From a virus: a stretch of 64,000 nt of DNA. Shown one piece after another: positions 1 to 64,000 of this stretch. The notes beneath the pieces are model-generated. The model saw nothing but the letters and a program-made list of their open reading frames with translations, made no database searches and was not told the DNA's origin. Position 1 is the first letter of the stretch, and each line of letters begins with the position of its first letter. A program made the translations under genes and the position numbers. Location: IMG/VR virus record IMGVR_UViG_3300023202_000137, positions 26,758 through 90,757 of that record; one strand, given 5' to 3'.

Positions 1-1699
1 TCACACGCATTCGCATGCTTAGTTCTGGTCCGTCTTCCTCGTCCTCGTCTTGCTGAAACTGAGCCAGTGCATTGATGGCTCGCAGGCAAGCGTTTACGAA
101 CGCGTCCACCATATCGTCATGTCTCGCCAAGGGGAACTTGGTCAGCTCCCCGATTAGGTTTCCTTTTTCCTTCACGAACCCAAGTCGCTCGGGGTCCATG
201 TTCGGGTGAAAGAGAATATCTCCGCGCTCGATGTATGGTGTGATTCGCTTGAGTCGCGACATTTTATCGACTCTCGGTCGCATTCGAACGATAGGCAGTT
301 GAGGTACGCGACGAACCTTGCGCATTTCAAGCGTCGTAGACCCATCGCTGGAAACAGACTTCTCCCATCCAAGATCTCTGAACGAGCGGTTTGCGATGGT
401 GTCCAGGTATTGAGGCAGTGAGTCCTGATAAGCGATGGCCTCAATTGCGACTTCTTCTGACGTGTGGAGCATGAAGTCTTCAACAACGTGGCGAGCTTGA
501 TTATCGAACGTCGTTTTTGTGTGGTACGCATCTGTCACGTAGATCTTCCCAAGTTCAAAATCCACGTACACGGTAGCCGAGGCAAAAAAGTCTGCTTGTT
601 TCTTTTGGGAGATCGCCAGGTCGTAGCCGGAATATGGAACGACGTGCTCTGCAAGTTTCTTTGGGTCGAAGTATTCGATCCAGTCCTCGTCAACGACAAT
701 AATCTCCCCGGACAAAGCCTGGTTTCGAAACGCTCGATTGAACTCTACGCTCCCAATTTCTTGTTCGCGCTCTTTCAGTGCAGCGGTGTGCCAGTGCTCC
801 TCCCATAAACCCTCGGTCCACTTTTTGGGTTTGCGGTTTTTTCCAGGCACGCGGTACTCAACGTCGAAGCCGTCCACGTCGTCGTTGACTGCGTACATCA
901 GGCAAGCGTACGCAGGGTTCTCCATCAGCACGTGGCTGTTGTCGTCAGTGTGCCAAAGGGTGCAGATGTAAACGATACGACCATCCGGCTCTAGCAGGTT
1001 GGTCCAGTCTGACTTCCATGCGTGCTTGATTGTCTCGCGGATTTGGGGGTACTGGATTGCGTTTCGTCGGTCTACGATGTCGTCTGCAATGAGTAGGTCT
1101 GCACGACCACCGGTTGCAGTCGAGAGAATCCCTAGCGCCTCAATGCTCGCATCTTTCGAGAACAGATCACGCTCAACGACTACCTTGTGCTTTGTCCAGT
1201 CGCCGCGCTGTGCTGGCTTCAGATGCGGGAACACTTTTTGGACGCGCTCGTTGCGCTCCATGTGGTCAGTGATTTCAAATAGCCGCTCCATCGCTTTGGA
1301 GTCTGACTGGCAGGCAATCTTGATACGAAGGTTTGGGTTATTTCCAAGTTCCCACAGCACGCGACCCACGGGAATCTGCGTAGTCTTGCCGTGGTCACGA
1401 GGGGCGATGATCATTGCACGCTGGTATCCGTTTGGATTCCAAGTAGGGTGCTTGACCTGACGCTGCCAGTTCCGGTGGAACTGTTGCTGCTTTAGGTTCT
1501 TTCCGCTCTTGTCTGCAAAGACGTACTCAATAAATGCGTTGGGATCTTCGCGTGCGGCCTCAATCTGCAGCTCCTCGTTGAGCGCACGGATCTTGAGAAC
1601 GAGGTCGTGTAGCTGCTCTAAGTCATCTTCAGACTGTGCGGCTCGAATTGCTTTTTCGAGCCGCACAACCTGGGCGCGTAGCTTTTTCTTGCTAGCCAG
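1..1699 (-). CDS. terL: Terminase large subunit (3' end runs off the window; absent from the ORF track)
   Basis: Manual translation gives an open frame from 1699 to the left edge. Walker A IIAPRDHGKT, Walker B DLLIADDIVD, motif III CTLWH, nuclease GYDLA and C-terminal FPLARHDDMVDAF. Start is CTG at 1699 (after AAGGAAG) or GTG at 1666. Confidence 0.95.
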   Translation of the reverse strand, partial: MASKKKLRAQVVRLEKAIRAAQSEDDLEQLHDLVLKIRALNEELQIEAAREDPNAFIEYVFADKSGKNLKQQQFHRNWQRQVKHPTWNPNGYQRAMIIAPRDHGKTTQIPVGRVLWELGNNPNLRIKIACQSDSKAMERLFEITDHMERNERVQKVFPHLKPAQRGDWTKHKVVVERDLFSKDASIEALGILSTATGGRADLLIADDIVDRRNAIQYPQIRETIKHAWKSDWTNLLEPDGRIVYICTLWHTDDNSHVLMENPAYACLMYAVNDDVDGFDVEYRVPGKNRKPKKWTEGLWEEHWHTAALKEREQEIGSVEFNRAFRNQALSGEIIVVDEDWIEYFDPKKLAEHVVPYSGYDLAISQKKQADFFASATVYVDFELGKIYVTDAYHTKTTFDNQARHVVEDFMLHTSEEVAIEAIAYQDSLPQYLDTIANRSFRDLGWEKSVSSDGSTTLEMRKVRRVPQLPIVRMRPRVDKMSRLKRITPYIERGDILFHPNMDPERLGFVKEKGNLIGELTKFPLARHDDMVDAFVNACLRAINALAQFQQDEDEEDGPELSMRMRV

Positions 1700-2210
1700 A
1701 TGCCGCTTCCTTTTTCTTTGCCTCTTCCTTTTTCTCGCGCTTGTTCATTAGGAGGTTAGCTATCGACTCGTGCTGCGCAATCGCAGTTGGCCCGGTAAAG
1801 ACTCCCACCATGATAGCTTCGACGGGAGAAGCTCCACCTAGGATGGATGCGAGGACCCCAGCAACTCCGCCTAGTACGATAGGTATCGCGGTGCGCCAGC
1901 GTTTAGGAATCTTCTTTGTCACACCCCCCAACATGGGCAAGCGAAACAAGTTTCCGAGCAGCATGATGAGAGTGCCAGCAATGCCAATCCAAGATCCGGT
2001 GCGCACTGCATTCACGAGATCACCAGCACTCTGCAGGGTTTCTGGAAGCGTGGACTCCCCTTCCATGTCTGCAGGTGCTGGCGCTGCAGGTTCCGCCGCT
2101 GCAGAGGCGGTAGCTTCTTGCGCGTACGCAACCGGCACCACCTCTGCAGGATGAGGGTTTACGCTGAACGCGCCCAATGCGAGGGCGAGGGACAAGAACA
2201 ATCGCTTCAT
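1692..2210 (-). CDS. Membrane protein with signal peptide and about 3 TM helices; holin-like candidate
   Basis: MKRLFLSLALALGAFS signal, Ala/Pro linker, three hydrophobic segments, basic C-terminal tail; located after the tail fibre gene. Confidence 0.55.
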   Translation of the reverse strand: MKRLFLSLALALGAFSVNPHPAEVVPVAYAQEATASAAAEPAAPAPADMEGESTLPETLQSAGDLVNAVRTGSWIGIAGTLIMLLGNLFRLPMLGGVTKKIPKRWRTAIPIVLGGVAGVLASILGGASPVEAIMVGVFTGPTAIAQHESIANLLMNKREKKEEAKKKEAASG

Positions 2211-2212
2211 GC

Positions 2213-2554
2213 TTAGCCTCCGTTTTTCACTGCTGCTTGAGTGAGCAGATTTAGCTCATCGAGCCCCTTGGTCAAGCCGTTGGACTTGGCCACGGTACGC
2301 TCGACCATTCGCTTCAGCTCTTTGTGCCCTAGCTCACCTCGCAACGCCTTTTGCTTGGCAAGTGCCAAGTTTAGTTGGTCGCTCGATATCTTGCCAAGGT
2401 CTAAAAGGGCCTCGCCCATTTTCTTTTCTTGGAGTAGCTGAAGCGCACTGTCCACATCGACCTGCTTGCAGAGGCCCATTTCAATCAGCACGTTTCCGAT
2501 GCTCGTTGGGTCTTCCTCGGGTGTCTGTCGATGGCGACGTTTGCTTTTCAGCAT
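2213..2554 (-). CDS. Stand-alone MshEN-like (putative c-di-GMP-binding) protein
   Basis: Tandem 24-aa motifs SIGNVLIEMGLCKQVDVDSALQLL and KMGEALLDLGKISSDQLNLALAKQ resemble RLGxxLxxxGLIxxxxLxxxLxxQ. Confidence 0.7.
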   Translation of the reverse strand: MLKSKRRHRQTPEEDPTSIGNVLIEMGLCKQVDVDSALQLLQEKKMGEALLDLGKISSDQLNLALAKQKALRGELGHKELKRMVERTVAKSNGLTKGLDELNLLTQAAVKNGG

Positions 2555-2557
2555 GCC

Positions 2558-2794
2558 TCATCCTCCTGGTGGTTTGATGAACGTGATCACGAAGTCTTTG
2601 AGGTTCGTAATTGTGGATTCTAGCTTAGTGAACGACGCGCTGTTGGCTTCAACCAGTTTGACGATCTGCATTGCAAGGTCGCGGTTGTCCCGGTCCTTCC
2701 GCCAGTAGGCCCAGCCGAGAAAAACAACGAGGCCCCAGGGTCCGGCCTCCCTCAAAAATTCTGCTGCTAAAGCGAGGGCATCCATCTGCGACAA
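2558..2794 (-). CDS. Small single-TM coiled-coil protein, holin/BhlA-like candidate
   Basis: GPWGLVVFLGWAYW TM followed by RKDR and a heptad-rich tail; start may be the ATG at 2785. Confidence 0.55.
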   Translation of the reverse strand: MSQMDALALAAEFLREAGPWGLVVFLGWAYWRKDRDNRDLAMQIVKLVEANSASFTKLESTITNLKDFVITFIKPPGG

Positions 2795-2818
2795 CGTACC
2801 ATCGTCAGATCTGTCTAG

Positions 2819-3166
2819 CTAGTGGGATACCGGTTCGGCCTTCTCTGGCGTCTCGACGAGGGTTTCACTCGGGGGGTCGACTCGAACATAGTCGTCGTAC
2901 CATTTAATCAGGGTGTCGCGCGACATTTGCAGGGCCCCTTTTTTGCCGATGCATGAGTCCTGTAGCGAGGCGAGCATCTGCTTTGCGCGTTCCATGCTGA
3001 TCATGTCACTGGCCAGAGCTTTCGCTAGAGTGCGAGCGTCATCCAGGAATGCGTTGAAGCGTGCGTCGGCTGTTGGGTTTTCTTCGTTCGACTTGAGCAG
3101 CTCGTCGATGATCTGCGCGGTGCTCTTGTCTTGCTCCTGCGCTTCTAGTGGTTGTCCTTTTTCCAT
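2819..3166 (-). CDS. Hypothetical protein
   Basis: 115-aa ORF fitting the operon, ATG start. Confidence 0.6.
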   Translation of the reverse strand: MEKGQPLEAQEQDKSTAQIIDELLKSNEENPTADARFNAFLDDARTLAKALASDMISMERAKQMLASLQDSCIGKKGALQMSRDTLIKWYDDYVRVDPPSETLVETPEKAEPVSH

Positions 3167-3174
3167 GTCTGTAC

Positions 3175-3185
3175 CTGTACCTGTT
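3175..3185 (-). promoter_or_regulatory. Intergenic motif AACAGGTACAG, copy 1 (followed by a partial tandem duplication GTACAG)
   Basis: CTGTACCTGTT on + strand between the tail fibre stop and the next ATG; recurs in three other intergenic gaps. Confidence 0.55.
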
Positions 3186-3188
3186 GGG

Positions 3189-5702
3189 TTACTTCTTCTT
3201 TTTGGCGGGCTTCGTTGTCGCGTCCTTCTCTACCTCTAGCGTCTCCTCTTCGATGAAAGTTTTGCCGGTCAGTTCTTCGAGTGCCCTGATAGCTCGCTCC
3301 ATCCTGAACACCTTACGAAATCCTCGCACCTTGTTCTCGGTGTGGAGATAGTATTCGCCGGTCTTGGGATCGTGTGGAGAGATTTGGGTGACGGTACCAC
3401 CCTGGTCTCGAACGAAGACTTCTGCGAGCCCGCCAACATCTTTGGCATAGACTTGGGCTTTGTTGACTAGGCCGGTTGGATCTCCAACTCGCTCCCCCAA
3501 GTAGATTGCGTGGTTGTCGCCGCCGATGTTTCCGACGTAAAACCCATCGGTGTTGCTCCCTCCACCGTGCACCATCCTGAACCGTGTGTTGGAATCGAAA
3601 CGAAATGTTAGCTCATCACCACTGGTTATCGATCCAATCGCCACCTGGAGGGATGCTGCGAGGTCGGAGTTAAAGCGCAGAGCCCCTGTTCCCCCAAAAG
3701 ACCCATCGAGTTGTAGTCTATTTGCAACACCACCCGCACGAACGGCGAGTATGCCTTGGCTGGATCCAACATCAAGGCTCATGTACTCCGTGTTGCCGAT
3801 CAACCAGTCCCAACTGTCTGCGCTTCGGTCGTACCGGATAAAGTCTCCAGAGTCGCCACGAAACTCTCCGTCAACTCCGTTCCAAAACAGACCAAAGTTC
3901 TGGATACCAACCTCTAGGCCATCTACGCTCGTAGGCCCAAACCCCACTGCGCCAACGACGAGACCCTCTCGAATATTCACGCCGCCATTCTGCAGAACGA
4001 AGTCGTTGGTGCTACCGCGCTCGAATCGAAACGAGTCGAAGGTTCGACTGTAGATAAGCGCGTCACCACTATCGAAGCGCAAAATCCGGTCGTCACCGCT
4101 AAGACTCAAGTTGAAGTTGGCGTCATCTACAACGAACGAGGTATCGACAAAAACTGACTGGTACGGGTTGGCAAGGCTACCGATGTTCGAGTTGGATTGC
4201 AGAGGAATGATAGAGCCACGTTGACGGAACTCACTGACGAGTGGCTCGATTTCCAGAACTCGAATCGGAACCCCGCCTGAATACACATCGGCCTGCAGCT
4301 CACCTGTGTCATCTGCGCCAGCCCGAACCGCCGCAAGGGAGGCAATGACGTTGGTGACCACAGCGTCGTCTTCGATTGCGAAAGCAACCAAGGGGCCAAA
4401 CCCGTCTGCCATGTTTCCACTGGAGAGGGCGCGGAAGTCCAGAGCTTGCTGTGTGCCCGTGGTGGAGGCAGTGTCGATCCGTATCGCGTCCGGGCTAGTG
4501 CTTCCCCTTCGTATCCGTTTGCTCATCTCGGTTACGAGAAAATCGAGAGTGTTGGCCACGGTATCTGCAGGTGCCGTGAACACTGGCGGTACGAATGAGG
4601 GCGCCCCAGCTTGGCCGTCGTATCCGACTTGCGCAGACCCCAGGCCACCCGTTGTGGACTGCAGATCGTCGATCAATTCCTCGATAGCTGCTTGGACATT
4701 TCCCGAGCTAACGTAGTCGTGTGGGGTGAACGAAACACTCGCTGCTGTGAAGGGAGTCGTGCGAATGGTTTCTAGGTAGTCGAGCAGGGTTTCGATCTGT
4801 GCGTTGACAGTACCCTCGGCCAGGGTCAGTGGTGACCCAAGGGCAACGCCGCTACCACTCTTTGCGTTCGCCCCTACTTTCGTCGCGCCGTTGCTTGCAC
4901 CGCCCGCAGTGGCTAGGTCTGTGATCACATCGTTGATGGCTGCACGAAGGGTTGCGCTTGCATACCCAAGGGCAGTACCCCCGGTTGGGGTAAGCGTAAA
5001 TCCTTCGATCCCGATGAGGGTGGCACCCTCACCAGCCGCCTGACTTGCTAGCTCCCCTACGTAGGCGTTGTAGTCGGACAAGATGTCGTCGAGAACTTCC
5101 TTGGTCCTACCACGCACAACGTCGAGCCTCGTGTTACCCGTACTGCGAAAGAAATCCTGACGGCGAGAAACATCCAGGTTGCCGTTCGTAATGGTGGATT
5201 GCCCAAATGCGCGAGTGATGTCTACGAGCAAGATCGCATCTGGTCGAAGTGGTGGCGCTGTGGGGGCAACGTCTTCTGCGCTTTGAACCACGAAGAGACT
5301 GAACGATGCATTGCGACGAAAGAAAACCGTCACGCTGTTACCGTCCGTCTCAGGCTGCTGCAGATCTTCTGCGAACTCTGCAAAAACCGAGATTATTCGG
5401 CTGTTTCCGGGCGTGAGGACTTCGGTAGATGCCCCGAGGTTGTCTTGGCTAACGTCAACGATCTGCGGGTCTGGCCAGGAAACCTGCTTGCCTTCGGGGG
5501 TAAATAGAAGCGCATCGCCACTCACGTCAACAGTGAGAGCTGGTGGCCCCGACTCTGTAACCTCGCCATTTTTGACGATTCCGCTGAAACCTTTCTGCTC
5601 GTCACCAATTGCAGACTCGATACGATCCTGCACCTGGTCGAACGCCAGATCCATATCGCCTTCGGTCACTAGCTGGCGGAAGAAAAAGTCCAGTCTATCC
5701 AT
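3189..5702 (-). CDS. Tail fibre / receptor-binding protein
   Basis: 837 aa directly after the baseplate wedge gene. N-terminal baseplate-anchor-like region (MDRLDFFFRQLVTE), GA..IG and NVQAAIEEL fibre repeats, beta-rich C-terminal part. Confidence 0.8.
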   Translation of the reverse strand: MDRLDFFFRQLVTEGDMDLAFDQVQDRIESAIGDEQKGFSGIVKNGEVTESGPPALTVDVSGDALLFTPEGKQVSWPDPQIVDVSQDNLGASTEVLTPGNSRIISVFAEFAEDLQQPETDGNSVTVFFRRNASFSLFVVQSAEDVAPTAPPLRPDAILLVDITRAFGQSTITNGNLDVSRRQDFFRSTGNTRLDVVRGRTKEVLDDILSDYNAYVGELASQAAGEGATLIGIEGFTLTPTGGTALGYASATLRAAINDVITDLATAGGASNGATKVGANAKSGSGVALGSPLTLAEGTVNAQIETLLDYLETIRTTPFTAASVSFTPHDYVSSGNVQAAIEELIDDLQSTTGGLGSAQVGYDGQAGAPSFVPPVFTAPADTVANTLDFLVTEMSKRIRRGSTSPDAIRIDTASTTGTQQALDFRALSSGNMADGFGPLVAFAIEDDAVVTNVIASLAAVRAGADDTGELQADVYSGGVPIRVLEIEPLVSEFRQRGSIIPLQSNSNIGSLANPYQSVFVDTSFVVDDANFNLSLSGDDRILRFDSGDALIYSRTFDSFRFERGSTNDFVLQNGGVNIREGLVVGAVGFGPTSVDGLEVGIQNFGLFWNGVDGEFRGDSGDFIRYDRSADSWDWLIGNTEYMSLDVGSSQGILAVRAGGVANRLQLDGSFGGTGALRFNSDLAASLQVAIGSITSGDELTFRFDSNTRFRMVHGGGSNTDGFYVGNIGGDNHAIYLGERVGDPTGLVNKAQVYAKDVGGLAEVFVRDQGGTVTQISPHDPKTGEYYLHTENKVRGFRKVFRMERAIRALEELTGKTFIEEETLEVEKDATTKPAKKKK

Positions 5703-5704
5703 GG

Positions 5705-7933
5705 TTACGGCTCCACCGTATTGATGTGGTGCGTATGGGGCGGTTTCATGAAATCCACAATCTCTCGCAGTTGTCGTCGTTCCTCGTCACTGAGTGTCCT
5801 ATCAACTTCAACGTCAAAACTGTAGAGGGAAGCCGAGTCGTCCAACCCCAAGAAGGTACCCTCTCCAAGCTCATCCTCCCCCAAAACCCAGCCGTCTAGG
5901 TCGTTGAACTCTACAATAAGGCATTGCGCGATACCTAGAAAGAACTCCACGGCAGCACAGATCCCAGGGGCCGTACCCTTCAGCTTGTAGATATCCACGA
6001 GGATTCTTGCCAGCTTGCGCTTGTCGTTCTCGCTGAGATCGAAGGCGAAGGGGTTACCGAGCGATTCCAGAATCACGTCGAGGAACTGCTCGTCTGCTGT
6101 GTCGATGTCGAGAATATCAACCCATTCATCGATCTTGCAGAGAATTAGATCGACCACGTCCTGCAGGACGTTCGAGAACCGCAGTAGATCGAGCGACTCA
6201 TCTTCGCGACGGTTCAGCTCAGCAAACATTTTGTAGATGCAGAAGTTTCTCCGGTCCGGTGCTTGCGGTTGGAATGCGTCGAACACTGCCTGTGCTGGGC
6301 CTGCAGCATTCCCGAATAAGTCCTCAACATTGTTGATGATCACACGGTACTGCAGCTCATTTCCTTCACATGAAAGGTGCCGGCTCATCTCAACATCTAG
6401 GGTTACGTCGTACTCCGTGTCAGAAATCTTCTCGACCGACACTGCGTTGAGCGACACTGCTGGCGTGATGCTGTCGTGGATTGCCTCGAAAGTGTAGTTC
6501 GATGGCGTAAGCGCATCTGCTGCTGTGCCGTCTCCGGTCGCGCGTACCGCCTCGTCAAAAATGACTCGCACAGTTTTCTTGTCCAGTGCGATTGCTGAGG
6601 CTGCCTCTGGCGGTGTGAGGTCTTCGATGGTGAACGAGTACGACTCTGCGAAGGGTGATCCCCCACCAACGAGGTCGCTAGTCACATCGACTTGGATAAC
6701 ATCGAGGCTCAGGAACACCGCAGGAGGAACGAGTAAGAAGCTCAACCCGTCCGGGCCTCCTGCACCTGGGGAGGTCAAATCAGTCACAACAACACCCCAC
6801 CCGTTCTGTGGTGAGGCTCCGTCCCAAGCAAGTACGCCGTCAACTGTTATGGTCGTTGCTGTTTGATCTGGCTGGCTTGCTCCGGTGTTCCAGATCTCCA
6901 AGTACACGTTGGAACTGATGGGTACTTGGGTTTCGTTGGGCTCCGGGTTCTGGCTGAGGATGACGATGCCCGTGTCCTCGTCACAGAAAACGTTGTCCAG
7001 GTAGATCGCAGGCAGCTCAACGTCGATGGCTGGGTTGATGCTGCTGACCACCGCAGAGGCAGTGCCGCCGCTTTGCCCAGGCACGATACCGCTCACAACG
7101 TTCTGAGCTGTTGGCTGCGCGCTGCTACCGCTCGTTGCTGCAGAAAGTCCCGAGGTCTCCCGCGTCACTTCCGGCACTGCGTTCGAGCCGGATTGAGCCT
7201 CCACAGTACCGCCGCTTTCAATGTCTCCCGTTGCTTCAGCTCGAAGAGTGATCAGGTGACTGATCCAATCGTCGAACGGAACCGTGTCCCCACCAAAGGT
7301 CAGACTTTCACTGACGCTTTGAGTGACGGTAAGGATTAGATCATGGACAGTGATCTTGCCTTCGATTGTCCCGAAGCCGACTGGACCGTCTACGCGCTGG
7401 GTGAACGTCGCTGGGGTGTGGGTTTGGCCGCCGTCGTTTGAACCGATAAAAGCTATCGCAACTTCATCAGCTTGCGATGTCACACCGGTTGCTCCGGTGG
7501 TTATTGGATCTCCGTCCCCTTCGTTGGTTACGAGTTGATCCTGTGCGGGTACCAGGATGTTGACGTATTCTAATGCAGCGATGTTGAAGTTGTATGCGCT
7601 GCTTTTTGGCGCGAGCACTTCAACGAAGCGGCTCGCATTGTTGTCTGGAACAATTCCCAGCCAAACCTCGTGCCGAATGAAAACATCGCCAGCACTTTGT
7701 GCGTTTGCAATTCGCGCGTAGCTGAATCCGGTCTTGGTCCCACTCTCTGTGCTTTGGATGACACTGGTGATTGCTTCTGGATCGCCGTCGTTTGGATCTA
7801 GCGCCGTGGCCCCAACGACAATGATGGACCCAGGCAACGGGTCCTGTGGCAGCTCGAAGACGGGGGGGTTTAGAAATGCCCCCGCACCCCCAGCACGTAT
7901 TACGTGCGATTGTCTGAAGACAGCGCCAGCCAT
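5705..7933 (-). CDS. Baseplate wedge (P2 gpI-like phage tail protein) with N-terminal Ig-like/adhesin extensions
   Basis: C-terminal DIDTADEQFLDVILESLG...YKLKGTAPGI...IVDFMKPPHTH typical of the Tail_P2_I family; upstream beta-sandwich segments. Confidence 0.8.
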   Translation of the reverse strand: MAGAVFRQSHVIRAGGAGAFLNPPVFELPQDPLPGSIIVVGATALDPNDGDPEAITSVIQSTESGTKTGFSYARIANAQSAGDVFIRHEVWLGIVPDNNASRFVEVLAPKSSAYNFNIAALEYVNILVPAQDQLVTNEGDGDPITTGATGVTSQADEVAIAFIGSNDGGQTHTPATFTQRVDGPVGFGTIEGKITVHDLILTVTQSVSESLTFGGDTVPFDDWISHLITLRAEATGDIESGGTVEAQSGSNAVPEVTRETSGLSAATSGSSAQPTAQNVVSGIVPGQSGGTASAVVSSINPAIDVELPAIYLDNVFCDEDTGIVILSQNPEPNETQVPISSNVYLEIWNTGASQPDQTATTITVDGVLAWDGASPQNGWGVVVTDLTSPGAGGPDGLSFLLVPPAVFLSLDVIQVDVTSDLVGGGSPFAESYSFTIEDLTPPEAASAIALDKKTVRVIFDEAVRATGDGTAADALTPSNYTFEAIHDSITPAVSLNAVSVEKISDTEYDVTLDVEMSRHLSCEGNELQYRVIINNVEDLFGNAAGPAQAVFDAFQPQAPDRRNFCIYKMFAELNRREDESLDLLRFSNVLQDVVDLILCKIDEWVDILDIDTADEQFLDVILESLGNPFAFDLSENDKRKLARILVDIYKLKGTAPGICAAVEFFLGIAQCLIVEFNDLDGWVLGEDELGEGTFLGLDDSASLYSFDVEVDRTLSDEERRQLREIVDFMKPPHTHHINTVEP

Positions 7934-7943
7934 GGGTTAGGCC

Positions 7944-8354
7944 CTAGTCTAGCGTGACTTCTAGGTTTCCTGCAGGAAACTCCAACGTGTCCCCGTTGTC
8001 GATTGCTTTGGCTGGGTTCAGCGCACCATAGGCCAGAAGATTCCCTCCACCACCAGCGTCGAAGATACCAAAATGAGTCAGCACGCCCCAGCTACCGCTT
8101 GCTTGTGGAAAGCTAATTAGTGCCGCGTTTGGTTTGCTGGAAGGGTCTCCCGTTACCGCAGGGTCCCACCCAGCACCAGTGTTAGGCACAGACACGCGAG
8201 CGTAGCCGTTGCCGACTGGCTCGGTGAAGTTTGTTCCATCGTCCGCAGGGGTCGTGGTTGAAAGCCCAATATGAACCGGGTCAGGGAAGAGTGAAGAGGT
8301 AGCCCCGAGCAACGCATCGAGCACAGCATCTTCGGTTTGGTTTGTGAAACTCAT
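7944..8354 (-). CDS. Small virion fibre-associated protein (gp80-like), paralog of 25172..25573
   Basis: EPVGNGYARV...FPQASGSWG..THFGIFDA..GGNLLAYGAL motif set, shared with the second copy. Confidence 0.75.
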   Translation of the reverse strand: MSFTNQTEDAVLDALLGATSSLFPDPVHIGLSTTTPADDGTNFTEPVGNGYARVSVPNTGAGWDPAVTGDPSSKPNAALISFPQASGSWGVLTHFGIFDAGGGGNLLAYGALNPAKAIDNGDTLEFPAGNLEVTLD

Positions 8355-8746
8355 GGTGCCTCCAGTTTTAATTGAACCCCAACGTTATGAAAGCCGGATA
8401 GCTTACTGACGTTGATCCCAAAGTTTGTCATGTTCCTGGTGCGACCGATAGGAAGGTCAGTCGATGCGGCCTCGATAAAATCCACGAGCCACTTGCATCG
8501 CCAGATCGCTCCGGGGATTGCAGCGACCGGGCCACGTAGGCTGAAAGTCGCTCGAAGAAACGTCATGCCCGTCAAGTTCATATCCTGATAGACGTGTACG
8601 AAGTCATTGATCGCAAGTCGTTCCATGACTCCCTCGATGTCACTTCCAAGAACAAAGCTCGCCAGTCCAGGTTGGTTGAACCCTTCGGGCTGTACCACCC
8701 GCAGTTGCCGGTCGCCTCGGCCTCTGTCCCATGCACTGAAACTCAT
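8351..8746 (-). CDS. Baseplate-region structural protein
   Basis: Coupled ORF between baseplate genes, beta-rich. Confidence 0.6.
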   Translation of the reverse strand: MSFSAWDRGRGDRQLRVVQPEGFNQPGLASFVLGSDIEGVMERLAINDFVHVYQDMNLTGMTFLRATFSLRGPVAAIPGAIWRCKWLVDFIEAASTDLPIGRTRNMTNFGINVSKLSGFHNVGVQLKLEAP

Positions 8747-9465
8747 TAGATCTGTTTGAGGGCCTCGATGTGATCAAAGAATGCTCGACGGGAAGCATCG
8801 GAGAACTGCCCGCCAAACCCCATGCGGCCGTTCACGAAAGGCTGGGACCCGCTGTTGATCCCTAGGGCATCGTCTACGAAATCCGTGATCCCAGGAATCG
8901 CTTCCCACACCGGAGCCGTGACAGGGTTTGCATCGAGGTCGTTTTGGAACCCCTTGAGAACTACGTCGCCGTTGCTGTTGACCACCATGTCTAGCCGAAG
9001 GTGAAACCAGTCGTCGCTCGCCAACAAGAATGAATCTGTACCCCGTCGCAGACTGTTGGCAGCAGTGGCCGAGGGGATGCCGCTCACCATCGTACCCTTG
9101 CGAAGAACAAGTCGGAACGGCTCCTCGTTTTCGAGCCCCAACATGTAGGCATTGTCGTTGATGCTTTGACCCTGGGCACCGATGAAAAGAAACGGAGACC
9201 ACCCAGTGTTACCAGGGGACGCGCCTTTTTTGATAGCGCCTCGGATCGACCCCCCGAGAAGCAGCGGGTCAAAGTCGGTCGATGCCTGCGGTGTTGCACG
9301 CAGCCCAACCCCACCCGCTGCAGCCGTGAGGCTGTTCATGCCAAAGATGAATGACCCCCCTCCATTGGGAGGGGTGACACCAGAGGTAACCCCACGGTCT
9401 ACGACCCCAGCCCCGAGGATGTCGTTCATAAAACTCCAATCCAACTCAGACACGTTTACACCCAA
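8746..9465 (-). CDS. Baseplate-region structural protein (lectin-like beta sandwich)
   Basis: WFHLRLDMVV...GRMGFG...AFFDHIE pattern; position in the baseplate block. Confidence 0.6.
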   Translation of the reverse strand: MGVNVSELDWSFMNDILGAGVVDRGVTSGVTPPNGGGSFIFGMNSLTAAAGGVGLRATPQASTDFDPLLLGGSIRGAIKKGASPGNTGWSPFLFIGAQGQSINDNAYMLGLENEEPFRLVLRKGTMVSGIPSATAANSLRRGTDSFLLASDDWFHLRLDMVVNSNGDVVLKGFQNDLDANPVTAPVWEAIPGITDFVDDALGINSGSQPFVNGRMGFGGQFSDASRRAFFDHIEALKQI

Positions 9466-9480
9466 ACCCTTTCTCGCACA

Positions 9481-10509
9481 CTAGATCGTTTCCATGACCA
9501 CCGTTGGCCATCCGTCTTCATAGTTCTCGAACTGTTCCGTAGGCCCGAGGTCGTCGTCGAATTCCGCGAAGGTAAGATCTGTGCCTGGGCCAACGAACCC
9601 AAACAAATAGTTTTCGTTGCCGCCCCATTCTTCCTCGAAGTCTTCGACTTGCTCTGTTGCAGTATCAAAGTCTGCGAAGTCTAGCGAGCCCGAGGTCAGG
9701 TCTGTCTCTATGACGCCCGCACCCCCTCCAGGAGCTAGCAGCTCATCCACCAGAACCATCGAATTGCTGGGGTCCTGCAAGATGGTGAGCGTAGCGCCGC
9801 TTGGGCTGCCAGTTGCCCTGGCCGCACTTGCGGTAACCGCTGCAGCTAGCCCTGCAGCAATTGCCGTTTCGTTGTCCCCGTCGGCAACGAACGATGCCGT
9901 AATCGGCGACACCACCGAGTTTTCGTCGATGACTCCGAAGGTGATTCGCCACTCTCCATCTGCAGCAATGTCGATGCGGACACGTACTGGTGTGAAGGAC
10001 ACGAGAAACGGATCGTTGTCCCACTCTTCCTCGAAGTCCTCGAAGGCTTCCGGGATAGCAGAGTCAAAGACAGCCGCCGCCGTACTGACCAGCTCGTCGC
10101 TGAAGTTCTGATTGTCTAACCAGCCTTCCTCGAAGTCTTCAAAGGATTCCAGCACTCCAATGCTTTGGTCGAACTGTGCATTCGAAAGGTCTGCAAGCTC
10201 AAAGGCTGTTTTGAAGTCGTCGTTGCCCCATCCAAGCTCGAACCCGTCGAACGCGACAGTTGGCGGGGAACTCTGGTTGAATGCTGCGTACTCTTCTTTG
10301 CTGGCTTTGGTCAGAACGTTCCAGAAAATTGCATCGCCAGGGTTTGGTCCGCCAACCTCAAAATCAAGGTTTGCTACGTTGCAGTCAATTAGCGTCCCTG
10401 TGAGAGCAGACACGGCATCGAGAGAAGCAGCGAGCCCAACAAGGACCCCCATGTTCCCGCCCATTGCTGATTGCCCAGCGAGGGTCCCCTCCATTTCGAT
10501 GATGGCCAT
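9481..10509 (-). CDS. Acidic baseplate-region protein with FEDFEExW repeats
   Basis: Five imperfect repeats: FDGFELGW, FEDFEEGW, FEDFEEEW, VEDFEEEW, FENYEDGW. Confidence 0.65.
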   Translation of the reverse strand: MAIIEMEGTLAGQSAMGGNMGVLVGLAASLDAVSALTGTLIDCNVANLDFEVGGPNPGDAIFWNVLTKASKEEYAAFNQSSPPTVAFDGFELGWGNDDFKTAFELADLSNAQFDQSIGVLESFEDFEEGWLDNQNFSDELVSTAAAVFDSAIPEAFEDFEEEWDNDPFLVSFTPVRVRIDIAADGEWRITFGVIDENSVVSPITASFVADGDNETAIAAGLAAAVTASAARATGSPSGATLTILQDPSNSMVLVDELLAPGGGAGVIETDLTSGSLDFADFDTATEQVEDFEEEWGGNENYLFGFVGPGTDLTFAEFDDDLGPTEQFENYEDGWPTVVMETI

Positions 10510-12041
10510 TAGAGATCTAGTCCGGTGTCTCCGTTGATGATTGTGACGTTACCAATGATCGGGAACTCGTCGTTCTCAAGCGGTACGTCTCGATCACTCA
10601 GGTTCAGCAAAAAGTCCTCGAAGGAATCACCGATCTTTCGTACCCCGCTCGTGTCGCGCACGGCGTTGTAAACATCGGAGAAAGCAACCTCGCCCGCAGG
10701 ATTTCCGCTCGCATCTTTGAAGTTGAATCCAAAGTCTACGTTGGGGTTTGGGATTTCATCACCGCTTGCATCGGTTGTGACCAAGTCGAAGAATGCTTGA
10801 AGGCTCGCAAGTATCGCAGCTCGCACCGTGGCAGAGTTTGCCCCTTGCTGCAGAAACACGGTGGCCGAAATGTCGATAGCCAAAAATGAGGGGTCTACCA
10901 CGAACAGCTTGAATGTCACCGTGTTTGGAAATGTCTCGGTCACCTGTACCAGCACTGCGTCCTTTAGGGCGGTTGATGGAACGCCCCCCCCGGTGGGAAT
11001 GATGGTGAGCTGCCCTTGGTTCTCTGGGATCCCTGGGTCCTGGTCGGAGGTCAGCATCAAAGCACGAGCTACGCCGGGAACTTTGAGTGCGTTGATCTCG
11101 TAGTCTTCCCTTGCAACCGTTCGATTCAGAACACGGAGAGATAGCGGTGCCTGCAAGCGCGCAGTTGCAACACTCATCCGAGGCCCACCACCGCTGGCTT
11201 TCAGAAGGTTCTCTACCCCAACACGAACAGGATTCCCGAAGCTATCCTGAAAGGTGCCTTCCACTACCTGAATGTCGCCAACCTCAACGTTTCCATCCGA
11301 TCCACCGCCAATCTTAAAGTCGAACGTGATGGTTCCGGTGGGGATCAACCCCTGTATGCCGTCTCCAAAACGAACGCGTGCGCGGTCGTTTTGATCAACA
11401 GACACCGTGAAGTGACGGTCGGTTGCTTCGCTTTCCAGAAAGTTGTCTACCTCGGTAAAGGTTCCCTGGGGAGTGCTGATGACCATCGATCCGTCGAGGT
11501 ACGGAGTACGCAGAAGCAAAAACTCTTGGTCTCGAAGGCCGGTCGAAGCTCGCGTGTCCTGAACTGTCTCGCTGTTCTCAACGCTGACCCCTGTGATTTC
11601 TGCAGGGTCCGCACCTGCAGGGATGACGGCCTCTGCTAGAAGTTGGAAGCGCACCGGATCGGTGATCTCCAGAGTGCGAACGATGGTTCCAACAGGAAAG
11701 GTAACCGACCCAGGCGTTGGCCCGTCCGGCAGAAACAGGCGAGTGTCTACGCTTGCTGCGGTTTGCGTTGGAAGCTCGAAGCCTATGAGCTTTGCGAGTG
11801 CGATGATCGAACGTCGCTGGGTTGCTGTAACGATGAATGCTTCGTTTGCCTGGTTGTCCTGGTACAAGCCAAGAACGTCGCCGACGAACGCCATCAGCTC
11901 CATCAAAAGATTCCCGAAGCTCAGCACGTTGAAGTCGGTCCAGTCCGGGAAGATAGATCGAATCAACCGGATGAGTCGTTCACGAAGTGCGTCGAAATCC
12001 TTGTCGGTGTAGTCAACGCTGCGTGGGAGAATGGAAGTCAC
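10509..12041 (-). CDS. Baseplate J / gp47 family protein
   Basis: DYTDKDFDALR, VRFGDGIQG.IP, RTVAREDYE motifs. Confidence 0.93.
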   Translation of the reverse strand: MTSILPRSVDYTDKDFDALRERLIRLIRSIFPDWTDFNVLSFGNLLMELMAFVGDVLGLYQDNQANEAFIVTATQRRSIIALAKLIGFELPTQTAASVDTRLFLPDGPTPGSVTFPVGTIVRTLEITDPVRFQLLAEAVIPAGADPAEITGVSVENSETVQDTRASTGLRDQEFLLLRTPYLDGSMVISTPQGTFTEVDNFLESEATDRHFTVSVDQNDRARVRFGDGIQGLIPTGTITFDFKIGGGSDGNVEVGDIQVVEGTFQDSFGNPVRVGVENLLKASGGGPRMSVATARLQAPLSLRVLNRTVAREDYEINALKVPGVARALMLTSDQDPGIPENQGQLTIIPTGGGVPSTALKDAVLVQVTETFPNTVTFKLFVVDPSFLAIDISATVFLQQGANSATVRAAILASLQAFFDLVTTDASGDEIPNPNVDFGFNFKDASGNPAGEVAFSDVYNAVRDTSGVRKIGDSFEDFLLNLSDRDVPLENDEFPIIGNVTIINGDTGLDL

Positions 12042-12469
12042 ACCAGCACCTCAACTGTGTCTGGGCCCAGCAACACTTGGTTGCCTGGCACGTTCTGATC
12101 GATGAAAGCCCAGACCACCTTGAGCACCATCTGGTTTTGCTCGTCGATTCGCTCGGGCTCTATCAGCTCGATGTCGAGCACGCGAACCCTGGTATCCTGA
12201 CGTGCGAGAGCTTCCTGCGCAAAGATGCGGGCCTTCTCTCTGTTCGCCGGACTATTGTTTGCGTGACGCAACGTGTAAAGGAGCGACCCGGCTTCGGTGC
12301 GCCACGGAAGCTCCCCTTGGGCCACCGCAGATGCAGCCCGGGTTCCAAGCACCTGACCGATGGTCGCGCGAATTAGCGACGACGCTTCGGCGTGCGCAAA
12401 GTCTCCCTTGCCGTCCCGTTGGAACGGTCGTATCAGGCCCGACCCTAGAAACGACTTGAAGCTGCTCAT
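12038..12469 (-). CDS. Baseplate GPW/gp25 family protein
   Basis: IGQVLGT...GELPWRTEAGSLL...EALARQDTRVRV; directly upstream of baseplate J. Confidence 0.9.
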   Translation of the reverse strand: MSSFKSFLGSGLIRPFQRDGKGDFAHAEASSLIRATIGQVLGTRAASAVAQGELPWRTEAGSLLYTLRHANNSPANREKARIFAQEALARQDTRVRVLDIELIEPERIDEQNQMVLKVVWAFIDQNVPGNQVLLGPDTVEVLV

Positions 12470-12473
12470 GCCC

Positions 12474-13187
12474 TCACACCGGAATCGCGTTGCGTACGTT
12501 CGAGATTATATCTACCACGCTATTGAGTAGTTGCACGAGGTCTTCCAGTGACTCGGGGTCTCCAGCCCCGCTGATGTCTATGGGGCTCTGCCCGATAAGG
12601 GGCAGAATGATGTTGACCGAATCGAGCAACGCTCCGAGAGATCCAAGTGAGTTGGCAACGTTCGTTGCCGACGTGTCTACGTCTGTCTGTGCGCACTCAA
12701 GGAACTGATCGAGGTTGGGGTCGTTCAAGGCTTCTGCCTGCTCAACTAGCAAGGCAATGCGTTCGGTGTCTTCTAGAAGTTTCTCTAGAGTACCAACTGC
12801 TCCCTCCAAAAACGCAATGACGGCATCGAGTGTTCCCACGATGAAAAGCGGCGCAGAGATCTGAGGAACGAGCGCGAGCAGTTGGGAGATCTTCTCTTGA
12901 AGGTCCGGGATGCAGTCCAAGATCGGACTCGGGTTGAGCTGGGAGATTGCTTTGGGCACTGCGAGTACGCAATCAAACAGTGTTTGAATCGTGCCGATGA
13001 TATCGAACAACGGTTTCATCGGAGCAAGTGCGGTACCGGCTTGTGCCATGATGTTGGCCGCAGGTACTTCAGGAAGCTCGATCTCTGCCACACTCTGCTG
13101 AATGCTTTGTAGAGTCGCCCCACCCGGGAAGGTGATGGTCAGTGCCGGTGGTGGGTCTGGGAGCTGGACGCAATCTGCGATAGCCAT
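12474..13187 (-). CDS. Helical baseplate-spike-associated hypothetical protein
   Basis: 237-aa amphipathic ORF between spike and gp25 genes. Confidence 0.6.
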   Translation of the reverse strand: MAIADCVQLPDPPPALTITFPGGATLQSIQQSVAEIELPEVPAANIMAQAGTALAPMKPLFDIIGTIQTLFDCVLAVPKAISQLNPSPILDCIPDLQEKISQLLALVPQISAPLFIVGTLDAVIAFLEGAVGTLEKLLEDTERIALLVEQAEALNDPNLDQFLECAQTDVDTSATNVANSLGSLGALLDSVNIILPLIGQSPIDISGAGDPESLEDLVQLLNSVVDIISNVRNAIPV

Positions 13188-13196
13188 GTGTACCTC

Positions 13197-13772
13197 TCAA
13201 ATTGGTTTGTTGCTCGGCGTCACTTTGCGTCCTTTGATTTGAACGTTTGGCGCGTCGATGTTCACGATACCAATGGACTGAATGTCCACCGATGTTGTTC
13301 CTTGAATCGTGATGCTGTTTTCCTCCGCGTTCATCTCTATCAGGTCGCCAGTCTTGCGGTTGATGATCTGCAGCACGCGCCCATCCTGCGTGTCGTCCAG
13401 AAGGATACCCCAATTCTCGCTGCTCCAGATCTGAGCATCTAGTTTTCCCGCAACCTCTGCAGGAATTTCGTCGCGACCTTGGGATGCTGCCTGATAGTAT
13501 GGGTGGTCTGGGTCACCACGGTTAAACCAAATCGCAACGGCTGCTCCGAGGCGAGGTACGCCATCGAACCCAACACCCTTGGATCCACCTGCAGCCGGGC
13601 CACCAAGGGGAAATGCCCATGCACTCGACGGCTCAATGAGCCCTGGGATCTTCACCTTGACTCGACGAAGCTCCGGGTCTCGGTCAACAACTTCTCCAAT
13701 ATACATCCCGAAAAATCGTTGCTCTTCGTCGTCATATTGCCCGTCGTCGAATCCACTGAAGCCACCCATCAC
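13197..13772 (-). CDS. Baseplate assembly protein V / gp5-like spike
   Basis: OB-fold motifs GMYIGEVVD.DP...RVKVKIP...WA.P...VP..G..V.I.F..GDPDHP. Confidence 0.9.
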   Translation of the reverse strand: MMGGFSGFDDGQYDDEEQRFFGMYIGEVVDRDPELRRVKVKIPGLIEPSSAWAFPLGGPAAGGSKGVGFDGVPRLGAAVAIWFNRGDPDHPYYQAASQGRDEIPAEVAGKLDAQIWSSENWGILLDDTQDGRVLQIINRKTGDLIEMNAEENSITIQGTTSVDIQSIGIVNIDAPNVQIKGRKVTPSNKPI

Positions 13773-14974
13773 GTACCTCGCTTTATTGGGTTGGGATGGA
13801 ATGTGGTTTCGCCGCTCATCTCATTAACACGTTCAAACAGCTCGTTTCCTTCTTTCACTTGCTTGGTGTTCTTGTCCGCATCCGTGTCGCTTCCCCCGAG
13901 TGCTACTCGCAAGGCGCTTCCGCGTCGCAGATTGATTGCCTGATCGTAGCCGTTGCCCGTGATCGTGTGTTTGGAAACAGCCACGTAGTATTTCCCAGAC
14001 AGGTAGTCCCCCATCCCCCCAACCTCGATCACGCGCTTGGCTGTCAGGGTAGGGTCTCCCACGATATTCAACTTCATCTTGATTCGCTCACGCGAGGCTT
14101 TGCGAAATCGTGCGTCAGCCTCTCGCTTTGCCTGCCGCTCATTCTTTGCCGACGAGTAGTGTCGCGTACCTGTCGCGTTCCGATCCTGGATGCTGGTTTC
14201 TCCGGTGCGTGGGTCGACTACCTCTATCTGATTACCTAGCTCCGTCCTCGACGTTTTCGAGTCTGACCCTTCCCCCTCAAACTCTTTTTTCGTTTCCGGG
14301 TCTCGACCTTTGACTCTGATGTTTGCTGGTTGGTGTGCGAGATTGGCGTCCAACTCAAAGCTGATGATGTCCCCCCGACCAGGGTCGGTGAAATATTGAA
14401 GACGATGGGTTGGTTGCGTGTCGAACTCTTCCTCATGCCAATGCAATCCCGTGTGATCCACGTAGAAGGTGAATCCTTCCTTGTTTGCAAGTCGCTTGAG
14501 TAGCCGGGCGTCGGTCTCTGCAGCCTGCACGATGGTCTCGAACTCTTCGTCGGTATTCTCGACGAAGAGAAAGTTCCTGTCGAACCCGTTCTCTATAGCG
14601 ATCTGTCGCACCACATCTGATCGACGTACGTTGTTGAAGGTGCGAGTCTTTTGCTCGCGGTCCATAAGTACGCTTGTCGCTAGTGCCTCTACTGTGAGAT
14701 CGATACCCCCTCGAACCTTTTTGACCACCACCTGTCGTGGCGGGTGCATGTTGCCAATGTACCCCCAGGCCACTTCGAGCAATTGACCACGAGCCCAGGT
14801 TTCGTCGTCAATCATTTCCAAGTCCCAGTTATCGAGCTTGATAATGCATCGGTCAGCCATTCGTGCGTTGTCTTCGAACTCGAAGGACATAAGACGATCT
14901 TGCAGGTCCACACGCCGGTCTGAGTCATCCCCCCCGACAATACGAATGGAAACTACAGGACCGTCACGGCTCAC
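13769..14974 (-). CDS. Baseplate hub (phage late control D family)
   Basis: Q..ETDARLLKRLA...GFTFYV and YLSGKYYV..SKHTI motifs. Confidence 0.9.
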   Translation of the reverse strand: MSRDGPVVSIRIVGGDDSDRRVDLQDRLMSFEFEDNARMADRCIIKLDNWDLEMIDDETWARGQLLEVAWGYIGNMHPPRQVVVKKVRGGIDLTVEALATSVLMDREQKTRTFNNVRRSDVVRQIAIENGFDRNFLFVENTDEEFETIVQAAETDARLLKRLANKEGFTFYVDHTGLHWHEEEFDTQPTHRLQYFTDPGRGDIISFELDANLAHQPANIRVKGRDPETKKEFEGEGSDSKTSRTELGNQIEVVDPRTGETSIQDRNATGTRHYSSAKNERQAKREADARFRKASRERIKMKLNIVGDPTLTAKRVIEVGGMGDYLSGKYYVAVSKHTITGNGYDQAINLRRGSALRVALGGSDTDADKNTKQVKEGNELFERVNEMSGETTFHPNPIKRGT

Positions 14975-15313
14975 CTAGAAAAGCTCTCGTCGTTTGGGGT
15001 TGAATATTTCCTCGCGCACAGTTCTCTCTGATGGGACAAAAAGAACCGTACCTTCCTCCAGCTCTAGCGTTGGATCGTGAATTGGGTTTGGCTGAAAATC
15101 AGCAATGATCCACCAAAGGCCTGATGGGCGCTCGGTCACTCCTTTGAAGTACCTGCCCGCAATCGTGAACAGACTTTCCCCCGCAGAAACCAAGTGCTGC
15201 ACGTTATCGTTCAAGTCCTGAAAGCGAAACGGAACGCGCCGTGTCAGGACGCGAACGCCGTTTGCTTCGATGGCGCTTGTGAACTCGTGTCGGCTGTTGA
15301 GTCGTGGAGGCAT
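14975..15313 (-). CDS. LysM / tail X-like baseplate protein
   Basis: HLVSAGESLFTIAGRYF...LWWIIADFQ...DP..L..GTVLFVP. Confidence 0.85.
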   Translation of the reverse strand: MPPRLNSRHEFTSAIEANGVRVLTRRVPFRFQDLNDNVQHLVSAGESLFTIAGRYFKGVTERPSGLWWIIADFQPNPIHDPTLELEEGTVLFVPSERTVREEIFNPKRRELF

Positions 15314-15885
15314 TACAGGTTTGCCCTTCTGCTCCCTTGAAAGAATACGTCCTCAGACACCATGCGAACGTCACGGATCTCTGCGAAGTTCACTGTCGCA
15401 ATGTAGATCAAAGGGCTTCCGTCGGTGGCAAACTGCAAGTAGCGGATTCGTAAATCATTCAGTGTGCACACGAGTGAAATCACCTTGGGCCAAATAAACA
15501 GAACGCGTGGAGGAGCCCCGCCCGCTACAGTTCTGGCGTTCGCACGAGGCACGGTCAGACTCTGCAGAAATCGCTTGAACAGCAGTATGTCTCTCGGGGG
15601 GGAGGGTGGGCCCGTCAGGTTTCGGTTGAGCTGCTCTTGCTGGCTCGCTTGGGCAAAGGCTGACACGTAGAATTGGACACCGGGGATTGTGTGCGGCCCA
15701 GTCCCAACGTACTGCCTGGTCGGGTGACTTTGGCCAACGATCTGCTTTTCGGCCCATCGCACATTGATGGATTCTTCCAACTCGGTCGGGTTGAAGGGGA
15801 ATTCGAACTCGCGTTGGTCCACACCTTCGAGGGGATCGACCAGAGTCAGAGTGCCACGGGCTGGGAATGCGGTACCTGGGAACAT
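15313..15885 (-). CDS. Tail tube initiator (CIS tube-like protein)
   Basis: FPFNPTEL...QYVGTG...APPRVLFIW...F..DGSP; follows the tape measure gene. Confidence 0.8.
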   Translation of the reverse strand: MFPGTAFPARGTLTLVDPLEGVDQREFEFPFNPTELEESINVRWAEKQIVGQSHPTRQYVGTGPHTIPGVQFYVSAFAQASQQEQLNRNLTGPPSPPRDILLFKRFLQSLTVPRANARTVAGGAPPRVLFIWPKVISLVCTLNDLRIRYLQFATDGSPLIYIATVNFAEIRDVRMVSEDVFFQGSRRANL

Positions 15886-15887
15886 AG

Positions 15888-18326
15888 CTACACCGTAGGC
15901 ACCGGAGCGTGACTACGTCCAGCAGCAGATCGCTGCCCGTTGTTGGCTGCGCGAGCAATTTCTTCCCCATCCACCTGCACGCTTACCGTCTGTGGTCGCT
16001 CGACAAATTGTTCGAGCTTTTGAAGAAGCGTACGCATCATGTCCCCAGACCCCTCCTCCTGGCGTCGTGGATCCTGCTTGGATGCCACCACCTGGGCGAC
16101 CGATGGAGCACTCACCGGGCTGACTGTCGGAGCTGTGGGTGGCTTCTTTTCGCCTGGGCCAGAGGTCGGCGCGTCGCTGTTGAAGCCTAGATCGATGTCG
16201 AATCCAAAGAGGGAAGCAATGCCTTCGTTCACTCGCGCAGCGACGCTCAGGAACTTCAGTAGTTTGCTCGTGATGGCGTTCATGGCAGAGGTCCCAAGGT
16301 CTTTGACGAGCTGCCAGGATTTGGCGAAGTTCCCAGAGATTAGGTTTGCGATGATAGCAATGGTCGATGCAATGAGATTTGCGATGGGGGAGAACACCTC
16401 ACCAAGAACCTTCCAGACAAAACTCACCACGCGAACTGCTGCAGCGATCTGTTTCAATATCGGAACAATGAGCGTAACGCTGATCCCTGCTACGACTGCG
16501 AGCACTCGCCCAAGCGCTTCCCCTGCAGCCCTGAAGGCTTCAAATGCTGTTGCGTTTTCCTTGGGGTTTCCAGGTCCAGAAAACACGAACCCGAACGCCT
16601 CCCCGACTTCGCGAAGGGCTCCGACGAAAATATCGAACAGAGGTTCAACAAACGTAAAGCCAGCCTTGAGCCCTTCGATCAGTCCGTCGAAGAATCCCTT
16701 GATTCGATTCACGAGCACGAACACGCGAATAGCGAATCCTTTGACGCCTTGGTTTTCAGCCTTCGATAGCTCCTCTTGAACTGCACCAGAGAATCCACCC
16801 TGTGAAAACAGTTGCGCCATGGCTTGGAAAAATAGCTTCACACGCTCAAAGATTCCGCGAACTAGATCTCCGAACCCACCAAGATTTGCGTCAAACGCTG
16901 CTTTTACGAGCTTGAAGGCGACAACGAGACCACCAACAGCAAGCGCAAACGGAGCAACCGCAGCCAACGCGCCACCCAACAAAGCAACGAACCCGCTCAA
17001 GATCACACCCAAAAGAGCCAGACCACCTTGCACTAAAAGAAGCGTACCTGCTGCGGCGAGAAAGGCACTTCCAAAGACAAAGACACCAGCGACAATCTTC
17101 TGCATGTCCGGCCCAAGAGCTTGAAACCCTTTGATGACAGCATTGAGCGCGTTCGTTATGCCTTCGACAAAGGGGCGGAATATTTCAGCGAATGGCCGAC
17201 CGAACACAATCGCCAAAGTCTGCAAAGTACCACCCAGCAAGGTTTTCTGACCTTCAAACTTATCGAGAAGTTGATCCTTGAACTCTTTGGCTGTTCCCTC
17301 TGCATTGGCCATCTTTCGTCGAAGTTCCTCGATTGCTTCGGCCCCCCGCAGTGTTACCTGCTCACCATCTCTCACTACCTGGGTTGTTGCGCGCTGGATG
17401 GCATTGAACGCGAGCATCCCTCGTGCTCCGAACGCAGTAGCTAGTCGTTGCTGCCTCTGCTTGTCGGTCATGTTCTCGGTGGCACTTGCAAAGTCTAGTG
17501 AGATATCGATCAAAGATCGCATCTGCCCTGTTTGTTCGTCGAATACCTTCACCCCTTTTTCAGTGAGTTGTCGTTGTGCATTTTGGTCAGCACCAAGTCG
17601 TCGTACAGCTTCACGAAAGGCAGTAGCGGAACTCGACGCATCAATGTTGGCGTTTCGCAACTGACCGACCGTGATCAATGTATCATCCAGGGTTTGGCCG
17701 AATTGAGATCCCGCCGCCGCTGCTTTCGCAAGCCCAACACTGAAGTCGCGAGTTTGGAAATTGGTAAGCTGAGTCACACGCAGCAACTTGTCCGTCACAC
17801 CCCCAGCTTCCTCGGCTGCTATTCCATACGAGTTTAGGGTACCGACCACAGCTTCAGCAGCTCCAGCAACACCCAATTGCCCGAGAGATCCTGCAGCAAG
17901 ATCGAGCACCGGTAACAAGGTCTCGGTCGCCTGGGCTGCATTCTGCCCAGCGGTTGCTAGTGATGTCAGTCCAGAGACAGCTTGGTCGGGAGAGAACTGC
18001 GTTTCTATGCCTGCCTGGACCGCCGCCTCTTCAAGGGATTTCATCTCTGCCGTAGTGGCTTTGGTAACAGCCCCAACAGCAGCAACCGACTGCTCGAACT
18101 TACCTGCGGCACCTGCGAGAGCAAAGCTGGTTGCCAGACCCGCAGCTCCAACACCCGCAAGAATGAAACCAGCTTTTACCTGGCCCATCCCTTTGCCGAT
18201 TCGAGCTGCTGCAGCATCAGAAGTTGCAGCAGTTTGTTGTAGGTCGCGCTGTACGCTCTTGAATGTTGCAGCACCAAGGTTCTGGGCCGTAAAGACAAAA
18301 CCGAGACCCAGACTATTCAGCGCCAT
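15888..18326 (-). CDS. Tail tape measure protein (TP901-like core)
   Basis: 812 aa, Ala/Gly-rich. [26 protein letters not shown], hydrophobic central helices. Confidence 0.93.
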
Positions 18327-18332
18327 CTCAAC

Positions 18333-18581
18333 CTACTTTGTTTTGCTTGCCTCTTTGATCGCTTTGGCTTCTGCCTTCCGCTGATCAGTAATCCTTTCGG
18401 CAAGCCAGTTCCTATGAGTCACCGTTAGCTCCAGGTAGTCAGACCGAGAAATCCCGTACCCGCTACCTCCGTGCTGACTCCAGAGTACACCAAACTCTAG
18501 CTCCTGACACTGCTCTGCATCTGGGATGATTCCGAGATATCCTCCTGCACCTGGGATCTCTTCTTGCTGCGAGAAAAAAAA
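18333..18581 (-). CDS. Minus-1 frameshift extension of tail assembly chaperone (gpGT-like)
   Basis: U8 slippery run (A8 at 18574-18581 on +). The -1 frame reads FSQQEEIPG...[11 protein letters not shown]...[26 protein letters not shown] and stops at 18333, just before the tape measure ATG; it has no ATG of its own. Confidence 0.75.
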
Positions 18582-19285
18582 TTTTGGCTACCCACCGGCA
18601 ACTCAGTGTCGAACTGAAAATCGCAGTGGGGACACTCAACATCAATAGTGGTCTCTATCCCACACCCTGCCCGGTCGAATTCTTCTCGAAGCTCCTGAGC
18701 CTGATCTGAGTCGAGGTTCTCGATCCAGGATCGCAATTGCTTCTTCTCTACCCCTTCCACTTCGATAATCTGCAGCAGCATCGACTCGGTTGCGAGCTGA
18801 TCCCGCTTCTCTGCTCGGATTCTCGTGTGAGCCTTCTGCACGTCAGCAGTGAGTAGCTTGAAATGCACCCTTGTTCCGTTGAGGGTGGTCTCGAATCGGT
18901 TTCCATCTTTGTAGATTCGTTCCGATTCCTCGGACAGCTTCTTTAGTTCGAGCTTATCGAGAGGTACCTCCCACTCAAACTGCTGTTTGCAGAGAGGGTT
19001 TACACACTGCTGACGAAAGGCAAAGTCCTTGCCGTAGGTGGCGATCCGCATCTGCATAACCGCGTAGAAATGATCTCCAACGAGAACGCGCGACCAATTT
19101 GGTCGACCACCGTCAGGAATGGGGTAGGGTCCAACTGCGGTGGTTTCCTCCCAGATTGAAGCCAGAACCTTGTTGAGGCCCGATCCGTTACGCGCCTGGC
19201 GCGTGTCGGAAAGGATGTTCTCTTCTTTGACTTTGAGTTTGCGGATGACCCCAGACAACCCGCTGGGGCAAGTGATTTCAGGCAT
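18497..19285 (-). CDS. Tail assembly chaperone (T4 gp26-like hub chaperone family)
   Basis: Between tube and tape measure. LVGD..YAVM..RIATYG, CxxxxC and CPHC motifs, ends near NFF. Confidence 0.8.
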   Translation of the reverse strand: MPEITCPSGLSGVIRKLKVKEENILSDTRQARNGSGLNKVLASIWEETTAVGPYPIPDGGRPNWSRVLVGDHFYAVMQMRIATYGKDFAFRQQCVNPLCKQQFEWEVPLDKLELKKLSEESERIYKDGNRFETTLNGTRVHFKLLTADVQKAHTRIRAEKRDQLATESMLLQIIEVEGVEKKQLRSWIENLDSDQAQELREEFDRAGCGIETTIDVECPHCDFQFDTELPVGSQNFFSRSKKRSQVQEDISESSQMQSSVRS

Positions 19286-19302
19286 TGGAGCCTCCGTATC
19301 TT

Positions 19303-19333
19303 CGCGACCCTTATTGGTCGCGCTGTACCTGTT
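19303..19333 (-). promoter_or_regulatory. Intergenic motif AACAGGTACAG, copy 2, plus 7-bp hairpin
   Basis: Motif at 19323-19333 followed on the minus strand by CGCGACC-AATAAG-GGTCGCG. Confidence 0.55.
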
Positions 19334-19341
19334 CTTCGACT

Positions 19342-19809
19342 CTAGCCGTCGCTAGGATCGAAGTAGTCATACGTCACGGTAACCGAGTTGATGGTGACTT
19401 CATCGGCGTTGTTATCCCAATCCCCTGCAACGAAGTTGGTGGGCCATGCTTTGTTGAGCTGCCACCGTCGAAGCTCGGAACCGTCACGATCTTGCTGCAC
19501 AACATCTGCGTCGCGCTTGTACTCTTCATCGACCAAACCGGTACCGGTCGCAGCGTCCGCCACTTCCTTGAACCAATTGTACAGGTCGAGATCTTCAGTG
19601 GCCCCACGCCCCAGGGTCACGTCGGAGAACGTCACACGCCCAGGACTCTTGTTGGGGATGATTGCGCCACCCTCGTAGTATTCGACCTTCGCCGCCTCTG
19701 CGGACAGCTCGCTCGCCGTTTGGAACCCGGCTCGGTCGAATCCGTCAACATCCACAATGAACTTGAACTTCTTGTGGAAGCTACGGGGATTTCCTTGCAG
19801 TGAAGGCAT
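19342..19809 (-). CDS. Tail tube protein (T4 gp19-like)
   Basis: FKFIVDVDG...F...S.L.....V.YYEGG...K.PGR..FSDVTL.RG...LYNW...W.L..AWP. Confidence 0.93.
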
Positions 19810-19826
19810 GGATCAACTCCTTGTGG

Positions 19827-21425
19827 CTACGCTGCCAGTTCCTCTTCCAGCGCACGCGTGTCTTGCGTCACCTTCAGGATGATGAACTCGGCAGGTTTGT
19901 TGGTTGCCAGCCCAATCCGCACGATGAGCTGCCCAGCAAACACTACCGAGGGTGGGTTGAGTGCGTCCGACGCGTCGATGAAGAACGCGGTTGCTGGATT
20001 CTGAGATCTGAATGCTTCGTTCCTCATCTGGGTAATGAGAAACGCGTTGATGGTACGTCGCACCCGCGCTCGCAATTGGGGGGTATTGTTCGAATGCTTC
20101 GCGAACAGAAGCCCAATCTTCAACGAGGTCTCGATGAAGATCACCCCACGCCGCTCTGCTACGAACGGGAAGTTGCCATCCCCCTTGAGGGTACGGCTCC
20201 CGTCGATGTGACGAGGGGTTCCAGTGAACGCAGTCAGAGGGTTGATGCGCTTGGGAAACACGATGTCCCGCTTGCGCTCGTCGAGAACTTGGTGTTGGGG
20301 CAACCCGTCCGGGTCGTCCTCGAATCCGACGCAGCCAAAGATGACTCCACGCTCGACACCCGCAGGGGACTGGTAGATTCCACCGGGTCGGCTGCTGTCG
20401 ATTCGAGCATACACCCCGACAATGAAGCCGGAAGGCGGTACCGTGATGGTATCACCGCTACCGAAGACTGCAGCGCTCGGATTGACGATCTTGATTCGAG
20501 GCCAGTAGATGGCCGCGAACTCACTTAGCCCAAGCAACGCAGCGGTGCTCTCGACGTAGGTTACGATAGCTGCAGCGTTGTTCGACGAGGGCGGGTCGAG
20601 TACCGCAAAGCAAGTTCCGTCGCGAGTCACTTCGCAATAGGTCACCATCGCGTTGTGGATGCCGGAGGTCGCTTGCCCGGGGACGATCAGCAGGGTGATG
20701 TTCTGGATGATATCCAGAGCACGTAGCCCAGTTGGACCTGCGTCGCTTCCGATGAAGTCGGTATCAGCGAGGGAAGTCAGGCCGTCGTCGCCACTGGTCA
20801 GGGAAAAGGTACCGTTGACCGGTCGGTCTTGCAGCGGGGTTCCCCCTGCGTCTTGATCGGTCACACTGATCAGGTTCGATCCTGCGCTGCCATTGACGAC
20901 AGTCTCGGCAAAGTTTGGAGACGTGTCATCCATGGTGAGGTTCGGGAAAACCTCTACGACAATACCGCCGTCGATCACGAACAGGTCGAACTCGGCAGCT
21001 TCACCGCTGGTTGCATCTGCGACTTCAACGTCGAGATCGTTAGCGTATGCCCCTGGTGTTTTGCCATCCACCTGCAGGGTGTTGTTCGGTCCGGTTGCGT
21101 CCTGGAGTGTGACTGTACCTACAACTGCGGTTGCGGTTCCGGGGTCTGTGATGTCCGTGTAGTGAACCGTACGAACGATCCACATCTGCTCGCCGCCATT
21201 GAGAAAAAACCCAAAGGCTGCCGTGGCTACGTCAGACGCTGTCGTGAAGCCACCAAAGACACGAACGTACTCATCGAAGCTGGTCACGAGTGTTGGAACA
21301 CCAACCGGACCTCGCTCCGTGATACCAACGACACCGACCACCGCAGTTGGCAGTGCAGGGATCGAACGGATCCGAGGTTCTTCTTCGATAATTACGATCT
21401 TGGAAGCGAGCAGTGCTTGGGACAT
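19827..21425 (-). CDS. Contractile tail sheath protein
   Basis: G.TERGPVG.P.LVTSFDEY...FGG, FA.LDPP, AAIYWP, PPSG...G.YAR.D, KPAEFI. Confidence 0.96.
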   Translation of the reverse strand: MSQALLASKIVIIEEEPRIRSIPALPTAVVGVVGITERGPVGVPTLVTSFDEYVRVFGGFTTASDVATAAFGFFLNGGEQMWIVRTVHYTDITDPGTATAVVGTVTLQDATGPNNTLQVDGKTPGAYANDLDVEVADATSGEAAEFDLFVIDGGIVVEVFPNLTMDDTSPNFAETVVNGSAGSNLISVTDQDAGGTPLQDRPVNGTFSLTSGDDGLTSLADTDFIGSDAGPTGLRALDIIQNITLLIVPGQATSGIHNAMVTYCEVTRDGTCFAVLDPPSSNNAAAIVTYVESTAALLGLSEFAAIYWPRIKIVNPSAAVFGSGDTITVPPSGFIVGVYARIDSSRPGGIYQSPAGVERGVIFGCVGFEDDPDGLPQHQVLDERKRDIVFPKRINPLTAFTGTPRHIDGSRTLKGDGNFPFVAERRGVIFIETSLKIGLLFAKHSNNTPQLRARVRRTINAFLITQMRNEAFRSQNPATAFFIDASDALNPPSVVFAGQLIVRIGLATNKPAEFIILKVTQDTRALEEELAA

Positions 21426-21448
21426 TTTCGATTGGCCTCCGGTTCAGG

Positions 21449-21799
21449 TTAGCTCGACGCCTTGTCTGATTCCGCTTCGGCCCTGTCACGCCGCTTCGGT
21501 TGCGCTGCTGGTTTCGGCTTCGCCTTCTTTTTCCGCAGAGCTTTCATGTCGAGTTGCTTTTTGACTTCCGGGGCCTCCATTGCGGCCTCGGGAACGGAGA
21601 CTTCTGCCCCTGGGGGGAACCAAATCGCGCTTCCGTAATAACGATCAACGCGCCTGGTCTTCCGCTCGCCCGTACCTGTGTCATGGTGTAGCAGAGTTTG
21701 CTTGCCCTTGACTACTGGCAACTTCGCCTTCTCGCAGAGATCCGCTGGTATATTGCAGACGATCATATGGTTGGTCGTGTTTTCCAGCGTCTCACTCAT
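21449..21799 (-). CDS. Hypothetical protein
   Basis: 116-aa ORF with RBS (GAGGT), between neck and sheath genes. Confidence 0.6.
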   Translation of the reverse strand: MSETLENTTNHMIVCNIPADLCEKAKLPVVKGKQTLLHHDTGTGERKTRRVDRYYGSAIWFPPGAEVSVPEAAMEAPEVKKQLDMKALRKKKAKPKPAAQPKRRDRAEAESDKASS

Positions 21800-21806
21800 T
21801 GCTACC

Positions 21807-24707
21807 TCACAAGGGCTCGATTTCTAGCGTCACGCATCCGTCGTCCGCGTCCAGCTCGAACGACTCTTGCTCCACTGGTAGTTCTATATCAAACCCACGG
21901 ATTACGAAAGAACCCTCAAAATGCCGCACGTTTGACCGGTTGGCCCTTGTGCGCACTGAGAAATCTGCCGTCACGTCCATCTCAAACCTGCAGACCCCGG
22001 CCCCAGGGTCATCTGGGTCGCGGTCCATCTCAAAAAACTTGTTCAGCTCAAAGAATCGCTCGATTTCCCCCAGCATGTCCAGCATTACAGCCGTTTTGTC
22101 TGCAGCCCCAACGAGGGTGAAAGTGAGGTCTACAGTACGGGGCACCTGGGGTGCCGAGAATTTTCTGCCGTCCTGTAGGTATTGTCGCTCGTTTACAGAG
22201 TAGAAGCGGTTGTTGGTCAGGTCTGGCCCTTGGACGATTACCGAGGGCAGCTCGGAGAGTTTGATCTGATCTAGCATGTCGTCCACGGTGTCGTCGTAGT
22301 CGATGTCCACGGTCATGCTGACGTTGGGATGAAACTGACGCTTGATGGTTCGCAGTAGCTCACGCACCCCTCGCTTCAGATTGGTAGAGGCTCCAAACTT
22401 TGGGCGTCGGTACTGGAAAACTTCAGGCAAAACGAGCACGTCACCAACTCCGCTCAACTCCCCCCCTGTCTCGGGGTCAAGTGCGACGATTCTGATATCC
22501 GATGGAGGGATTGGACTCACATCAGCATTGCCTCGGTAGGGCGGGACAACTGCGGTCATCAGTTCTTCAGTGAGCACACGTACGTCGGGGGAGGGCTCAC
22601 CATTGAACTCTACTCGCATTGTTCGAGGGTAGGTGCCGCCAACAAAACCAGGGGGCGGATCTGGTGGAAGACGAAACCCAGACCCAGTAAATACAGCAAG
22701 GTACCCACCGCTTGCAGGTGAGCCAACCTCACCCGTTGGGTTGTTTGGAACATCTACGCCCCCAGGAGGAACCGTGATGATCGGCAAAACCGAAGGCGCG
22801 ACGAATATCGACGTGCCTTGGATGATCTGACCAGAAAGCGCGAGCGGTAGACGATTCAGAGTCGTGGCGACAAAGGCTGACACTGCATCAATCTGCCCCT
22901 GAACAGAGGGCAGCAAGCGAAGACTTCCAGACAGTGCGCTTTGTCCGTCGATGTTTCCGCCGTCAATGGCCTCGGTCTCAACCATTGTACCTTGGAAAGT
23001 CGACACACCGTCGAGGGAGGCCTGCATTTGAACGATCTCCGCAAGCAGTCCCTCAAACCCCCCAGTGCTCCCAAGGGCTCCCTGCACCGCGAGTATCAGT
23101 CCAACCATGGCGTCGAGCGATGAGTTGCCGTCAACCTGTCCCTGAATAGCTCGTGCAACTGCGATGTCTGCCTGCAGCTCGCTCGTTGCTTCGATGGATC
23201 CAGGGGCGAGACTCAACTGGGGAAACGAAAGCGTACCGCTCAAATCCCCAGAGCCAACAATCGGGAAGGGGATCAGAACCATCGGGGTAAGGTTCATGTT
23301 TGCTTGAAGAGAAGAGACCCCCTCGATATCGGCAGTGATATCGTTTTCGCTTAGCAGCATGTTCCCTGCGATGTCCGATTGACCATCGACTGATCCATCG
23401 ACATTCAGCAGTGCTTCGAGTCGTGCTGCCTCTAGCGTTGAGGTCCCATCCATCTGCGCATTGATGTTGTCGAACGTGCGCAGGTTTGCGTCGAGGCTCC
23501 CAGATCCAGACACTAGCGCGCTCATGGCGAGGGGCGTTCTCTGCAGGGATGGGGCCCGTATGTCGCTGAACCCTACAACCTCACTTTCCATAACCGGGCC
23601 AGGGACGTAGGTCACATCGAGTCGGGGTTCTGCAAAGCTCAGGTTGTCCCAGGCTGCGAGCTGACGGTTACCAGAGGAACCACCCTGGACAATCAAAAAC
23701 ATTGGGTCGTTCGCAACGTAGTCGATGCTAGATGCGGACTTTTGGATCAGAGCACTGATGTCCGGGGAGACGAGTTGAGTCCCAGGTACAGTGACTCCTA
23801 TGTCCCAAGGGACCAGGGGTCCGTTGTTGATAGCTGGGCTCCAAACCTCGACCGCGAGATCAGCGCCTGCTGGGTAGTTCTGGAAGTCAACACCTTCCCC
23901 GGTACCGAAGTGCCACATCTCACCCTCGTCTTCGGGTGTAATGATGAATCCACTTCCTATTTCTGCTTGGATAAAATCAGTCGCGTTTGCCCTGAACGTT
24001 CCCCGGAGGACGATCACAATGCTCTGATTCTGAAGAAGCTCGATTCGATTGACTCCAGAGAAATCGAATCGAATGGCTGTCGAGCCCGTTGGAACAGTGT
24101 TTGCGGGCAGTGCCAGGCTGGTGGCCAATGGAGCACCAGTCGGAGATCCTTCAAGCGGTCCTGGTGTGAGGTCTGCAGCATAGATCTCTAGGAACAAATC
24201 TCCAGATGGGTTTCCTATTCGGCGAAGGTCCATGTCTACAGACCCAAGCTGAAAGGACTGCTCCAAAGTAATCCGCTGCCCAAGCTGTTGGTGTCGTGCA
24301 GGAGAGGAGTCGCGTCGAAGCTCCCAGAACTGGCTAGAAGCGTCTCGTGTGTCTTGCTGACTAACATCGCTCACGTCGTTTACGTTGAGCTTCATGTCGC
24401 CAAAGATCTGTCGGCTCCAACCAGTCCTGTTCAGCGGATCCCATTTCCCATCCGGCAGAGCGAGTGCAATGTTTGCGTTTTGAGTGCCTAACCTGTTTGC
24501 AGTGGCAACCATGGTGAGTGTTGCGCTTTGGATGTGTGCGGCTCGTGGGATATTTAGACCGCGAAATACCATCGCTGCGTTGGAGGTGATTCCAAAGAAA
24601 ACGTTTCCAACTGCTAGGTTAACGGCAGCACTGTTTTGCCTGTTCTGGAACCCGATAGACGATGTGTCGTCCGTAGAGCGGGAGATCGTACTGAATACGC
24701 TGGTCAT
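21807..24707 (-). CDS. Large neck/tail-terminator-like protein with N-terminal adhesin-like domains and a repeat spacer
   Basis: C-terminal about 190 aa in tail-terminator position (LPSVIVQGP, TVDLTFTL), preceded by an IPT/TIG-like segment (GSGFR...V.F.G...V.V......P) and about 25-aa G.S.L.A.L repeats. N-terminus has FRGLNIP.AAHIQSATL...PRLDVTY. Confidence 0.65.
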   Translation of the reverse strand: MTSVFSTISRSTDDTSSIGFQNRQNSAAVNLAVGNVFFGITSNAAMVFRGLNIPRAAHIQSATLTMVATANRLGTQNANIALALPDGKWDPLNRTGWSRQIFGDMKLNVNDVSDVSQQDTRDASSQFWELRRDSSPARHQQLGQRITLEQSFQLGSVDMDLRRIGNPSGDLFLEIYAADLTPGPLEGSPTGAPLATSLALPANTVPTGSTAIRFDFSGVNRIELLQNQSIVIVLRGTFRANATDFIQAEIGSGFIITPEDEGEMWHFGTGEGVDFQNYPAGADLAVEVWSPAINNGPLVPWDIGVTVPGTQLVSPDISALIQKSASSIDYVANDPMFLIVQGGSSGNRQLAAWDNLSFAEPRLDVTYVPGPVMESEVVGFSDIRAPSLQRTPLAMSALVSGSGSLDANLRTFDNINAQMDGTSTLEAARLEALLNVDGSVDGQSDIAGNMLLSENDITADIEGVSSLQANMNLTPMVLIPFPIVGSGDLSGTLSFPQLSLAPGSIEATSELQADIAVARAIQGQVDGNSSLDAMVGLILAVQGALGSTGGFEGLLAEIVQMQASLDGVSTFQGTMVETEAIDGGNIDGQSALSGSLRLLPSVQGQIDAVSAFVATTLNRLPLALSGQIIQGTSIFVAPSVLPIITVPPGGVDVPNNPTGEVGSPASGGYLAVFTGSGFRLPPDPPPGFVGGTYPRTMRVEFNGEPSPDVRVLTEELMTAVVPPYRGNADVSPIPPSDIRIVALDPETGGELSGVGDVLVLPEVFQYRRPKFGASTNLKRGVRELLRTIKRQFHPNVSMTVDIDYDDTVDDMLDQIKLSELPSVIVQGPDLTNNRFYSVNERQYLQDGRKFSAPQVPRTVDLTFTLVGAADKTAVMLDMLGEIERFFELNKFFEMDRDPDDPGAGVCRFEMDVTADFSVRTRANRSNVRHFEGSFVIRGFDIELPVEQESFELDADDGCVTLEIEPL

Positions 24708-25144
24708 CTAAGGTGAATCCTCACCGTTTGGATTTCAGATTCAGGATCTACAGACTTCGCCTCAAACCCTTCTGCGGCAATCTCCATCTCCGCTTCGACT
24801 TCCGGGGACAGCGGAAACGAGGGGACAAGATCTCCCAGCAACTCTGCAACTCCGTCCTCCAGGCTTTGAAACTCTACGTTGTGGAACAACCCACCGCCGT
24901 AGATGTATCGAGTGACCGGATGAGCGATGGCGAAGAGGATTGCGTAGTCCTCATAAGGGGTTTCCGTCAGGTCCGGGTGTAGCTTCATCCATTTCTGGAT
25001 GATTGCTCCATAGCACTTTGCGATGTCCGACTGCTGATTGGTCGGCTCATAGGGCATCGTACGTATGTCGATCAACAAGACTGGCGTGGGCGTGTCCGTG
25101 AGCCCAAGCGTCTCTTCCAGAACTGGGAGCGACGTAAAAGACAT
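24704..25144 (-). CDS. Hypothetical protein
   Basis: 146-aa ORF, overlaps the next gene by 4 nt. Confidence 0.55.
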   Translation of the reverse strand: MSFTSLPVLEETLGLTDTPTPVLLIDIRTMPYEPTNQQSDIAKCYGAIIQKWMKLHPDLTETPYEDYAILFAIAHPVTRYIYGGGLFHNVEFQSLEDGVAELLGDLVPSFPLSPEVEAEMEIAAEGFEAKSVDPESEIQTVRIHLR

Positions 25145-25171
25145 GCCCCCATACTACCGGGGTGGTGGTGG

Positions 25172-25573
25172 TTAATCGAGACTGATGGTGATTTCACCAG
25201 CCGCAAATCGAGGCTGGTCGCCATCCCCGACAGTGCGAGCCACCGTCAGGGCGCCAGATCCCAAAAGGTTTCCCCCAGCAAGTTGGTCGAAAATGCCAAA
25301 GTGGGTGATATTCCCCCAGCTACCAGAAGCCAAAGGGAAGGTGATGTCGTTCGCGTTGTTCTTGCTTCCCCCTGCAGCAGCAGGCCACTGGGTCAGGTTG
25401 TTGGTCACCTGCACGCGGGCGTAGCCGTTACCTACTGGTTCTGCTAGGCCTGCTCCGTCGTCCCCTGGGTCTGCGGTGGACAACCCGATGTAGAGATCTC
25501 CAGGAGCGGAGTAGGCTGAGTTGCCAAACACATGGTCCAGCAGCTCGTTTTCTAGGAAGTCGGAAAAACTCAT
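25172..25573 (-). CDS. Small virion fibre-associated protein (gp80-like), paralog of 7944..8354
   Basis: MSFSDFLENELLDHVF...EPVGNGYARV...FPLASGSWG.ITHFGIFD...GGNLL..GAL. Confidence 0.8.
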   Translation of the reverse strand: MSFSDFLENELLDHVFGNSAYSAPGDLYIGLSTADPGDDGAGLAEPVGNGYARVQVTNNLTQWPAAAGGSKNNANDITFPLASGSWGNITHFGIFDQLAGGNLLGSGALTVARTVGDGDQPRFAAGEITISLD

Positions 25574-26148
25574 GGTTTCAGCACCTTGTTGATCGTTTTT
25601 TCTACCCTGCCCTTCGCGCCTTTACGAAGCATTTCTGCCACCGGCTGAAAGGACGGTCGTGCTGGTACTCTTACCACCAACGTCGAGCGTACGGAAGATG
25701 GCGGGAGTAGCCCAGACTGACGAAACATCAGGCCGAGAAATCGACTCATCCCAGGGTTGAGCCGTATCACGCTCGTTGCCCCAAACTCCTGCACCGCGGC
25801 GACATTCACCAGGTCGTCACCATCCCGGTTTCGAGCAGAGCGCAGGACACCAACAAAGATCCCATCCGGTCGCTCGACCACTTTCAAAGAGCGCACGAGA
25901 TCTCCACCAGCGTTGAGTGGCTTCGTGCCCCTGAACCCACGGAAGCGACGAGTTGCAATGGTGAAGGGGGACAGCGGCTTGAATCTCTTTCCCCCGGGAG
26001 CGCCGCTTCGGATCCCTTTGACCAGCTCTGTACGGAACAGTTGGGCCTCGCGGCGTAGTGCAACCTTCAAAGCCAGGTCAGTAGTTGCTGGTCCGGTACG
26101 TAGGAAAAAGTCTGCTGCTTTCCATTGCCCGACGCGTACAATGCTCAA
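25570..26148 (-). CDS. Virion morphogenesis / tail completion protein
   Basis: F.PLSP.TI..R....KPL...GDL..S...A.VQEFG...VPARPSF. Confidence 0.8.
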   Translation of the reverse strand: MSIVRVGQWKAADFFLRTGPATTDLALKVALRREAQLFRTELVKGIRSGAPGGKRFKPLSPFTIATRRFRGFRGTKPLNAGGDLVRSLKVVERPDGIFVGVLRSARNRDGDDLVNVAAVQEFGATSVIRLNPGMSRFLGLMFRQSGLLPPSSVRSTLVVRVPARPSFQPVAEMLRKGAKGRVEKTINKVLKP

Positions 26149-26681
26149 GTTTGGACTCCCTGCTTACGCTCTCCCAGAGTACATAGTAGCAGGTTTCTAG
26201 TGGGGTGTGTGAGGTCGAGCCCAAAACCGATGGGTCTGGCTTCCGCGATGTAGAGCCCTGGAGGATTCTCGACCGCCTGCACGAGCTTTCCTTGTCGAGT
26301 GTAGATGGCGTTGAGTCTATCTCCCACCCCTATAAGCGAGTCGCCCGTGGTCGCGTCGACGAGACCGTACTTCTCCAAGTCTTTGTAATGGAACACCAGG
26401 CCCATGTTGGTGTCGGGGGCGTTGCCCGAGAGAAACTGGTTGAGCGCCTCGAACACGTCAGATTCGATCTGACACGGGATGCGGACCAGGGCTTTCTCGG
26501 CTCGTGTGGATGGTCCGACCTGTTGGTCCAGGTTCTCGATGATCGTGAGCGGTTCTCGGAAGTCTGCATCGTAGCCGCTTTCGAGCGGACCAGCGCCGTC
26601 GGGGTCTTCGGCTGTTGCTTCAGTGTCGAGCTGCGCAATCTCAGCCAAAAACTTGAAGATGAGGTCACCACGAAACGGCAC
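26145..26681 (-). CDS. Putative head closure protein
   Basis: Position after the adaptor; GYDADFREP and PCQIE motifs. Confidence 0.6.
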   Translation of the reverse strand: MPFRGDLIFKFLAEIAQLDTEATAEDPDGAGPLESGYDADFREPLTIIENLDQQVGPSTRAEKALVRIPCQIESDVFEALNQFLSGNAPDTNMGLVFHYKDLEKYGLVDATTGDSLIGVGDRLNAIYTRQGKLVQAVENPPGLYIAEARPIGFGLDLTHPTRNLLLCTLGERKQGVQT

Positions 26682-27787
26682 TACGCAGCCCCCAGCTTTG
26701 GCCCCCTGGCGAACATCAGCAGGATGTTATCGATCTCTGGATCTCCGGTGAATGGTCCCGGGGCTGCGCCGCCAAGGTTGTTCGTGTTCACCGCGAACTC
26801 AACCTCTTGATCGCGAGTTTTCAATCGCTTGATGGGCCCGCCTGGGACCGGATCGTCTCCTGCGGTAAATGCTTTTCCAATCAGTCGCTTCCCAACCAGC
26901 AATGTTGCGGCTCTACGGATCAAACGAGGCACATCTCCCATTGGTGACCCATCGGGCTCGGTGTACCCAAACGCGCCAGCAATTCGAATGTTCTGTTGCC
27001 CAAAGGGGAAAATGAAATTGGGAAACAGTGGTCGTTTGTCTTGGTTGGTGTTGCCGAGATAGTCCGTTAACCGAAAGAAACTGATCATCGGATTCTCGCG
27101 GTCGTCTGGATCTGAAAGGTTCTGGGTCAGATGACGGTTGTAGATGCTGATATCCTCTAGGTCTGTTGCGGTGGACACCAACTCGGAGCCAAACAGGTTC
27201 GATAGAATCTCCAGAGAACTCAAGCCAACGATAGGCTCGTCGAGAAGAAGGTCTGGGCTGTCTCTGCCGTCTACTGCAATCAGTTTTTGCGTCACCCCGA
27301 AGACTCGATTGGTGAAGTTTTCGATCATCTGGGAGGCAACAGCAATGGATTGCAGTACGCGTGCGTCGTCGGCCTGCGTCTCGGGTAAGTCCTCTGCACG
27401 AATCTCACTGATGAGCGCGTAGCATCGTTGGCCGAAAGGCTTGACCGTACCTTGCTCAATAACGTCGAACTCTTGCTCGAAGACTTGCTCAGGGTCTCCG
27501 TTGTTGACCACCAGAAACCACTTGATGCTGTGGAGTCCTTTTGGCTCCGCGCCGTCAACGGTGTAGTTCGCGATGAAAGCACCCTCGCCGATCTTGTGGT
27601 TCACGAGATCTACGGGCTCGCGGTTTGGTGCAGGAGTCGGGAACACCTGGACCGGTGCCCCGCCCGTACGGTTGAAGATTTGAAACTCTAAGGAGAATGG
27701 ATCTTGGAGTATTCCAGCAGACTGGATGAAAGCACTCAGCACCGGGTTGGTAGTTGAGTTGGCTTCATTCTGTGCAAGGAATCTCAC
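26681..27787 (-). CDS. Head-tail adaptor with N-terminal Ig-like domain
   Basis: Y..ISEIR...I..AS..IE.FT.R.F, G.FGY, VP..I..A...L pattern. Confidence 0.7.
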   Translation of the reverse strand: MRFLAQNEANSTTNPVLSAFIQSAGILQDPFSLEFQIFNRTGGAPVQVFPTPAPNREPVDLVNHKIGEGAFIANYTVDGAEPKGLHSIKWFLVVNNGDPEQVFEQEFDVIEQGTVKPFGQRCYALISEIRAEDLPETQADDARVLQSIAVASQMIENFTNRVFGVTQKLIAVDGRDSPDLLLDEPIVGLSSLEILSNLFGSELVSTATDLEDISIYNRHLTQNLSDPDDRENPMISFFRLTDYLGNTNQDKRPLFPNFIFPFGQQNIRIAGAFGYTEPDGSPMGDVPRLIRRAATLLVGKRLIGKAFTAGDDPVPGGPIKRLKTRDQEVEFAVNTNNLGGAAPGPFTGDPEIDNILLMFARGPKLGAA

Positions 27788-28044
27788 CGTCGTTTGCCGT
27801 TCCCGTTTTTCCGATGCTCGCCCGCGAGCTTTTTGAGTGCTCGCATTTCGTCATCGTATCGCCTGCACTCGCTGTTTGTGAACTCTACAGCATACGTGTC
27901 CCATTGGCGATTAGGATCCTCAAACGTAAACTCCCAGTCGTGCCGCCCCTTGCGAAGTGCTCGAACGATTCGCAGACCGCGTAGCTTGAGGTACGCCGCC
28001 AGTGCGAGGTCGCGAGTGATACGCAGGGCCTGGTCGCCCTGCAT
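27784..28044 (-). CDS. DUF5659-like small protein
   Basis: TRDLALAAYL...G...W.F.F.D pattern. Confidence 0.6.
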   Translation of the reverse strand: MQGDQALRITRDLALAAYLKLRGLRIVRALRKGRHDWEFTFEDPNRQWDTYAVEFTNSECRRYDDEMRALKKLAGEHRKNGNGKRR

Positions 28045-28047
28045 GGG

Positions 28048-28755
28048 TTATCCCTTGGCCAGTTTCTTGGCGTGCTTCTGGATGTCTTTCACCTTGGAGC
28101 CGACCAGCTCTTGCAGGGCCGCGCTGTCTGCCTCGGCAACAGCTTGGTAGCTGGTGAACCCTGCCTCGTAGAGCTTCTGCTCGGTAGCCTGGCCAACGCC
28201 GTCGATCTTTTGCAGGTCTTCGGGCGTCGGGGAGTCTCCCGGAGGGGGGGGGAGATCATCCGTGGGGGCCCCTGGAGGGGCTGGGGGGAGGTCGTCGCTA
28301 GCTCCGGGGTCTTCTGGGGGAGGGGGATCCCCTTGGCCGCCCTGGGGCAGCTCGTTGGTGGTGAGGGCTCCTGGGTCGCTCGGATCGAGTACCCCCACCT
28401 GCTCTGCAGGGCTGCGCATGCTGGCTGCCTCTGCAGCTCGGGCACGAGCATCCTCAGTCATGTCCGCAGCGGCATCGAGGGGGTCAGCAGGGATCCCGCG
28501 CTTGAGCTTCGCTCGCTTCTCTGCCTCCACGACGCGTCGAGCCTCTGCCTCGCTGCAAACGTCGAAGACCATCGGAGAATCCGGGTCGTTGTTGTTCTGG
28601 TGAACGGTCTTGAGGTAGGCGGCTGCTGCTGCGTCTACCCGATACCAGCCGTTCTGGACCTGGAACTTGATTCCAAACACCGTGTAGCGTTTGACCTTGT
28701 AGCCGCGCTTTGGATTGAAAGGCTTGATTCGAGCCAAGTAAGTTTGCTGCGCCAT
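28048..28755 (-). CDS. Protein with Pro-rich linker and C-terminal helix-hairpin-helix domain
   Basis: DLQKIDGVGQATEQKLYEAGFTSYQAVAEAD; DDLPPxPPG repeats. Confidence 0.75.
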   Translation of the reverse strand: MAQQTYLARIKPFNPKRGYKVKRYTVFGIKFQVQNGWYRVDAAAAAYLKTVHQNNNDPDSPMVFDVCSEAEARRVVEAEKRAKLKRGIPADPLDAAADMTEDARARAAEAASMRSPAEQVGVLDPSDPGALTTNELPQGGQGDPPPPEDPGASDDLPPAPPGAPTDDLPPPPGDSPTPEDLQKIDGVGQATEQKLYEAGFTSYQAVAEADSAALQELVGSKVKDIQKHAKKLAKG

Positions 28756-28773
28756 GTTGGGAGTCTCCTTTTA

Positions 28774-28784
28774 CCGTACCTGTT
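28774..28784 (-). promoter_or_regulatory. Intergenic motif AACAGGTACGG, copy 3
   Basis: Overlaps the TAA of 28783..29364 and precedes the AAGGAG RBS of the next gene. Confidence 0.5.
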
Positions 28785-29364
28785 AGACCGCAGGGACAGT
28801 CAACGGCGTGAAGGTGAGTGAGTCTGCAGCCTTCAACGCTGCGATGTCCAATGCGATTGCTTGCAGGGACTGTACGATCCAATCGTACGTCCCATCAGGT
28901 CCGATTCCTGGGCTCGGTACGCCGCCGTCATCTTCTGCGGGGCGAACGTTTCCGAATGCTGGATTGCGGTGCATGTGTTTTCCGCCCGACATAAAGTCGA
29001 CGGGCACCTTTGCAGCAGTGTGGGTTTGCGAAAACCCTGAACCAGCAACGTTGATGTCTGCCAGATCTGCTGCCACGTCGAGCATGAGCTGGCGCATCCC
29101 ATCAGGGCCGCCAGCCTGGAGGGCTCCACCACCCTGTCCGTAGTCCGTGTCACGGGTGGGAACCTTGTTGAGTCGTGCTGCCGTGAGTCGAAGAGTGACG
29201 CCGAATGCTCCCTCGACGTTCGCTGCATTGAGGTCGGTGGCTATGTCTAGGATGGTCTGTTTGATGCCAGCCTCATCACCGATCTGGGCAACAGCGGTTT
29301 TGATGCGAGCCCCACCCGTGCCCATGCCGCGAGCGTTGCGTACGAGAGATCCAATGTCGGTCAT
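28783..29364 (-). CDS. Putative capsid decoration protein with three internal repeats
   Basis: Three GG...(L/I)xDIAxDL-like repeats; close to the capsid gene. Confidence 0.55.
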   Translation of the reverse strand: MTDIGSLVRNARGMGTGGARIKTAVAQIGDEAGIKQTILDIATDLNAANVEGAFGVTLRLTAARLNKVPTRDTDYGQGGGALQAGGPDGMRQLMLDVAADLADINVAGSGFSQTHTAAKVPVDFMSGGKHMHRNPAFGNVRPAEDDGGVPSPGIGPDGTYDWIVQSLQAIALDIAALKAADSLTFTPLTVPAV

Positions 29365-29378
29365 ATTGACTCCGTAAC

Positions 29379-29410
29379 AAAAAACGCCGGGGGGCGCGAG
29401 CCCCCCAACG
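29379..29410 (-). terminator. Rho-independent terminator after the capsid/decoration genes
   Basis: Minus strand CGTTGGGGGG-CTCGCG-CCCCCCGGCG followed by TTTTTT. Confidence 0.8.
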
Positions 29411-29418
29411 AGTAGGGC

Positions 29419-29757
29419 CTAGCGGTACTCGACCAACAGGTCGAAGGTCACGCCGCTGAGGTTGGTTGTGTTCGGCACCTCCTCATCAGCAGCGTTGATA
29501 CCCGCAGTCCTGGTGACCAACAGTGCGTCGTTGGCGGAATCATAGATGGGAGTAAACCCACCACAGAGACCGACACGGCTCACCGAAATGATGTCCACCC
29601 CTTCCTTATCCAGCGCAGATGCTATCAGCGCTGCAAATCCGGTGCTCCCACCGGTAGGGTAAGATCCGTCGCCCGCAAACTGCACGTGCGCCTTGAAGCG
29701 AGGTTCGAGCGTCTTCGCGCCCTTCTCACTTACTGAAGTAATTGCTCCCAAAGCCAT
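29419..29757 (-). CDS. Putative head decoration/cement protein
   Basis: D.SYPTGG and EVPNTTNLS.V motifs, directly after the major capsid gene. Confidence 0.65.
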   Translation of the reverse strand: MALGAITSVSEKGAKTLEPRFKAHVQFAGDGSYPTGGSTGFAALIASALDKEGVDIISVSRVGLCGGFTPIYDSANDALLVTRTAGINAADEEVPNTTNLSGVTFDLLVEYR

Positions 29758-29833
29758 AATGCTTGCTCCTAGTTAAATCGGTTCGAGGTTAAAAAGCCTG
29801 CCCAAAAATCCTAGCTGCTCAGTTCCAGAGGAA

Positions 29834-30775
29834 CTACGCAACCAGTACGTTCTGAACCTTCACCGCAGCGGTTTCCTCTGCGAGCTTCGTATCGAAGCGT
29901 AGAGTTGCCACGATGATCACAACGCCAGCCGACACGTCCTTGTCGGTCTCCACGCGGATGTTCCGCCAGATACCAACGTTGACGTTCTTCGGATCTGTCA
30001 AGATCATCTCGGTGCTGTCGTTGCCGCCGCCCAAGTCTTCCGGTGCCACGGGCACTGGGACGATTGGAACACCGGAATACATCACCGGGGCATCTTGCTC
30101 CAGGAACCGATCGCCAACCACCGTCGCACGCTCAGCGAGCGCGTCACGGTAATCGATCTCGGAGTCGATGCTGGTCATGAACCGCATCTGACGCTTGTTG
30201 CGTAAGAACTCCGAGGGCATGGTCTTCAGCGAGTCACGGAACAACGTCTTGTTGGTCCGTGCGCCCGCTGCATCCACCAGGTTACTGGTGGTCAGCGCAC
30301 GCACGCCGTCGAACTTGGCAAAGAAGGGGTCGGCAGAGCCGGTGTCCCCGTTCCAGATCATATCGTCCATGTCGAGCGCGACGCGCTCGGCCATCAACTC
30401 CATGACCGTTTGGCGGAAGTTGCCCCGCTCGATGCTGTCTTCCAGCACCTCGTTGGACAACCGTACCTCTGCCTTGAAGAGTTGGGCATCCAACTCAACC
30501 AGAGAGAGGTCCGGCTTACTCCGCTCTGCCTGGGTCAGAGCTACGGCCTCGTTTCCAGCTCGGAGAATTCGTCCGGCGAACCGGATCTTCTCGATGAGCT
30601 GCTTGGGCGACCGCATCGGAACCACGGTGGCCATCTTCATGAGCACCGCTTCGTCGATGAGAATGCGCATGAAGCGCTGGGCTTGCGCTGGCTGCAGAAG
30701 CCCACCGTCGTTGGTGAGATCCGCCAAGGCCATATCGGCCTTTTCCAGCAGGGTTCGGTTTGCAGTAACAGTCAT
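29834..30775 (-). CDS. Major capsid protein (HK97 fold)
   Basis: [26 protein letters not shown]...DG, LTDPKN; 313 aa, follows the scaffold gene. Confidence 0.93.
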
Positions 30776-30821
30776 TTCTCAAATACTCCTGCGCCTAGGT
30801 GACGCGATTTCGGGTTGAATC

Positions 30822-32021
30822 TCAGTAGTCCCGCTGCTTGGCGTTCATGTCGTGGGGCCAAACTACATCCCCAGTGTCTTTCTTCGTCACGCTCTCCCCG
30901 GTGGGGGTTTGCGACGATGGAAGACCAACGCCATTCTTCAAGGACTCGATCTCCTCGCGTTGCTTCTCAATGGTTTTGTTCTGCTTGGAGACCTTCTTCT
31001 TGAGGTCGCGCATCTCATCCAGACTTTCCTGGAGTTGGTCCGCAACCTTGGTGAGATCGGCCAACCCCGGAATGTCCCGCATGATACGAGCTGCATCCGA
31101 AACCGCGCTGTCATCAGGCTGCTCACCTGACCCAACGTTCGGGCCCTTGGTATTCGGAGCATCTTGGGGGGCTTTCTTTGCTTCGGATACGACTTCTTTC
31201 ATCGTACCGAAAAGCTCCTTTAGCTCCTGCATCCACTGACCTCTGGCCTTGCTTGTGCCTTCCCGATTGTCGCTGTTGCCGTCATCGCTTCGCCCTTCAA
31301 CGAGCGAAGGATCACCGCCACGACTTTCGAGTACGGCGTCGGCATGTCGCTCCAGGTGCCGACGCGCTGCAGCCAACTCATCCTCGGGCAAGTCGGATTT
31401 CTCCAACGCCTTGAGAGATCGCTTCAACGCCTCAACGTCCAGAGTTTCATGCTCGTTCGGGTCACCCACATCGGAACTGTGGTGACGGAAGAAACGCGTG
31501 GCTGCATCCTCACCCTTCGCAGTCTTCACAACTGCAAAGGCAGAGTCGGGAAACTTCTTCTGCGCCTTCGCCTTCTTCTTCTTCTTATTCTTCTTGCCTT
31601 TGTCTTTGCTGTAGGTGGTGTCATCGTCGTCGTCATCGTCGTCGTCCTGTTTGACGATGCCTGACTTGGACACCACACGGATGGCATCCCCTATATCCTT
31701 GGCTAGTTCCTCGGGAATTGAAGCACTCGTGTCGTCAATCTGTGCAGACTTCACAATTTCTTGGATGCCCTGCAGGCGACTCAGGGTTTTGCCGACGGCT
31801 TCGAGGATGGACTCGCGTGACTCAGTGCTGAGTGCGAGCGCGCTCTGGGCACTGAAGCTGCCGTCATCGTTCTCAACGATCTCGGGAGCAACGTTGCCGC
31901 GCTTTGTGAGAATGAACTTGCGCTTGTTTGCGGCGCGATCTACGAGGCTCACCTCTTCGGTTTCGATGTCTTCGAGTCGATGTAGCCCGTCGCCATCGGA
32001 CCGTGCTTTTCGAATTGTCAC
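30822..32021 (-). CDS. Capsid scaffolding protein
   Basis: N-terminal EVSLVDRAAN protease-like strand, D/K low-complexity tract, internal FPDSAFA...RHLERH domain, C-terminal coiled coil and WPHDMN. Confidence 0.75.
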   Translation of the reverse strand: MTIRKARSDGDGLHRLEDIETEEVSLVDRAANKRKFILTKRGNVAPEIVENDDGSFSAQSALALSTESRESILEAVGKTLSRLQGIQEIVKSAQIDDTSASIPEELAKDIGDAIRVVSKSGIVKQDDDDDDDDDTTYSKDKGKKNKKKKKAKAQKKFPDSAFAVVKTAKGEDAATRFFRHHSSDVGDPNEHETLDVEALKRSLKALEKSDLPEDELAAARRHLERHADAVLESRGGDPSLVEGRSDDGNSDNREGTSKARGQWMQELKELFGTMKEVVSEAKKAPQDAPNTKGPNVGSGEQPDDSAVSDAARIMRDIPGLADLTKVADQLQESLDEMRDLKKKVSKQNKTIEKQREEIESLKNGVGLPSSQTPTGESVTKKDTGDVVWPHDMNAKQRDY

Positions 32022-35000
32022 GCAGCCTCCTTAACAGGTTTTCGAAGTGCGGACCCTCCGATAGAAAACCCTGTGAGATCACCTCGTTTTATCGCTCGCC
32101 AGAGTGCGTCGTCAAGAACGCGAACAGCGAGCAGCCACGTGCCCTTGCGGACCTTCGTTCCGTTCACGTTCATCTCCACTGGGGCAACGTAGCTTTCCAA
32201 GATCTTGACCTTGCTGTTGATCACCCCCTTGTGCATCAGTCCGATATTACGGAACTTCTCCATGAATTTGTGGGCGCTCTCTCGAATATCCTCTGCGCTG
32301 TAGATGTCCTTCTGGGTGTCGGGATCGAGCGGCGCGCCTTCCGTACCATCGTTTGGCTCCAGCACCACGCCAAGCACGAAGCGTTCGTCGTCGGTAGACT
32401 TCTCGGTCTTCAGCAATGGCAGCTTTTTCTGCAGGACCTCGTCAAACGCCTTCTGATCCTCTGTCTGTGCATTACCCTTGAACACTGCGCAAAGCTCATT
32501 TCCACCGAACGTGTAGCTCGCATCGGCTGCTTTGATGATAGCACCGTTCGACTCGGGAGACTCATTTGCCCAGACCAGCGCCTCCTGCAGCTCGATATCC
32601 GTACGGACCAATTGCGAGGGGGTCAGGTACACCTGCTCTGACTTCTGCAACAAATGCTCGACCTTGCGGCGTCGCTCGATATATCGCTTCGCCGTCACAT
32701 TGCCTGCACTGGGGAGGAACAGTGCGTCATGAATACCTAGGTAAGTGGTCGCGCGATCACCAGAGGTAATAAATCCGTCGAGCACAAAGTCCCCGCCCAG
32801 CTTTCGTACCTCGTTCTCGATGTCGCATCGAAGCTCCTCGCGCTTCTCGGTCTGTCGCTTCAGGATTCCAATCACACCCTTAACCCCAGCGGTCAGGGTG
32901 ATGGTTCGGAACGATCCCTCTTTGAACTCTCCGGGCTCTCGCTGACGGAACCGATAGGAATCCTCGGTTTCATCAACCTTGCCCGAAGTGAACTCATGCT
33001 CTTTCAACCAGCGTCGAGCATCGGCTTCGCTCTTGAAACGCTTTTTGTCCAAGATCAGTGTTTGCAGCGTCGTGCTTTGCTTCATGAAGATGCGCACGCG
33101 CTCGGCTCGCTTTTGCACGGAGACTTCCAGCCCATCGAGGCGTGGTTCCACGAGCATCCCACCTTGCAACGTGGTCGATGTCGCAACCTTCTGCAGAAGC
33201 TCCTCGCCGCTTGCGTACTCTGAACCCATCATGGGTTCGTAGAGTGCGAACGGTCGTAGCTGACGACGGTCCAGAGAGGGATCTGTCGAATTCGCCCAGA
33301 CCTGGAGCCCCTGACGTACCGGGACTTGCTTGATCACGGAGTAAGATTCGACGGGCTCCAACTCGGCTTTCGCCAATTCGTACTCTGCGAAGCGTTTGGA
33401 CAACTCCCCTCTGTTCTGGACTTCGTTGATGTGGCCGGGGGCAAAGCTCGCAGCACAGTCGTTGCACTCGACAACAGACAAAGAGCGACCGCCGTCCATG
33501 TGGCTTTTGCCGGTCTTGCGAACATTGAGGCTACCGCAAGGCGGGCATTCTACATGGCTGAGGTCTTCCCCGCGACGCAAGAAAACCTGCGCCGACGCTC
33601 CGCGACTCGACTTGCTAATCTCCTGGGACTCCTCTGCGACGAGAACCCAATGCCTTGATCCCGGCTCCTCTGCCTTGAGCGTGTAGATGCCTCGCATCTT
33701 TCCACGGAACCGCAGTCGGATCTCATCCTCACTTTTGCTCAAGAACTCCACAAACCCAGAGTCCACGTTTCGTACCCAGCTCTCCATGCTCTTGGTAGCA
33801 TTGAGAATCTCGCCACCGATTTGCTCGGCAGGCTTTGCCTGACCCTCGAACTTCATGAGCTTTGTGCTCTTGAGCGTGCGGCAATCCCCTGCGATGCGCT
33901 CGTGCCCCTGCAAGGGGTCGCGGTCTAGCGCCCAGGCTTGCTTTCCAATCACAAGATGCCACCGCTCTCGCGTGGGGCTGTCACCCTCTGCCGATTTCCA
34001 TTGCTGCCAAGCAATTCCGTAGGGCTTCGATGTCTCTTTGTCCTTCTGTGTTCCTGTGTCGAGGTATATTTTATGTAGGACCCGCTGGAAGTCCCCGTTA
34101 ACGACTTTCACGTTCGAGTCAGTGAAATGTCCACGCTTCACCAACTCGTCGCGCATTGCGCGAGCTTCCTCCCCACGAGCCTCCCAGTATCGCAAGGAAC
34201 TTGGCACGAGTCGTTCGAGCGAAACAGGAATTCCAGAGTACCCGTCAGGCGGCATGACTCTGGCCTTTGCTGCACGCTCGGTGAGCACGAGTGGGCGAAG
34301 GTCCGTCTGCCATTGGGACCACCACCGGGGTTTCTCGGTTTTTTGCAGCGAGAACAGCAACCGCCCCTGGAACTCTGGGTCGCCCGTAAAAAAATACTCG
34401 TGAGCCGATGGTGTCTGCAGGCCGTACTCGACCTTTAGGTCTGGATCGGTCACCCGAGATAGTACTGCGGGCTCCTCTGCAGTTGCCCCAACCTCACCTG
34501 GCTGGACCTTCTCGTGATCGAGATTTAGCCAGGCCATGGGGCTCTGCCCCTTCGGGGTAGCAGCAACCCCCTCATTCCAATCACGCTCAAAGTAAGAGCC
34601 GCTCTTTTGAAATCGTCGAGCAAATCGCCTGGCCTCCCTTACGTCTTTGACTGTCGGAACCCGACCGGGCTGGTGGTTGTCAATGGTCCACCCCACCGTC
34701 ACGTCGTCGAGCTGCAACCGGAGGTCGCCGTGCATCCCCTTGCCTATAAAATGGTACTGATAGACGGCCTGGCGCTTCCCCCTAGACTTCGGAACCAAGC
34801 ACAGCGCCTCGGCCTTAGTCACAGTGTCGATGCACTGCTGACCGTGAACCTCAGCGTCACTGGCCTGGAGGATTCGAAACTCTCCATCCCCGGGCCGTAC
34901 CTCGTGAGACTTGGGCACCAGCCATAGGTCGTACAGGCCCACCCTATTTTCAGGACCCCCGATGTCTCCACCCTCCGCTGCGGCGGTTCGACCAAACATT

Positions 35001-37294
35001 CCCTCGGGAACAAGGGATTCTATGTGAGGGGAAAGACTGGGCCCGCTCAATAGAAGGTCGATGTCACCTTTGGTGACTCCCCAGTTCGCGAGACCGCCGA
35101 CAACTGACACCGCATCACGCTCCAGAAGCACGGGTCGTAGCTGGGTCGTCACTTGATCTAGCTGAATTTCTCCGCTGTGCTCTCGGGAATTCTTTGAGTG
35201 ATGCGAGCGGCCAAACTCATCCGACGCCAGTCGCATCACTTCAGACAATGCACCCAGACCGTTGGTAACTCCCTTGCCAAGCGACTTGATAGCGTCCTGT
35301 GGAAGTTTCGACAGATGTCCGTGGAGATCTTTGACCACCTGCAGAAGATTGTGTTCCCCACACTTCGTCAGCTTTCCGGTGTTAACCGCCGAGAGATCTT
35401 TCTTCAAAGCCTCCGCGCGTCTGGGGAACGAATCAAGAAACGACACGATTGGTTGCTTGCCCTGCATGCCCGACAGCAAAGAGACGCTGCGCTTGCAGAA
35501 GCTCGGCGCGAGTACAGCGAGCTGATGTGCTAGCGACTGTGCAGACTTCAGCGATTCAACTTCATCGTCGTTCAGCTCTATGGCTTCGGGCTCTGGGTCT
35601 TTGAACTTCTCTACTTTTGAAACGCGGTACCCCCAAAGAACTTTGGATTTCGGCCACCGCTTCTCGCGCTCCTCATCAGTCAACCCATGCTCGGTCACCG
35701 TCTCGGCAAACTTCCATGTCGAGATCTTCTCTGCGGCCTCAACTTCGATGATTCCGTAGTCGGTGCTTCCGTCGGTAACCAGCACCGGGCCTTCGATGCT
35801 GTGCTTCTTTGCTTCGAGAAACATCGACACATCACCGTCGATGATCTTACGAGCGTGGTCCGGTGTCGTCTCGAATTCCAGAGCTGCTCGTCGTCGCCTT
35901 TCATCGCTTTCACGCAACGAGTGTCTTGCCTCTGCACCAGCGTCGATGAACAAATCGCTGGTGCCGAACCAATTGATCGGACCGTCCACCACCTGGCACT
36001 CGCCAACCGACCCGGTCTCCGCTCGAAGATAGAACCGGCAATTGCCGCACACCCGCTCCCGGTCGGCAGACTGCCCTAGCTCTGGGACATAATCGGCCTC
36101 GTCTTGATTGAATTTCCTACCGTTTTCCTCCACCCGCCTGATCGTCTCGTCGGCCTCCCAGCCACGGCTATTTTGGGGGGCTTGCTTGGTCGCGCGATCT
36201 CGATCTTCCTCGATGGCCTTTCGGATGTGCTCGGTTTCGGGCCCGACGTACACAAGCAACGGACTCGTGTAGCTCTTGGCTAGCTCAACGACCTCGCGAT
36301 CCATGGTATCGAACATCTCGTCGTAGCCAAGCATCGCCTTTTGCATGGGGAGTATCTCCCCCTTCTCTAGCGACTTATTTATATGGCTGTTGAGTTTCTG
36401 GAAAAACCGTTTGTAGGTTCGGATCGAAAAACGCAGTCGGTCTTCCCGCTTCAGGAAGTCAAATCCCTTGGCTTGCGCAGAGTCTCGAATTTCCTTTGGA
36501 ACTTTGTCTTTCGCGAAACCTGATACACCTGGCCAACCGTTCTTTCGAGTCGTGAGCACTTCGACGCGACCGTAGGCAGGGCCAAAGGCCCACGAGGTAA
36601 AATCAAACGAGTCAACGTGCTTCCAGAACTCTGCGTACCGCCAACTTCGGCGACCAACACCCAATAGATGCAAGTAGGTGTGGTTGTGTGTCTTGCAGAG
36701 ATCTGTACGCTTTCGACATACCTCGATAAGCTGGGTGTTCGTTGCGCTCCGATAGCTTCCCTTGCCTTTTCCCCCTTCAGAGCTTCCCCCTTTGCCGTCC
36801 TTCTTTTCTTCTTTGTCTTTGCGCGACAGCCAAAACGAATTGACCATGCCACCCCAGGCAACTTTCTTCCCGGTGCGGTAGTATTGCTTCGCGCGGTCCG
36901 TGATCTTTGTTGGGATGTGGTCAACATATATGGGGGCAACACCCAACTTCACTAGGGCTTCAAAGTTTTCGTCGGTCTTCTTTGGGCTCGACGGAACGTC
37001 GATGGGCATGAACTCTTCAACAAGTGACTTGTGAGACTTCACAAAGTCGGCGTACTCTTCGATTGATACCTTTCCCCCATGCACTGCTGCAGAAAACGCA
37101 CCCGAGTCCAGCAACACACGCACGCCGTTTAGCTCCTTGGGTAACCCTTTCTTGAAGTAGTGGTAGGAAACGAGCATCTCTCGGATGCCCTCTTCCTTGA
37201 GTATCTGGATCTGATCTTTGGCTACGGCGACGAAATACGAGTGCGGTCGCGTGCTAGGGCTTCCCGGAAGTTTGCTTACTCGTTGTCGTGGCAT
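32018..37294 (-). CDS. Multidomain (polyvalent) head protein: TGT/DpdA-like, HiPIP-like, ASCH-like, nucleotidyltransferase, LigD phosphoesterase-like x2, Zn ribbon, degenerate ATP-dependent ligase, XkdF-type prohead protease
   Basis: LLDSGAFSA/HLLG/DSFDFTSW; CGNCRFY..C.VV.G.I...G; VGGL.....GDIDLL; QYH....HGDLRL; CPPC..CNDC; EPRLDG/FVLDG/NGAIIK; VLGVVLEP...D.Q.D...AH.FM...H...GTW...TGFSIGG. Confidence 0.85.
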   Translation of the reverse strand: MPRQRVSKLPGSPSTRPHSYFVAVAKDQIQILKEEGIREMLVSYHYFKKGLPKELNGVRVLLDSGAFSAAVHGGKVSIEEYADFVKSHKSLVEEFMPIDVPSSPKKTDENFEALVKLGVAPIYVDHIPTKITDRAKQYYRTGKKVAWGGMVNSFWLSRKDKEEKKDGKGGSSEGGKGKGSYRSATNTQLIEVCRKRTDLCKTHNHTYLHLLGVGRRSWRYAEFWKHVDSFDFTSWAFGPAYGRVEVLTTRKNGWPGVSGFAKDKVPKEIRDSAQAKGFDFLKREDRLRFSIRTYKRFFQKLNSHINKSLEKGEILPMQKAMLGYDEMFDTMDREVVELAKSYTSPLLVYVGPETEHIRKAIEEDRDRATKQAPQNSRGWEADETIRRVEENGRKFNQDEADYVPELGQSADRERVCGNCRFYLRAETGSVGECQVVDGPINWFGTSDLFIDAGAEARHSLRESDERRRRAALEFETTPDHARKIIDGDVSMFLEAKKHSIEGPVLVTDGSTDYGIIEVEAAEKISTWKFAETVTEHGLTDEEREKRWPKSKVLWGYRVSKVEKFKDPEPEAIELNDDEVESLKSAQSLAHQLAVLAPSFCKRSVSLLSGMQGKQPIVSFLDSFPRRAEALKKDLSAVNTGKLTKCGEHNLLQVVKDLHGHLSKLPQDAIKSLGKGVTNGLGALSEVMRLASDEFGRSHHSKNSREHSGEIQLDQVTTQLRPVLLERDAVSVVGGLANWGVTKGDIDLLLSGPSLSPHIESLVPEGMFGRTAAAEGGDIGGPENRVGLYDLWLVPKSHEVRPGDGEFRILQASDAEVHGQQCIDTVTKAEALCLVPKSRGKRQAVYQYHFIGKGMHGDLRLQLDDVTVGWTIDNHQPGRVPTVKDVREARRFARRFQKSGSYFERDWNEGVAATPKGQSPMAWLNLDHEKVQPGEVGATAEEPAVLSRVTDPDLKVEYGLQTPSAHEYFFTGDPEFQGRLLFSLQKTEKPRWWSQWQTDLRPLVLTERAAKARVMPPDGYSGIPVSLERLVPSSLRYWEARGEEARAMRDELVKRGHFTDSNVKVVNGDFQRVLHKIYLDTGTQKDKETSKPYGIAWQQWKSAEGDSPTRERWHLVIGKQAWALDRDPLQGHERIAGDCRTLKSTKLMKFEGQAKPAEQIGGEILNATKSMESWVRNVDSGFVEFLSKSEDEIRLRFRGKMRGIYTLKAEEPGSRHWVLVAEESQEISKSSRGASAQVFLRRGEDLSHVECPPCGSLNVRKTGKSHMDGGRSLSVVECNDCAASFAPGHINEVQNRGELSKRFAEYELAKAELEPVESYSVIKQVPVRQGLQVWANSTDPSLDRRQLRPFALYEPMMGSEYASGEELLQKVATSTTLQGGMLVEPRLDGLEVSVQKRAERVRIFMKQSTTLQTLILDKKRFKSEADARRWLKEHEFTSGKVDETEDSYRFRQREPGEFKEGSFRTITLTAGVKGVIGILKRQTEKREELRCDIENEVRKLGGDFVLDGFITSGDRATTYLGIHDALFLPSAGNVTAKRYIERRRKVEHLLQKSEQVYLTPSQLVRTDIELQEALVWANESPESNGAIIKAADASYTFGGNELCAVFKGNAQTEDQKAFDEVLQKKLPLLKTEKSTDDERFVLGVVLEPNDGTEGAPLDPDTQKDIYSAEDIRESAHKFMEKFRNIGLMHKGVINSKVKILESYVAPVEMNVNGTKVRKGTWLLAVRVLDDALWRAIKRGDLTGFSIGGSALRKPVKEAA

Positions 37295-38006
37295 CGTCTA
37301 CACCATACTCCATGGAGCCCTGTTTCAGAACCGCCTTTCGGATGGCTCCAATAGACTTCCCTTTGGCGGCGGTGGGGTTGGCGTACCTATCATTCTCCCA
37401 GACCTGTGCCGAGTCAGAGTACGCTCGTATCTCCCAAAAACCCAGCTTGTGTTTGGTCAGAAACTCTAGGCCGGTGACCCACTTGCAGCTCTTATACTGC
37501 CACAAATGGGGCGGTGCGATGTAGCGCAGAGGAAACCCGTGGGCCGGGGATAGCGGCTTGCCCTTGTACCCATAGGCCAGGATTCCCTGCAGGAAATCCT
37601 CGACCCATAGGCAGGTGCTGAACTCGTCGAGACCGTGGACAAGAACCGTCGTCACGCTGTCATGAGGATTCACCAGGTCAACAATGTGGGCTGCTGGAAC
37701 CCCCTGCCATTCTGTGTCGAACAGGGACCACCCAGTGATGCAATGGAAGTCCTGCTGAATCTTTGTTTCGGGCCATAGATCCATCATCTCCCGGAGTGAC
37801 ACTTCGAACGGGTTTTCGATCTCTCCCCACCCCTGGAGCTTCCATTTCTCGGGCTCGTTTATCTTTGGGATCGAAGCGTACTCAAGATGCGGGAACTTTT
37901 TTGCGAGCGTCTGCCCTGACGGGGTTCGCTTTCGCCGCGTATCTAGGTCGTAATCCTTCGGATCAAACTCATCCCCCGCAGGGTCAGCGCCTAAGTCGAT
38001 CTTCAT
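37254..38006 (-). CDS. Molybdopterin-dependent oxidoreductase, sulfite oxidase family (cytoplasmic YuiH-like)
   Basis: DFHCITGWS with the Mo-ligating Cys, W.GV, HGFPLR...P.L..YKS.KWV..LEF, GFWE..AY; no Tat signal. Confidence 0.92.
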   Translation of the reverse strand: MKIDLGADPAGDEFDPKDYDLDTRRKRTPSGQTLAKKFPHLEYASIPKINEPEKWKLQGWGEIENPFEVSLREMMDLWPETKIQQDFHCITGWSLFDTEWQGVPAAHIVDLVNPHDSVTTVLVHGLDEFSTCLWVEDFLQGILAYGYKGKPLSPAHGFPLRYIAPPHLWQYKSCKWVTGLEFLTKHKLGFWEIRAYSDSAQVWENDRYANPTAAKGKSIGAIRKAVLKQGSMEYGVDDATTTSKQTSGKP

Positions 38007-38294
38007 TTACTTCACTCGGTGGGCTATTTCGCGAGCTGTCAGAAAAAACAAAGGCCGCTCAACGATGAATTCCAAAACAATTGCCACCCACAAGTCCACC
38101 CCTAGGTACTCAACGAGCAGGTAAAGAATAGGCGCACGCACCAGCAGCCACGGGGATGAGAGTGGATACCACACCAAAAGCTGCTTCATGGTCGAGCTTC
38201 CACTCCAGGTTCCGCCACGAACAAATAGATAGGCAACCAGCATTGCAACAAACAAGGCAGCAGTAATGCCCTGGATAATCACTGCGGCGCTCAT
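38007..38294 (-). CDS. Small membrane protein, GtrA-like
   Basis: 95 aa with about three hydrophobic helices; ILYLLVEYLGVDLWVA resembles GtrA C-terminal helices. Confidence 0.5.
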   Translation of the reverse strand: MSAAVIIQGITAALFVAMLVAYLFVRGGTWSGSSTMKQLLVWYPLSSPWLLVRAPILYLLVEYLGVDLWVAIVLEFIVERPLFFLTAREIAHRVK

Positions 38295-39205
38295 GCCAAA
38301 TCGTTTTCTAGCGTAGTCACGATGTCGTGTGCCAGGTGGCTGTCTTCCGATACCGCCTTGACCTTGCAGTTGATGACTTTGCCGTCGGGGACAAACTCTG
38401 CAGTGATGCCTCGCAGAATCTTCTGTACCCGGACAGCACCGTCCTCGGTAAAGGTAGGGCCAGCGTAGGACTTCAGCACCTGCACGACTTCATCTGGGAT
38501 CTTCATGTTCGACATAACCGGCACGAGTCGGCCAGTCACCTCACGCATGATGGGGGCGAACACCACGGGTGCGTCAGTGATCAACTCAATGTCGATGTGC
38601 GTACGCTGCGTGTGGGACTGCTTGCCGTCTGTTTCAAAAAGAACGAATGGGCAAACCGTGAACACTGTCGTTCGAAGGTGGAAAAGGTAGTGGCCCTGTT
38701 TTAGATCTGGATCAATCCTGTCGCTCAGCTCGTAACCAATGCCGATGCTCCAAGGCAGTGTTGAGGGGATGCCAGTGCAATGGGCTTTGAGCTTCGAAGA
38801 AATCTTTGAGCGCGCCATGACACGGAACTTGGAGCCATGGTGCGCGTCACGCAGATTCTCTGCGGCGAGCTTTGCCCACTCCCATGCCGGTACCGCTTCG
38901 TCGGCTTTCTCTGTCTTGAGAGTATCCCGTGCAAACTCCATCGAGGATATCATTCGATTCATGTGCGCTTTGACTCTGGTTACCCGCGCCAGGATATCGC
39001 ACTTTGGCATAGTGAACAGGTGGGCCTCTTTGCCGTCGTACACCTTGAACAGACCTGACAGGTAGTAGTTCACCATGTCTACGTCGAGCGGGTAATCGAC
39101 TGGGATCTCCGGTCCGTCCTCATCCCAACCCGTGCCGTATGACTCTACGGCTTCTTTCCATTGGGCAACGAGCTTGCCGTACTTCTCTTCCTGCTCCTTA
39201 TCCAT
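38291..39205 (-). CDS. folE2: Divergent GTP cyclohydrolase, FolE2/MptA family
   Basis: HMNR (HMSR), TVCP (TxCP), SHTQR (AHxQR), KIPDE (KRxDE), PTFTED (PxFVED), EDSHLAHD (ESIHxH), in the canonical order. Confidence 0.8.
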   Translation of the reverse strand: MDKEQEEKYGKLVAQWKEAVESYGTGWDEDGPEIPVDYPLDVDMVNYYLSGLFKVYDGKEAHLFTMPKCDILARVTRVKAHMNRMISSMEFARDTLKTEKADEAVPAWEWAKLAAENLRDAHHGSKFRVMARSKISSKLKAHCTGIPSTLPWSIGIGYELSDRIDPDLKQGHYLFHLRTTVFTVCPFVLFETDGKQSHTQRTHIDIELITDAPVVFAPIMREVTGRLVPVMSNMKIPDEVVQVLKSYAGPTFTEDGAVRVQKILRGITAEFVPDGKVINCKVKAVSEDSHLAHDIVTTLENDLA

Positions 39206-39698
39206 TCTGATCCTCTGTCTCTGGCCTGCTACGAAGCCATGCCTCCACAGCGTCTCGGTCCTCGCGGGCAGCGACGCTCACGCCATCCAACGTCCAGCTA
39301 TCCCAAGACAGCACGGGTTTCTTGTTGTCGAGGGCATAGGCCATCTCCTGCAGAGTCCCGAGTCGACCCGGCAAGGCTAGAACAATGTCAGCCGACAGTG
39401 GTGTGATCATGTTGCGAGCAAAGCCAATGCCCGTCGCGATCACGATGTCGATATGGTCGTTTGCGTCTTTGATACAGGAGCCCGGAAGAACTCCAATAGA
39501 AACGCCGCCCGCAGCTTTTGCACCACGGGCGGCGTGGCTCATTACACCTGATAGTCCACCGGTCAGAACATGGTAGCCCGCTTCAACAGCCGCCGCCCCA
39601 GCGTAAAACGCCATGTCGGCAACCTCATCAGACCACTTTGGGCCCCAACCTTTGGTGCCGATGATTGCACACACCGGCACTCGTTCCTTTGAGGGCAT
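39198..39698 (-). CDS. LOG/SLOG family protein (TIGR00725-like)
   Basis: TGGLSGVM..AARGA..AGG..IGVLPG, TGIGFARN, PGRLGTLQE (PGxxGTxxE). Start taken at the ATG after GGAGGGG; the track's TTG start is 39716. Confidence 0.9.
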   Translation of the reverse strand: MPSKERVPVCAIIGTKGWGPKWSDEVADMAFYAGAAAVEAGYHVLTGGLSGVMSHAARGAKAAGGVSIGVLPGSCIKDANDHIDIVIATGIGFARNMITPLSADIVLALPGRLGTLQEMAYALDNKKPVLSWDSWTLDGVSVAAREDRDAVEAWLRSRPETEDQNG

Positions 39699-39711
39699 CT
39701 GCCCCTCCATC

Positions 39712-39740
39712 GCCAACTCTAGTGTTGGCCTGTACCTGTT
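39712..39740 (-). promoter_or_regulatory. Intergenic motif AACAGGTACAG, copy 4, plus 6-bp hairpin
   Basis: Motif at 39730-39740 followed on the minus strand by GCCAAC-ACTAGA-GTTGGC; heads the SLOG-FolE2 cassette. Confidence 0.55.
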
Positions 39741-39749
39741 GCGCTGAGT

Positions 39750-40583
39750 TTAGGAGCCGCGCAGCTCTGGGGGATCGTCACCGAACGAACGGTAATCGTT
39801 GCCACCGTCGCTCTTGTTGACTTGGCCCCACTTCTCCGTGTCGGTGCGACTACGGCCAGTGTTCATGTCCGAAGGCCATCGAACGTCGTCGTTGGACTTC
39901 TTGAGCTTTGCGATTTCCGCATCGCGAGACTTGGCACGACGCTTTCGTTTTTCGTCGTCGCTCTCTTCGTCCTCGCCGTTTTCTTTGCGGCGCTTGGCCT
40001 CTTTCTTGTCTTCCTCTTTCTGATCCGCGCGGCGCTTGTCCTTCTCCTCGTCGCTCTCATCAGGAAGACCAGCAGCCTTGCGGCGCTTGGACTCTTCTTT
40101 GTCCTCTTCCTCCTCCATCTCCTCTTGCTTGGCCTTGGCTTTGAGTCGTCGTTCCTTCTCTTTCTCTTCCTCCTCGTCGGCCTTCTTGCCTTTGCCCTCG
40201 TCGTCGTCTTCGCCAAAGGGCTTGGCTTTCTTGAGATCGGTCACGACTTCGGTGAGCTTCTCCACTGCATCGGTGAGCTTGCGCGTGCTCTCGGTGAAGT
40301 CGCCTTCGTTCCGATGCTGCGCAGGATCCCGGGTTACGCTCACCTTCACCACCTCAGCGTCGGGATCATCTTCGAGCTGCTTGCCTACCGACTCGATGTT
40401 TTGCTGAAGTGCTTCGATGCGAGATTCATCTTGCTCTTTGATCGCATCGGCCAACTCATCCTTGGCGTAGGCTTGGAACTTCTCCAGACTCATCGTCTTC
40501 TCGACGCGACCCTTGCCCTTTGCCAATGCTCCCTTTGCTTGCTTTGTCAGTGACTCCAGCATGCCGGTGAACTTATCGCTCAT
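39750..40583 (-). CDS. Highly charged scaffold-like/internal head protein
   Basis: E/K/D/R-rich repeats (EEDKEESKRRK, EEDKKEAKRRK) and a WPSDMN motif shared with the scaffold. Confidence 0.65.
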   Translation of the reverse strand: MSDKFTGMLESLTKQAKGALAKGKGRVEKTMSLEKFQAYAKDELADAIKEQDESRIEALQQNIESVGKQLEDDPDAEVVKVSVTRDPAQHRNEGDFTESTRKLTDAVEKLTEVVTDLKKAKPFGEDDDEGKGKKADEEEEKEKERRLKAKAKQEEMEEEEDKEESKRRKAAGLPDESDEEKDKRRADQKEEDKKEAKRRKENGEDEESDDEKRKRRAKSRDAEIAKLKKSNDDVRWPSDMNTGRSRTDTEKWGQVNKSDGGNDYRSFGDDPPELRGS

Positions 40584-40589
40584 GGTGTT

Positions 40590-40928
40590 TCACTCCGTTG
40601 TTGGGGCTGAAGCCCACATGGTTCTCTGGTTGGGTACGTACGGCACCCCGTCCAGCTCAGCCCGAAGCGCCATTGGCATTTCATCGAGCGTTCGCTGTAG
40701 CGAGTATCCCATATCACCCCGCAACACTCTAAACCAGTTTGTCAGAATCTCGAAGCGTCGTCGCATCTCCGAGTTGCTGACCTGTATTTCGCGCGACCTC
40801 GATTTCCTTGCATCCTCTTTGAATGAGTCAAAGAGCATGCCCTCGATGCGTTGCGTGACAGTGGCTAGCTGCTCTGGTGAATTCAGGAACTCCGCAAAGG
40901 AGCCGCGTTTGATGACTTCAACACCCAT
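40590..40928 (-). CDS. Hypothetical protein
   Basis: 112-aa ORF in the head operon. Confidence 0.6.
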   Translation of the reverse strand: MGVEVIKRGSFAEFLNSPEQLATVTQRIEGMLFDSFKEDARKSRSREIQVSNSEMRRRFEILTNWFRVLRGDMGYSLQRTLDEMPMALRAELDGVPYVPNQRTMWASAPTTE

Positions 40929-40952
40929 CGAGCGCGACTGTAGTTCATTGGA

Positions 40953-42326
40953 CTACGTTTCCGCAACCGTAGTCGTGCGGCAAAGGCCGTGGTACGGGGG
41001 GGCACCTATGCGATTTCCCTCCAGGTTGCGTCCAGCGCTCGTGGTGGAGTAGTTGCCAGCGCTCTGAGTCCCCAATCCGGTCTTGTTTACCTCAAACAGC
41101 CTGGTTCCGTTGGCCTGCCAAAAGGTGCGCCCATCGCTGGTAGTCTCGGTCGTTGCCCATGGGTTGGCAGCCTTCATGGTGTCCACGCTCCCGGCTTTCT
41201 CGGCGTCCTCCATGATGCTGATAGATCGCTCCACGTCGATGACTCGACCATCCACCCACCTGCAGAAATCGGTGGTCGCCTCATCTTGGACCGCTACGGC
41301 TACGAACTTTGTGATCCCTGCATCCACGTAGGAACTCAGCTCTGCCCGGGACCTAGAGCGATCAACCAAAGCAGCAGCGTACACACGGAAGTAGGATTCG
41401 GTCCGGCCTGAGACCCTGTTTCGGAACTCCCCTAAAAGGTCTTCCGATATTTGCCCACGCCCCAGTCCTTCTTCCAGGCCACGCTCTACAATTTCACGAG
41501 CACGACCCTCGAACTGGGACGCCCGTACACCGTACTCGTTGGTCAACCAGGTTACAGAGGTCTGCTGCGCTGCACGCAAAGACTCTCGGTCTGCAGATGT
41601 CAGGCTCACGTTGATGTCGAAACGATGTCGCTCGATGGCAGCACGTCGCGCACCCTTCATGGTTCGCTCGCCTTCACGTTCAATGACGCCTCGAATCCCA
41701 CGCACCGCGCGTACCGGTACCTCTTCGATCCGTGCCGATGCTTGCCGTATGAGATTGTTCCGTCGCCTGGCGTTCATCCCTGGCCAGTCGGAATCAATAA
41801 ACCGTCGAGCTGCTCGTATCTGCGCCCTCTCGTTCTTGCCAGCGACTCCCACCATGGCGTCAGCGGCCTGGCGTACAATCAAGGCTCTGTTGCGAGATTT
41901 GCTAGGATCGAGAATTCGCTTGGCCTTTTCAACAGGAAACAGAATTTCCTCGGCTGCCTCGATGGCCTTGGTCAGCATTTTCTCGGTGGAGGCTCGTCGT
42001 AGTTTCTCGATCCCTTGGTAGAGTATCTGCTCGCCAACCATACAGACTGCTTTGCCGACGATGATTTCCTCACCAGTCTCCGCAACTATCATTGACGCAA
42101 CTCTCTGCAGATTATCCAGACTCTCCCCCGGGGCGCCCCGGGTAAACTTCTCACCGCATACGAGCACGTACCCTTTGGCTACTCCTGGGTTTTCAGGCGG
42201 ACGCCACCCCATTGCACGCATAGCGATGTCGCATCGGTCGCCAAGGTCGAGGTTTGGGCCAACGTTGAAAAAGCCCGTGAAGGGTACGGGTTCAACCGAA
42301 AATACTGTTTCAGGAACTTCGCACAT
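40953..42326 (-). CDS. MuF-like minor head protein (SPP1 gp7 family)
   Basis: AV.DE.TT.FCR.VDGR and PPYHGLCRTT; follows the portal. Confidence 0.88.
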   Translation of the reverse strand: MCEVPETVFSVEPVPFTGFFNVGPNLDLGDRCDIAMRAMGWRPPENPGVAKGYVLVCGEKFTRGAPGESLDNLQRVASMIVAETGEEIIVGKAVCMVGEQILYQGIEKLRRASTEKMLTKAIEAAEEILFPVEKAKRILDPSKSRNRALIVRQAADAMVGVAGKNERAQIRAARRFIDSDWPGMNARRRNNLIRQASARIEEVPVRAVRGIRGVIEREGERTMKGARRAAIERHRFDINVSLTSADRESLRAAQQTSVTWLTNEYGVRASQFEGRAREIVERGLEEGLGRGQISEDLLGEFRNRVSGRTESYFRVYAAALVDRSRSRAELSSYVDAGITKFVAVAVQDEATTDFCRWVDGRVIDVERSISIMEDAEKAGSVDTMKAANPWATTETTSDGRTFWQANGTRLFEVNKTGLGTQSAGNYSTTSAGRNLEGNRIGAPPYHGLCRTTTVAET

Positions 42327-42579
42327 TGGACAGGACTATAGGGGACCGCTCTCGACCTTGCACTTCGATTCCACGCTCGGTGGCTCGGATGACAATCTCA
42401 TTTCTAGCCGTGCAGTCGTCGCAGATCCCATAGAGAAGGTACCCGTTGCGCCATACCGTCATTGCCCGGTCTATCGGCCCCAATACCTTGCATTTTCTGC
42501 AGCAAAGCACCTCTTGGGCGGCTTCCTGCTGGGCTTCCTCTGCCCAAGCCTTTCCATCACTCTCGGTCAATGAACTCAT
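42310..42579 (-). CDS. Small Zn-finger protein
   Basis: CRKC...CDDC; overlaps both neighbours. Confidence 0.5.
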   Translation of the reverse strand: MSSLTESDGKAWAEEAQQEAAQEVLCCRKCKVLGPIDRAMTVWRNGYLLYGICDDCTARNEIVIRATERGIEVQGRERSPIVLSNVRSS

Positions 42580-44488
42580 CCATCTGGTCGGGGGTTACCT
42601 CGATCACTATGGTTTCCCCCCCGTTCTCTTCCCGGTCACGTCGCAACTGTTCGATCTCTTCCTTCTGCAGCGACGAGGTAAGGCTGGAGCGGATACGAAG
42701 CAGCATTTGAGCGACCTCGCTCATTCCATCGCTCGTGATTGATGGGATCTTGGGCTGCTTACCTTGGGCGGGCTTCAATCGTCCACCGCTGTCCAGGTCC
42801 CCGCTCGTCGTGTCGCCCTTTTCTTCGTCGATGCGGCGTGCGCTCGGAGAAGACTCTTGCCCGGTCTGAATTCCAGCGAGAGTGAAGCTCAACGGCTGCT
42901 TGGTCCAGTCGTCTTTGATGATCTCAAACTCGCGGTTGAATATATCCCCCGCGAGCATTCGAGATTCTGCTGGTACGAGCACCCCTTGTTTGGTCAGCTC
43001 TGCAACGAGCTTGCCCATTGTCTCGGGGTCCCGACTGACGGGGCTGTTCGATTGGTAGCGCCAAAACTTTGCGTTCAGCTCTGGCATGATTCGATTGTTT
43101 ACAAAGAAATCGAAGTCGTCACGCTCTGGCTGAAAGACTTGCTCCTCTGCCATACGCAGTGCGGCCAGCGCAGTTGCCCGGTTGAAGTCTCGCGACTCCC
43201 CCCGAAGCAAACGAGGTACTCGAAACGACGACCCAACCTTGTCAATGTTGTTCTGATCGTACTCCTGGAAGAGCCCATCCTTGTGTTGAGCATCGAGCAA
43301 GGGCTTGATCTCGATCATCGGGCGCTGTGGGCTCGGCCCTTCGGTCCGGTTGTTGGGGGCAACCGCTTCGAGCACCATGATCTTGTGAAAATTTCGCTTT
43401 CCTTTGATCTGGTTCTCAATGAAGTTCTCAATGCGAGGCACTGAGCTTTTGCTGAGACGGCCACCGGACACAAGTACCGCCATCGGGGGTACGGTCTTGT
43501 TCTCGAAGTAGAAAAAGTTCACCTCTTCAGCAGATCGAGACCCCAGAACCGAGATCAATACACCGATCCAGCGCGGCACCCCATAAGGAGAACGCGAGCT
43601 TTCGATTTTGAAATGGATCATCTCGTTGGCTGGCTGCGCGGTCTCGCCCTCTTTCTTTCGCAGCTCCTCCATGTTGCTGAAGAAGTGCCCGGTGGTGCGT
43701 GATACGATTCGTGGGTCGCCAAACTCTTTGAAGAAAACGGGCGTACCTGTTTCTGCTAATTGAACGTAGGTGCGGAACTGCTTGGTGATGTTGACGGTGC
43801 CAAACGTTATTGGAGAAATCTGCACCCGCTCTTTCACGGTCATCGGCTGCGGGTTTATCCCGCGCAGACGTACCGTCCAAGAGGGCACGTAGACAAAGCG
43901 AGCAATCGACCCAGCATTGTTGCGGAGGATTTCCCAATAGGCGTTTCCTGTGACCTCAAGATCTTGTCTCGTGATCTTGCGCAGCTTTGGAAAGCTCATG
44001 TCCTGGGCGACGAACCTGAAAAATGCTTGGACTTTGGATTTCTCTATGCGCGACCCTAGCTTGAGTGCCTTGGCTCGGTTCTCGATTTCCTCATCGGTCG
44101 GCTTCAGGTCATCCAGCTCAGCCTCCGTGATGTCGAACCCCTCCTTTGCCAGTCGCTCCATAATAATGGAGTCAGCTATTTTTTCGTTGGCGTCTTCTGC
44201 ATCGAGATCAATTGCCGCTTCGAGCCGGTGACCGAAGGCATCTATGTTGACCGCGTAGGCATCGACGTTTGGTCGCAGGCTATTGCTGATCTCGAACAAC
44301 CCAGCCAGAGTTTCTGGGTCGTGCGGGGGCTCGATTGCTCCAGACTTGTTGAATACAGACTCGCGGTCCTCTGGCTGTTGCTGCGACGACTGCAAAGGAA
44401 TACCGCTGGGTTCTGATCCCACGGTGAACGCCTTGCTGAGTACCTCTCGGTTACGCTCAACGACTGACTGTTTGCTTTTGTTGCTCAC
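42557..44488 (-). CDS. Portal protein (PBSX-like)
   Basis: DLEVTGNAYWEILR, NEMIHFK, YGVPRWI, N..YFEN..VP, FRVP.LL.G..DFNRATA, VFQPE. Confidence 0.93.
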   Translation of the reverse strand: MSNKSKQSVVERNREVLSKAFTVGSEPSGIPLQSSQQQPEDRESVFNKSGAIEPPHDPETLAGLFEISNSLRPNVDAYAVNIDAFGHRLEAAIDLDAEDANEKIADSIIMERLAKEGFDITEAELDDLKPTDEEIENRAKALKLGSRIEKSKVQAFFRFVAQDMSFPKLRKITRQDLEVTGNAYWEILRNNAGSIARFVYVPSWTVRLRGINPQPMTVKERVQISPITFGTVNITKQFRTYVQLAETGTPVFFKEFGDPRIVSRTTGHFFSNMEELRKKEGETAQPANEMIHFKIESSRSPYGVPRWIGVLISVLGSRSAEEVNFFYFENKTVPPMAVLVSGGRLSKSSVPRIENFIENQIKGKRNFHKIMVLEAVAPNNRTEGPSPQRPMIEIKPLLDAQHKDGLFQEYDQNNIDKVGSSFRVPRLLRGESRDFNRATALAALRMAEEQVFQPERDDFDFFVNNRIMPELNAKFWRYQSNSPVSRDPETMGKLVAELTKQGVLVPAESRMLAGDIFNREFEIIKDDWTKQPLSFTLAGIQTGQESSPSARRIDEEKGDTTSGDLDSGGRLKPAQGKQPKIPSITSDGMSEVAQMLLRIRSSLTSSLQKEEIEQLRRDREENGGETIVIEVTPDQMDEFIDRE

Positions 44489-44778
44489 TGCGTACGAGTG
44501 TTGCGACCGTAGATGTTGATCTCGGGTGCCGTACCCAAAGTCGAAACGTTCACACGAAGAAACGCAGCTAGGTCGGTGATAGCTGTATTGCTGACAGGCC
44601 CCGTCGTGGAAGCCACTGCCTCAAACCAGTTGCTTCCATCTAGGGAGGCCTCGACTGTGAAATCGAACCCAGCCCCCCCGACAACTTGCAGCGTTTTCTC
44701 GGTCAGGTCTTGGACGTTGAGCGCTTCCCCTGGACCACTAGATCCAGGATAGCGAAGTTTCACACGTTCAAATCGCAT
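44485..44778 (-). CDS. Small beta-rich virion protein
   Basis: VEASLDGSNWF...FLRVNV jelly-roll-like pattern. Confidence 0.55.
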   Translation of the reverse strand: MRFERVKLRYPGSSGPGEALNVQDLTEKTLQVVGGAGFDFTVEASLDGSNWFEAVASTTGPVSNTAITDLAAFLRVNVSTLGTAPEINIYGRNTRTQ

Positions 44779-44787
44779 AGCTCTCTC

Positions 44788-45135
44788 CTACTGGGGCCAC
44801 ATGAAAACACCAGCCACCACTCCTGCAGGAATATACAGCAACGGTGTCCAGTCGGGAGGGTCTAGCTTCAACAGCAGCCAGTGAACGAGGGACAGCACTC
44901 CTCCTGCAGAAAGTAGAATCCCAACAGATGCCCACCAGTTTCCAAGCAAGGGGTCGAGATCTGGACCCCAGAAGTGCCCCCCCAGAACGCCCCAGGCGTA
45001 GGGGAAGAACGACACCCGATACCCATAGGATCGAAAACGCCTGGATATAGTGGGGGTGGTTCGTACGACAAAGATCACGTCAACGATGGCGATGACTGCG
45101 ACGCCCGCCAAAATAAACCAGTCAGCGCCGCTCAT
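44788..45135 (-). CDS. Small multi-pass membrane protein
   Basis: About four hydrophobic segments, TISR and WGVLGGHF motifs; ATGA-coupled start at 45135. Confidence 0.6.
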   Translation of the reverse strand: MSGADWFILAGVAVIAIVDVIFVVRTTPTISRRFRSYGYRVSFFPYAWGVLGGHFWGPDLDPLLGNWWASVGILLSAGGVLSLVHWLLLKLDPPDWTPLLYIPAGVVAGVFMWPQ

Positions 45136-45386
45136 GACCAACCGTGCTGGTTCTTGAAGCGGGTCAGGCACTCCGAGGCAAGGTTGTCCACTGCCGTCTG
45201 CACCGCTGCAGGAAGGTTCCCAACGTCAAACTCAAACTGCCCCTCATGCTTTACCGAGGCATCGTCGCTCTGGACCTGCACGGCTCCAACGAGCAAGGTC
45301 ACGTTACCTTGACCGTCGCACCTGATGCGGATGTCGGTTACGGAGTCTGAATTGGGCTCGGTTAGGGTAGGGGTCTTATTTGCCAT
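45132..45386 (-). CDS. Hypothetical protein
   Basis: 84 aa, AAGGAG RBS. Confidence 0.6.
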   Translation of the reverse strand: MANKTPTLTEPNSDSVTDIRIRCDGQGNVTLLVGAVQVQSDDASVKHEGQFEFDVGNLPAAVQTAVDNLASECLTRFKNQHGWS

Positions 45387-45436
45387 CGAGGTCTCCTTTG
45401 CCTGGTTCGTACCCTTCTTACCACTGAAACTCTGCC

Positions 45437-45751
45437 CTAGGCTAGTTTCTGCAGCATCGCAGGGTCAGGTGGGGTGACTTCTATCACCTCTAGGGTACCA
45501 GCGCTGATGAGCTGCGCTAGTTCTAACGCTGTTGATTTGGGCGGCACCCCTACCCCAGCTCGGCCTACCATGTTGCGAGCGGTGTTGAAATCAAATGCCA
45601 TGATCGCAGGATCTGTGTCTTTGTTGAGAATATCCAGCTCCTCCCCTGGAGAGAAGGTATAGCTGTAGGTCGTCAAGTCCAGGGGTGCCCCTGTAGTGTT
45701 GCGAAGAACCATTTTTCCGCGCAGTGCTTGGATCTCGTCGTCGGTCATCAT
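45437..45751 (-). CDS. Hypothetical protein
   Basis: 104 aa, coupled to the upstream gene. Confidence 0.55.
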   Translation of the reverse strand: MMTDDEIQALRGKMVLRNTTGAPLDLTTYSYTFSPGEELDILNKDTDPAIMAFDFNTARNMVGRAGVGVPPKSTALELAQLISAGTLEVIEVTPPDPAMLQKLA

Positions 45752-47502
45752 GTCCTTGATGCGGAGTTGAAGGTAGAGAGAATGCCAAGCGGGCTTTGCG
45801 TAGTCAGCTCGGCGAGACTGAAAACCTCAGCGCTGATGTCACCGGTTGTTGCTCCAGCTATCTGTGCCCCGCCCCCTGCACCATCTAGATCAGTGTTCGT
45901 GTTCACCGCAAGGGTGGCCCGTGCACCTGTCACCCCGAATCCTATACCTGCATTTGGGTTGGGTCCGTTTACCAACTGCTGAAGCGCAAAACTGAAGTCC
46001 ACGGTGCATCCTGGACCGATCTCAATCGCAGTTTGTTGGTTCAAATTGTCGAATTCAATGACCTGAGCGGTTGTGTCTGAGGCAAAGGGCGCTGCTGTTC
46101 CACCGCCCGACAGCCTCAGCGCGTGGACTTCAAGGGAGGGATCTGCGTTCGTTCGGGTGTTAATGATCTTCGAGCGAACGCCTGGCCTGAAGAAACTGAT
46201 TTCTTGACCGGTAAGGTTCCCGCCGTCAGATATTTCAAGGGACGCCGCCGTGCTGAATTGCTTGGATTCAGCAACGCCATCCAGAATGCTGGCGTTATAC
46301 GACAGGGCCCCAAGAGCGTTGAACCATCCACCTTTGTGGCCCGACATATAAGTGTTCCAGAACGACAGGAACTCGCCGTCACAGTCACCAGCAAAGTCAG
46401 ACCCCAGCGTGATTGTTTCGTCGGCTAGAACGGAGCACATGAAAAGCTGCTGAAAGGCTGTGGCTTTGCTACGTAGTGCAACCTGGATGCCATCGGCTGG
46501 CCCAACTTCGACAAACTTGGCGTCAAACTGGGTGCGTTCCGCGCTCAATCCCCCACCGGTCATCGCGAACGTGAATGAGGAATTGGAGGCACCGTCAAGT
46601 CTGCAATCCAAAAGGTTCAGAAGCGCACCTGGATTCCCGAGATCTACACTCATCATGGAGTTGGCGAAATTCGTCAGGCCATCCTGGCTGTTGACAAAAA
46701 TTGAGGATGGTCGCCGTATGGTGAAGGTCGTGGTGTTGTCGATAGGTAGGGGGCACACGTTATTCATCAGCCAAACGGTCTGGTCATCGTGTCGCCAAAT
46801 CAGGCCGAGGAACCCATTGTCCGTGTAAACATACTGCCCCTTGAGGCTGCCGTCGTTCGGAAAGGTTGCTGGGTCTGAGGTTATGAAAGGGAGAAGGCTT
46901 CCCATCTGGTGACTGCGAACTACCCCCCCTCCATGCACTTGTTCCCAGTTGTCTGGGTCTGGGTCACCTTGGATGGTGAGGCTCACACCGTTCAGAAATT
47001 GCTTTCCTTGCAGCACAAAAGCACCGCTAAACCCTCCAGGTGCTGCTGTTGAAGGACGTTGGGTGTTGAATGTGTTGATCGTAATATCATGCGCGCAGAA
47101 GATCGGAAGGAAGTCGTAGAAGGAATCAAAATTTGCAAACGCGCTAGGGCTTCCGCTCTGCGAAGCCAAGTAATCAGTAACGTCGCCTTGGCTGGCAAAC
47201 ACAGTACCAACCGGTGGTCGCGGGGCAGCGTTCAATGCGTCAGCGTCCACCGTGACCGTAATGGGTTCCTCGGTGACCACCTTGGTGCCGCCCTGCAGCT
47301 CCCACACACCTGCAACGTTCTTGCGATAGAACTGATCTGTACCTGAGCGGTGGTACCACGTACCCAGCGGGGCTGCCTGAATCACTGCTGGCGCACCGGG
47401 ATCGTTGGGGTTGCCATCGAAACCGGTTGAAGTAGATGTCAGGAACGGTTCACGTGCCTGCACCTCCGCAGTGAGGATATCAACGTCGTCTTGCAGCGCC
47501 AT
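45748..47502 (-). CDS. Putative virion fibre/spike protein (beta-rich)
   Basis: 584 aa, G/S/T/N/F-rich; N-terminal G.P......APLGT.Y...Y.K....W fibre motif. Confidence 0.55.
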   Translation of the reverse strand: MALQDDVDILTAEVQAREPFLTSTSTGFDGNPNDPGAPAVIQAAPLGTWYHRSGTDQFYRKNVAGVWELQGGTKVVTEEPITVTVDADALNAAPRPPVGTVFASQGDVTDYLASQSGSPSAFANFDSFYDFLPIFCAHDITINTFNTQRPSTAAPGGFSGAFVLQGKQFLNGVSLTIQGDPDPDNWEQVHGGGVVRSHQMGSLLPFITSDPATFPNDGSLKGQYVYTDNGFLGLIWRHDDQTVWLMNNVCPLPIDNTTTFTIRRPSSIFVNSQDGLTNFANSMMSVDLGNPGALLNLLDCRLDGASNSSFTFAMTGGGLSAERTQFDAKFVEVGPADGIQVALRSKATAFQQLFMCSVLADETITLGSDFAGDCDGEFLSFWNTYMSGHKGGWFNALGALSYNASILDGVAESKQFSTAASLEISDGGNLTGQEISFFRPGVRSKIINTRTNADPSLEVHALRLSGGGTAAPFASDTTAQVIEFDNLNQQTAIEIGPGCTVDFSFALQQLVNGPNPNAGIGFGVTGARATLAVNTNTDLDGAGGGAQIAGATTGDISAEVFSLAELTTQSPLGILSTFNSASRT

Positions 47503-47504
47503 CT

Positions 47505-49511
47505 CTATACAACCTCCTCGATATCCGAAAGATTGTAGAGCCCGAGACTGTTGGCTGCTACTGCGTCGTCATCCAGTAGCTTGATGGTAGTTGGATTCAC
47601 CCCAACCGCGTCGATGGTGTAGCCGTTGACCACGTCGGCTGTCGTTCCGATTGGTTGTTTGACCGACGCCCCGCCAGGGGAGAACGCCCCAGCCTGTAGT
47701 TTGGTGAAGTCCACTACCTCGACTCCAATCTGTACTGTCGATGCAAAGGCGGGAACGACCTTCTGTCGAGGAACAAATCCCCCTAGGTCGTAATCAGCAG
47801 AACCAGAGATCACAGTTGTCTCGGTGTTGGCCAAGTTGGTCGCTGAAAGATTCTCGAAGCTGAAAACACCCTTCTCCGTTGGCACGGTCTCATCGACCCT
47901 GAGATCGCGCGACCAGTTACTGGGCCCCCCAGTGAACCCGCCTCCCTGGAAAACCCCTCTGTTTCCGCCAGAGTCTGCAGCAAGGCTCGGTGCTGACAGT
48001 AGGGGTTGTGAGGACTGCACCACGACGCTGTGATCTTGAGCTGCTGTCCCGTCGTTTCCGCCAGAACGAAGTCGTGCTGCAGGCAGTCCGATAGTTACGA
48101 CTGCTGGCGTATCCGCAATGACGACAACTCCAGACACAGTGGCCTGAGATCCGTTTGCGTTTCGGGTAAGGGTGTAGCGGAAGTTTTGGGTGGCGTCGTT
48201 GAAGACTCCCGGGTTTTGACTCGTAACCTGTTTGGCAGCTTCAAAAGTAGTGTCATTGGCTATTGTAATCTGTGTTCCGGTTGGATCTACGTACTGGATT
48301 GAATCGAAATCGTTGGCAGTATGGTTGACCGTTGCTTGCTCGACCCCCTTGAGCGCGGCTTGAGGAACAGGGTAGTCGATGCTTCCAATCGAACCTGTTG
48401 GGCGAAGGTTGTTGAGGTTGACCACGTCAACACCATCGACGCCACCCCCACCAACGTTGGTGTCGCGAGCTGCGGAGAATGCACCGGTTACGCTATCGCG
48501 TACTCGTACTTGCGCAGATAATAGTTGTGCAACATCCCCTTGGTCTTCTGCTGCAATCTGCACTGTTACCGGTCCGACTGTTGGTGCAACAGGGACAGAC
48601 ACAAACTTGGAAGCCCCAAAGGCCAAGATCTCTACCAGATCGAAGGACTTGTCCGCTGCCACCTGAAGATCAAAGGAGTCATCTTCTTTCAACTCGCTCT
48701 GTAGTCCTCCGGGCCCGGTTGGGTACGGACCTGCGAAGTTTGCCTGCGTGAGGGTTGGAGGCGATTCGAGCGTTACAGCTACGGTGTCCTCTGCAGTGGG
48801 GTCGCCGTCCGGCCCGATGGATACCGCTACGATGTCCCCCGTACCCGCAATCGTGATCGGTACCGTTCCAGAAAAGAATCCGCCCGATACATCCCGTGCA
48901 AGTGTTGCCGGTGTTCCGTCCACTTGCACGAGCGGAAACCCAGAACGTACTGCAACTTCAATCGAAGCATCACTGACCGTAACGCTTTGAAGGACCGTGG
49001 CACCTGCGTCCTGGAAGGTTTTGGTTCCGGCAGAGCCACCAGGAACACTCACGTCCTCGATGTAGATCCACCCACCAGCACCAGACCCTGCACCGATAGG
49101 CAACTGCAACTTCTCGTCACCACCGACGGTGTCCGGCTTCACGAAGAACGAGTTTCCATCCTTGTCCACCAGCTTGGCCTGCAGCCCACTAGGTGTCGTG
49201 TCTCCTGGAGTCACCTGCACCGCGATATCTGTTGACGACCCTGGTGCAGAAATTTCGATTCGTAGATTCCCGCCACCAATGTCCACGACATTGAATGCGA
49301 TACCGGAACCGGCCTGGAGTTTGTCTTCCAGAAACCCTGTCACTGCGTCGGCCAGGCTGACCTTCACAGATTCATTTAGATCTGGAGTACCTTCCAGAGC
49401 GTTGGCCAGAGATATGACCTCGTTGAGTACGCTGCGAAGACTCTCACCCTCGGATGGTGTGAGCTTTGCGCCACCGCTGAAAAAGCCAAAGGGTATTGGG
49501 TCGATTGGCAT
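47505..49511 (-). CDS. Putative head fibre with Ig-like domains
   Basis: Start moved to ATG 49511 (GGAG RBS). N-terminus resembles the repeats of 28783..29364; VKVS..D...GFL..KL.AG fibre repeats; V/T/G-rich beta domains. Confidence 0.6.
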   Translation of the reverse strand: MPIDPIPFGFFSGGAKLTPSEGESLRSVLNEVISLANALEGTPDLNESVKVSLADAVTGFLEDKLQAGSGIAFNVVDIGGGNLRIEISAPGSSTDIAVQVTPGDTTPSGLQAKLVDKDGNSFFVKPDTVGGDEKLQLPIGAGSGAGGWIYIEDVSVPGGSAGTKTFQDAGATVLQSVTVSDASIEVAVRSGFPLVQVDGTPATLARDVSGGFFSGTVPITIAGTGDIVAVSIGPDGDPTAEDTVAVTLESPPTLTQANFAGPYPTGPGGLQSELKEDDSFDLQVAADKSFDLVEILAFGASKFVSVPVAPTVGPVTVQIAAEDQGDVAQLLSAQVRVRDSVTGAFSAARDTNVGGGGVDGVDVVNLNNLRPTGSIGSIDYPVPQAALKGVEQATVNHTANDFDSIQYVDPTGTQITIANDTTFEAAKQVTSQNPGVFNDATQNFRYTLTRNANGSQATVSGVVVIADTPAVVTIGLPAARLRSGGNDGTAAQDHSVVVQSSQPLLSAPSLAADSGGNRGVFQGGGFTGGPSNWSRDLRVDETVPTEKGVFSFENLSATNLANTETTVISGSADYDLGGFVPRQKVVPAFASTVQIGVEVVDFTKLQAGAFSPGGASVKQPIGTTADVVNGYTIDAVGVNPTTIKLLDDDAVAANSLGLYNLSDIEEVV

Positions 49512-49571
49512 CGTTGCTCCAGTCGTAGCACATTCTTGCGCGCTCGGGGAAGGCAGAGGTATAGGTCGAGA

Positions 49572-49805
49572 ATGACTGACTTTGATGGACACCTTTTTTT
49601 CTTTGATTCAATCCAACATGCCGAACGCTGGGACAGGCAACACCTGAAGCAGAGCCGGGAACGAAAGCGCCAGGAAGATGAGCGTTATGCAAAACAGCGC
49701 ATGGAGGAACGCTTAGAAGAGAGCAGAAGCTGGCGGGAAAAAACAGGCTACAACTGGACACCTCGCCCATCCCTCATGCTACATTCCCAAGGTGAGCGCA
49801 CGTAG
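49572..49805 (+). CDS. Hypothetical protein
   Basis: ATG at 49572, divergent from the virion operon; first of three overlapping plus-strand ORFs. Confidence 0.4.
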   Translation: MTDFDGHLFFFDSIQHAERWDRQHLKQSRERKRQEDERYAKQRMEERLEESRSWREKTGYNWTPRPSLMLHSQGERT

Positions 49806-50304
49806 ACACCGCACGATCAACTGGGTCGCTTTGGTGACCGCCATTGGTGCTGGTGTTGGTAGCGGTGTTCAAGCCTACACTGGCGGCACGACTGAAGAGT
49901 CCCTCAAGCAAGTGATGTCTGCAGAGCTTGCGGCGTACCGTGAATGGCGTCGTGCGACTATCGAAGATCTCAAACACCTAGAGTCAACGAAAGAAACCTT
50001 GCAGGCGGAAGTAGCTGCCCTCAAAGCCGTCGTTGGTCTTTTGTCGAAGGGCAATCGTCGGGATGCGAAGCCAATCCTAGAAGCGCTTGAGCAACCACCT
50101 GGGGTGTCTGCCGATGATGAAGTAGAGGTCATCGGCATCGAGCGCAAAGGACCCCGCAACAGACCGAGTGCAACCAAGGTAAATAGAAAGATCAAACTGA
50201 AGTCTATGAGCAGCGAGAAACCTTCCCACAAACAAGTTCAACAGGTCAGGCAAGAGCTGTTTAAGGACGCCGGGGTTGCAGAGGATGTCAAAGATGGAAA
50301 TTGA
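49792..50304 (+). CDS. Membrane-anchored coiled-coil protein
   Basis: N-terminal hydrophobic WVALVTAIGAGVG segment followed by heptads. Confidence 0.6.
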   Translation: MSARRHRTINWVALVTAIGAGVGSGVQAYTGGTTEESLKQVMSAELAAYREWRRATIEDLKHLESTKETLQAEVAALKAVVGLLSKGNRRDAKPILEALEQPPGVSADDEVEVIGIERKGPRNRPSATKVNRKIKLKSMSSEKPSHKQVQQVRQELFKDAGVAEDVKDGN

Positions 50305-50506
50305 GCAGCTAGAATCTCGGATCGCTCTATTGGAGAGTGCGAGGTTTCGTCAGCAAGAAGATTCTGCAAAGGTACTCGCAGCAATCGAAGATATGAAAGA
50401 GCAGCATCGTCGCTACGCCGAAGCACACTCCCAAGAGTTAGGTCGAGTCTACGATTTTCTAGTCAAAGGAAATCACACCCAGGGGAACGGGCAAGATCAC
50501 ACCTGA
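50294..50506 (+). CDS. Small coiled-coil protein
   Basis: MEIEQLESRIALLE; overlaps the upstream stop. Confidence 0.55.
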   Translation: MEIEQLESRIALLESARFRQQEDSAKVLAAIEDMKEQHRRYAEAHSQELGRVYDFLVKGNHTQGNGQDHT

Positions 50507-50892
50507 CAGGCAGCGGCCTCGATGAACGGAAGCACAGCCGGGCAATAGGAATAGCTGGGCAGATGCTCAGGCGGAACCCAGGCCACGTTCTTGATCGCCT
50601 CCGGGTCACTGCGCAGAGCTTGTCTGCATTTTGCCTTGAACACTCGCAGCTCAACTGTCACATCTGAGTAGTTGTGCAGGTTCGATCCGACTGGCCCTAG
50701 AATCTCTGCCTCTACCCCTAGTTCCTCTGCAAGCTCCCTGCGCAGCGCATCGGCACACGTCTCCCCCTGTTCCACCTTTCCACCTGGAAGCTCCCAAAGC
50801 CCACCCCTGGGTTTATGCTCGGCTCTTTGGGTGATGAGGATTCGGCCCTCGCTGTCTATGAGCAGGCCTGCGGCAACGGTAACTGGTCCCAT
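50497..50892 (-). CDS. Nudix hydrolase, MutT/NudG-like
   Basis: Complete Nudix box GGKVEQGETCADALRRELAEELG; start uncertain. Confidence 0.92.
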   Translation of the reverse strand: MGPVTVAAGLLIDSEGRILITQRAEHKPRGGLWELPGGKVEQGETCADALRRELAEELGVEAEILGPVGSNLHNYSDVTVELRVFKAKCRQALRSDPEAIKNVAWVPPEHLPSYSYCPAVLPFIEAAACQV

Positions 50893-50899
50893 GCCTCTA

Positions 50900-51469
50900 C
50901 TATACTTCATCCCCCCAGGCGGTCCAGCCTTGGCCTTCACTCCGGGCGAACATCTCCAGATATGGTCCGGGGCTTGTCTTCTCGATCAAGTCGTACGATT
51001 CCTGGGGCTTCTGACTATGCTTCTTTGTTCGCTCTGCAAAGATGACACTGGGTGGGGCCTTGTCTGGTTTCATGAAGTCGCCACGAACCCCAAAGAGCAT
51101 CAGCTCATGGGAACCTCGAAGGTACTGCCCTAGTCCGATCTGAACTGCCGACCTCGCGACTTGGATTGTGGTCAGCCCGCCCTCTTTGGGGCCGTACACC
51201 CCACGCTCCCAGAGCTTCACCCAGGCAACGTTGGTCACGTACCGAAATCCAATTTGCTCCATGAGCCACATGCCTTTTGCAAGGTAGTTGTTTGTCACCC
51301 ACATCCAGCAGTGCGCGCTAGGAGCAATGGTTCCCCACACCCCAGAGTCAAAGATCGCTTTGGGCATCTTTCGTACGGGCATCACCTTGTAGTGGCGGTC
51401 GGCTCCGCGCTTTATCTTACCCGCCCCTCGTTCCGGCCACGGTGGGTCGAGCATCACGCATGAATTCAT
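50900..51469 (-). CDS. MT-A70 family N6-adenine methyltransferase
   Basis: DPPW, MWVTNN, GF.Y.....W.K, GLGQYLRGSHE, HSQKP, YLEMFAR...GW..WGDE. Confidence 0.92.
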   Translation of the reverse strand: MNSCVMLDPPWPERGAGKIKRGADRHYKVMPVRKMPKAIFDSGVWGTIAPSAHCWMWVTNNYLAKGMWLMEQIGFRYVTNVAWVKLWERGVYGPKEGGLTTIQVARSAVQIGLGQYLRGSHELMLFGVRGDFMKPDKAPPSVIFAERTKKHSQKPQESYDLIEKTSPGPYLEMFARSEGQGWTAWGDEV

Positions 51470-51681
51470 GATTCTTTCCTTTTCAACCTCGCCGACCACT
51501 TCCGAAACTTGTTGGCCGCTGCGAGTATTTCTTTCTTGGCTTGGGCCTCGGTCCAGTTGAGGTTCATCGGCCTATCGCAGTTGCCGCAGAGAAACTCACT
51601 GTCATCGAGTTTATCTGCCAGGGCTTCTGCGTCTCGCGCCATGGAGTCGAGTTGGTTCGCAATCCTTAATGCCTTGGTCAT
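51466..51681 (-). CDS. Hypothetical protein
   Basis: ATGA-coupled at both ends; 71 aa, CGNC. Confidence 0.55.
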   Translation of the reverse strand: MTKALRIANQLDSMARDAEALADKLDDSEFLCGNCDRPMNLNWTEAQAKKEILAAANKFRKWSARLKRKES

Positions 51682-52325
51682 CGGTACCTGCCCCAGCGTT
51701 CTAGCCATGCCCCAAGGTCGTAGGCACCGTGCATAGCCAAGAGCCGTAGCCCCTCTTTCACTTGGCCGTTCAAGATCATCAAGGCAATCGGGATGAGATA
51801 GGGCATGGGGGAGTAGGCAGTAGGCAGCCCAACTTCTGCAGAAAGCCTGTCTAGGTCTGGCAGTATTCTCTCGAAGTATTTCGTAGCGTCGCTGACCAGC
51901 ACGCGCTTGCCTGATCCACCTCCGCAATCCTCTGCAGGGCTGAAAACGTAGTAGGCTCTGCAGGCATGGGGGCGGAATGCGTAGACCATGCACTCATCCC
52001 TCTCTTGGTCGAGAAAGGCGCAGGGTCGTTTTGCGTCGAACCAGTTCGTGGTTGTCATTTTTGGATCTTGAACCAGTATCGCGTCCTCAATGATTTGATC
52101 TTTCTTTTCTTCTGCCCACTCTTCAGCCTTCCCAAGCCTGTCCAACTCCAACAGAGCGCCCATTGCCTCGGGGAGCGAAGCAGTCACCGTCATGTAGCAG
52201 CAGTGTGTGCAACCCTTCCGGCAGCTTGGCCCTCGCCCAAGTTCCTCTTGGGATCTTTTCAAGCGACCCTGGGCGAACTCATCCACCGTGTTGTTTAGAA
52301 CTCTCAGCTTTGCTTTGAAGGTCAT
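51678..52325 (-). CDS. YkgJ family cysteine-cluster (Fe-S/Zn) protein
   Basis: CRKGCTHCC...CAFL....C.VY..RP..CR.Y. Confidence 0.9.
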   Translation of the reverse strand: MTFKAKLRVLNNTVDEFAQGRLKRSQEELGRGPSCRKGCTHCCYMTVTASLPEAMGALLELDRLGKAEEWAEEKKDQIIEDAILVQDPKMTTTNWFDAKRPCAFLDQERDECMVYAFRPHACRAYYVFSPAEDCGGGSGKRVLVSDATKYFERILPDLDRLSAEVGLPTAYSPMPYLIPIALMILNGQVKEGLRLLAMHGAYDLGAWLERWGRYR

Positions 52326-52343
52326 TGCCTCCCTCGCTTTCTT

Positions 52344-52795
52344 TTATGGGAACGCTAGGTGCTGCATCCCATCTAAAAAGTTCCCCGCGTTTTTTTTGCC
52401 GACTCTGAAGTATTGAGGCCCGGAAGGGTCGGGTCGCACGGATGAGTTGGGCATCGCAACCCCCTGTGGTGCTTGCTTGTTTGTCAGCCAGTCCCCCCAT
52501 TGTTTGAAGAAAAATGGGGTGTTGGTTTCGAGGCAGGCGTCTCGGATGCATTGGGCCCATGCTGGGTTCATCACCAGCGATAATCCAGTCGACCTTCGGA
52601 TGCCCTGGGTTCCACATCCACTCGCACTGGGAGGTGAGCGTCGTCGCGTGTTCTGCGCTTCTATGGCGGACGTGTTCGAGGGCAGGCGGGACCTGGATTG
52701 TAGAGCCGCCACTTCTGGGGGATCAACTCATCAACTAGCTCGATGCGCTTGGTTAGAAGCAGCCAGTCCAGGTGTGGGGTCTGCTCAACCAGGTC
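52344..52795 (-). pseudogene. Rearranged DUF5131 (phage Gp37/Gp68) pseudogene
   Basis: Minus-strand fragments DLVEQTPHLDWLLLTKR, VDWIIAG and MNPAW...PFFFKQWG...GKKNAG..LDG are not in one frame; the N-terminal motif RRRVFCASMADVFE lies on the plus strand between them. Confidence 0.8.
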
Positions 52796-53007
52796 GCTGC
52801 CCCGTCAGGCATGTTTGACACTAGGTCGTCTGCGATGGCTTTCTCTGTCGCTCCGCTCACCAGCAGAACATCGCATTGCAGCCCGGGTAGATCTTGCTTC
52901 ATGATGTAGATCGGATTCCCCTTGTTCAGCTCCTCAATGTTTTTGTGCGTGATTCCTAGCACCAACATTTTCCCGCCGCCCCCTTTGCCTATGACTCCTT
53001 TAACCAT
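52753..53007 (-). CDS. Hypothetical protein (3' end runs into the DUF5131 remnant)
   Basis: LGITHKNIEEL..G.PI motif; AAGGAAG RBS. Confidence 0.55.
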   Translation of the reverse strand: MVKGVIGKGGGGKMLVLGITHKNIEELNKGNPIYIMKQDLPGLQCDVLLVSGATEKAIADDLVSNMPDGAATWLSRPHTWTGCF

Positions 53008-53290
53008 CGTCGTCTTCCTTCAGTTCTGTCCCAGGATCTTCCCAACCCAGTTCACCTGTTGCCTCAGCGGGCCGGTCGTCTGGTTTGAGAATCCAAATGA
53101 TGTTTCTGTTTTTTCGCTTCTCAACTAGCTGCACGACTCGCACGACGTTGCGGTCGAGTACGATTAGCTCGTTTGGCTCGGGGCAGGGATCTCCATTGTC
53201 TATCCCTACGTAGGTCCCGCTTCCTCGCCTCGCTGGCCAATACCCTCGACTGTAGAACTGCCTAAATACTGGCGGTGGTTCCACGATCAT
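53000..53290 (-). CDS. Hypothetical protein
   Basis: 96 aa, AAGGAG RBS. Confidence 0.5.
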   Translation of the reverse strand: MIVEPPPVFRQFYSRGYWPARRGSGTYVGIDNGDPCPEPNELIVLDRNVVRVVQLVEKRKNRNIIWILKPDDRPAEATGELGWEDPGTELKEDDDG

Positions 53291-53915
53291 GATCGCTCCT
53301 TTCGTACCTCAACCCCTGGGGGTCGATGATGATTTCCTCTTCGCCTCTGGCCTGGATGTAGGCGACCACTTGTCCTTTGGAAGCTCGCGCCTCGATTACT
53401 CGACCCTTGCGACCAAAGCGGTTCGCAAACCACTGCGCTCGATCTCGGTCGAGCGTCCAGCTCCAACCTGCCTCGTTGTGACCCATGCAGCCGCGCCACA
53501 CCCGCAACGGATACACCATCGCCTTGAGGGCTTCTCTCTCCTGTGGCTCCATCATTCGCCAAGCACCTTTGCGAGAGAACACGACTTCAGGCTGCGACTG
53601 GTAGAGATTCTCGGAGTCCACCCAAATCTCCCGAACCAGCTTCCAATACTCGCCGTCGCTGAGTTTTGACGCGATGGAATAGAATGCCTCGAAGCGGTAC
53701 GGCCTCTCGTACAAAAAAACGTAGCTGCTCCATCTCCCCTCTGCTCGGCTCTTGCGGACCTCTGCCCACTTCCAACCGTAGACCTTGTTTAGGTCGTGAT
53801 TCAGTGACGGGCTATAGGGAACCGAGAACACCAGCGGATGCTTGAGGCAAAACCCAAAGCAGTCGCTGTATTCAAGGAATGGTTGCAGATCCGGGTGCAA
53901 GTCTTCCTTGCTCAT
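53262..53915 (-). CDS. Phage protein with ADP-ribosyltransferase-like R-S-ExE motifs
   Basis: VWRG ... GWSWT ... A.WFA ... RGEEEII. Confidence 0.5.
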   Translation of the reverse strand: MSKEDLHPDLQPFLEYSDCFGFCLKHPLVFSVPYSPSLNHDLNKVYGWKWAEVRKSRAEGRWSSYVFLYERPYRFEAFYSIASKLSDGEYWKLVREIWVDSENLYQSQPEVVFSRKGAWRMMEPQEREALKAMVYPLRVWRGCMGHNEAGWSWTLDRDRAQWFANRFGRKGRVIEARASKGQVVAYIQARGEEEIIIDPQGLRYERSDHDRGTTASI

Positions 53916-54400
53916 CGCCACTCCCCAATCTCTCGCAGATGGGATTCCAGCTCTTTCCCGAAGAACGGCAGCAGGCGATGGTAGAGGATCTCGTACGCAT
54001 GCGATGGCCGCTTCTGTATGAGGTCTCCAACCAAGTAGTGGTCCAGCCAGGTCGGCGCCTCATAAAACAGCACCGTTTCGTTGTGCATGTCCCAACACTT
54101 CAAGTCCCAAAGTCGCTCTTTGTACTCATCGCGCGTCAGCTTTTTGTCGCGCAGCTCCTCCCCGATCCACCGTCGAACAGCTTTGCGAGTCTCCGATTCG
54201 TCGAGCACATCCTTCAGCTCTTTGCAGCCGTAGGATAGTTTGCGGATCACGTAGTCGGGGTCGCTCTGGCACCACTCGGAGAGTCGCTGCAGATTTCGAC
54301 CCGCCCCATCGTTCGGCCAGCGATGAGAGTAATCGCCCCAATCACTTTGGACCTGAAAGGTGAAGGCAGAACCGTCTACCGTGAAGATGGCCACCCGCAC
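53912..54400 (-). CDS. Hypothetical protein
   Basis: 162 aa; SDWGDYS..W and DY...KL motifs. Confidence 0.55.
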   Translation of the reverse strand: MRVAIFTVDGSAFTFQVQSDWGDYSHRWPNDGAGRNLQRLSEWCQSDPDYVIRKLSYGCKELKDVLDESETRKAVRRWIGEELRDKKLTRDEYKERLWDLKCWDMHNETVLFYEAPTWLDHYLVGDLIQKRPSHAYEILYHRLLPFFGKELESHLREIGEWR

Positions 54401-54898
54401 AACTCACTGAATCGGTACTCGAAGACGAGTGACTGCCTGATTTTCTTGCTGCGTATCTCTAGCTTTGGCAGGTGCTCTGGTGCCTTCCTCATCGCAGCCC
54501 CCGGAACCGCATCAGGTCGTTCGCCGTGAGGCGCTCCAGGAACAGCTCAAGGCGCGCAACGCGTTCGATCAAATACTGTTGGGGGTCGGCTTGCCTCTTC
54601 GCTTCTCTAGCGAGCTTGGTCGCGCGACTGTCGATCTCGGATAGGCTTGGTAGTCTCACTGTGCGCCTCTGCACCCCAGGGAATCGCGACGGGCAACACT
54701 CGGGGGGAGAGCGCTTTCGGTTTTCAACCTAGCCCGTCGCGTGCCTGGACGTGCCAGGCAGGGATCGGTCAACCGATTCCCCTCTGTACCGCTTAGGGTT
54801 TACGCTCGTCAACTAGATTGTGAGGGAAGTTGCTGCCCCCGGTCTCCCAGGGGCAGCGGACCAGACGGCAACCAGACCTTCCAATGGTTGGCTCCACG

Positions 54899-54943
54899 AA
54901 AAAAGCAGGTCGCCATTGCCTGTATTAGCAGGCAATGGTGACC
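54899..54943 (-). terminator. Rho-independent terminator after the HTH gene
   Basis: Minus strand GGTCACCATTGCCTG-CTAATA-CAGGCAATGGCGACC (one mismatch) then TGCTTTTTT. Confidence 0.65.
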
Positions 54944-54978
54944 ATGGAAAGAGGGGGTTGGAGTTGTCGTGCGGGTGG

Positions 54979-55203
54979 TCAGCGAAGCCAGAGTTTACAT
55001 GGGACGCCCGTGATTCGCTCTAGCTCGACAGCCTCGCGGAGAGTTGGGACACGCTTGTCCTGCAAGATCTCTGAGAATCGCGAGGGGTGCATGTCGGCTC
55101 GCTCGGCCAGCCGCCGCTGGGTGTAGTCGTTGCGATCACACCAGCGACGGATTTTGTCTGCGGCCTTAGTCATCCTGCACACCATCGCCGTTGACATCCC
55201 CAT
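54979..55203 (-). CDS. XRE/Cro-like HTH regulator
   Basis: TQRRLAERADMHPSRFSEILQDKRVPTLREAVELERITG. Confidence 0.85.
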   Translation of the reverse strand: MGMSTAMVCRMTKAADKIRRWCDRNDYTQRRLAERADMHPSRFSEILQDKRVPTLREAVELERITGVPCKLWLR

Positions 55204-55513
55204 CCTCAGACACCCAATCTGATACGGTTCGTTCGTACGGCTCCAATGCTCGGGGATTATGTTTTCTGTCCTTCCTTCCGCGTTTGACTAAGGCATCACG
55301 TACTAGCCTCATAATTTCCATGCACTCAGCACGTGCGGCTGACTGAGCCTCTGGCGTCAGCACTGCGTCGGGTCGCATGATCTCTAAAACGTAACTTGTT
55401 GGGTCGCCTTCGAAACGCCTGAGCCCTTGGCGTCGGATCAAACTCACGCGCAATGATCCTACAAATTCTTCTTCAATGATCTCAAAATACATGCTGCCCT
55501 CCCTAGCACTCAA
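55166..55513 (-). CDS. Hypothetical protein
   Basis: ORF in the early operon; start may be at MYFEII. Confidence 0.5.
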   Translation of the reverse strand: MSAREGSMYFEIIEEEFVGSLRVSLIRRQGLRRFEGDPTSYVLEIMRPDAVLTPEAQSAARAECMEIMRLVRDALVKRGRKDRKHNPRALEPYERTVSDWVSEDGDVNGDGVQDD

Positions 55514-55703
55514 TTAGGTTTCCGTGCGACTTTGCCTCGGCCAGTGTCATGTATTCCGCGCTCCGTCGGGCTCCACCCAACAGTGAATACCATTGGACCG
55601 TGTAGGGTAGATGGCGACCAAGCCGGAAGATCATCACTGCGCGGTCTCGACGGTGCCAGAACCCAAGTCCTCGCCCCATGTCTCGATCTTTGATCCACTT
55701 CAT
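55503..55703 (-). CDS. Hypothetical protein
   Basis: ATGA-coupled MKWIKDRD..., 66 aa, GGAGG RBS. Confidence 0.5.
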   Translation of the reverse strand: MKWIKDRDMGRGLGFWHRRDRAVMIFRLGRHLPYTVQWYSLLGGARRSAEYMTLAEAKSHGNLIEC

Positions 55704-56335
55704 GCTGCCACCTCGGCTCCGAAGTGCGGGCGGTTGATGGTGGTTTGCTTCTGGCCTCGGAACTCGGAATGCTGCTTGACCGTGCCACGGATGCGGTAGC
55801 TCTGGCCGATGGAACCGAAGCGACGCGAGCCCCAAATAACCAGCGCGTTGCCGTCGCGGTCCCGCAGATTGTGCAGGTAGCGGCGACCGTAGCGGGTATC
55901 GATCTCGCGAATCCCCTCGATGCAGACAACGGTGCTGAGTCGATCTCCAACACTCCCGACGTGGCGTCCCGGGTTGTCGGCTCGCTCTGCGTTCTCCCGG
56001 GCCCACTGCTGATTGCGCTGGTAGCTCCCCACGATGCTGCAGGCGAGTCCAAGCTCCCGACGGGTAACGGTGGTGTTCTCTGCAAGCTCCACGATCTTGC
56101 GCATGTAGTCACCGCGAGGATTGCTCTCGGAATGCAACCAATCGACTGCCTTCCCAGCGAGCCGCTTGTCGGCTGCAGAGGGCTTGGCCTTGCCGTCGAA
56201 TTCCAGATGGTCCGACACATAGCTCGCCGTGCTTCGCAGTGAGGGGTTGTTGCGTGCCGCTCCACTACTGACCCATCCCTCTTTGCGGATCATCATTGCG
56301 GTGATTTCAAGTACGGTTTTCAGTTGGTAATTCAT
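55700..56335 (-). CDS. Phage protein with C-terminal OB-fold-like domain
   Basis: HVG.VG.R...T.YG...D..GN...W...I.GTVK.H.EF.G.KQT...RP; AAGGGAG RBS. Confidence 0.65.
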   Translation of the reverse strand: MNYQLKTVLEITAMMIRKEGWVSSGAARNNPSLRSTASYVSDHLEFDGKAKPSAADKRLAGKAVDWLHSESNPRGDYMRKIVELAENTTVTRRELGLACSIVGSYQRNQQWARENAERADNPGRHVGSVGDRLSTVVCIEGIREIDTRYGRRYLHNLRDRDGNALVIWGSRRFGSIGQSYRIRGTVKQHSEFRGQKQTTINRPHFGAEVAA

Positions 56336-56367
56336 TGGGTTCTCCCTTTTGGTTTTTGGTTTGGTTG

Positions 56368-56514
56368 TTACTTGGTCGATTCTTGGACTGCGAGGATCAA
56401 CGAGTCGATGTTCGACTCGATAAGCTCGCGCTCGTGCTGGTCCAATCCCTGGCTGGGATGGATTCGGGCGATCACTCGGATTAAGTGCTCTTTCATTGCT
56501 TCAACGTTGCTCAT
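56368..56514 (-). CDS. Small hypothetical protein (48 aa)
   Basis: Manual ORF MSNVEAMKEHLIRV... filling the gap; AAGGA RBS. Confidence 0.5.
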   Translation of the reverse strand: MSNVEAMKEHLIRVIARIHPSQGLDQHERELIESNIDSLILAVQESTK

Positions 56515-56541
56515 TGCCTTGGTCCTTTCCTTGTTTCTTGG

Positions 56542-56766
56542 CTAGTCGATGCTGGGGCCGTAGGTGGTGCCCGCGAAAACTTCGTTGGGCCCAGGGCACT
56601 CAGCGTAGCGGTTGAATGCCTCAAGCTCGCGGCGCGCGTTGTAGCGAGCGAGGAACTCTTCGGCATCCGCCTGGTACTGGGAGCGGGACTTCATCGTGCC
56701 GTCCTGGTTGCGCTTGCTTTTCAGCTCCGCATCGGAGCGGGGGAGGGGGGAGCGGGGATCGATCAT
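56542..56766 (-). CDS. Hypothetical protein
   Basis: MIDPRSPL..., AAGGAAAG RBS. Confidence 0.5.
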   Translation of the reverse strand: MIDPRSPLPRSDAELKSKRNQDGTMKSRSQYQADAEEFLARYNARRELEAFNRYAECPGPNEVFAGTTYGPSID

Positions 56767-56783
56767 TTCTGCTTTCCTTTCCT

Positions 56784-57020
56784 TTACCACTCGATCAAAC
56801 GACCGACTTGCTTGCACTCTTCGAGAAGATTCCAGAAATCACCGGAAACGATTTCGTCACCCTCGATGCTGACTGTCACTTTTCCATCCACCAGCTCGGA
56901 ACCGATCTCGATATTCTCAACCGAAAGATCGATACCGAAATCTGATGCGAACGACTGCACCGCTTGCAGAACTTCGGGATTGCTCTTGAGGACTTCCACT
57001 TTCACTTGCCAACACTTCAT
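56784..57020 (-). CDS. Hypothetical protein
   Basis: 78 aa, GAGG RBS; first gene downstream of the AT-rich control region. Confidence 0.55.
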   Translation of the reverse strand: MKCWQVKVEVLKSNPEVLQAVQSFASDFGIDLSVENIEIGSELVDGKVTVSIEGDEIVSGDFWNLLEECKQVGRLIEW

Positions 57021-57125
57021 GCTGAAACCTCTACTTTTTTCTGAACCTTGACGACTTCACGAACAACCGGACGACCTGAATGACCCATGCTCATCAGAAT
57101 CATTGCCAGAACTGTTGCCGCGACC

Positions 57126-57164
57126 TTCATTGATAATGAATTTAACATATTCATTGAGAATGAA
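57126..57164. promoter_or_regulatory. Tandem palindromic operators flanking a probable leftward promoter
   Basis: TTCATT-GAT-AATGAA (57126-57140) and TTCATT-GAG-AATGAA (57150-57164); minus-strand TGTTAAATT (extended -10-like) between them. Confidence 0.7.
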
Positions 57165-57301
57165 CACGAAAAAGTGCACTCGGAAGTCGTTGAACTTAGT
57201 CAGAAAACTCGCACGCTCGAAAATTCGTGCGAATTCGTACGATTTTGGCTTGTGAGGGTACGAAAAAAGTTTGAAGTGACGTATTTTTGCCCAGATTGGC
57301 T

Positions 57302-58246
57302 CTAATCGTCGCTCTTGATGCCGTCGAGTTGTCGTTTTAGGGCTCGTTCGAGGGTCATTCCGACAAAAGCACGCATCGAGAGCCTCTTTTTTGATGCCAG
57401 GGCCTTCACTTTGGCGTGAAGTGCGGGCTCCATCCTTACTAAGGGGTAGTGCTTCGGCTTTTTTCGTTGCGTGACGGGCAATCGACGTTGCCGCCCGCGC
57501 ATTCCGAAGCTCGCGCCGCCGTTTCCGGTGCCGTGTGCGTAGATCGCGACTCGTTTGTTGGGTCGTTTCGCCTCATCGTGAATCCCGGAGCACAGCAAGC
57601 AGTTTGTGCACTCGACTTTTCTTGCTGGGTTGAGTGAATCGGCAGGGCACCAGCTAAATCCCTCGGGCACGTCGCGGTTATGAGGCAGAACTAGGAAGGG
57701 TCGCCACCCTCTTGACTCCGCTTCGACCACTTCCGCCTGCGATTCAACCGAGGCCATCAAGAAATCGCGGTAACTTTTTGCGAATCCTAACCGCCACTGG
57801 TGCGTGTAGCCGGTCCAGTCGGGGTTGCGCTTATCGATCAACCTTCGCCACACCTGCGAAGGCACCGCAACAGGGTCACCGTACGATCCTATGCGAATAT
57901 GCCTGCGTCGAAGGTACCGCCCATGCTTCTCGCGACTGTACTCCTCGAAGCGACCGTCTTTATACGCCTTCCAAACACCCTGCGGACCCCACCCAACGTT
58001 CACCAGACACAACCCATTGCCATCGACGAAACGAAACTGACAGTTTCCACACACTGAGAAGTCTTCCCCACCACGCAATGCCTCGACGGGAGAGATATCA
58101 GACCGCAAGATCCAAGTCTGAATCATCTTACCCGTCTTGTCGTTGACGCTGCTGCCCTGAAACCCGTTCGCAATCGCAACGATTGGCGCACCGTCCAGCT
58201 TGCTCGGACCTTCGTAAAGGACTGCGCCTATTCGAGCCGCAGTCAT
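57302..58246 (-). CDS. Gp88-like Cys-rich putative Fe-S/radical-SAM-related protein with C-terminal RHH-like segment
   Basis: N.KTG, CGNC...C, RIGSYGDP, GYTHQW, MASVES, CPA...CTNCLLC...HG; tail LVRMEPALHAKVKALA....SM. Confidence 0.6.
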   Translation of the reverse strand: MTAARIGAVLYEGPSKLDGAPIVAIANGFQGSSVNDKTGKMIQTWILRSDISPVEALRGGEDFSVCGNCQFRFVDGNGLCLVNVGWGPQGVWKAYKDGRFEEYSREKHGRYLRRRHIRIGSYGDPVAVPSQVWRRLIDKRNPDWTGYTHQWRLGFAKSYRDFLMASVESQAEVVEAESRGWRPFLVLPHNRDVPEGFSWCPADSLNPARKVECTNCLLCSGIHDEAKRPNKRVAIYAHGTGNGGASFGMRGRQRRLPVTQRKKPKHYPLVRMEPALHAKVKALASKKRLSMRAFVGMTLERALKRQLDGIKSDD

Positions 58247-58839
58247 GAGGGCAACGCCTGTTGCAGAGCTTGCTGCACCCGATGAAACTCGTTGGCATCA
58301 CCCCCATTGTCGGGATGATGCTCGCGTGACTTCCTCCGGTAGGCAGCGCGTATCTCATTGGGGGTTGCGCTGGAGTCGACGCCCAAAACTTCCGACCAAT
58401 GCGCCGCCCCAGACTCTCCCATGGCGGGCAGGGATTTCATCCCAATCATTGCGCGCTTCATTAGCTCGCTTGCACCAGAGCGCTCAATGCGTCGAAGCGA
58501 TTCCACCGTCAGGCCGATGGCTCGCAGGTTGTCGCGTACCTCTTCCCACTTGTCGCAGGCAATGACCTGCGAGTCGCGCTCAAAACGAAAGTAGACGGCC
58601 ACCCCTGGGTCAGCAATTTGCTTGCGGGCTGCGCTGGCGTAGGGGAGGCCATCGGTTTTTCGTACCGGAAGATTACTGCTCACCACGATGTCTGTTGCCC
58701 CCATCAGCTCCAGTTCATCTATCAAATGATCCATCGCCCGGTGGTAGCTGATTCGGTACGGCCCGCGACGGTAGTCCCTGGCGCGCGGCCACCCAACCGG
58801 CCACTCCAACGGGAACGACTTGTGCTCGTCTTGCTTCAT
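58243..58839 (-). CDS. Phage J-domain (DnaJ-like) protein
   Basis: PLEWPVGWPR N-terminus, DPGVAVYF, C-terminal VLGV...IRAAYR.....HPDNGG. Confidence 0.88.
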   Translation of the reverse strand: MKQDEHKSFPLEWPVGWPRARDYRRGPYRISYHRAMDHLIDELELMGATDIVVSSNLPVRKTDGLPYASAARKQIADPGVAVYFRFERDSQVIACDKWEEVRDNLRAIGLTVESLRRIERSGASELMKRAMIGMKSLPAMGESGAAHWSEVLGVDSSATPNEIRAAYRRKSREHHPDNGGDANEFHRVQQALQQALPS

Positions 58840-59087
58840 TTCTTCTGGTCCTTTCTCAGATTCTCAATTTCACTGAGTACCTGCCTGTAGCGTTCCGGTG
58901 TCCACCTTCGCTTACCGGTCTCCAGCATCGACAGGTGCGCGTTGGACATACCCGCACGCTTTGCAAACTTATTGAGCGAAACTCCGGTGGCCTCGCGCTT
59001 GCGGCGCACCTCGTTCCCAACAGCTTTGCTGTCGAGCACCACACCACTACCCCTGCAGGTGGGGCAGGCCACCAGGGGTTCAGTCAT
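58836..59087 (-). CDS. XRE HTH protein with N-terminal CxxCxGxG
   Basis: CPTCRGSG; REATGVSLNKFAKRAGMSNAHLSMLETGKR. Confidence 0.82.
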   Translation of the reverse strand: MTEPLVACPTCRGSGVVLDSKAVGNEVRRKREATGVSLNKFAKRAGMSNAHLSMLETGKRRWTPERYRQVLSEIENLRKDQKK

Positions 59088-59337
59088 CCTCTCGCAGCGG
59101 TTCTTCTGTTGGTGCGTTGCTCCCCTTCACGTCTCCGCACAGAGGACAGTTGAGAACGATCCCGTCCCTCGTGATCGTCACCGCCCCTTGGCATTCGTGG
59201 CTCCCCTTCTTCTTGGCGCAGTGCATTCGGCGGATGGTCTGATACGTGTACGTCTCTTTGGGGGTGAGAACCTTGTCGATGCGCGACACTACAGCCGCAC
59301 CCTTTGCGAGCGCCCGCTCAACGAATGTCTTCGCCAT
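59080..59337 (-). CDS. Small Cys-containing hypothetical protein
   Basis: MAKTFVER..., C...HEC...CPLC. Confidence 0.5.
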   Translation of the reverse strand: MAKTFVERALAKGAAVVSRIDKVLTPKETYTYQTIRRMHCAKKKGSHECQGAVTITRDGIVLNCPLCGDVKGSNAPTEEPLREDD

Positions 59338-59602
59338 CTTTGAACCCCGGAAGAAACTGCACGCCGAACGTATGGACAACGGCAGGTCGCCACACAAAGC
59401 CGCAGTGCTGGCATGCGTGGGTGTGGTGTTGCTGAGTTGCGAAGTCTCCCTGGTCGATGTGGCGCTCCCCGCAGCTCGGGCAGTGGAGGATCATGGGAAT
59501 GGCATCGGGGCTCGAATCGCCCTGCATCTCTGCCAGCGTCAGCTTTTCAAGCGCAATCTCCAGTCGGTCGAATGGCCCCGCTGTTGATGTGTCGCAACGC
59601 AT
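59318..59602 (-). CDS. Zn-ribbon phage protein
   Basis: LHCPSCGERHID...HHTHACQHCGFVWRPA. Confidence 0.6.
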   Translation of the reverse strand: MRCDTSTAGPFDRLEIALEKLTLAEMQGDSSPDAIPMILHCPSCGERHIDQGDFATQQHHTHACQHCGFVWRPAVVHTFGVQFLPGFKDGEDIR

Positions 59603-59688
59603 CGCCGCAGATACGCAGTCACCTCCTCACCTAGCCCGTCGCGTTCGCGTTGCTTGGTTGCAGTGAAAACTTTTACGGTGTCAAACAT
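59539..59688 (-). CDS. Small protein resembling the N-terminus of a myxobacterial family (possibly truncated)
   Basis: MFDTVKVFTATKQRERDGLGEEVTAYLR with AGGAG RBS. Confidence 0.5.
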   Translation of the reverse strand: MFDTVKVFTATKQRERDGLGEEVTAYLRRCVATHQQRGHSTDWRLRLKS

Positions 59689-60191
59689 AAGATCTCCTGT
59701 TTGTGAAAATGAAAATGCGTCAGCCAGGCATCGAGCACTTGCCCGACCGGCCATGGCTCACGAGCAATGATTTCCCATTCCCAATGCTCATCGTACTCAC
59801 CCCAGTAATCGACAGACCAATCGTACTCGGCCTCCACCTGAAACGGCTGCTCAGGGGCGATGCCATTCTGCAGCATGAAGGTTTCCGGGTCGTAGTCTTT
59901 GCGCCAATCGTCGAGGTTGAGAATGCTGCTGAGCCCGTACGCCTCCATCGCAAAGGTTAAGAGGTGGTCGGGGTGCGGGGGGTCGCTATCCAATTCCAAG
60001 CACAGCTCCCCTTCGTACCACTCGAAGCGAAGCCAGACCCTGCAGGTGCAGCGACCGAAGCCCCTGCTCCTGCGCACTGGCTGCGGGTAGAACGAGGTTG
60101 GTGTTGCAAAGAACCTAGGCCCCTTGCGCGCCTCTTCCTCCATACGATCGAATTCACTCTGTTCGGTTATTTTCTCGGTTATGTCAGGCAT
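59673..60191 (-). CDS. Hypothetical protein
   Basis: 172-aa acidic, Trp-rich ORF. Confidence 0.55.
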   Translation of the reverse strand: MPDITEKITEQSEFDRMEEEARKGPRFFATPTSFYPQPVRRSRGFGRCTCRVWLRFEWYEGELCLELDSDPPHPDHLLTFAMEAYGLSSILNLDDWRKDYDPETFMLQNGIAPEQPFQVEAEYDWSVDYWGEYDEHWEWEIIAREPWPVGQVLDAWLTHFHFHKQEILCLTP

Positions 60192-60207
60192 GGTACGTGC
60201 TCGGCCT

Positions 60208-60432
60208 CTACCAATCTTGCTCCGCTACTCTCTCGATAAGTTCGATCTCGCCATCTGGCTTCCGGCGCGCTCGGAAATATGCCTTGGGCGCCGACCCCAC
60301 CTCCGCTCGAAGGTCCTGCGGTGCATCCACCAAGGTTTCCCACTCCCGGCTATGGTCGTAGATCAACCACGCTGCCCTGTCGTCCCCTTGCGGATACAGC
60401 GGTTGCTGCACCTTCACTATTCGAGTGCTCAT
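60208..60432 (-). CDS. Hypothetical protein
   Basis: IVKVQ.PL...LIYD..R...KAYF.A...QDW. Confidence 0.6.
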   Translation of the reverse strand: MSTRIVKVQQPLYPQGDDRAAWLIYDHSREWETLVDAPQDLRAEVGSAPKAYFRARRKPDGEIELIERVAEQDW

Positions 60433-60435
60433 CTT

Positions 60436-60780
60436 TCACGTCCGTCCCTTGTGGTGCTGCAGAAATTCTCCCGCTGACCCAAACACCGATTCCAGGTCGG
60501 CCTCTTTCACGCGGCGGATGCGCGGGTCCCGAGGCAGCTTGCAGACATTTCGCCTGTACTGCGCGAGCCCGTAGCATTGATGAAACTCTCCGGAGGGGTA
60601 CTTGGTGGTGTGGCACTCCGCAGTCCCATCCTCGTGGGCAAGAACAATCCACTGGTCGGCTGTCAGTCCACCAAGCCAGCCAGGAAGAGCGCGCCGCGCC
60701 CACGGACAATCGCTGCACGGGGCTCGCAAGTCTGTTTTACGAGTGCGTGCTTCTGCTGCGATGATTACTTGCTTACCCAT
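60436..60780 (-). CDS. Cys/His-rich protein (DUF6283-like)
   Basis: PCSDCPW.R...GW...CH...C.G. Confidence 0.55.
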   Translation of the reverse strand: MGKQVIIAAEARTRKTDLRAPCSDCPWARRALPGWLGGLTADQWIVLAHEDGTAECHTTKYPSGEFHQCYGLAQYRRNVCKLPRDPRIRRVKEADLESVFGSAGEFLQHHKGRT

Positions 60781-61108
60781 TCTTCACCCACACAGTGGCC
60801 TTGCGACCTGTTGCAGTTTTGCGCGTCGTTCCTGAATCCTTGATGAACCCTGCAGACTCTAGCTCCCGTCGCCGTGGCCGCTCGGTGTTCCCTTCCATCC
60901 CTAGCCGGTCTTGGATTTCTTGGTCGGTCAGTCCGTGGGGGCCAGCGGCTTCAATTGCATCGAGCACTTTTCGTCGAAGCGTTGCAGCGTTTGGTTTGAT
61001 GGCCTTGGCAGCGTCGATGGATGTTTTACGATCTTGATGGGGTGGGGTGCCGCCGTAGTAGCTGCCGTACTCCCCGAACCCGAACCCCAGTTGCCTCTCC
61101 TTTGTCAT
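60773..61108 (-). CDS. Winged-helix DNA-binding protein
   Basis: TS..AA...VL..I...G..GLTD.EI...L.......RPRR.EL...G.I.DSG..R.T..GR.A.VW; start set at ATG 61108. Confidence 0.75.
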   Translation of the reverse strand: MTKERQLGFGFGEYGSYYGGTPPHQDRKTSIDAAKAIKPNAATLRRKVLDAIEAAGPHGLTDQEIQDRLGMEGNTERPRRRELESAGFIKDSGTTRKTATGRKATVWVKNG

Positions 61109-61160
61109 CGCCGTCCCTTGGCGGGTGCGTTCAGACCCACGCGACCTGAACGCACCCTTC

Positions 61161-61488
61161 CCGTTGGTAGACATTTAGAGGGGTCCGTCTTGAACGGGTG
61201 AAGCCATCCAGACCCACAATCGGCCCACCACTCCGAACCCCGGGGGTGAACCCGGTTTGCCGTTGGCGTCTGCCTCGTGTCAGGCACGGCCCGGTCCTGC
61301 AGCACCCTATGCTTGGGGACCCATGCTGAAGGCCACCCCCTCGCTTGGTGGGCTGGAGCGTAGAGCTTTGCCGCCGCTCGGACGGCAGCCTCGACCACAG
61401 ACCCCTCGGGGCTTTCGACCCCGCGCTCAGTTTTGAGTAAAGCCAGGGTTGCACGCCCTTTCTCTCCTCCTGGTCTGCTCCCAACCGG
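61161..61488 (-). ncRNA. Candidate large structured non-coding RNA (about 330 nt)
   Basis: Intergenic. The 5' and 3' ends pair, there is a nested 11-bp long-range helix, G-U pairs work on the minus strand, and several hairpins include a GAAA tetraloop. Confidence 0.6.
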
Positions 61489-61492
61489 TGCA

Positions 61493-61753
61493 TCAGTTGT
61501 TGCCCTCAATTCCGCTCGCTTCTTCTGCAGGGGTGTCGTCGGTTAGTTGGTCATCGGGTTCATCCCACGTGAATGTCACGATGCCATCGAGGGCTAGCGT
61601 CTGCAGTGGGTGCCCCTCTTCTCTGTCTCCTCGATCTCCGTACTCGATGTCGCACTCTTTGAACATCGGCAGGCCCTTCACCTGCCCAGCCCCGGTGGTG
61701 AGCAGCTCGAACACAGTCATGGATACTTCGTGGGTGGTTTTCTTACTGGCCAT
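61493..61753 (-). CDS. Hypothetical protein
   Basis: 86-aa acidic ORF. Confidence 0.55.
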   Translation of the reverse strand: MASKKTTHEVSMTVFELLTTGAGQVKGLPMFKECDIEYGDRGDREEGHPLQTLALDGIVTFTWDEPDDQLTDDTPAEEASGIEGNN

Positions 61754-61754
61754 T

Positions 61755-61976
61755 TCAACTCACTTTCTCGCGCTCCAAAACAAAGAGCCCGATGGCTGCA
61801 ATGCAGGGGCACACTTTTGTTTCCCCACGGTCTTTCTCATCACAGGTTTGGATTTGCTCCGCGAGATATTTGAGGGAGCCGTGGAGCTTCTTGTAGGCCT
61901 GCTCACCCTCACGCTCGACGAGGGCTCGGCAGGCGTCGTCGAACTGCTCGACCATGATGTCCTGCACCGTTTTCAA
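61755..61976 (-). CDS. Hypothetical protein
   Basis: 73 aa, coupled; GAGG RBS. Confidence 0.5.
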   Translation of the reverse strand: MKTVQDIMVEQFDDACRALVEREGEQAYKKLHGSLKYLAEQIQTCDEKDRGETKVCPCIAAIGLFVLEREKVS

Positions 61977-62185
61977 AATGCCACCTCGGGCCGAATCGAA
62001 ACAACGTTGGCCGCCTTCGGTCGAATGATGAGCGACCCGGTGCTACCCAGAACCACAAGCGCCCCATCCTCCTGGTAAAGCTCCAGCCTTTGCTCTGGCC
62101 CCAACTGAATTCGAAACCGCTCCCCCTCCACAGGTCGCGCGACCGGCTGGCCGAGATCATCGAGGTCCATTCGAGTGACGTGCAT
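61973..62185 (-). CDS. Hypothetical protein
   Basis: 70 aa, L.IRP.AANVV.I motif. Confidence 0.5.
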   Translation of the reverse strand: MHVTRMDLDDLGQPVARPVEGERFRIQLGPEQRLELYQEDGALVVLGSTGSLIIRPKAANVVSIRPEVAF

Positions 62186-62260
62186 GCTGCCCCCTGTTCA
62201 AAAACGTTCACTGGGTTGTGAATGTTTCGAGAACCTATCTACGCGGTGGCATGCGTAGGG

Positions 62261-62746
62261 TCAAGCGGAAACTCGCCGACGTTTGAGTAAGTCGCGGACT
62301 TCTTCGAGTGCTCGTTTTCCGTCTTCGATATCCGACTTCGAGAAGTCTGCTGGCAGGGGCTCAATGCCCTTGAAGGCGAGCCAGTATGCCACGGCATAGG
62401 GTCGGACCAGCGGGGCTTTGAGGGAGGCCTTAGAGAGCACGAGGGCGCATTCTACATCGGTGGGATGACTGGTGCCTTTCAAGATCTGTGCGAGCTTCTC
62501 CCGGACCCATGCCCGATAAACCTTAGCTGAAAGGTCGAGCAGAAAGACGGGAGGCCTGAGAGACCCCATCACGTCCTCGGGGAGCCCTGCGACCCCTTCG
62601 ACTTCCTCACAGGCCACCTCATGCAGAATACTCGTCCGCTCGATGAGCTGGGCCACGCTGGCGAGGCGCTTACCGAGTACGGCATCCACAGCAGCTACGC
62701 GCTCCACTATCTCCCGGGATACAAGTCCATCACCCTGTCTGGTCAT
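62261..62746 (-). CDS. Hypothetical protein
   Basis: 161 aa, AAGGGGA RBS; VYRA..RE, PT..E, ASL.APL motifs. Confidence 0.55.
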   Translation of the reverse strand: MTRQGDGLVSREIVERVAAVDAVLGKRLASVAQLIERTSILHEVACEEVEGVAGLPEDVMGSLRPPVFLLDLSAKVYRAWVREKLAQILKGTSHPTDVECALVLSKASLKAPLVRPYAVAYWLAFKGIEPLPADFSKSDIEDGKRALEEVRDLLKRRRVSA

Positions 62747-63618
62747 CCATCCCCTTTACCAGCGGGTCGCGCGACCCGTCCAGAAAAAAACAGGGGTGGC
62801 GAGCCCCGGGGGGTGGTAAGCCCCGCACGCCAAATCTCCCGCTTCGGATGGTCGTGTTTGCCTTGTTGTGCGGCCTAGCTGGCCGCTGGGAGTCTATGGG
62901 AAAATGGGGCCCCGCAAGGCGGCGTCTTGCGGGGGATACTCCAGGCCCGGTGGTGTGGCGTCACCGAACCTGGAGTCAGAAACCTGGGGCAATCCGCGTC
63001 AACACCTTCGAGATTACCTGACAGGGGCGACAAAAAAAAGACGAACGGTCGTTTCTCAAGCCAAAACTCACCCCGCCAATTTGCAGGTTGGGGGACTCCC
63101 GGATATCCACGGTGGGCTGCGCTCTCGAATAGCTTGAGCCTAGAGTCTGCTGTTGGGTTGTACCCTGGGGGAGTAATGCCCGGTCCCCGCATCCTATGTC
63201 GGGCTCGCTCCGAAACCACGCGCAGCAGGTCCCTTTTTTTTTGGATTTTTACGGCGGGGGTGGTCGATCGAATTCGAGACCCTTTACTGAGCGCGTAAGC
63301 TGGGGGGTGGGCGCCCTAGCCCACAGGCCCCTACACCAGCCGAATTTTGCACCCCCCCCTCCCCTTTCGCGCGCGTGTCGTGTCCTGGGTGGTGGTGGGT
63401 GGAGGGGTAAAGATCTTTGCCGCTCCATACGAAACCTTATGATTGCGCGGGTGGCTGCATGGTTTGGCGTGCGAGTAGTGGGCAAGTGTGCAATCACGCG
63501 CATAGAACCCCCGAGAAATGAGAGACCCTAGTGCGCGGTCGGGTGCGTACGTAGCGTGCGCGTGTATGCCCTGCATGCCGTGCACGCTAGGTGCAGGGCG
63601 GTACTGCGTACGGTTTTT
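62747..63618. other. Long non-coding region rich in inverted repeats and homopolymer tracts (possible packaging/terminus or control region)
   Basis: About 870 nt without a convincing ORF; multiple hairpins and A/T/C/G runs; directly downstream of the putative terS. Confidence 0.45.
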
Positions 63619-64000
63619 CTACTTGGCTAACGAGTCGAGTGTTTCCTTTGCAGCCTCTAGCACGTCTAGCATGGCCTGTTTCTTTTCGTCGAAGGTTCCT
63701 TTGATCACTTCAGCGCGCTGGGTTGCGTTGCCTGTCATCAGTTGGCGCTTGTCGGTGAAGATGCCGAACAGAATACCGAATTGGCTGGCGTTCTTGTCGT
63801 TGAGCGAGAGACGGCCAGACTCAACAGCAGAGCGAAACTCACGGGCCATTCCCATCAGCCCCGCGTCTACCTCGTCAACGATGAGCTGGCGGCGCTTTGT
63901 GCGGGCGCGCTCCAGGGCGGCGGGGGAATCCCTCAGCACACTGGCCACCGTACCAACCCCAACACCCAGTGCATTCGCGACCCCACGGTAATCGAGTTGC
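63619..64000 (-). CDS. Putative terminase small subunit (5' end outside the window)
   Basis: Frame open to the right edge. HTH (YRGVANALGVGVGTVASVLR) then GILFGIFTDKRQLMTGNAT, a GI..DK..L..G..T pattern I recall from putative small terminases. Confidence 0.6.
   Translation of the reverse strand, partial: QLDYRGVANALGVGVGTVASVLRDSPAALERARTKRRQLIVDEVDAGLMGMAREFRSAVESGRLSLNDKNASQFGILFGIFTDKRQLMTGNATQRAEVIKGTFDEKKQAMLDVLEAAKETLDSLAK

Follow-up and report, generated by a model that had tools for sequence, protein, structure and literature searches.

A prohead protease fused to DpdA-like and LigD-like domains in an uncultured phage suggests loading of enzymes into the capsid

An uncultured phage, known from an IMG/VR record of 90.7 kb that is estimated to be 87% complete, encodes a protein of 1758 residues (~195 kDa) in which a long chain of putative nucleic-acid enzymes and accessory domains ends in an XkdF-type prohead protease. 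Fusions of this kind recur in many other phages, which suggests that fusion to the protease serves to bring the enzymes into the capsid. The enzymatic part is, however, smaller than the injected toolkit proposed in a preliminary description of this DNA: the enzyme chain is there, but its ligase is degenerate and the second of its two phosphoesterase copies lacks metal ligands.

The open reading frame and its genomic context

The window, i.e. the whole stretch of 64,000 nucleotides that was analysed, contains the ORF on its minus strand (32018..37294), as it does all features described below. It runs for 1758 codons from an ATG at 37294 to a stop codon at 32018-32020, with zero internal stops over 5.3 kb, so that the ORF described earlier is real and unbroken in the assembly; the domain coordinates given with it were off by no more than a few tens of nucleotides. 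M1 is likelier than M40 to be the true start, since there is no other in-frame ATG, GTG or TTG earlier than M40 and the alignment with homologues begins at residue 19, and the gene-caller model of 1719 residues (P0002) therefore looks like a truncated version. The source is a single metagenomic contig, and the ORF might thus be a chimera, or separate genes fused by sequencing errors or annotation. We consider such an artefact extremely improbable: besides the absence of stops over 5.3 kb, at least ten independent proteins of 1000-2014 residues have a collinear architecture, its recurrence on independent contigs argues against chimeric assembly, and sequence conservation runs on through the domain junctions.

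In the head module the gene stands where the protease is expected, with portal/MuF on one side and scaffold/capsid on the other. The scaffold-like gene (30822..32021; PHROG 13975, plus the N-terminus of PHROG 3017) begins with a GTG that shares bases with the stop codon of the large ORF (GTGA), the major capsid protein is encoded at 29834..30775 (PHROG 1623, E 9.9e-94; Pfam Phage_capsid), and profile matches place a MuF-like minor head protein and the portal at 40953..44488. Upstream (37254..39716) are genes for a Mo-oxidoreductase domain (Oxidored_molyb, E 1.8e-29), a small GtrA-like protein (GtrA, E 0.0015), a FolE2-like GTP cyclohydrolase (GCHY-1, E 3.5e-8) and a SLOG protein (LDcluster4, E 6.4e-34). 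The FolE2-like gene is the only representative of the preQ0 pathway (FolE, QueD, QueE, QueC) in this 87% complete record, which encodes no QueC, QueD (PTPS) or radical-SAM QueE.

The protease domain

As proposed earlier, the C-terminus (res 1612-1758; 32021..32461) is an XkdF-type (Peptidase_S78_2) domain, with a Pfam E of 2.2e-25 (89.5 bits; cut-off 24) and a match to PHROG 3017, head maturation protease (E 1.9e-34). S1744, H1688, H1675 and D1659 are invariant in ten aligned sequences, and among these Ser, His and Asp residues we infer the catalytic ones. The same gene order, with XkdF between portal/MuF and scaffold/capsid, was found in two other loci (L089 and L094) and in cultured phages, where only short XkdF proteins were found; the role of XkdF as a prohead protease is assigned from annotation and synteny. 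This is the sole XkdF domain in the 90.7-kb record, a search of which returned no S78 or ClpP protease, and the 1758-aa chain carries the only recognisable head-maturation protease of the phage.

The DpdA-like domain

The N-terminal domain (res ~15-335; 36290..37252) had been called TGT/DpdA-like, and fold, family and active site agree on this. It matches PHROG 887 (E 1.5e-21), and the best PDB match of its profile is the DpdA structure 7ui4 (E 5.5e-4). An AF2 model, with a pLDDT above 90 across most of residues 20-310, gave VIA Z-scores of 19.1 to arcTGT (1iq8), 17.5 to TGT (3unt) and 17.4 to DpdA (7ui4), against at most 13.7 for unrelated TIM barrels, and the top 50 Foldseek matches were TGTs without exception. 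D63 (in LDSGAF), D99 and D231 (in DSxD) are invariant in 20 sequences and match Asp95, Asp130 and Asp256 of Salmonella DpdA (PMC10164549); in the alignment to 7ui4 they fall on its GDCGAF and SIDST motifs. The three Asp residues of TGT/DpdA enzymes have roles as general acid/base, in base recognition and as nucleophile (PMC10164549), and the active site is predicted to be intact. A K/G-rich loop is inserted in the barrel at residues ~157-185. The zinc site of bacterial DpdA (CXCX2CX22H) is absent from residues 1-340, and the nearby three-Cys domain has the pattern CX2CX13C.

A putative end-processing core

The middle of the chain contains the announced Pol-beta nucleotidyltransferase and LigD-type 3'-phosphoesterase (PE) pair, the second copy of which keeps the fold only. 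The minimal nucleotidyltransferase (res ~706-791; 34922..35179) has the motif GG..(x9)..DIDLL with YDL downstream, and five of the six aligned sequences carry the general motif hG[GS]x9-13Dh[DE]. HMMER aligned the segment to AadA across the motif with an E of only 0.55, and the best non-PE matches of the model were four MNT/minimal nucleotidyltransferases with modest VIA Z-scores of 5.1-5.3 (~4 for Pol mu/beta). PE copy 1 (res 835-1000; 34295..34792) has an intact H..H.D.R signature, the residues of which (H848, H855, D857 and R859) do not vary among 29 sequences; they presumably correspond to H42, H48, D50 and R52 of the Pseudomonas aeruginosa PE, the His-His-Asp metal ligands plus an Arg. 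Its best PDB match, over the motif, is 3p4h, and tblastn matched it to an 'ATP-dependent DNA ligase' of ANMV-1 (E 2e-15). No H..H.D.R motif was found in the alignment of copy 2 (res 1089-1221; 33632..34030), which retains the fold: its VIA Z-score is 14.5 to 3p4h (rmsd 2.1, 111/118 aa) and 13.2 to 3n9b, its top seven Foldseek matches were all LigD PEs (probability 1.00), and hhalign relates it to copy 1 (probability 85%, E 5.9e-6).

Between the two copies lies an 'MPPDG' segment (res 1000-1075; 34070..34297), which is the most conserved stretch of the cargo in the family, with ten invariant positions in 24 sequences and a pLDDT of 94-98. We found no relative of it in the PDB, and it accompanies XkdF also in proteins without PE domains (e.g. 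L082). By sequence and predicted fold, the nucleotidyltransferase, the intact PE and its degenerate duplicate form a conserved core for the processing of nucleic-acid ends.

A degenerate ligase and the smaller domains

The ATP-dependent ligase proposed earlier stands as family homology but not as function. The segment (res ~1349-1605; 32480..33250) is a remnant of an adenylation domain whose family profile matches PDB ligases with an E of 3.8e-15, while the Pfam score of the protein itself (P0001) is just 16.8 bits. It is predicted to be inactive, and looks dead because the motif I Lys is an Arg (EPRLDG), the OB-fold domain is missing and a foreign domain of ~85 residues has been inserted; in addition, the Glu of motif III is lost and that of motif IV is an Asn. 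The OB-fold domain is absent from P0001, P0003 and P0005 and present in P0004, P0006, P0007, P0008 and P0010; the relatives P0004, P0006, P0007 and P0008 also retain motif I as VEPKxNG, and their ligase is apparently intact. The inserted mobile domain (~85-95 aa, res ~1395-1490; 32825..33112) was delimited by matches to other proteins that span only residues 1392-1491, and an atlas search with it gave no match.

The remaining domains of the cargo, ASCH-like, three-Cys and zinc ribbon, appear from sequence and fold to be reader or adaptor domains. The ASCH call is tentatively supported, at an E of ~1e-3: the profile of the ASCH/PUA-like domain (res ~470-585; 35540..35887; atlas lead ASCH, score 0.89) matches TTHA0113 (PDB 2dp9/1wk2; 9.6e-4 for 2dp9), which we take to be an ASCH-type protein, over 112 of 124 residues. 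The segment at 36130-35950, previously described as HiPIP-like, is part of a conserved mobile domain of ~90 residues (res ~365-465; 35900..36202) that is present in 73 other proteins, 26 of which have XkdF, but membership of the HiPIP family does not hold. The match to Pfam HIPIP (E 0.0057, 17.4 bits) stays under the gathering threshold of 22, as it does in seven of ten other members, and only three of the four Cys exist: C416, C419 and C433 are invariant, and the fourth position is a Thr or Ser in an alignment of 74 sequences. Likewise, the four Cys of the reported Zn ribbon (CPPC...CNDC; res ~1243-1301; 33392..33568), a segment common to P0003-P0005, are present, but its Pfam matches are weak and under cut-off (Zn_ribbon_PaaD, E 0.009; Lar, E 0.11).

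The fusion in other phages

The class of XkdF fusions is abundant in metagenomes, and in every fusion found the cargo is N-terminal and the protease C-terminal. Comparison of the cargo of homologous XkdF proteins, which the preliminary description had called for, showed Dam, tandem Dam, InPase or anti-CBASS Acb1 besides DpdA, so that the cargo is drawn from predicted counter-defence enzymes. Fused DpdA domains, 41 out of 41, group in a single old clade (SH-like support 99), which includes eight unfused rows, at least four of them probably truncated ORFs, and is separate from the DpdA of the cultured phage 9g. Twenty-four of the 29 closest DpdA relatives have a C-terminal XkdF, and the fusion is retained in the clade down to ~25-35% identity. 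QueC is encoded in all five IMG/VR records with a DpdA-XkdF fusion, two of which have the order QueC > DpdA-XkdF > scaffold-like > capsid. This points to phage DNA as the target of modification; the earlier suggestion of an action on host nucleic acid found no support.

These data bear on whether the fusion serves encapsidation or timing. A polyprotein could provide late, stoichiometric co-expression, with XkdF or the assembling head freeing the enzymes in the cytoplasm, where they would modify or repair replicated DNA before packaging and little or no cargo would enter the virion; we hold this to be possible but on balance improbable. The activity of prohead proteases is normally confined to the interior of the assembled shell, as in HK97 and T4, and a covalent fusion is unnecessary for mere co-expression, which would also leave unexplained why the protease is constantly C-terminal and why the fusion is kept at such low identity. 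On the other hand, the DpdA of cultured Queuovirinae is a soluble enzyme of the replication module, and a PE1-MPPDG-PE2 core is likewise part of proteins without a C-terminal XkdF (L063-L068, L070 and L079), so the core does not require a capsid anchor. Moreover, 7-deazaguanine is considered to enter DNA after replication, a step that requires the free base (PMC10516641).

Proposed function

Targeting to the head is made more plausible by the location of the sole head protease in the head module, by the constant N-terminal position of the cargo and by the single old DpdA clade. Prohead proteases are incorporated into the procapsid. The XkdF domain would be built in alongside scaffold and capsid protein, carrying the N-terminal 1600 residues inside, after which XkdF would cleave the chain; the folded enzyme domains, being too large for the capsid pores, would remain with the DNA and be delivered with it. 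DpdA would replace guanines of the phage DNA by 7-deazaguanine as a means of anti-restriction, using a base from host precursors, possibly with the help of the neighbouring FolE2, and the PE/nucleotidyltransferase core would heal damaged 3' ends. We favour this explanation as a whole by a small measure; that the chain reaches the procapsid, that its enzymes stay in the virion and that they are injected is conjecture at each step. It should be noted that if a 195-kDa cargo were present in as many copies as such proteases typically are, it would fill a sizeable share of the capsid volume, which counts against encapsidation.

The cargo might also enter the capsid and not be injected, acting only during DNA packaging before XkdF degrades it and it is lost like a scaffold. 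Many phages digest and then expel their scaffolds and proteases, and a protease could reach the long low-confidence linkers between the domains (pLDDT <50, model residues 90-127 and 377-386). However, folded domains of 15-40 kDa are unlikely to pass through capsid pores unless fully digested, and the Acb1 cargo of a relative would serve a purpose only upon delivery into the next cell, so that we regard this fate as quite unlikely. We also regard as unlikely a bolder version of the encapsidation reading, in which tethered DpdA modifies DNA in the capsid or at the portal during packaging, so that packaged DNA alone is modified, and the same enzymes, injected afterwards, shield the initial rounds of replication in the following host. 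If true, 7-deazaguanine insertion, and Dam methylation in sister phages, would be physically coupled to encapsidation.

Comparison with known systems

The fate that we propose for the cargo is that of the T4 proteins IPI-III and Alt, DarA/DarB of P1, the vRNAP of N4 and the ejection proteins of SPN3US. These enzymes or anti-restriction factors enter the head and leave it together with the DNA, and some capsid-targeted ejected proteins of this group are processed by the prohead protease. They are targeted by short peptides or partner proteins, whereas here the protease domain itself would be the device.

The DpdA domain shares the TGT barrel, the three Asp residues and the Phe gate (LDSGAF) with phage (DpdA1 of 9g/Queuovirinae; DpdA2-4) and bacterial (7ui4) DpdA, and its relatives share the association with QueC. 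It differs from bacterial DpdA in missing the zinc site, from phage systems in that its own, 87% complete record has no QueC/D/E, and from the 9g-type enzymes, which are encoded beside FolE and a clamp in the replication module, in being protease-fused, in the head module and in a separate clade. The core resembles bacterial LigD (polymerase, 3'-phosphoesterase and ligase) and the archaeal stand-alone PEs (3p4h, 3p43, 5dmp) in the PE fold (Z 14.5 for copy 2) and the His-His-Asp-Arg set of copy 1; as in LigD, a nucleotidyltransferase and an ATP-ligase module share one chain with the PE, which implies the same logic of end healing and sealing. Unlike LigD, it has a minimal Pol-beta nucleotidyltransferase instead of an AEP primase-polymerase, a doubled PE with the conserved MPPDG insert, and a ligase that looks dead in P0001.

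The multi-domain architecture and the head-gene context fit the polyvalent proteins of phages and conjugative elements, with which the chain would also share packaging and injection. In both cases many enzymatic and adaptor domains share one chain adjoining MuF and portal, polyvalent head peptidases being always C-terminal, and the counter-defence repertoires overlap in MTase, Pol-beta nucleotidyltransferase and InPase (the latter in relatives L015 and P0011) (Iyer et al. 2017, PMC5512222). The C-terminal peptidases described there are 'assemblin-like' and of limited distribution, unlike the abundant XkdF anchor; the terms TGT and LigD are absent from the main text of that study, and the phosphoesterases it describes all belong to an unrelated type, 2H. 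What appears to set this protein apart from the known polyvalent theme is its XkdF anchor and its predicted cargo of DpdA and LigD-type PE.

A single 1758-codon ORF in the head module

The minus-strand frame that runs from an ATG at 37294 to a stop at 32018-32020 comprises, as assembled, 1758 codons without an internal stop. Its product ends in an XkdF domain, a prohead protease of the Peptidase_S78_2 type (residues 1612-1758; Pfam E 2.2e-25, PHROG 3017 E 1.9e-34), in which Ser1744 (motif TGFSIGG) and His1688 are invariant. Thus, both the uninterrupted 1758-aa chain and its terminal XkdF-type protease, as given in the preliminary description, are borne out. The gene caller had proposed a start that yields 1719 aa; we prefer the longer form, because the first in-frame alternative start codon after the ATG corresponds to M40 and homologues of the first domain already align from residue 19-20. 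The IMG/VR source record has a size of 90,757 bp (estimated completeness 87%), of which the window covers bases 26758-90757. An assembly chimera might be considered for a gene of this kind, but is unlikely because independent contigs carry collinear relatives of 1000-2014 aa.

All genes in the head-module stretch around the large ORF are located on the minus strand. In listed order, these encode the portal (42557-44488), a MuF-like minor head protein (40953-42326), a SLOG protein (LDcluster4, E 6.4e-34), a FolE2-like GTP cyclohydrolase, a small GtrA-like protein and a molybdopterin-oxidoreductase domain protein (37254-38006; E 1.8e-29), whose gene overlaps the start of the large ORF (32018-37294). 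Downstream follows a scaffold-like gene, the GTG of which overlaps the stop of the large ORF (GTGA), and then the gene for the major capsid protein (29834-30775). The entire record contains one XkdF match and neither an S78 nor a ClpP protease; hence, the large ORF takes the place of the prohead protease in the module, and no other gene is a recognisable candidate for this role.

Two other features of this region are worth mentioning. Amid the head-completion genes, 28048-28755 encodes a protein of 235 aa whose C-terminal part is a helix-hairpin-helix domain (HHH_5, E 1.9e-8), and the four genes from SLOG to molybdopterin oxidoreductase are tightly packed within 37254-39716, between the MuF-like gene and the large ORF.

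The N-terminal domains

The N-terminal domain (residues ~15-335; PHROG 887, E 1.5e-21) is related to DpdA, the DNA-guanine transglycosylase with a TGT fold. Its tblastn matches include the DpdA proteins of phage 9g and other Queuovirinae, and the sole significant PDB match of a profile built from 20 sequences is Salmonella DpdA (7ui4, E 5.5e-4). The AlphaFold model of the N-terminal part has a pLDDT of 79.7, with values mostly above 90 in the barrel. With this model, TGTs make up all 50 top Foldseek matches, and VIA Z values are 19.1 for archaeosine TGT, 17.5 for bacterial TGT and 17.4 for DpdA (rmsd 3.3 over 248 residues), versus at most 13.7 for unrelated TIM barrels. Residues D63, D99 and D231 are invariant in the 20-sequence alignment; the matching aspartates, which function as general acid/base, in base recognition and as nucleophile, are essential in DpdA (PMC10164549). 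The TGT/DpdA-like assignment made earlier therefore holds. The domain lacks the zinc site described for bacterial DpdA.

Next comes a mobile domain of about 90 aa (residues ~365-465; CGxCRFYLR...GxCQVV), described earlier as HiPIP-like, of which no fewer than 73 further representative proteins have a copy. Its three cysteines are invariant, so a conserved domain does exist, but T or S stands where HiPIP has its fourth cysteine, and the Pfam HIPIP model remains below threshold in this protein and in seven of ten other members. A single-sequence phmmer search of the PDB returned HiPIP as its sole match (E 0.15), and we consider the resemblance a lead and not a family membership. A PHROG scan of proteins having the three-Cys domain but no XkdF gave methyltransferases as the only informative neighbours. 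For residues ~470-585, a five-sequence profile matched Thermus TTHA0113 (2dp9, 1wk2), which we take to be ASCH/PUA-like, over nearly its full length (E ~1e-3); an atlas search likewise gave a lead to ASCH. An NCBIfam search gave no match.

An end-processing core followed by a ligase descendant

Residues 706-791 carry the Pol-beta signature hG[GS]x9-13DhD and resemble a minimal nucleotidyltransferase. In the model, they match minimal nucleotidyltransferases of the HEPN-MNT type at Z 5.1-5.3, with Pol mu and Pol beta next; these Z values are modest, yet such proteins are consistently the best matches other than phosphoesterases.

The chain then contains two copies of a LigD-type 3'-phosphoesterase, PE1 (residues 835-1000) and PE2 (residues 1089-1221), and LigD phosphoesterase structures account for all seven top Foldseek matches. 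PE1 has an intact motif, with H848, H855, D857 and R859 invariant in 29 sequences. PE2 retains the fold (Z 14.5 to 3p4h, rmsd 2.1 over 111 of 118 residues; Z 13.2 to 3n9b) and has lost the metal-ligand motif, so that the second copy is degenerate, as had been proposed. PE1 is missing from the VIA fold list, and its relationship to PE2 is based on hhalign (probability 85%, E 5.9e-6).

The copies are separated by a segment (34070-34297; MPPDGxSxxP...RYWE...ARxxRDxLV) that exceeds every other part of the family's cargo in its number of invariant positions, and whose profile gave only chance-level matches in the PDB. This MPPDG segment is also present in a 356-aa XkdF protein lacking phosphoesterase domains (L082:7998-8273) and may serve for anchoring or regulation instead of being part of the enzyme. 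The complete PE1-MPPDG-PE2 arrangement is found without XkdF at the C-terminus of 726-aa proteins encoded on metagenome contigs (for example L063-L068), and in the archaeal virus ANMV-1 (KP703175.1, 4697-5779), where the gene bears the annotation ATP-dependent DNA ligase. The two phosphoesterases in tandem form a module of their own. A four-Cys zinc ribbon with only weak Pfam matches follows (residues ~1243-1301).

Residues ~1349-1605 descend from the adenylation domain of an ATP-dependent ligase (family profile against archaeal ligases, E 3.8e-15). While the homology to ligases agrees with the earlier description, the catalytic apparatus does not: motif I reads EPRLDG, having Arg in place of Lys, the Glu of motif III is lost, that of motif IV is Asn, and the OB domain is absent. 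The related proteins P0004, P0006, P0007 and P0008, in contrast, have kept VEPKxNG and the OB domain, and the ligase of the large ORF is very probably inactive. It is also interrupted by a mobile domain of different origin, about 85 aa long (32825-33112; KRFxSxxxAxxWLxxHxF...VDETxDSYRFRQ...SFRTI), which in many small proteins adjoins the three-Cys domain and for which neither a family match nor an atlas hit was obtained. Catalytic signatures are accordingly intact in DpdA, PE1, the nucleotidyltransferase and XkdF, and degenerate in PE2 and the ligase.

XkdF proteins with other cargo

Scanning IMG/VR with the family alignment identified 50 XkdF loci with N-terminal extensions ranging from none to ~1400 residues. 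The cargo in the sampled loci includes a Dam (D12) methylase, tandem Dam, the polyvalent-protein domain InPase, and ChaB plus Acb1, and long relatives have Dam in place of DpdA or added elsewhere. As in the DpdA fusions, the cargo is N-terminal and XkdF C-terminal in every fusion seen. The ChaB-Acb1-XkdF protein (395 aa; L046:4422-5609, UViG_3300018083_000211; Acb1 Pfam E 2.3e-40) joins a known anti-CBASS enzyme to a prohead protease.

An exhaustive search with residues 1-470 retrieved 624 relatives. XkdF terminates 24 of the 29 closest DpdA-type matches, the shortest form being 443 aa. In a FastTree phylogeny of 139 DpdA domains, for which support is local and SH-like only, all 41 fused domains fall within one 49-member set (support 99); the remaining eight are unfused, and at least four of them are apparently truncated. 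Phage 9g DpdA belongs to a separate set whose members are all unfused (support 96). All five of the IMG/VR records that have DpdA-XkdF also encode QueC, which in three of them, according to coordinate conversion, lies directly upstream of the fusion. In two loci (L089 and L094), QueC is followed by DpdA-XkdF, a scaffold-like gene and the gene for the major capsid protein.

In G004, a phage record of 113 kb that is complete and also encodes a 950-aa DpdA-XkdF protein, QueC (4333-4983) lies inside a 552-aa open frame that is possibly a Gat-QueC-type fusion. Besides, a stand-alone 154-aa XkdF protein of Pseudomonas phage vB_PpuM-Roomu-2 (L173:3162-3626) and those of similar records are annotated as "DNA methyltransferase". 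Methylase-XkdF fusions within PHROG 1530 and 13242 are the likely cause of this error, which is spreading.

Discussion

Our data establish the domain make-up of the 1758-aa protein and its position in the head module, and show that the fusion is recurrent and old. We envisage that XkdF would co-assemble into the procapsid, bringing its cargo along, and would next cleave the chain within the long linkers, which are poorly ordered; as folded units, the domains would then remain in the head and reach the next cell with the DNA. Dam, DpdA and Acb1 are what a phage would want at entry or packaging, a repertoire in keeping with the prediction made for polyvalent proteins (PMC5512222). The main rival explanation is that the fusion serves timing only, the enzymes being freed in the cytoplasm. 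Under capsid loading, XkdF would act as a general carrier of N-terminal counter-defence cargo (Dam, DpdA, Acb1, InPase and end-repair modules), as the range of fusions suggests. If true, nature would thereby provide a simple means of loading proteins into capsids, with relevance to phage biology and to the engineering of protein-delivering phages.

The 7-deazaguanine synthesis genes QueC, QueD and QueE were not found in the phage's own record, which is 87% complete. The phage would then draw on host preQ0 or preQ1 or, alternatively, on another base made with the neighbouring FolE2, SLOG and molybdenum enzymes; for the same reason, the 37254-39716 genes could be a non-canonical base-synthesis cluster.

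Among the anti-restriction strategies of phages, modification of DNA with 7-deazaguanines is a major one. To our knowledge, the place and time of DpdA action have been established no further than "post-replicative". A DpdA clade attached to a capsid protease, and encoded beside QueC in head modules, offers a testable answer, namely that DpdA acts at or in the capsid, and the finding is of interest because it makes the site of action directly testable. Polyvalent proteins and DpdA are both already known; in the searchable literature we found no description of a DpdA clade joined to a prohead protease, or of XkdF as a general cargo carrier. Cultured Queuovirinae have DpdA between FolE and the sliding clamp, whereas DpdA-XkdF is located in the head module. 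It has been noted that the head peptidases of polyvalent proteins are always C-terminal (PMC5512222), and the place of XkdF in the fusions matches this remark.

What the first reader, a model, noticed from the sequence alone, without database searches (positions are those of the whole stretch)
36370..39740. Candidate new nucleobase-modification pathway: SLOG + FolE2 + GtrA-like + molybdoenzyme + TGT/DpdA-like, inserted in the head module
Seen: five coding units abut or overlap (39198/39205, 38291/38294, 38006/38007, 37254/37294). They follow their own copy of the AACAGGTACAG motif and sit between MuF and the scaffold/capsid genes. Established: FolE/FolE2 opens GTP as step 1 of pterin and 7-deazaguanine synthesis; TGT-fold DpdA enzymes exchange guanine in DNA for a free base; LOG enzymes release free bases from nucleoside monophosphates; sulfite-oxidase-family Mo enzymes catalyse oxygen-atom transfer. 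Known phage deazaguanine clusters use QueD/QueE/QueC, and none is recognisable in this window. Inference: this may be a Que-independent route in which a GTP-derived product is freed by LOG, redox-tailored by the Mo enzyme and inserted into DNA or tRNA by the TGT-like domain. I know of no described phage system pairing these families.
Basis: partly seen in the sequence, partly recalled or inferred. Interest (0 to 1): 0.92.

Follow-up and report, generated by a model that had tools for sequence, protein, structure and literature searches.

The report
Phage guanine-analogue cassette beside DpdA
An uncultivated phage carries four tightly packed genes (a LOG-type base-releasing enzyme, a divergent GTP ring-opening enzyme, a small membrane protein and a molybdenum enzyme) next to a DNA guanine-swapping enzyme, and the same set recurs in two unrelated phages. 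It probably makes a new, non-queuosine-type guanine substitute for phage DNA, perhaps 8-azaguanine.

Summary
On the minus strand, SLOG/LOG (39198-39716), a divergent FolE2-like T-fold protein (38291-39205), a conserved 95-aa membrane protein (38007-38294; the GtrA call is below Pfam's threshold) and a sulfite-oxidase-fold Mo protein (37254-38006) overlap or abut. They run into a 1758-aa polyprotein with an N-terminal DpdA/TGT-fold domain and a C-terminal XkdF prohead protease.

The 90.7-kb record (87% complete) has no QueC, QueD, radical-SAM or Pfam TGT match.

All five families recur together in two other phage-like contigs, in different gene orders and with very divergent DpdAs:
- L007 adds a YhhQ-type transporter.
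- L012 inserts a nitric oxide synthase and an Hmp-like globin between the membrane protein and the Mo protein.

FolE2-like and Mo are a rare pair found essentially 1:1 (about 30 members each). Bacteria also hold the pair, together with SLOG, NUDIX and ring-opening hydrolases.

A GTP-cyclohydrolase-like enzyme plus NOS plus a LOG-like nucleosidase is the published signature of 8-azaguanine biosynthesis. My best reading is a Que-independent route from GTP to a C8-replaced guanine analogue, freed by SLOG and inserted by DpdA. The chemistry is untested. I rate it a new variant of a known kind, of high interest. This scan earlier noted a different SLOG-containing DpdA-linked operon on other DNA.

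The parts
39730..39740 (-). AACAGGTACAG intergenic motif directly upstream of the cassette. Candidate phage-specific promoter or processing signal.
   Evidence: four coding-strand copies, each between a stop codon and the next start. No sigma-70-like promoter was found in 31500-41500.
39198..39716 (-). SLOG/LOG-like nucleotide N-glycosidase (172 aa from the TTG start; an ATG lies at 39710). Inferred role: releases the free modified base from its nucleoside 5'-monophosphate.
   Evidence: PF18306 at 6.4e-34. Below-cut-off NCBIfam matches to TIGR00725 and to cytokinin riboside 5'-monophosphate phosphoribohydrolase. TGGxxGVM, RN and PGxxGTxxE are invariant in six cassette SLOGs.
38291..39205 (-). 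FolE2-like (GTP cyclohydrolase IB-like) T-fold protein, a divergent subfamily. Inferred role: opens the imidazole ring of GTP and removes C8.
   Evidence: PF02649 at 33.7 bits. Far below the FolE2 and MptA equivalog cut-offs. Aligns to FolE2 structure 3d2o with the CP...HxQRxH and PDE motifs kept. 31 homologues form a tight family.
38007..38294 (-). Conserved 95-aa protein with about three membrane helices, specific to the phage form of the cassette. Function unknown; possibly a membrane anchor or electron or substrate access.
   Evidence: GtrA hit below threshold. Orthologues sit between FolE2-like and Mo in L001, L007, L008 and L012 at 45-60% identity.
37254..38006 (-). Cytoplasmic single-domain sulfite-oxidase-fold molybdoenzyme. 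Inferred role: nitrate/nitrite-type oxygen-atom transfer that supplies or installs the atom replacing C8.
   Evidence: PF00174 at 1.8e-29. The Cys in HCITGWS aligns with the Cys of YedY's RCVEAWS, which I recall as the Mo ligand. HGFPLR aligns with the plant sulfite oxidase motif. Foldseek top hits are SorA, YedY and nitrate reductase. No signal peptide by inspection.
36305..37294 (-). DpdA/TGT-fold guanine transglycosylase domain (residues 1-330 of the polyprotein). Inferred role: exchanges guanine in DNA for the free base made by the cassette.
   Evidence: phrog_887 at 1.5e-21. AF2 model pLDDT 85.5. Foldseek PDB top hits are all tRNA-guanine transglycosylases, 2.4e-8. DSG, LD, HxxG and SxD motifs are invariant in 25 relatives.
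32018..36304 (-). Remainder of the 1758-aa polyprotein: weak ligase-like and other domains, ending in an XkdF-type prohead protease (about 32048-32407).
   Evidence: PF14550 at 2.2e-25 over residues 1630-1749. The same DpdA ... ligase or methyltransferase ... XkdF architecture occurs in P0041, P0048, P0052, P0057 and P0062.

Best explanation
The four small genes plus the DpdA-like domain form one DNA base-replacement system that does not use the queuosine/preQ0 enzymes.

Inferred steps:
1. The FolE2-like enzyme opens the imidazole ring of GTP and removes C8, as GTP cyclohydrolases do, but does not go on to a pterin.
2. Its obligate neighbour, the sulfite-oxidase-fold Mo enzyme, performs an oxygen-atom-transfer step on a nitrogen oxyanion (nitrate to nitrite, or nitrite to a nitrosating species or NO). 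This lets the vicinal diamine re-close with a new atom at position 8, giving an 8-aza-type guanine nucleotide.
3. Host (or, in bacteria, NUDIX) pyrophosphatases give the monophosphate.
4. The LOG-like SLOG enzyme cleaves the glycosidic bond and frees the base.
5. DpdA swaps the base for guanine in phage DNA.

Shown here: gene anatomy, family and fold membership, conserved catalytic motifs, absence of Que genes, and repeated independent co-occurrence. Inferred: every chemical step, the identity of the base, and DNA as the target.
For: 1. All five families sit together in three phage-like contigs with three gene orders:
- Window: SLOG-FolE2L-TM-Mo-DpdA.
- L007: DpdA-...-SLOG-FolE2L-TM-Mo-...-YhhQ.
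- L012: FolE2L-TM-NOS-globin-Mo-SLOG-DpdA.

2. FolE2L, TM and Mo are 46-73% identical among the three contigs, while the DpdAs are only about 27-35% identical over partial lengths. The cassette has therefore joined different DpdA lineages independently.

3. In the window it lies in the head module, an odd place for a metabolic gene, directly against the DpdA domain.

4. The domain is a true DpdA relative. It has the TGT fold and the catalytic Asp motifs. 33 of 50 viral records that hold relatives of it also hold QueC, including 4 of the 5 nearest. This record has none of QueC, QueD or radical SAM, and 0 of 79 other DpdA loci carry the cassette. The cassette therefore stands where Que genes normally stand.

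5. FolE2L and Mo are an obligate pair. They are adjacent in every locus long enough to show it. The Mo family drops sharply from 52% to 34% identity beyond that set.

6. L012 inserts a NOS oxygenase (4.6e-91, RCIGR heme-Cys motif) and an Hmp-like globin (2.5e-20) inside the operon. That ties the core to NO, nitrate or nitrite.

7. Published precedent (PMC7109123): 8-azaguanine is made by a GCH-I-like enzyme that removes C8, a NOS that supplies N8, triazole closure with NO or nitrite, and a LOG-like 8-azaGMP nucleosidase with a conserved Arg/Glu pair. The cassette SLOGs keep that Arg/Glu pair, and the bacterial clusters add a NUDIX, matching PtnD's pyrophosphatase. GCH-I enzymes are described as gateways to azanucleosides (PMC13749301).

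8. Sulfite-oxidase-family Mo enzymes reduce nitrate (nitrate reductase) and nitrite to NO (PMC7615749, PMC10420851).

9. 'DpdA-only' phages with no known base are a recognised open group (PMC6884629).
Against: - There are no biochemical data of any kind.
- NOS and globin occur in only one locus. NOS also needs a pterin cofactor, which a true GTP cyclohydrolase I could help supply.
- FolE2L passes Pfam's FolE2 threshold and keeps the core motifs, so it may simply make dihydroneopterin triphosphate.
- The Mo model also resembles the Mo-free pterin-binding protein PruR.
- 8-Azaguanine is nearly isosteric with guanine, so its value against restriction is not obvious.
- L007 carries a YhhQ-type transporter, known for preQ0 import, which fits ordinary 7-deazaguanine salvage.
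- The record is 87% complete, so Que genes could lie in the missing part.
- The DpdA-XkdF polyprotein is common without the cassette.
- Only three loci have enough flank to test co-occurrence.
Confidence: 0.5

Rival explanations
1. Booster of ordinary 7-deazaguanine modification. FolE2L is a normal GTP cyclohydrolase I that feeds the host's QueD/QueE/QueC, or preQ0 is imported. DpdA inserts preQ0 or a derivative. SLOG and Mo salvage or tailor the 7-deazaguanine.
For: - FolE is the first enzyme of the preQ0 route and is often phage-encoded (PMC6884629).
- FolE2L passes Pfam's FolE2 cut-off and keeps the core motifs.
- L007 has a YhhQ/Vut_1 transporter next to the cassette.
- Relatives of this DpdA usually travel with QueC.
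Against: - FolE2L is a small, divergent family (28 bits to solved FolE2; far below the equivalog cut-offs) that is always paired with the Mo protein. That holds in bacteria too, among ring-opening hydrolases and without Que genes.
- No role for a Mo enzyme, or for NOS and globin, is known in 7-deazaguanine chemistry (PMC10516641 has no mention of molybdenum).
Confidence: 0.15
2. Pterin-centred module unrelated to DpdA. FolE2L makes a neopterin-type pterin. The sulfite-oxidase-fold protein binds or uses that pterin, as PruR does. In L012 the module supplies the pterin cofactor of NOS.
For: - Foldseek matches of the Mo model to PruR-neopterin structures, 4.7e-7.
- Bacterial NOS needs a pterin (general knowledge).
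- FolE2L and this protein are always adjacent.
Against: - The protein keeps the Cys that aligns with the YedY Cys I recall as the Mo ligand, and the HGFPLR motif. It matches full Mo enzymes better than PruR (1.7e-11).
- A LOG-type N-glycosidase has no substrate in pterin chemistry.
- This reading does not explain three independent associations with DpdA.
Confidence: 0.12
3. Antimetabolite or host-takeover cassette. The genes make a toxic guanine analogue (8-azaguanine-like) or manipulate host nucleotide pools, and the analogue is not inserted into DNA. Adjacency to DpdA reflects shared nucleotide-metabolism neighbourhoods.
For: - 8-Azaguanine is an antibiotic made by a parallel gene set (PMC7109123).
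- Bacteria hold FolE2L, Mo, SLOG and NUDIX without DpdA.
- L007 and L012 place the genes among DNA-metabolism genes.
Against: - In the window the cassette is in the head module, pressed against the DpdA domain.
- DpdA is within one or two genes in all three testable phage loci, although DpdA is rare among phages.
- The released product is a free base, exactly what a transglycosylase needs.
Confidence: 0.1
4. Stress-repair auxiliary genes. An MsrP/YedY-like reductase with a membrane partner repairs oxidised methionine or detoxifies sulfite or N-oxides during infection, and the other genes are unrelated neighbours.
For: - The best NCBIfam name is MsrP, far below cut-off (41.8 against 207 bits).
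- JGI names homologues 'YedYZ catalytic subunit'.
- A small membrane protein is adjacent, loosely like MsrQ.
Against: - There is no signal peptide, whereas MsrP is periplasmic.
- The membrane protein has no conserved histidines for haem.
- The gene is strictly coupled to FolE2L, including in bacteria that lack the membrane protein.
Confidence: 0.05

Closest known systems
Phage 7-deazaguanine DNA modification systems (FolE-QueD-QueE-QueC plus DpdA1-4; PMC6884629, PMC10516641)
   Same: A DpdA-family transglycosylase with the TGT fold and the catalytic Asp motifs. A GTP-cyclohydrolase-type first enzyme. A YhhQ-type transporter in one relative (L007). The logic of making a free base and swapping it for guanine.
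   Different: No QueD, QueE or QueC. Instead there are a LOG-type glycosidase, a divergent FolE2-like protein, a membrane protein and a sulfite-oxidase-fold Mo enzyme, none reported in those systems. Here DpdA is the N-terminus of a prohead-protease polyprotein.
8-Azaguanine biosynthetic cluster ptnABCDEF of Streptomyces (PMC7109123, PMC7674941)
   Same: GTP-cyclohydrolase-I-like C8 removal, a LOG-like nucleoside-monophosphate nucleosidase with a conserved Arg/Glu pair, NOS as nitrogen source (present in L012), and a pyrophosphatase (NUDIX in the bacterial clusters).
   Different: PtnA is of the FolE (IA) type, not the FolE2 (IB) type. PtnB is a small iron protein, not a Mo enzyme. There is no transglycosylase, and the product is exported as an antibiotic. 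I could not fetch the Ptn proteins, so homology to them was not tested here.
Azacitidine cluster (AzaE GTP cyclohydrolase I plus AzaA cupin dioxygenase; PMC13749301)
   Same: A GCH-I-type enzyme diverted to a triaminopyrimidine instead of a pterin. The bacterial FolE2L clusters also carry a bicupin dioxygenase and amidohydrolases.
   Different: The phage cassette has no cupin. There is no Mo enzyme in the aza cluster. The aza product is a triazine nucleoside.
Sulfite-oxidase-fold molybdoenzymes: YedY/MsrP, SorA/SorT, assimilatory nitrate reductase Mo domain
   Same: Same fold, the Cys that aligns with the YedY Cys I recall as the Mo ligand, and the HGFPLR motif.
   Different: Single 250-aa cytoplasmic domain with no dimerisation, haem or signal sequence. 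A discrete family of about 30 members, always next to FolE2L. All equivalog cut-offs are missed by a wide margin.
PruR pterin-binding proteins (PDB 7rkb, 7kom)
   Same: Same fold class, and a link to GTP-cyclohydrolase-derived pterins.
   Different: PruR is about 140 aa and is described as a pterin binder. This protein keeps the Cys and HGFPLR motifs typical of Mo enzymes and matches Mo enzymes better.

Membership tests
SLOG/LOG superfamily (PF18306 SLOG cluster 4) | Profile match above Pfam's gathering score | tested here: met
   117.2 bits against a cut-off of 26.3
SLOG/LOG superfamily (PF18306 SLOG cluster 4) | LOG motifs GGGxGxM and PGGxGTxxE with the catalytic Arg and Glu | tested here: met
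   TGGxxGVM, RN and PGxxGTxxE are invariant in six cassette SLOGs. The roles of Arg and Glu are as stated for LOG and PtnC in PMC7109123.
GTP cyclohydrolase IB (FolE2, PF02649) | Profile match above Pfam's gathering score | tested here: met
   33.7 bits against 25. 3d2o is the best solved match.
GTP cyclohydrolase IB (FolE2, PF02649) | Isofunctional (equivalog) membership of FolE2, MptA or GCH-IV | tested here: not met
   22-26 bits against cut-offs of 215-468. It forms a separate family of about 31 members with its own invariant motifs.
GTP cyclohydrolase IB (FolE2, PF02649) | Product is 7,8-dihydroneopterin triphosphate | not testable with these tools
   Needs an enzyme assay or folE complementation.
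Sulfite-oxidase-fold molybdoenzymes (PF00174) | Profile match, fold, Mo-ligand Cys and HGFPLR Moco motif | tested here: met
   103 bits against 24. Foldseek: SorA 1.7e-11, YedY and nitrate reductase. The Cys aligns to the Cys of YedY's RCVEAWS, which I recall as the Mo ligand. HGFPLR aligns to plant sulfite oxidase. The model is of moderate quality (pLDDT 65).
MsrP/YedY (periplasmic methionine sulfoxide reductase) | Equivalog score, Tat signal peptide, MsrQ haem partner | tested here: not met
   41.8 bits against a cut-off of 207. No hydrophobic signal region. The neighbouring membrane protein lacks conserved His.
GtrA-like membrane proteins (PF04138) | Profile match above the gathering score | tested here: not met
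   19.2 bits against 26.1. 95 aa with about three helices.
TGT/DpdA transglycosylases | TGT TIM-barrel fold | tested here: met
   Model pLDDT 85.5. The top 50 listed PDB matches are all archaeosine or bacterial TGT, best 2.4e-8.
TGT/DpdA transglycosylases | Catalytic Asp motifs (DSGxF and SxD(S/F)) and base-binding LD | tested here: met
   D63-S64-G65, D99, H209 and S229-x-D231 are invariant in 25 relatives. Assigning these motifs to catalysis rests on my knowledge of TGT and DpdA.
TGT/DpdA transglycosylases | Pfam TGT (PF01702) match | tested here: not met
   No match in the record. phrog_887 and phrog_7068 do match, as is usual for phage DpdA.
Canonical phage 7-deazaguanine system | QueD, QueE and QueC present with DpdA | tested here: not met
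   None in the 90.7-kb record. The record is 87% complete, so the absence is not absolute.
8-Azaguanine (ptn-type) pathway | GCH-I-like enzyme, NOS or nitrite source, and LOG-like nucleosidase in one operon | tested here: inconclusive
   All three are present in L012. The window has the GCH-like and LOG-like genes but no NOS. Homology to the Ptn proteins was not tested, and the product is unknown.

The most novel reading that the evidence does not exclude
These phages replace guanine in their DNA with 8-azaguanine, or another guanine whose C8 has been swapped out. The base is built from GTP by a FolE2-like ring opener working hand in hand with a sulfite-oxidase-fold molybdoenzyme. That enzyme uses nitrate or nitrite (supplied in one phage by its own NOS and globin) to install N8, acting as an enzymatic triazole synthase. 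A LOG-type enzyme then frees the base and DpdA inserts it. This would be the first triazole base in natural DNA, the first Mo-dependent step in nucleobase modification, and an answer for at least some 'DpdA-only' phages.
Probability: 0.25. Interest if true: 0.95.

Novelty: new variant of a known kind. Interest (0 to 1): 0.8.

Why it matters
DpdA is treated as the signature of 7-deazaguanine DNA. Yet the largest group of DpdA phages has no synthesis genes, and at least one has no detectable deazaguanine (PMC6884629).

This cassette is a concrete, transferable candidate for a second supply route to DpdA, built from families never linked to DNA modification. If it holds:
- It adds a new natural DNA base.
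- It gives a function to a rare FolE2-like/Mo enzyme pair that bacteria also use.
- It may supply the missing enzymatic N-N bond-forming step of azapurine biosynthesis.
- It offers a new handle for restriction-resistant or labelled DNA.

The gene set is small enough (about 2.5 kb plus a 330-aa domain) to test directly in E. coli.

Tried and rejected
I could not fetch the Logan contigs of the other phage-type FolE2L homologues (P0003-P0029), and co-occurrence rests on three loci.

Searches that led nowhere:
- Megablast of 32000-44500 against GenBank phages: no match.
- tblastn of FolE2L against phages: no match. For Mo, one weak 22% hit.
- The word-indexed search with the DpdA domain found nothing. 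The HMMER library search did.
- phmmer of the DpdA domain against PDB sequences gave only noise. The fold search was needed.
- The Burroughs 2015 SLOG paper is not held.
- Pfam on hand-picked ORFs of the high-GC loci L004 and L005 gave almost nothing, probably because the frames were wrong.
- NOS is not found near the bacterial clusters. One of five genomes has a fragmentary hit elsewhere.
- The 277-aa gene upstream (39750-40583) has no family and only viral hypothetical look-alikes, so I left it out of the cassette.
- The apparent 346-aa ORF in L007 (4857-5897) overlaps DpdA and looks like an out-of-frame artefact.

Readings rejected:
- GtrA membership: below threshold.
- MsrP membership: no signal peptide, and the score is far below cut-off.
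- Chance adjacency: three gene orders, divergent DpdAs, and 0 of 79 other DpdA loci carrying the cassette.

Full report
**What is there.** The window is the right-hand 64 kb of a 90,757-base IMG/VR virus record (CheckV completeness 87%). Its genes are almost all on the minus strand. Between 39716 and 32018 lie five ORFs with no room between them:
- a 172-aa SLOG/LOG protein,
- a 304-aa FolE2-like protein,
- a 95-aa membrane protein,
- a 250-aa sulfite-oxidase-fold Mo protein,
- a 1758-aa polyprotein.

Pfam supports SLOG cluster 4 (6.4e-34), FolE2 (33.7 bits, cut-off 25) and Oxidored_molyb (1.8e-29). The GtrA hit of the small protein is below threshold.

The polyprotein has no Pfam TGT match. 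It does hit PHROG 'queuine tRNA-ribosyltransferase' families over residues 32-419, and it ends in an XkdF-type prohead protease. Upstream are the portal and a MuF-like protein. Downstream are a scaffold-like protein and the major head protein.

The AACAGGTACAG motif is real. There are 6 near-matches against 0.66 expected. Four coding-strand copies each sit between a stop codon and the next start, one of them right before SLOG. No sigma-70-like promoter and no excess of terminators occur in the region.

**Are the family calls sound?**

*DpdA-like domain.* Modelled with 24 relatives, it folds confidently (pLDDT 85.5). The top 50 listed matches in the PDB are all tRNA-guanine transglycosylases. 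DSG, LD, HxxG and SxD are invariant across relatives. An exhaustive HMMER search finds 561 relatives. Many are ordinary 250-300-aa phage DpdA-like proteins. About thirty have this domain at the N-terminus of long proteins that carry ligase or methyltransferase domains and end in an XkdF protease. So the polyprotein architecture is a recurrent class in its own right.

*Mo protein.* It keeps the Cys of HCITGWS, which aligns with the Cys of YedY's RCVEAWS that I recall as the Mo ligand. It also keeps the HGFPLR motif of sulfite oxidases. A moderate-quality model matches SorA, YedY and nitrate reductase best, and, more weakly, the pterin-binding PruR proteins. It has no signal peptide.

*FolE2-like protein.* It aligns to solved FolE2 with CP...HxQRxH and PDE preserved. 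It falls far below the NCBIfam equivalog cut-offs for FolE2, MptA and GCH-IV.

*SLOG.* It keeps the LOG motifs and the Arg/Glu pair.

**Que genes.** QueC, PTPS/QueD, radical SAM and Pfam TGT give no match anywhere in the record. The rest of the genome encodes a primase-helicase, a nuclease, MoxR/VWA proteins, an amidoligase and a lysis amidase.

**Relatives elsewhere.** The FolE2-like protein has only about 31 homologues among 5.8 billion clustered proteins, and none in GenBank phages. The Mo protein has about 29 close homologues (52-69% identity), then a gap to 34%. Fourteen of them share contig lengths with FolE2L homologues. In every fetched locus long enough to show it, the two genes are adjacent.

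There are two forms.

*Bacterial form* (MAG contigs L002-L005, L009-L011, L014). FolE2L is 365 aa with a Cys/His-rich insert, and there is no membrane protein. The pair sits in a conserved cluster with:
- SLOG and NUDIX,
- a RutB/biuret-hydrolase-like isochorismatase-family hydrolase,
- a hydantoinase/allantoinase-like amidohydrolase,
- an aminotransferase,
- a gentisate-dioxygenase-like bicupin,
- sometimes a formamidase.

This form is sporadic: 3 of 101 genomes sampled in one order.

*Phage form.* It has the membrane protein between FolE2L and Mo.
- L001, L015 and L018 show FolE2L-TM-Mo followed by the small and large terminase subunits.
- L008 shows SLOG-FolE2L-TM.
- L007 shows ThyX, SbcC, a standalone DpdA (phrog_887 at 7.5e-36), SLOG, FolE2L, TM, Mo and a YhhQ/Vut_1 transporter.
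- L012 shows FolE2L, TM, a nitric oxide synthase oxygenase domain (4.6e-91, with the RCIGR haem-Cys motif), an Hmp-like globin (2.5e-20), Mo, a SLOG homologue and a DpdA-like protein with DSGCFS, LD, HALGVS and SSDSSS motifs. These are followed by a sliding clamp and an SNF2 helicase.

**Linkage to DpdA.** All three phage loci with enough flank carry DpdA within one or two genes of the cassette, in three different orders. FolE2L, TM and Mo are 46-73% identical among them. The DpdAs are barely alignable, at 27-35% over partial lengths. The cassette has therefore been combined with different DpdA lineages more than once.

Conversely, none of 79 other IMG/VR loci with DpdA-like genes carries the cassette. 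33 of 50 of those records have QueC, including 4 of the 5 nearest relatives of this domain. The cassette thus occupies the functional slot that Que genes fill in related phages. In the window it does so in the head module, where a metabolic cassette has no other obvious reason to be.

**Mechanism.** The published 8-azaguanine pathway (PMC7109123) works as follows:
- a GTP-cyclohydrolase-I-like enzyme removes C8 of GTP;
- NOS provides N8;
- the triazole closes from the vicinal diamine with NO-derived species or nitrite;
- a pyrophosphatase-domain protein is also encoded in the cluster, and the paper attributes pyrophosphate release to host enzymes;
- a LOG-like nucleosidase with a conserved Arg/Glu pair frees the base from 8-azaGMP.

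L012 holds the same triad (cyclohydrolase-like, NOS, LOG-like) in one operon. The bacterial clusters add the NUDIX. A second recent pathway, azacitidine (PMC13749301), again starts from a diverted GTP cyclohydrolase I and uses a cupin, and the bacterial clusters have a cupin too.

Sulfite-oxidase-family Mo centres reduce nitrate (assimilatory nitrate reductase) and nitrite to NO (PMC7615749, PMC10420851). NOS plus an Hmp-type globin would give nitrate.

I therefore propose this sequence. FolE2L opens GTP. The Mo enzyme delivers the nitrogen, either by making nitrite or NO or by nitrosating the diamine directly. SLOG frees the base. DpdA inserts it. Every chemical step here is inference. The strict FolE2L-Mo pairing would make sense if an unstable diamine intermediate has to be handed over.

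**Weak points.**
- NOS and globin occur in one locus only, and NOS needs a pterin.
- FolE2L may be an ordinary cyclohydrolase.
- The Mo fold also binds pterins (PruR).
- 8-Azaguanine is nearly isosteric with guanine, so its protective value is unclear.
- YhhQ in L007 fits preQ0 salvage.
- 13% of the genome may be missing.

**Novelty and verdict.** Neither of the two main phage deazaguanine papers mentions FolE2 or molybdenum. No paper in the library links 8-azaguanine to phage DNA modification or describes a FolE2/sulfite-oxidase gene pair.

This scan earlier noted a different SLOG-containing, DpdA3-linked operon on other DNA. I did not test that note, but it suggests that LOG-type base release next to DpdA may be a wider theme.

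I rate this a new variant of a known kind (DpdA-mediated guanine replacement with a new supply pathway). Confidence is 0.5 for the general mechanism and about 0.25 for 8-azaguanine specifically. Interest is 0.8.

Noticed in passing
window 32018-37294 (minus strand); relatives P0041, P0048, P0052, P0057, P0062: DpdA-like domains fused, through ligase, methyltransferase or other domains (one relative carries an intein with a LAGLIDADG endonuclease), to a C-terminal XkdF prohead protease. This is a recurrent phage architecture, with short DpdA-XkdF forms of about 440-580 aa as well. It suggests that DpdA and DNA-repair domains are targeted to the procapsid or released by the protease.
   Followed up: partly
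L012:1545-2931: A phage-like contig (DNA polymerase I fragment in L013, sliding clamp, SNF2 helicase) encodes a nitric oxide synthase oxygenase domain and an Hmp-like single-domain globin inside the cassette. I know of no described phage-encoded NOS.
   Followed up: partly
window 3175-3185, 19323-19333, 28774-28784, 39730-39740 (minus strand): AACAGGTACAG recurs in short intergenic gaps right after a stop codon and 9-38 nt before the next start. There are no sigma-70-like promoters nearby. It is a candidate phage-specific promoter or RNA-processing site.
   Followed up: partly
L002:2152-15855 and the matching parts of L003-L005, L009-L011: A conserved bacterial cluster of FolE2-like, Mo, SLOG, NUDIX, RutB/biuret-hydrolase-like, hydantoinase-like, aminotransferase, bicupin dioxygenase and formamidase genes (plus a carbamoyltransferase in L002). 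It looks like an undescribed GTP-derived azanucleobase or purine ring-opening pathway.
   Followed up: partly
G000 bases 19394-25146 (L017:1394-7146), left of the window: MoxR-type AAA ATPase, a VWA protein, DUF6744 and an Amidoligase_2 protein sit in a row, an unexplained module in the same phage.
   Followed up: no
L084:5295-5942 and L085:9175-9822: YhhQ-like transporter genes lie within a few kb of DpdA-like genes in two other viral contigs. This agrees with the literature that some DpdA phages carry YhhQ.
   Followed up: no
bacterial FolE2-like proteins, alignment A1 columns about 120-165: The bacterial form has a roughly 60-aa insert rich in Cys and His (for example C-T-H-x-H) that the phage form lacks. 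The phage form instead has the separate 95-aa membrane protein. These may be alternative ways to bind a metal or receive electrons.
   Followed up: no
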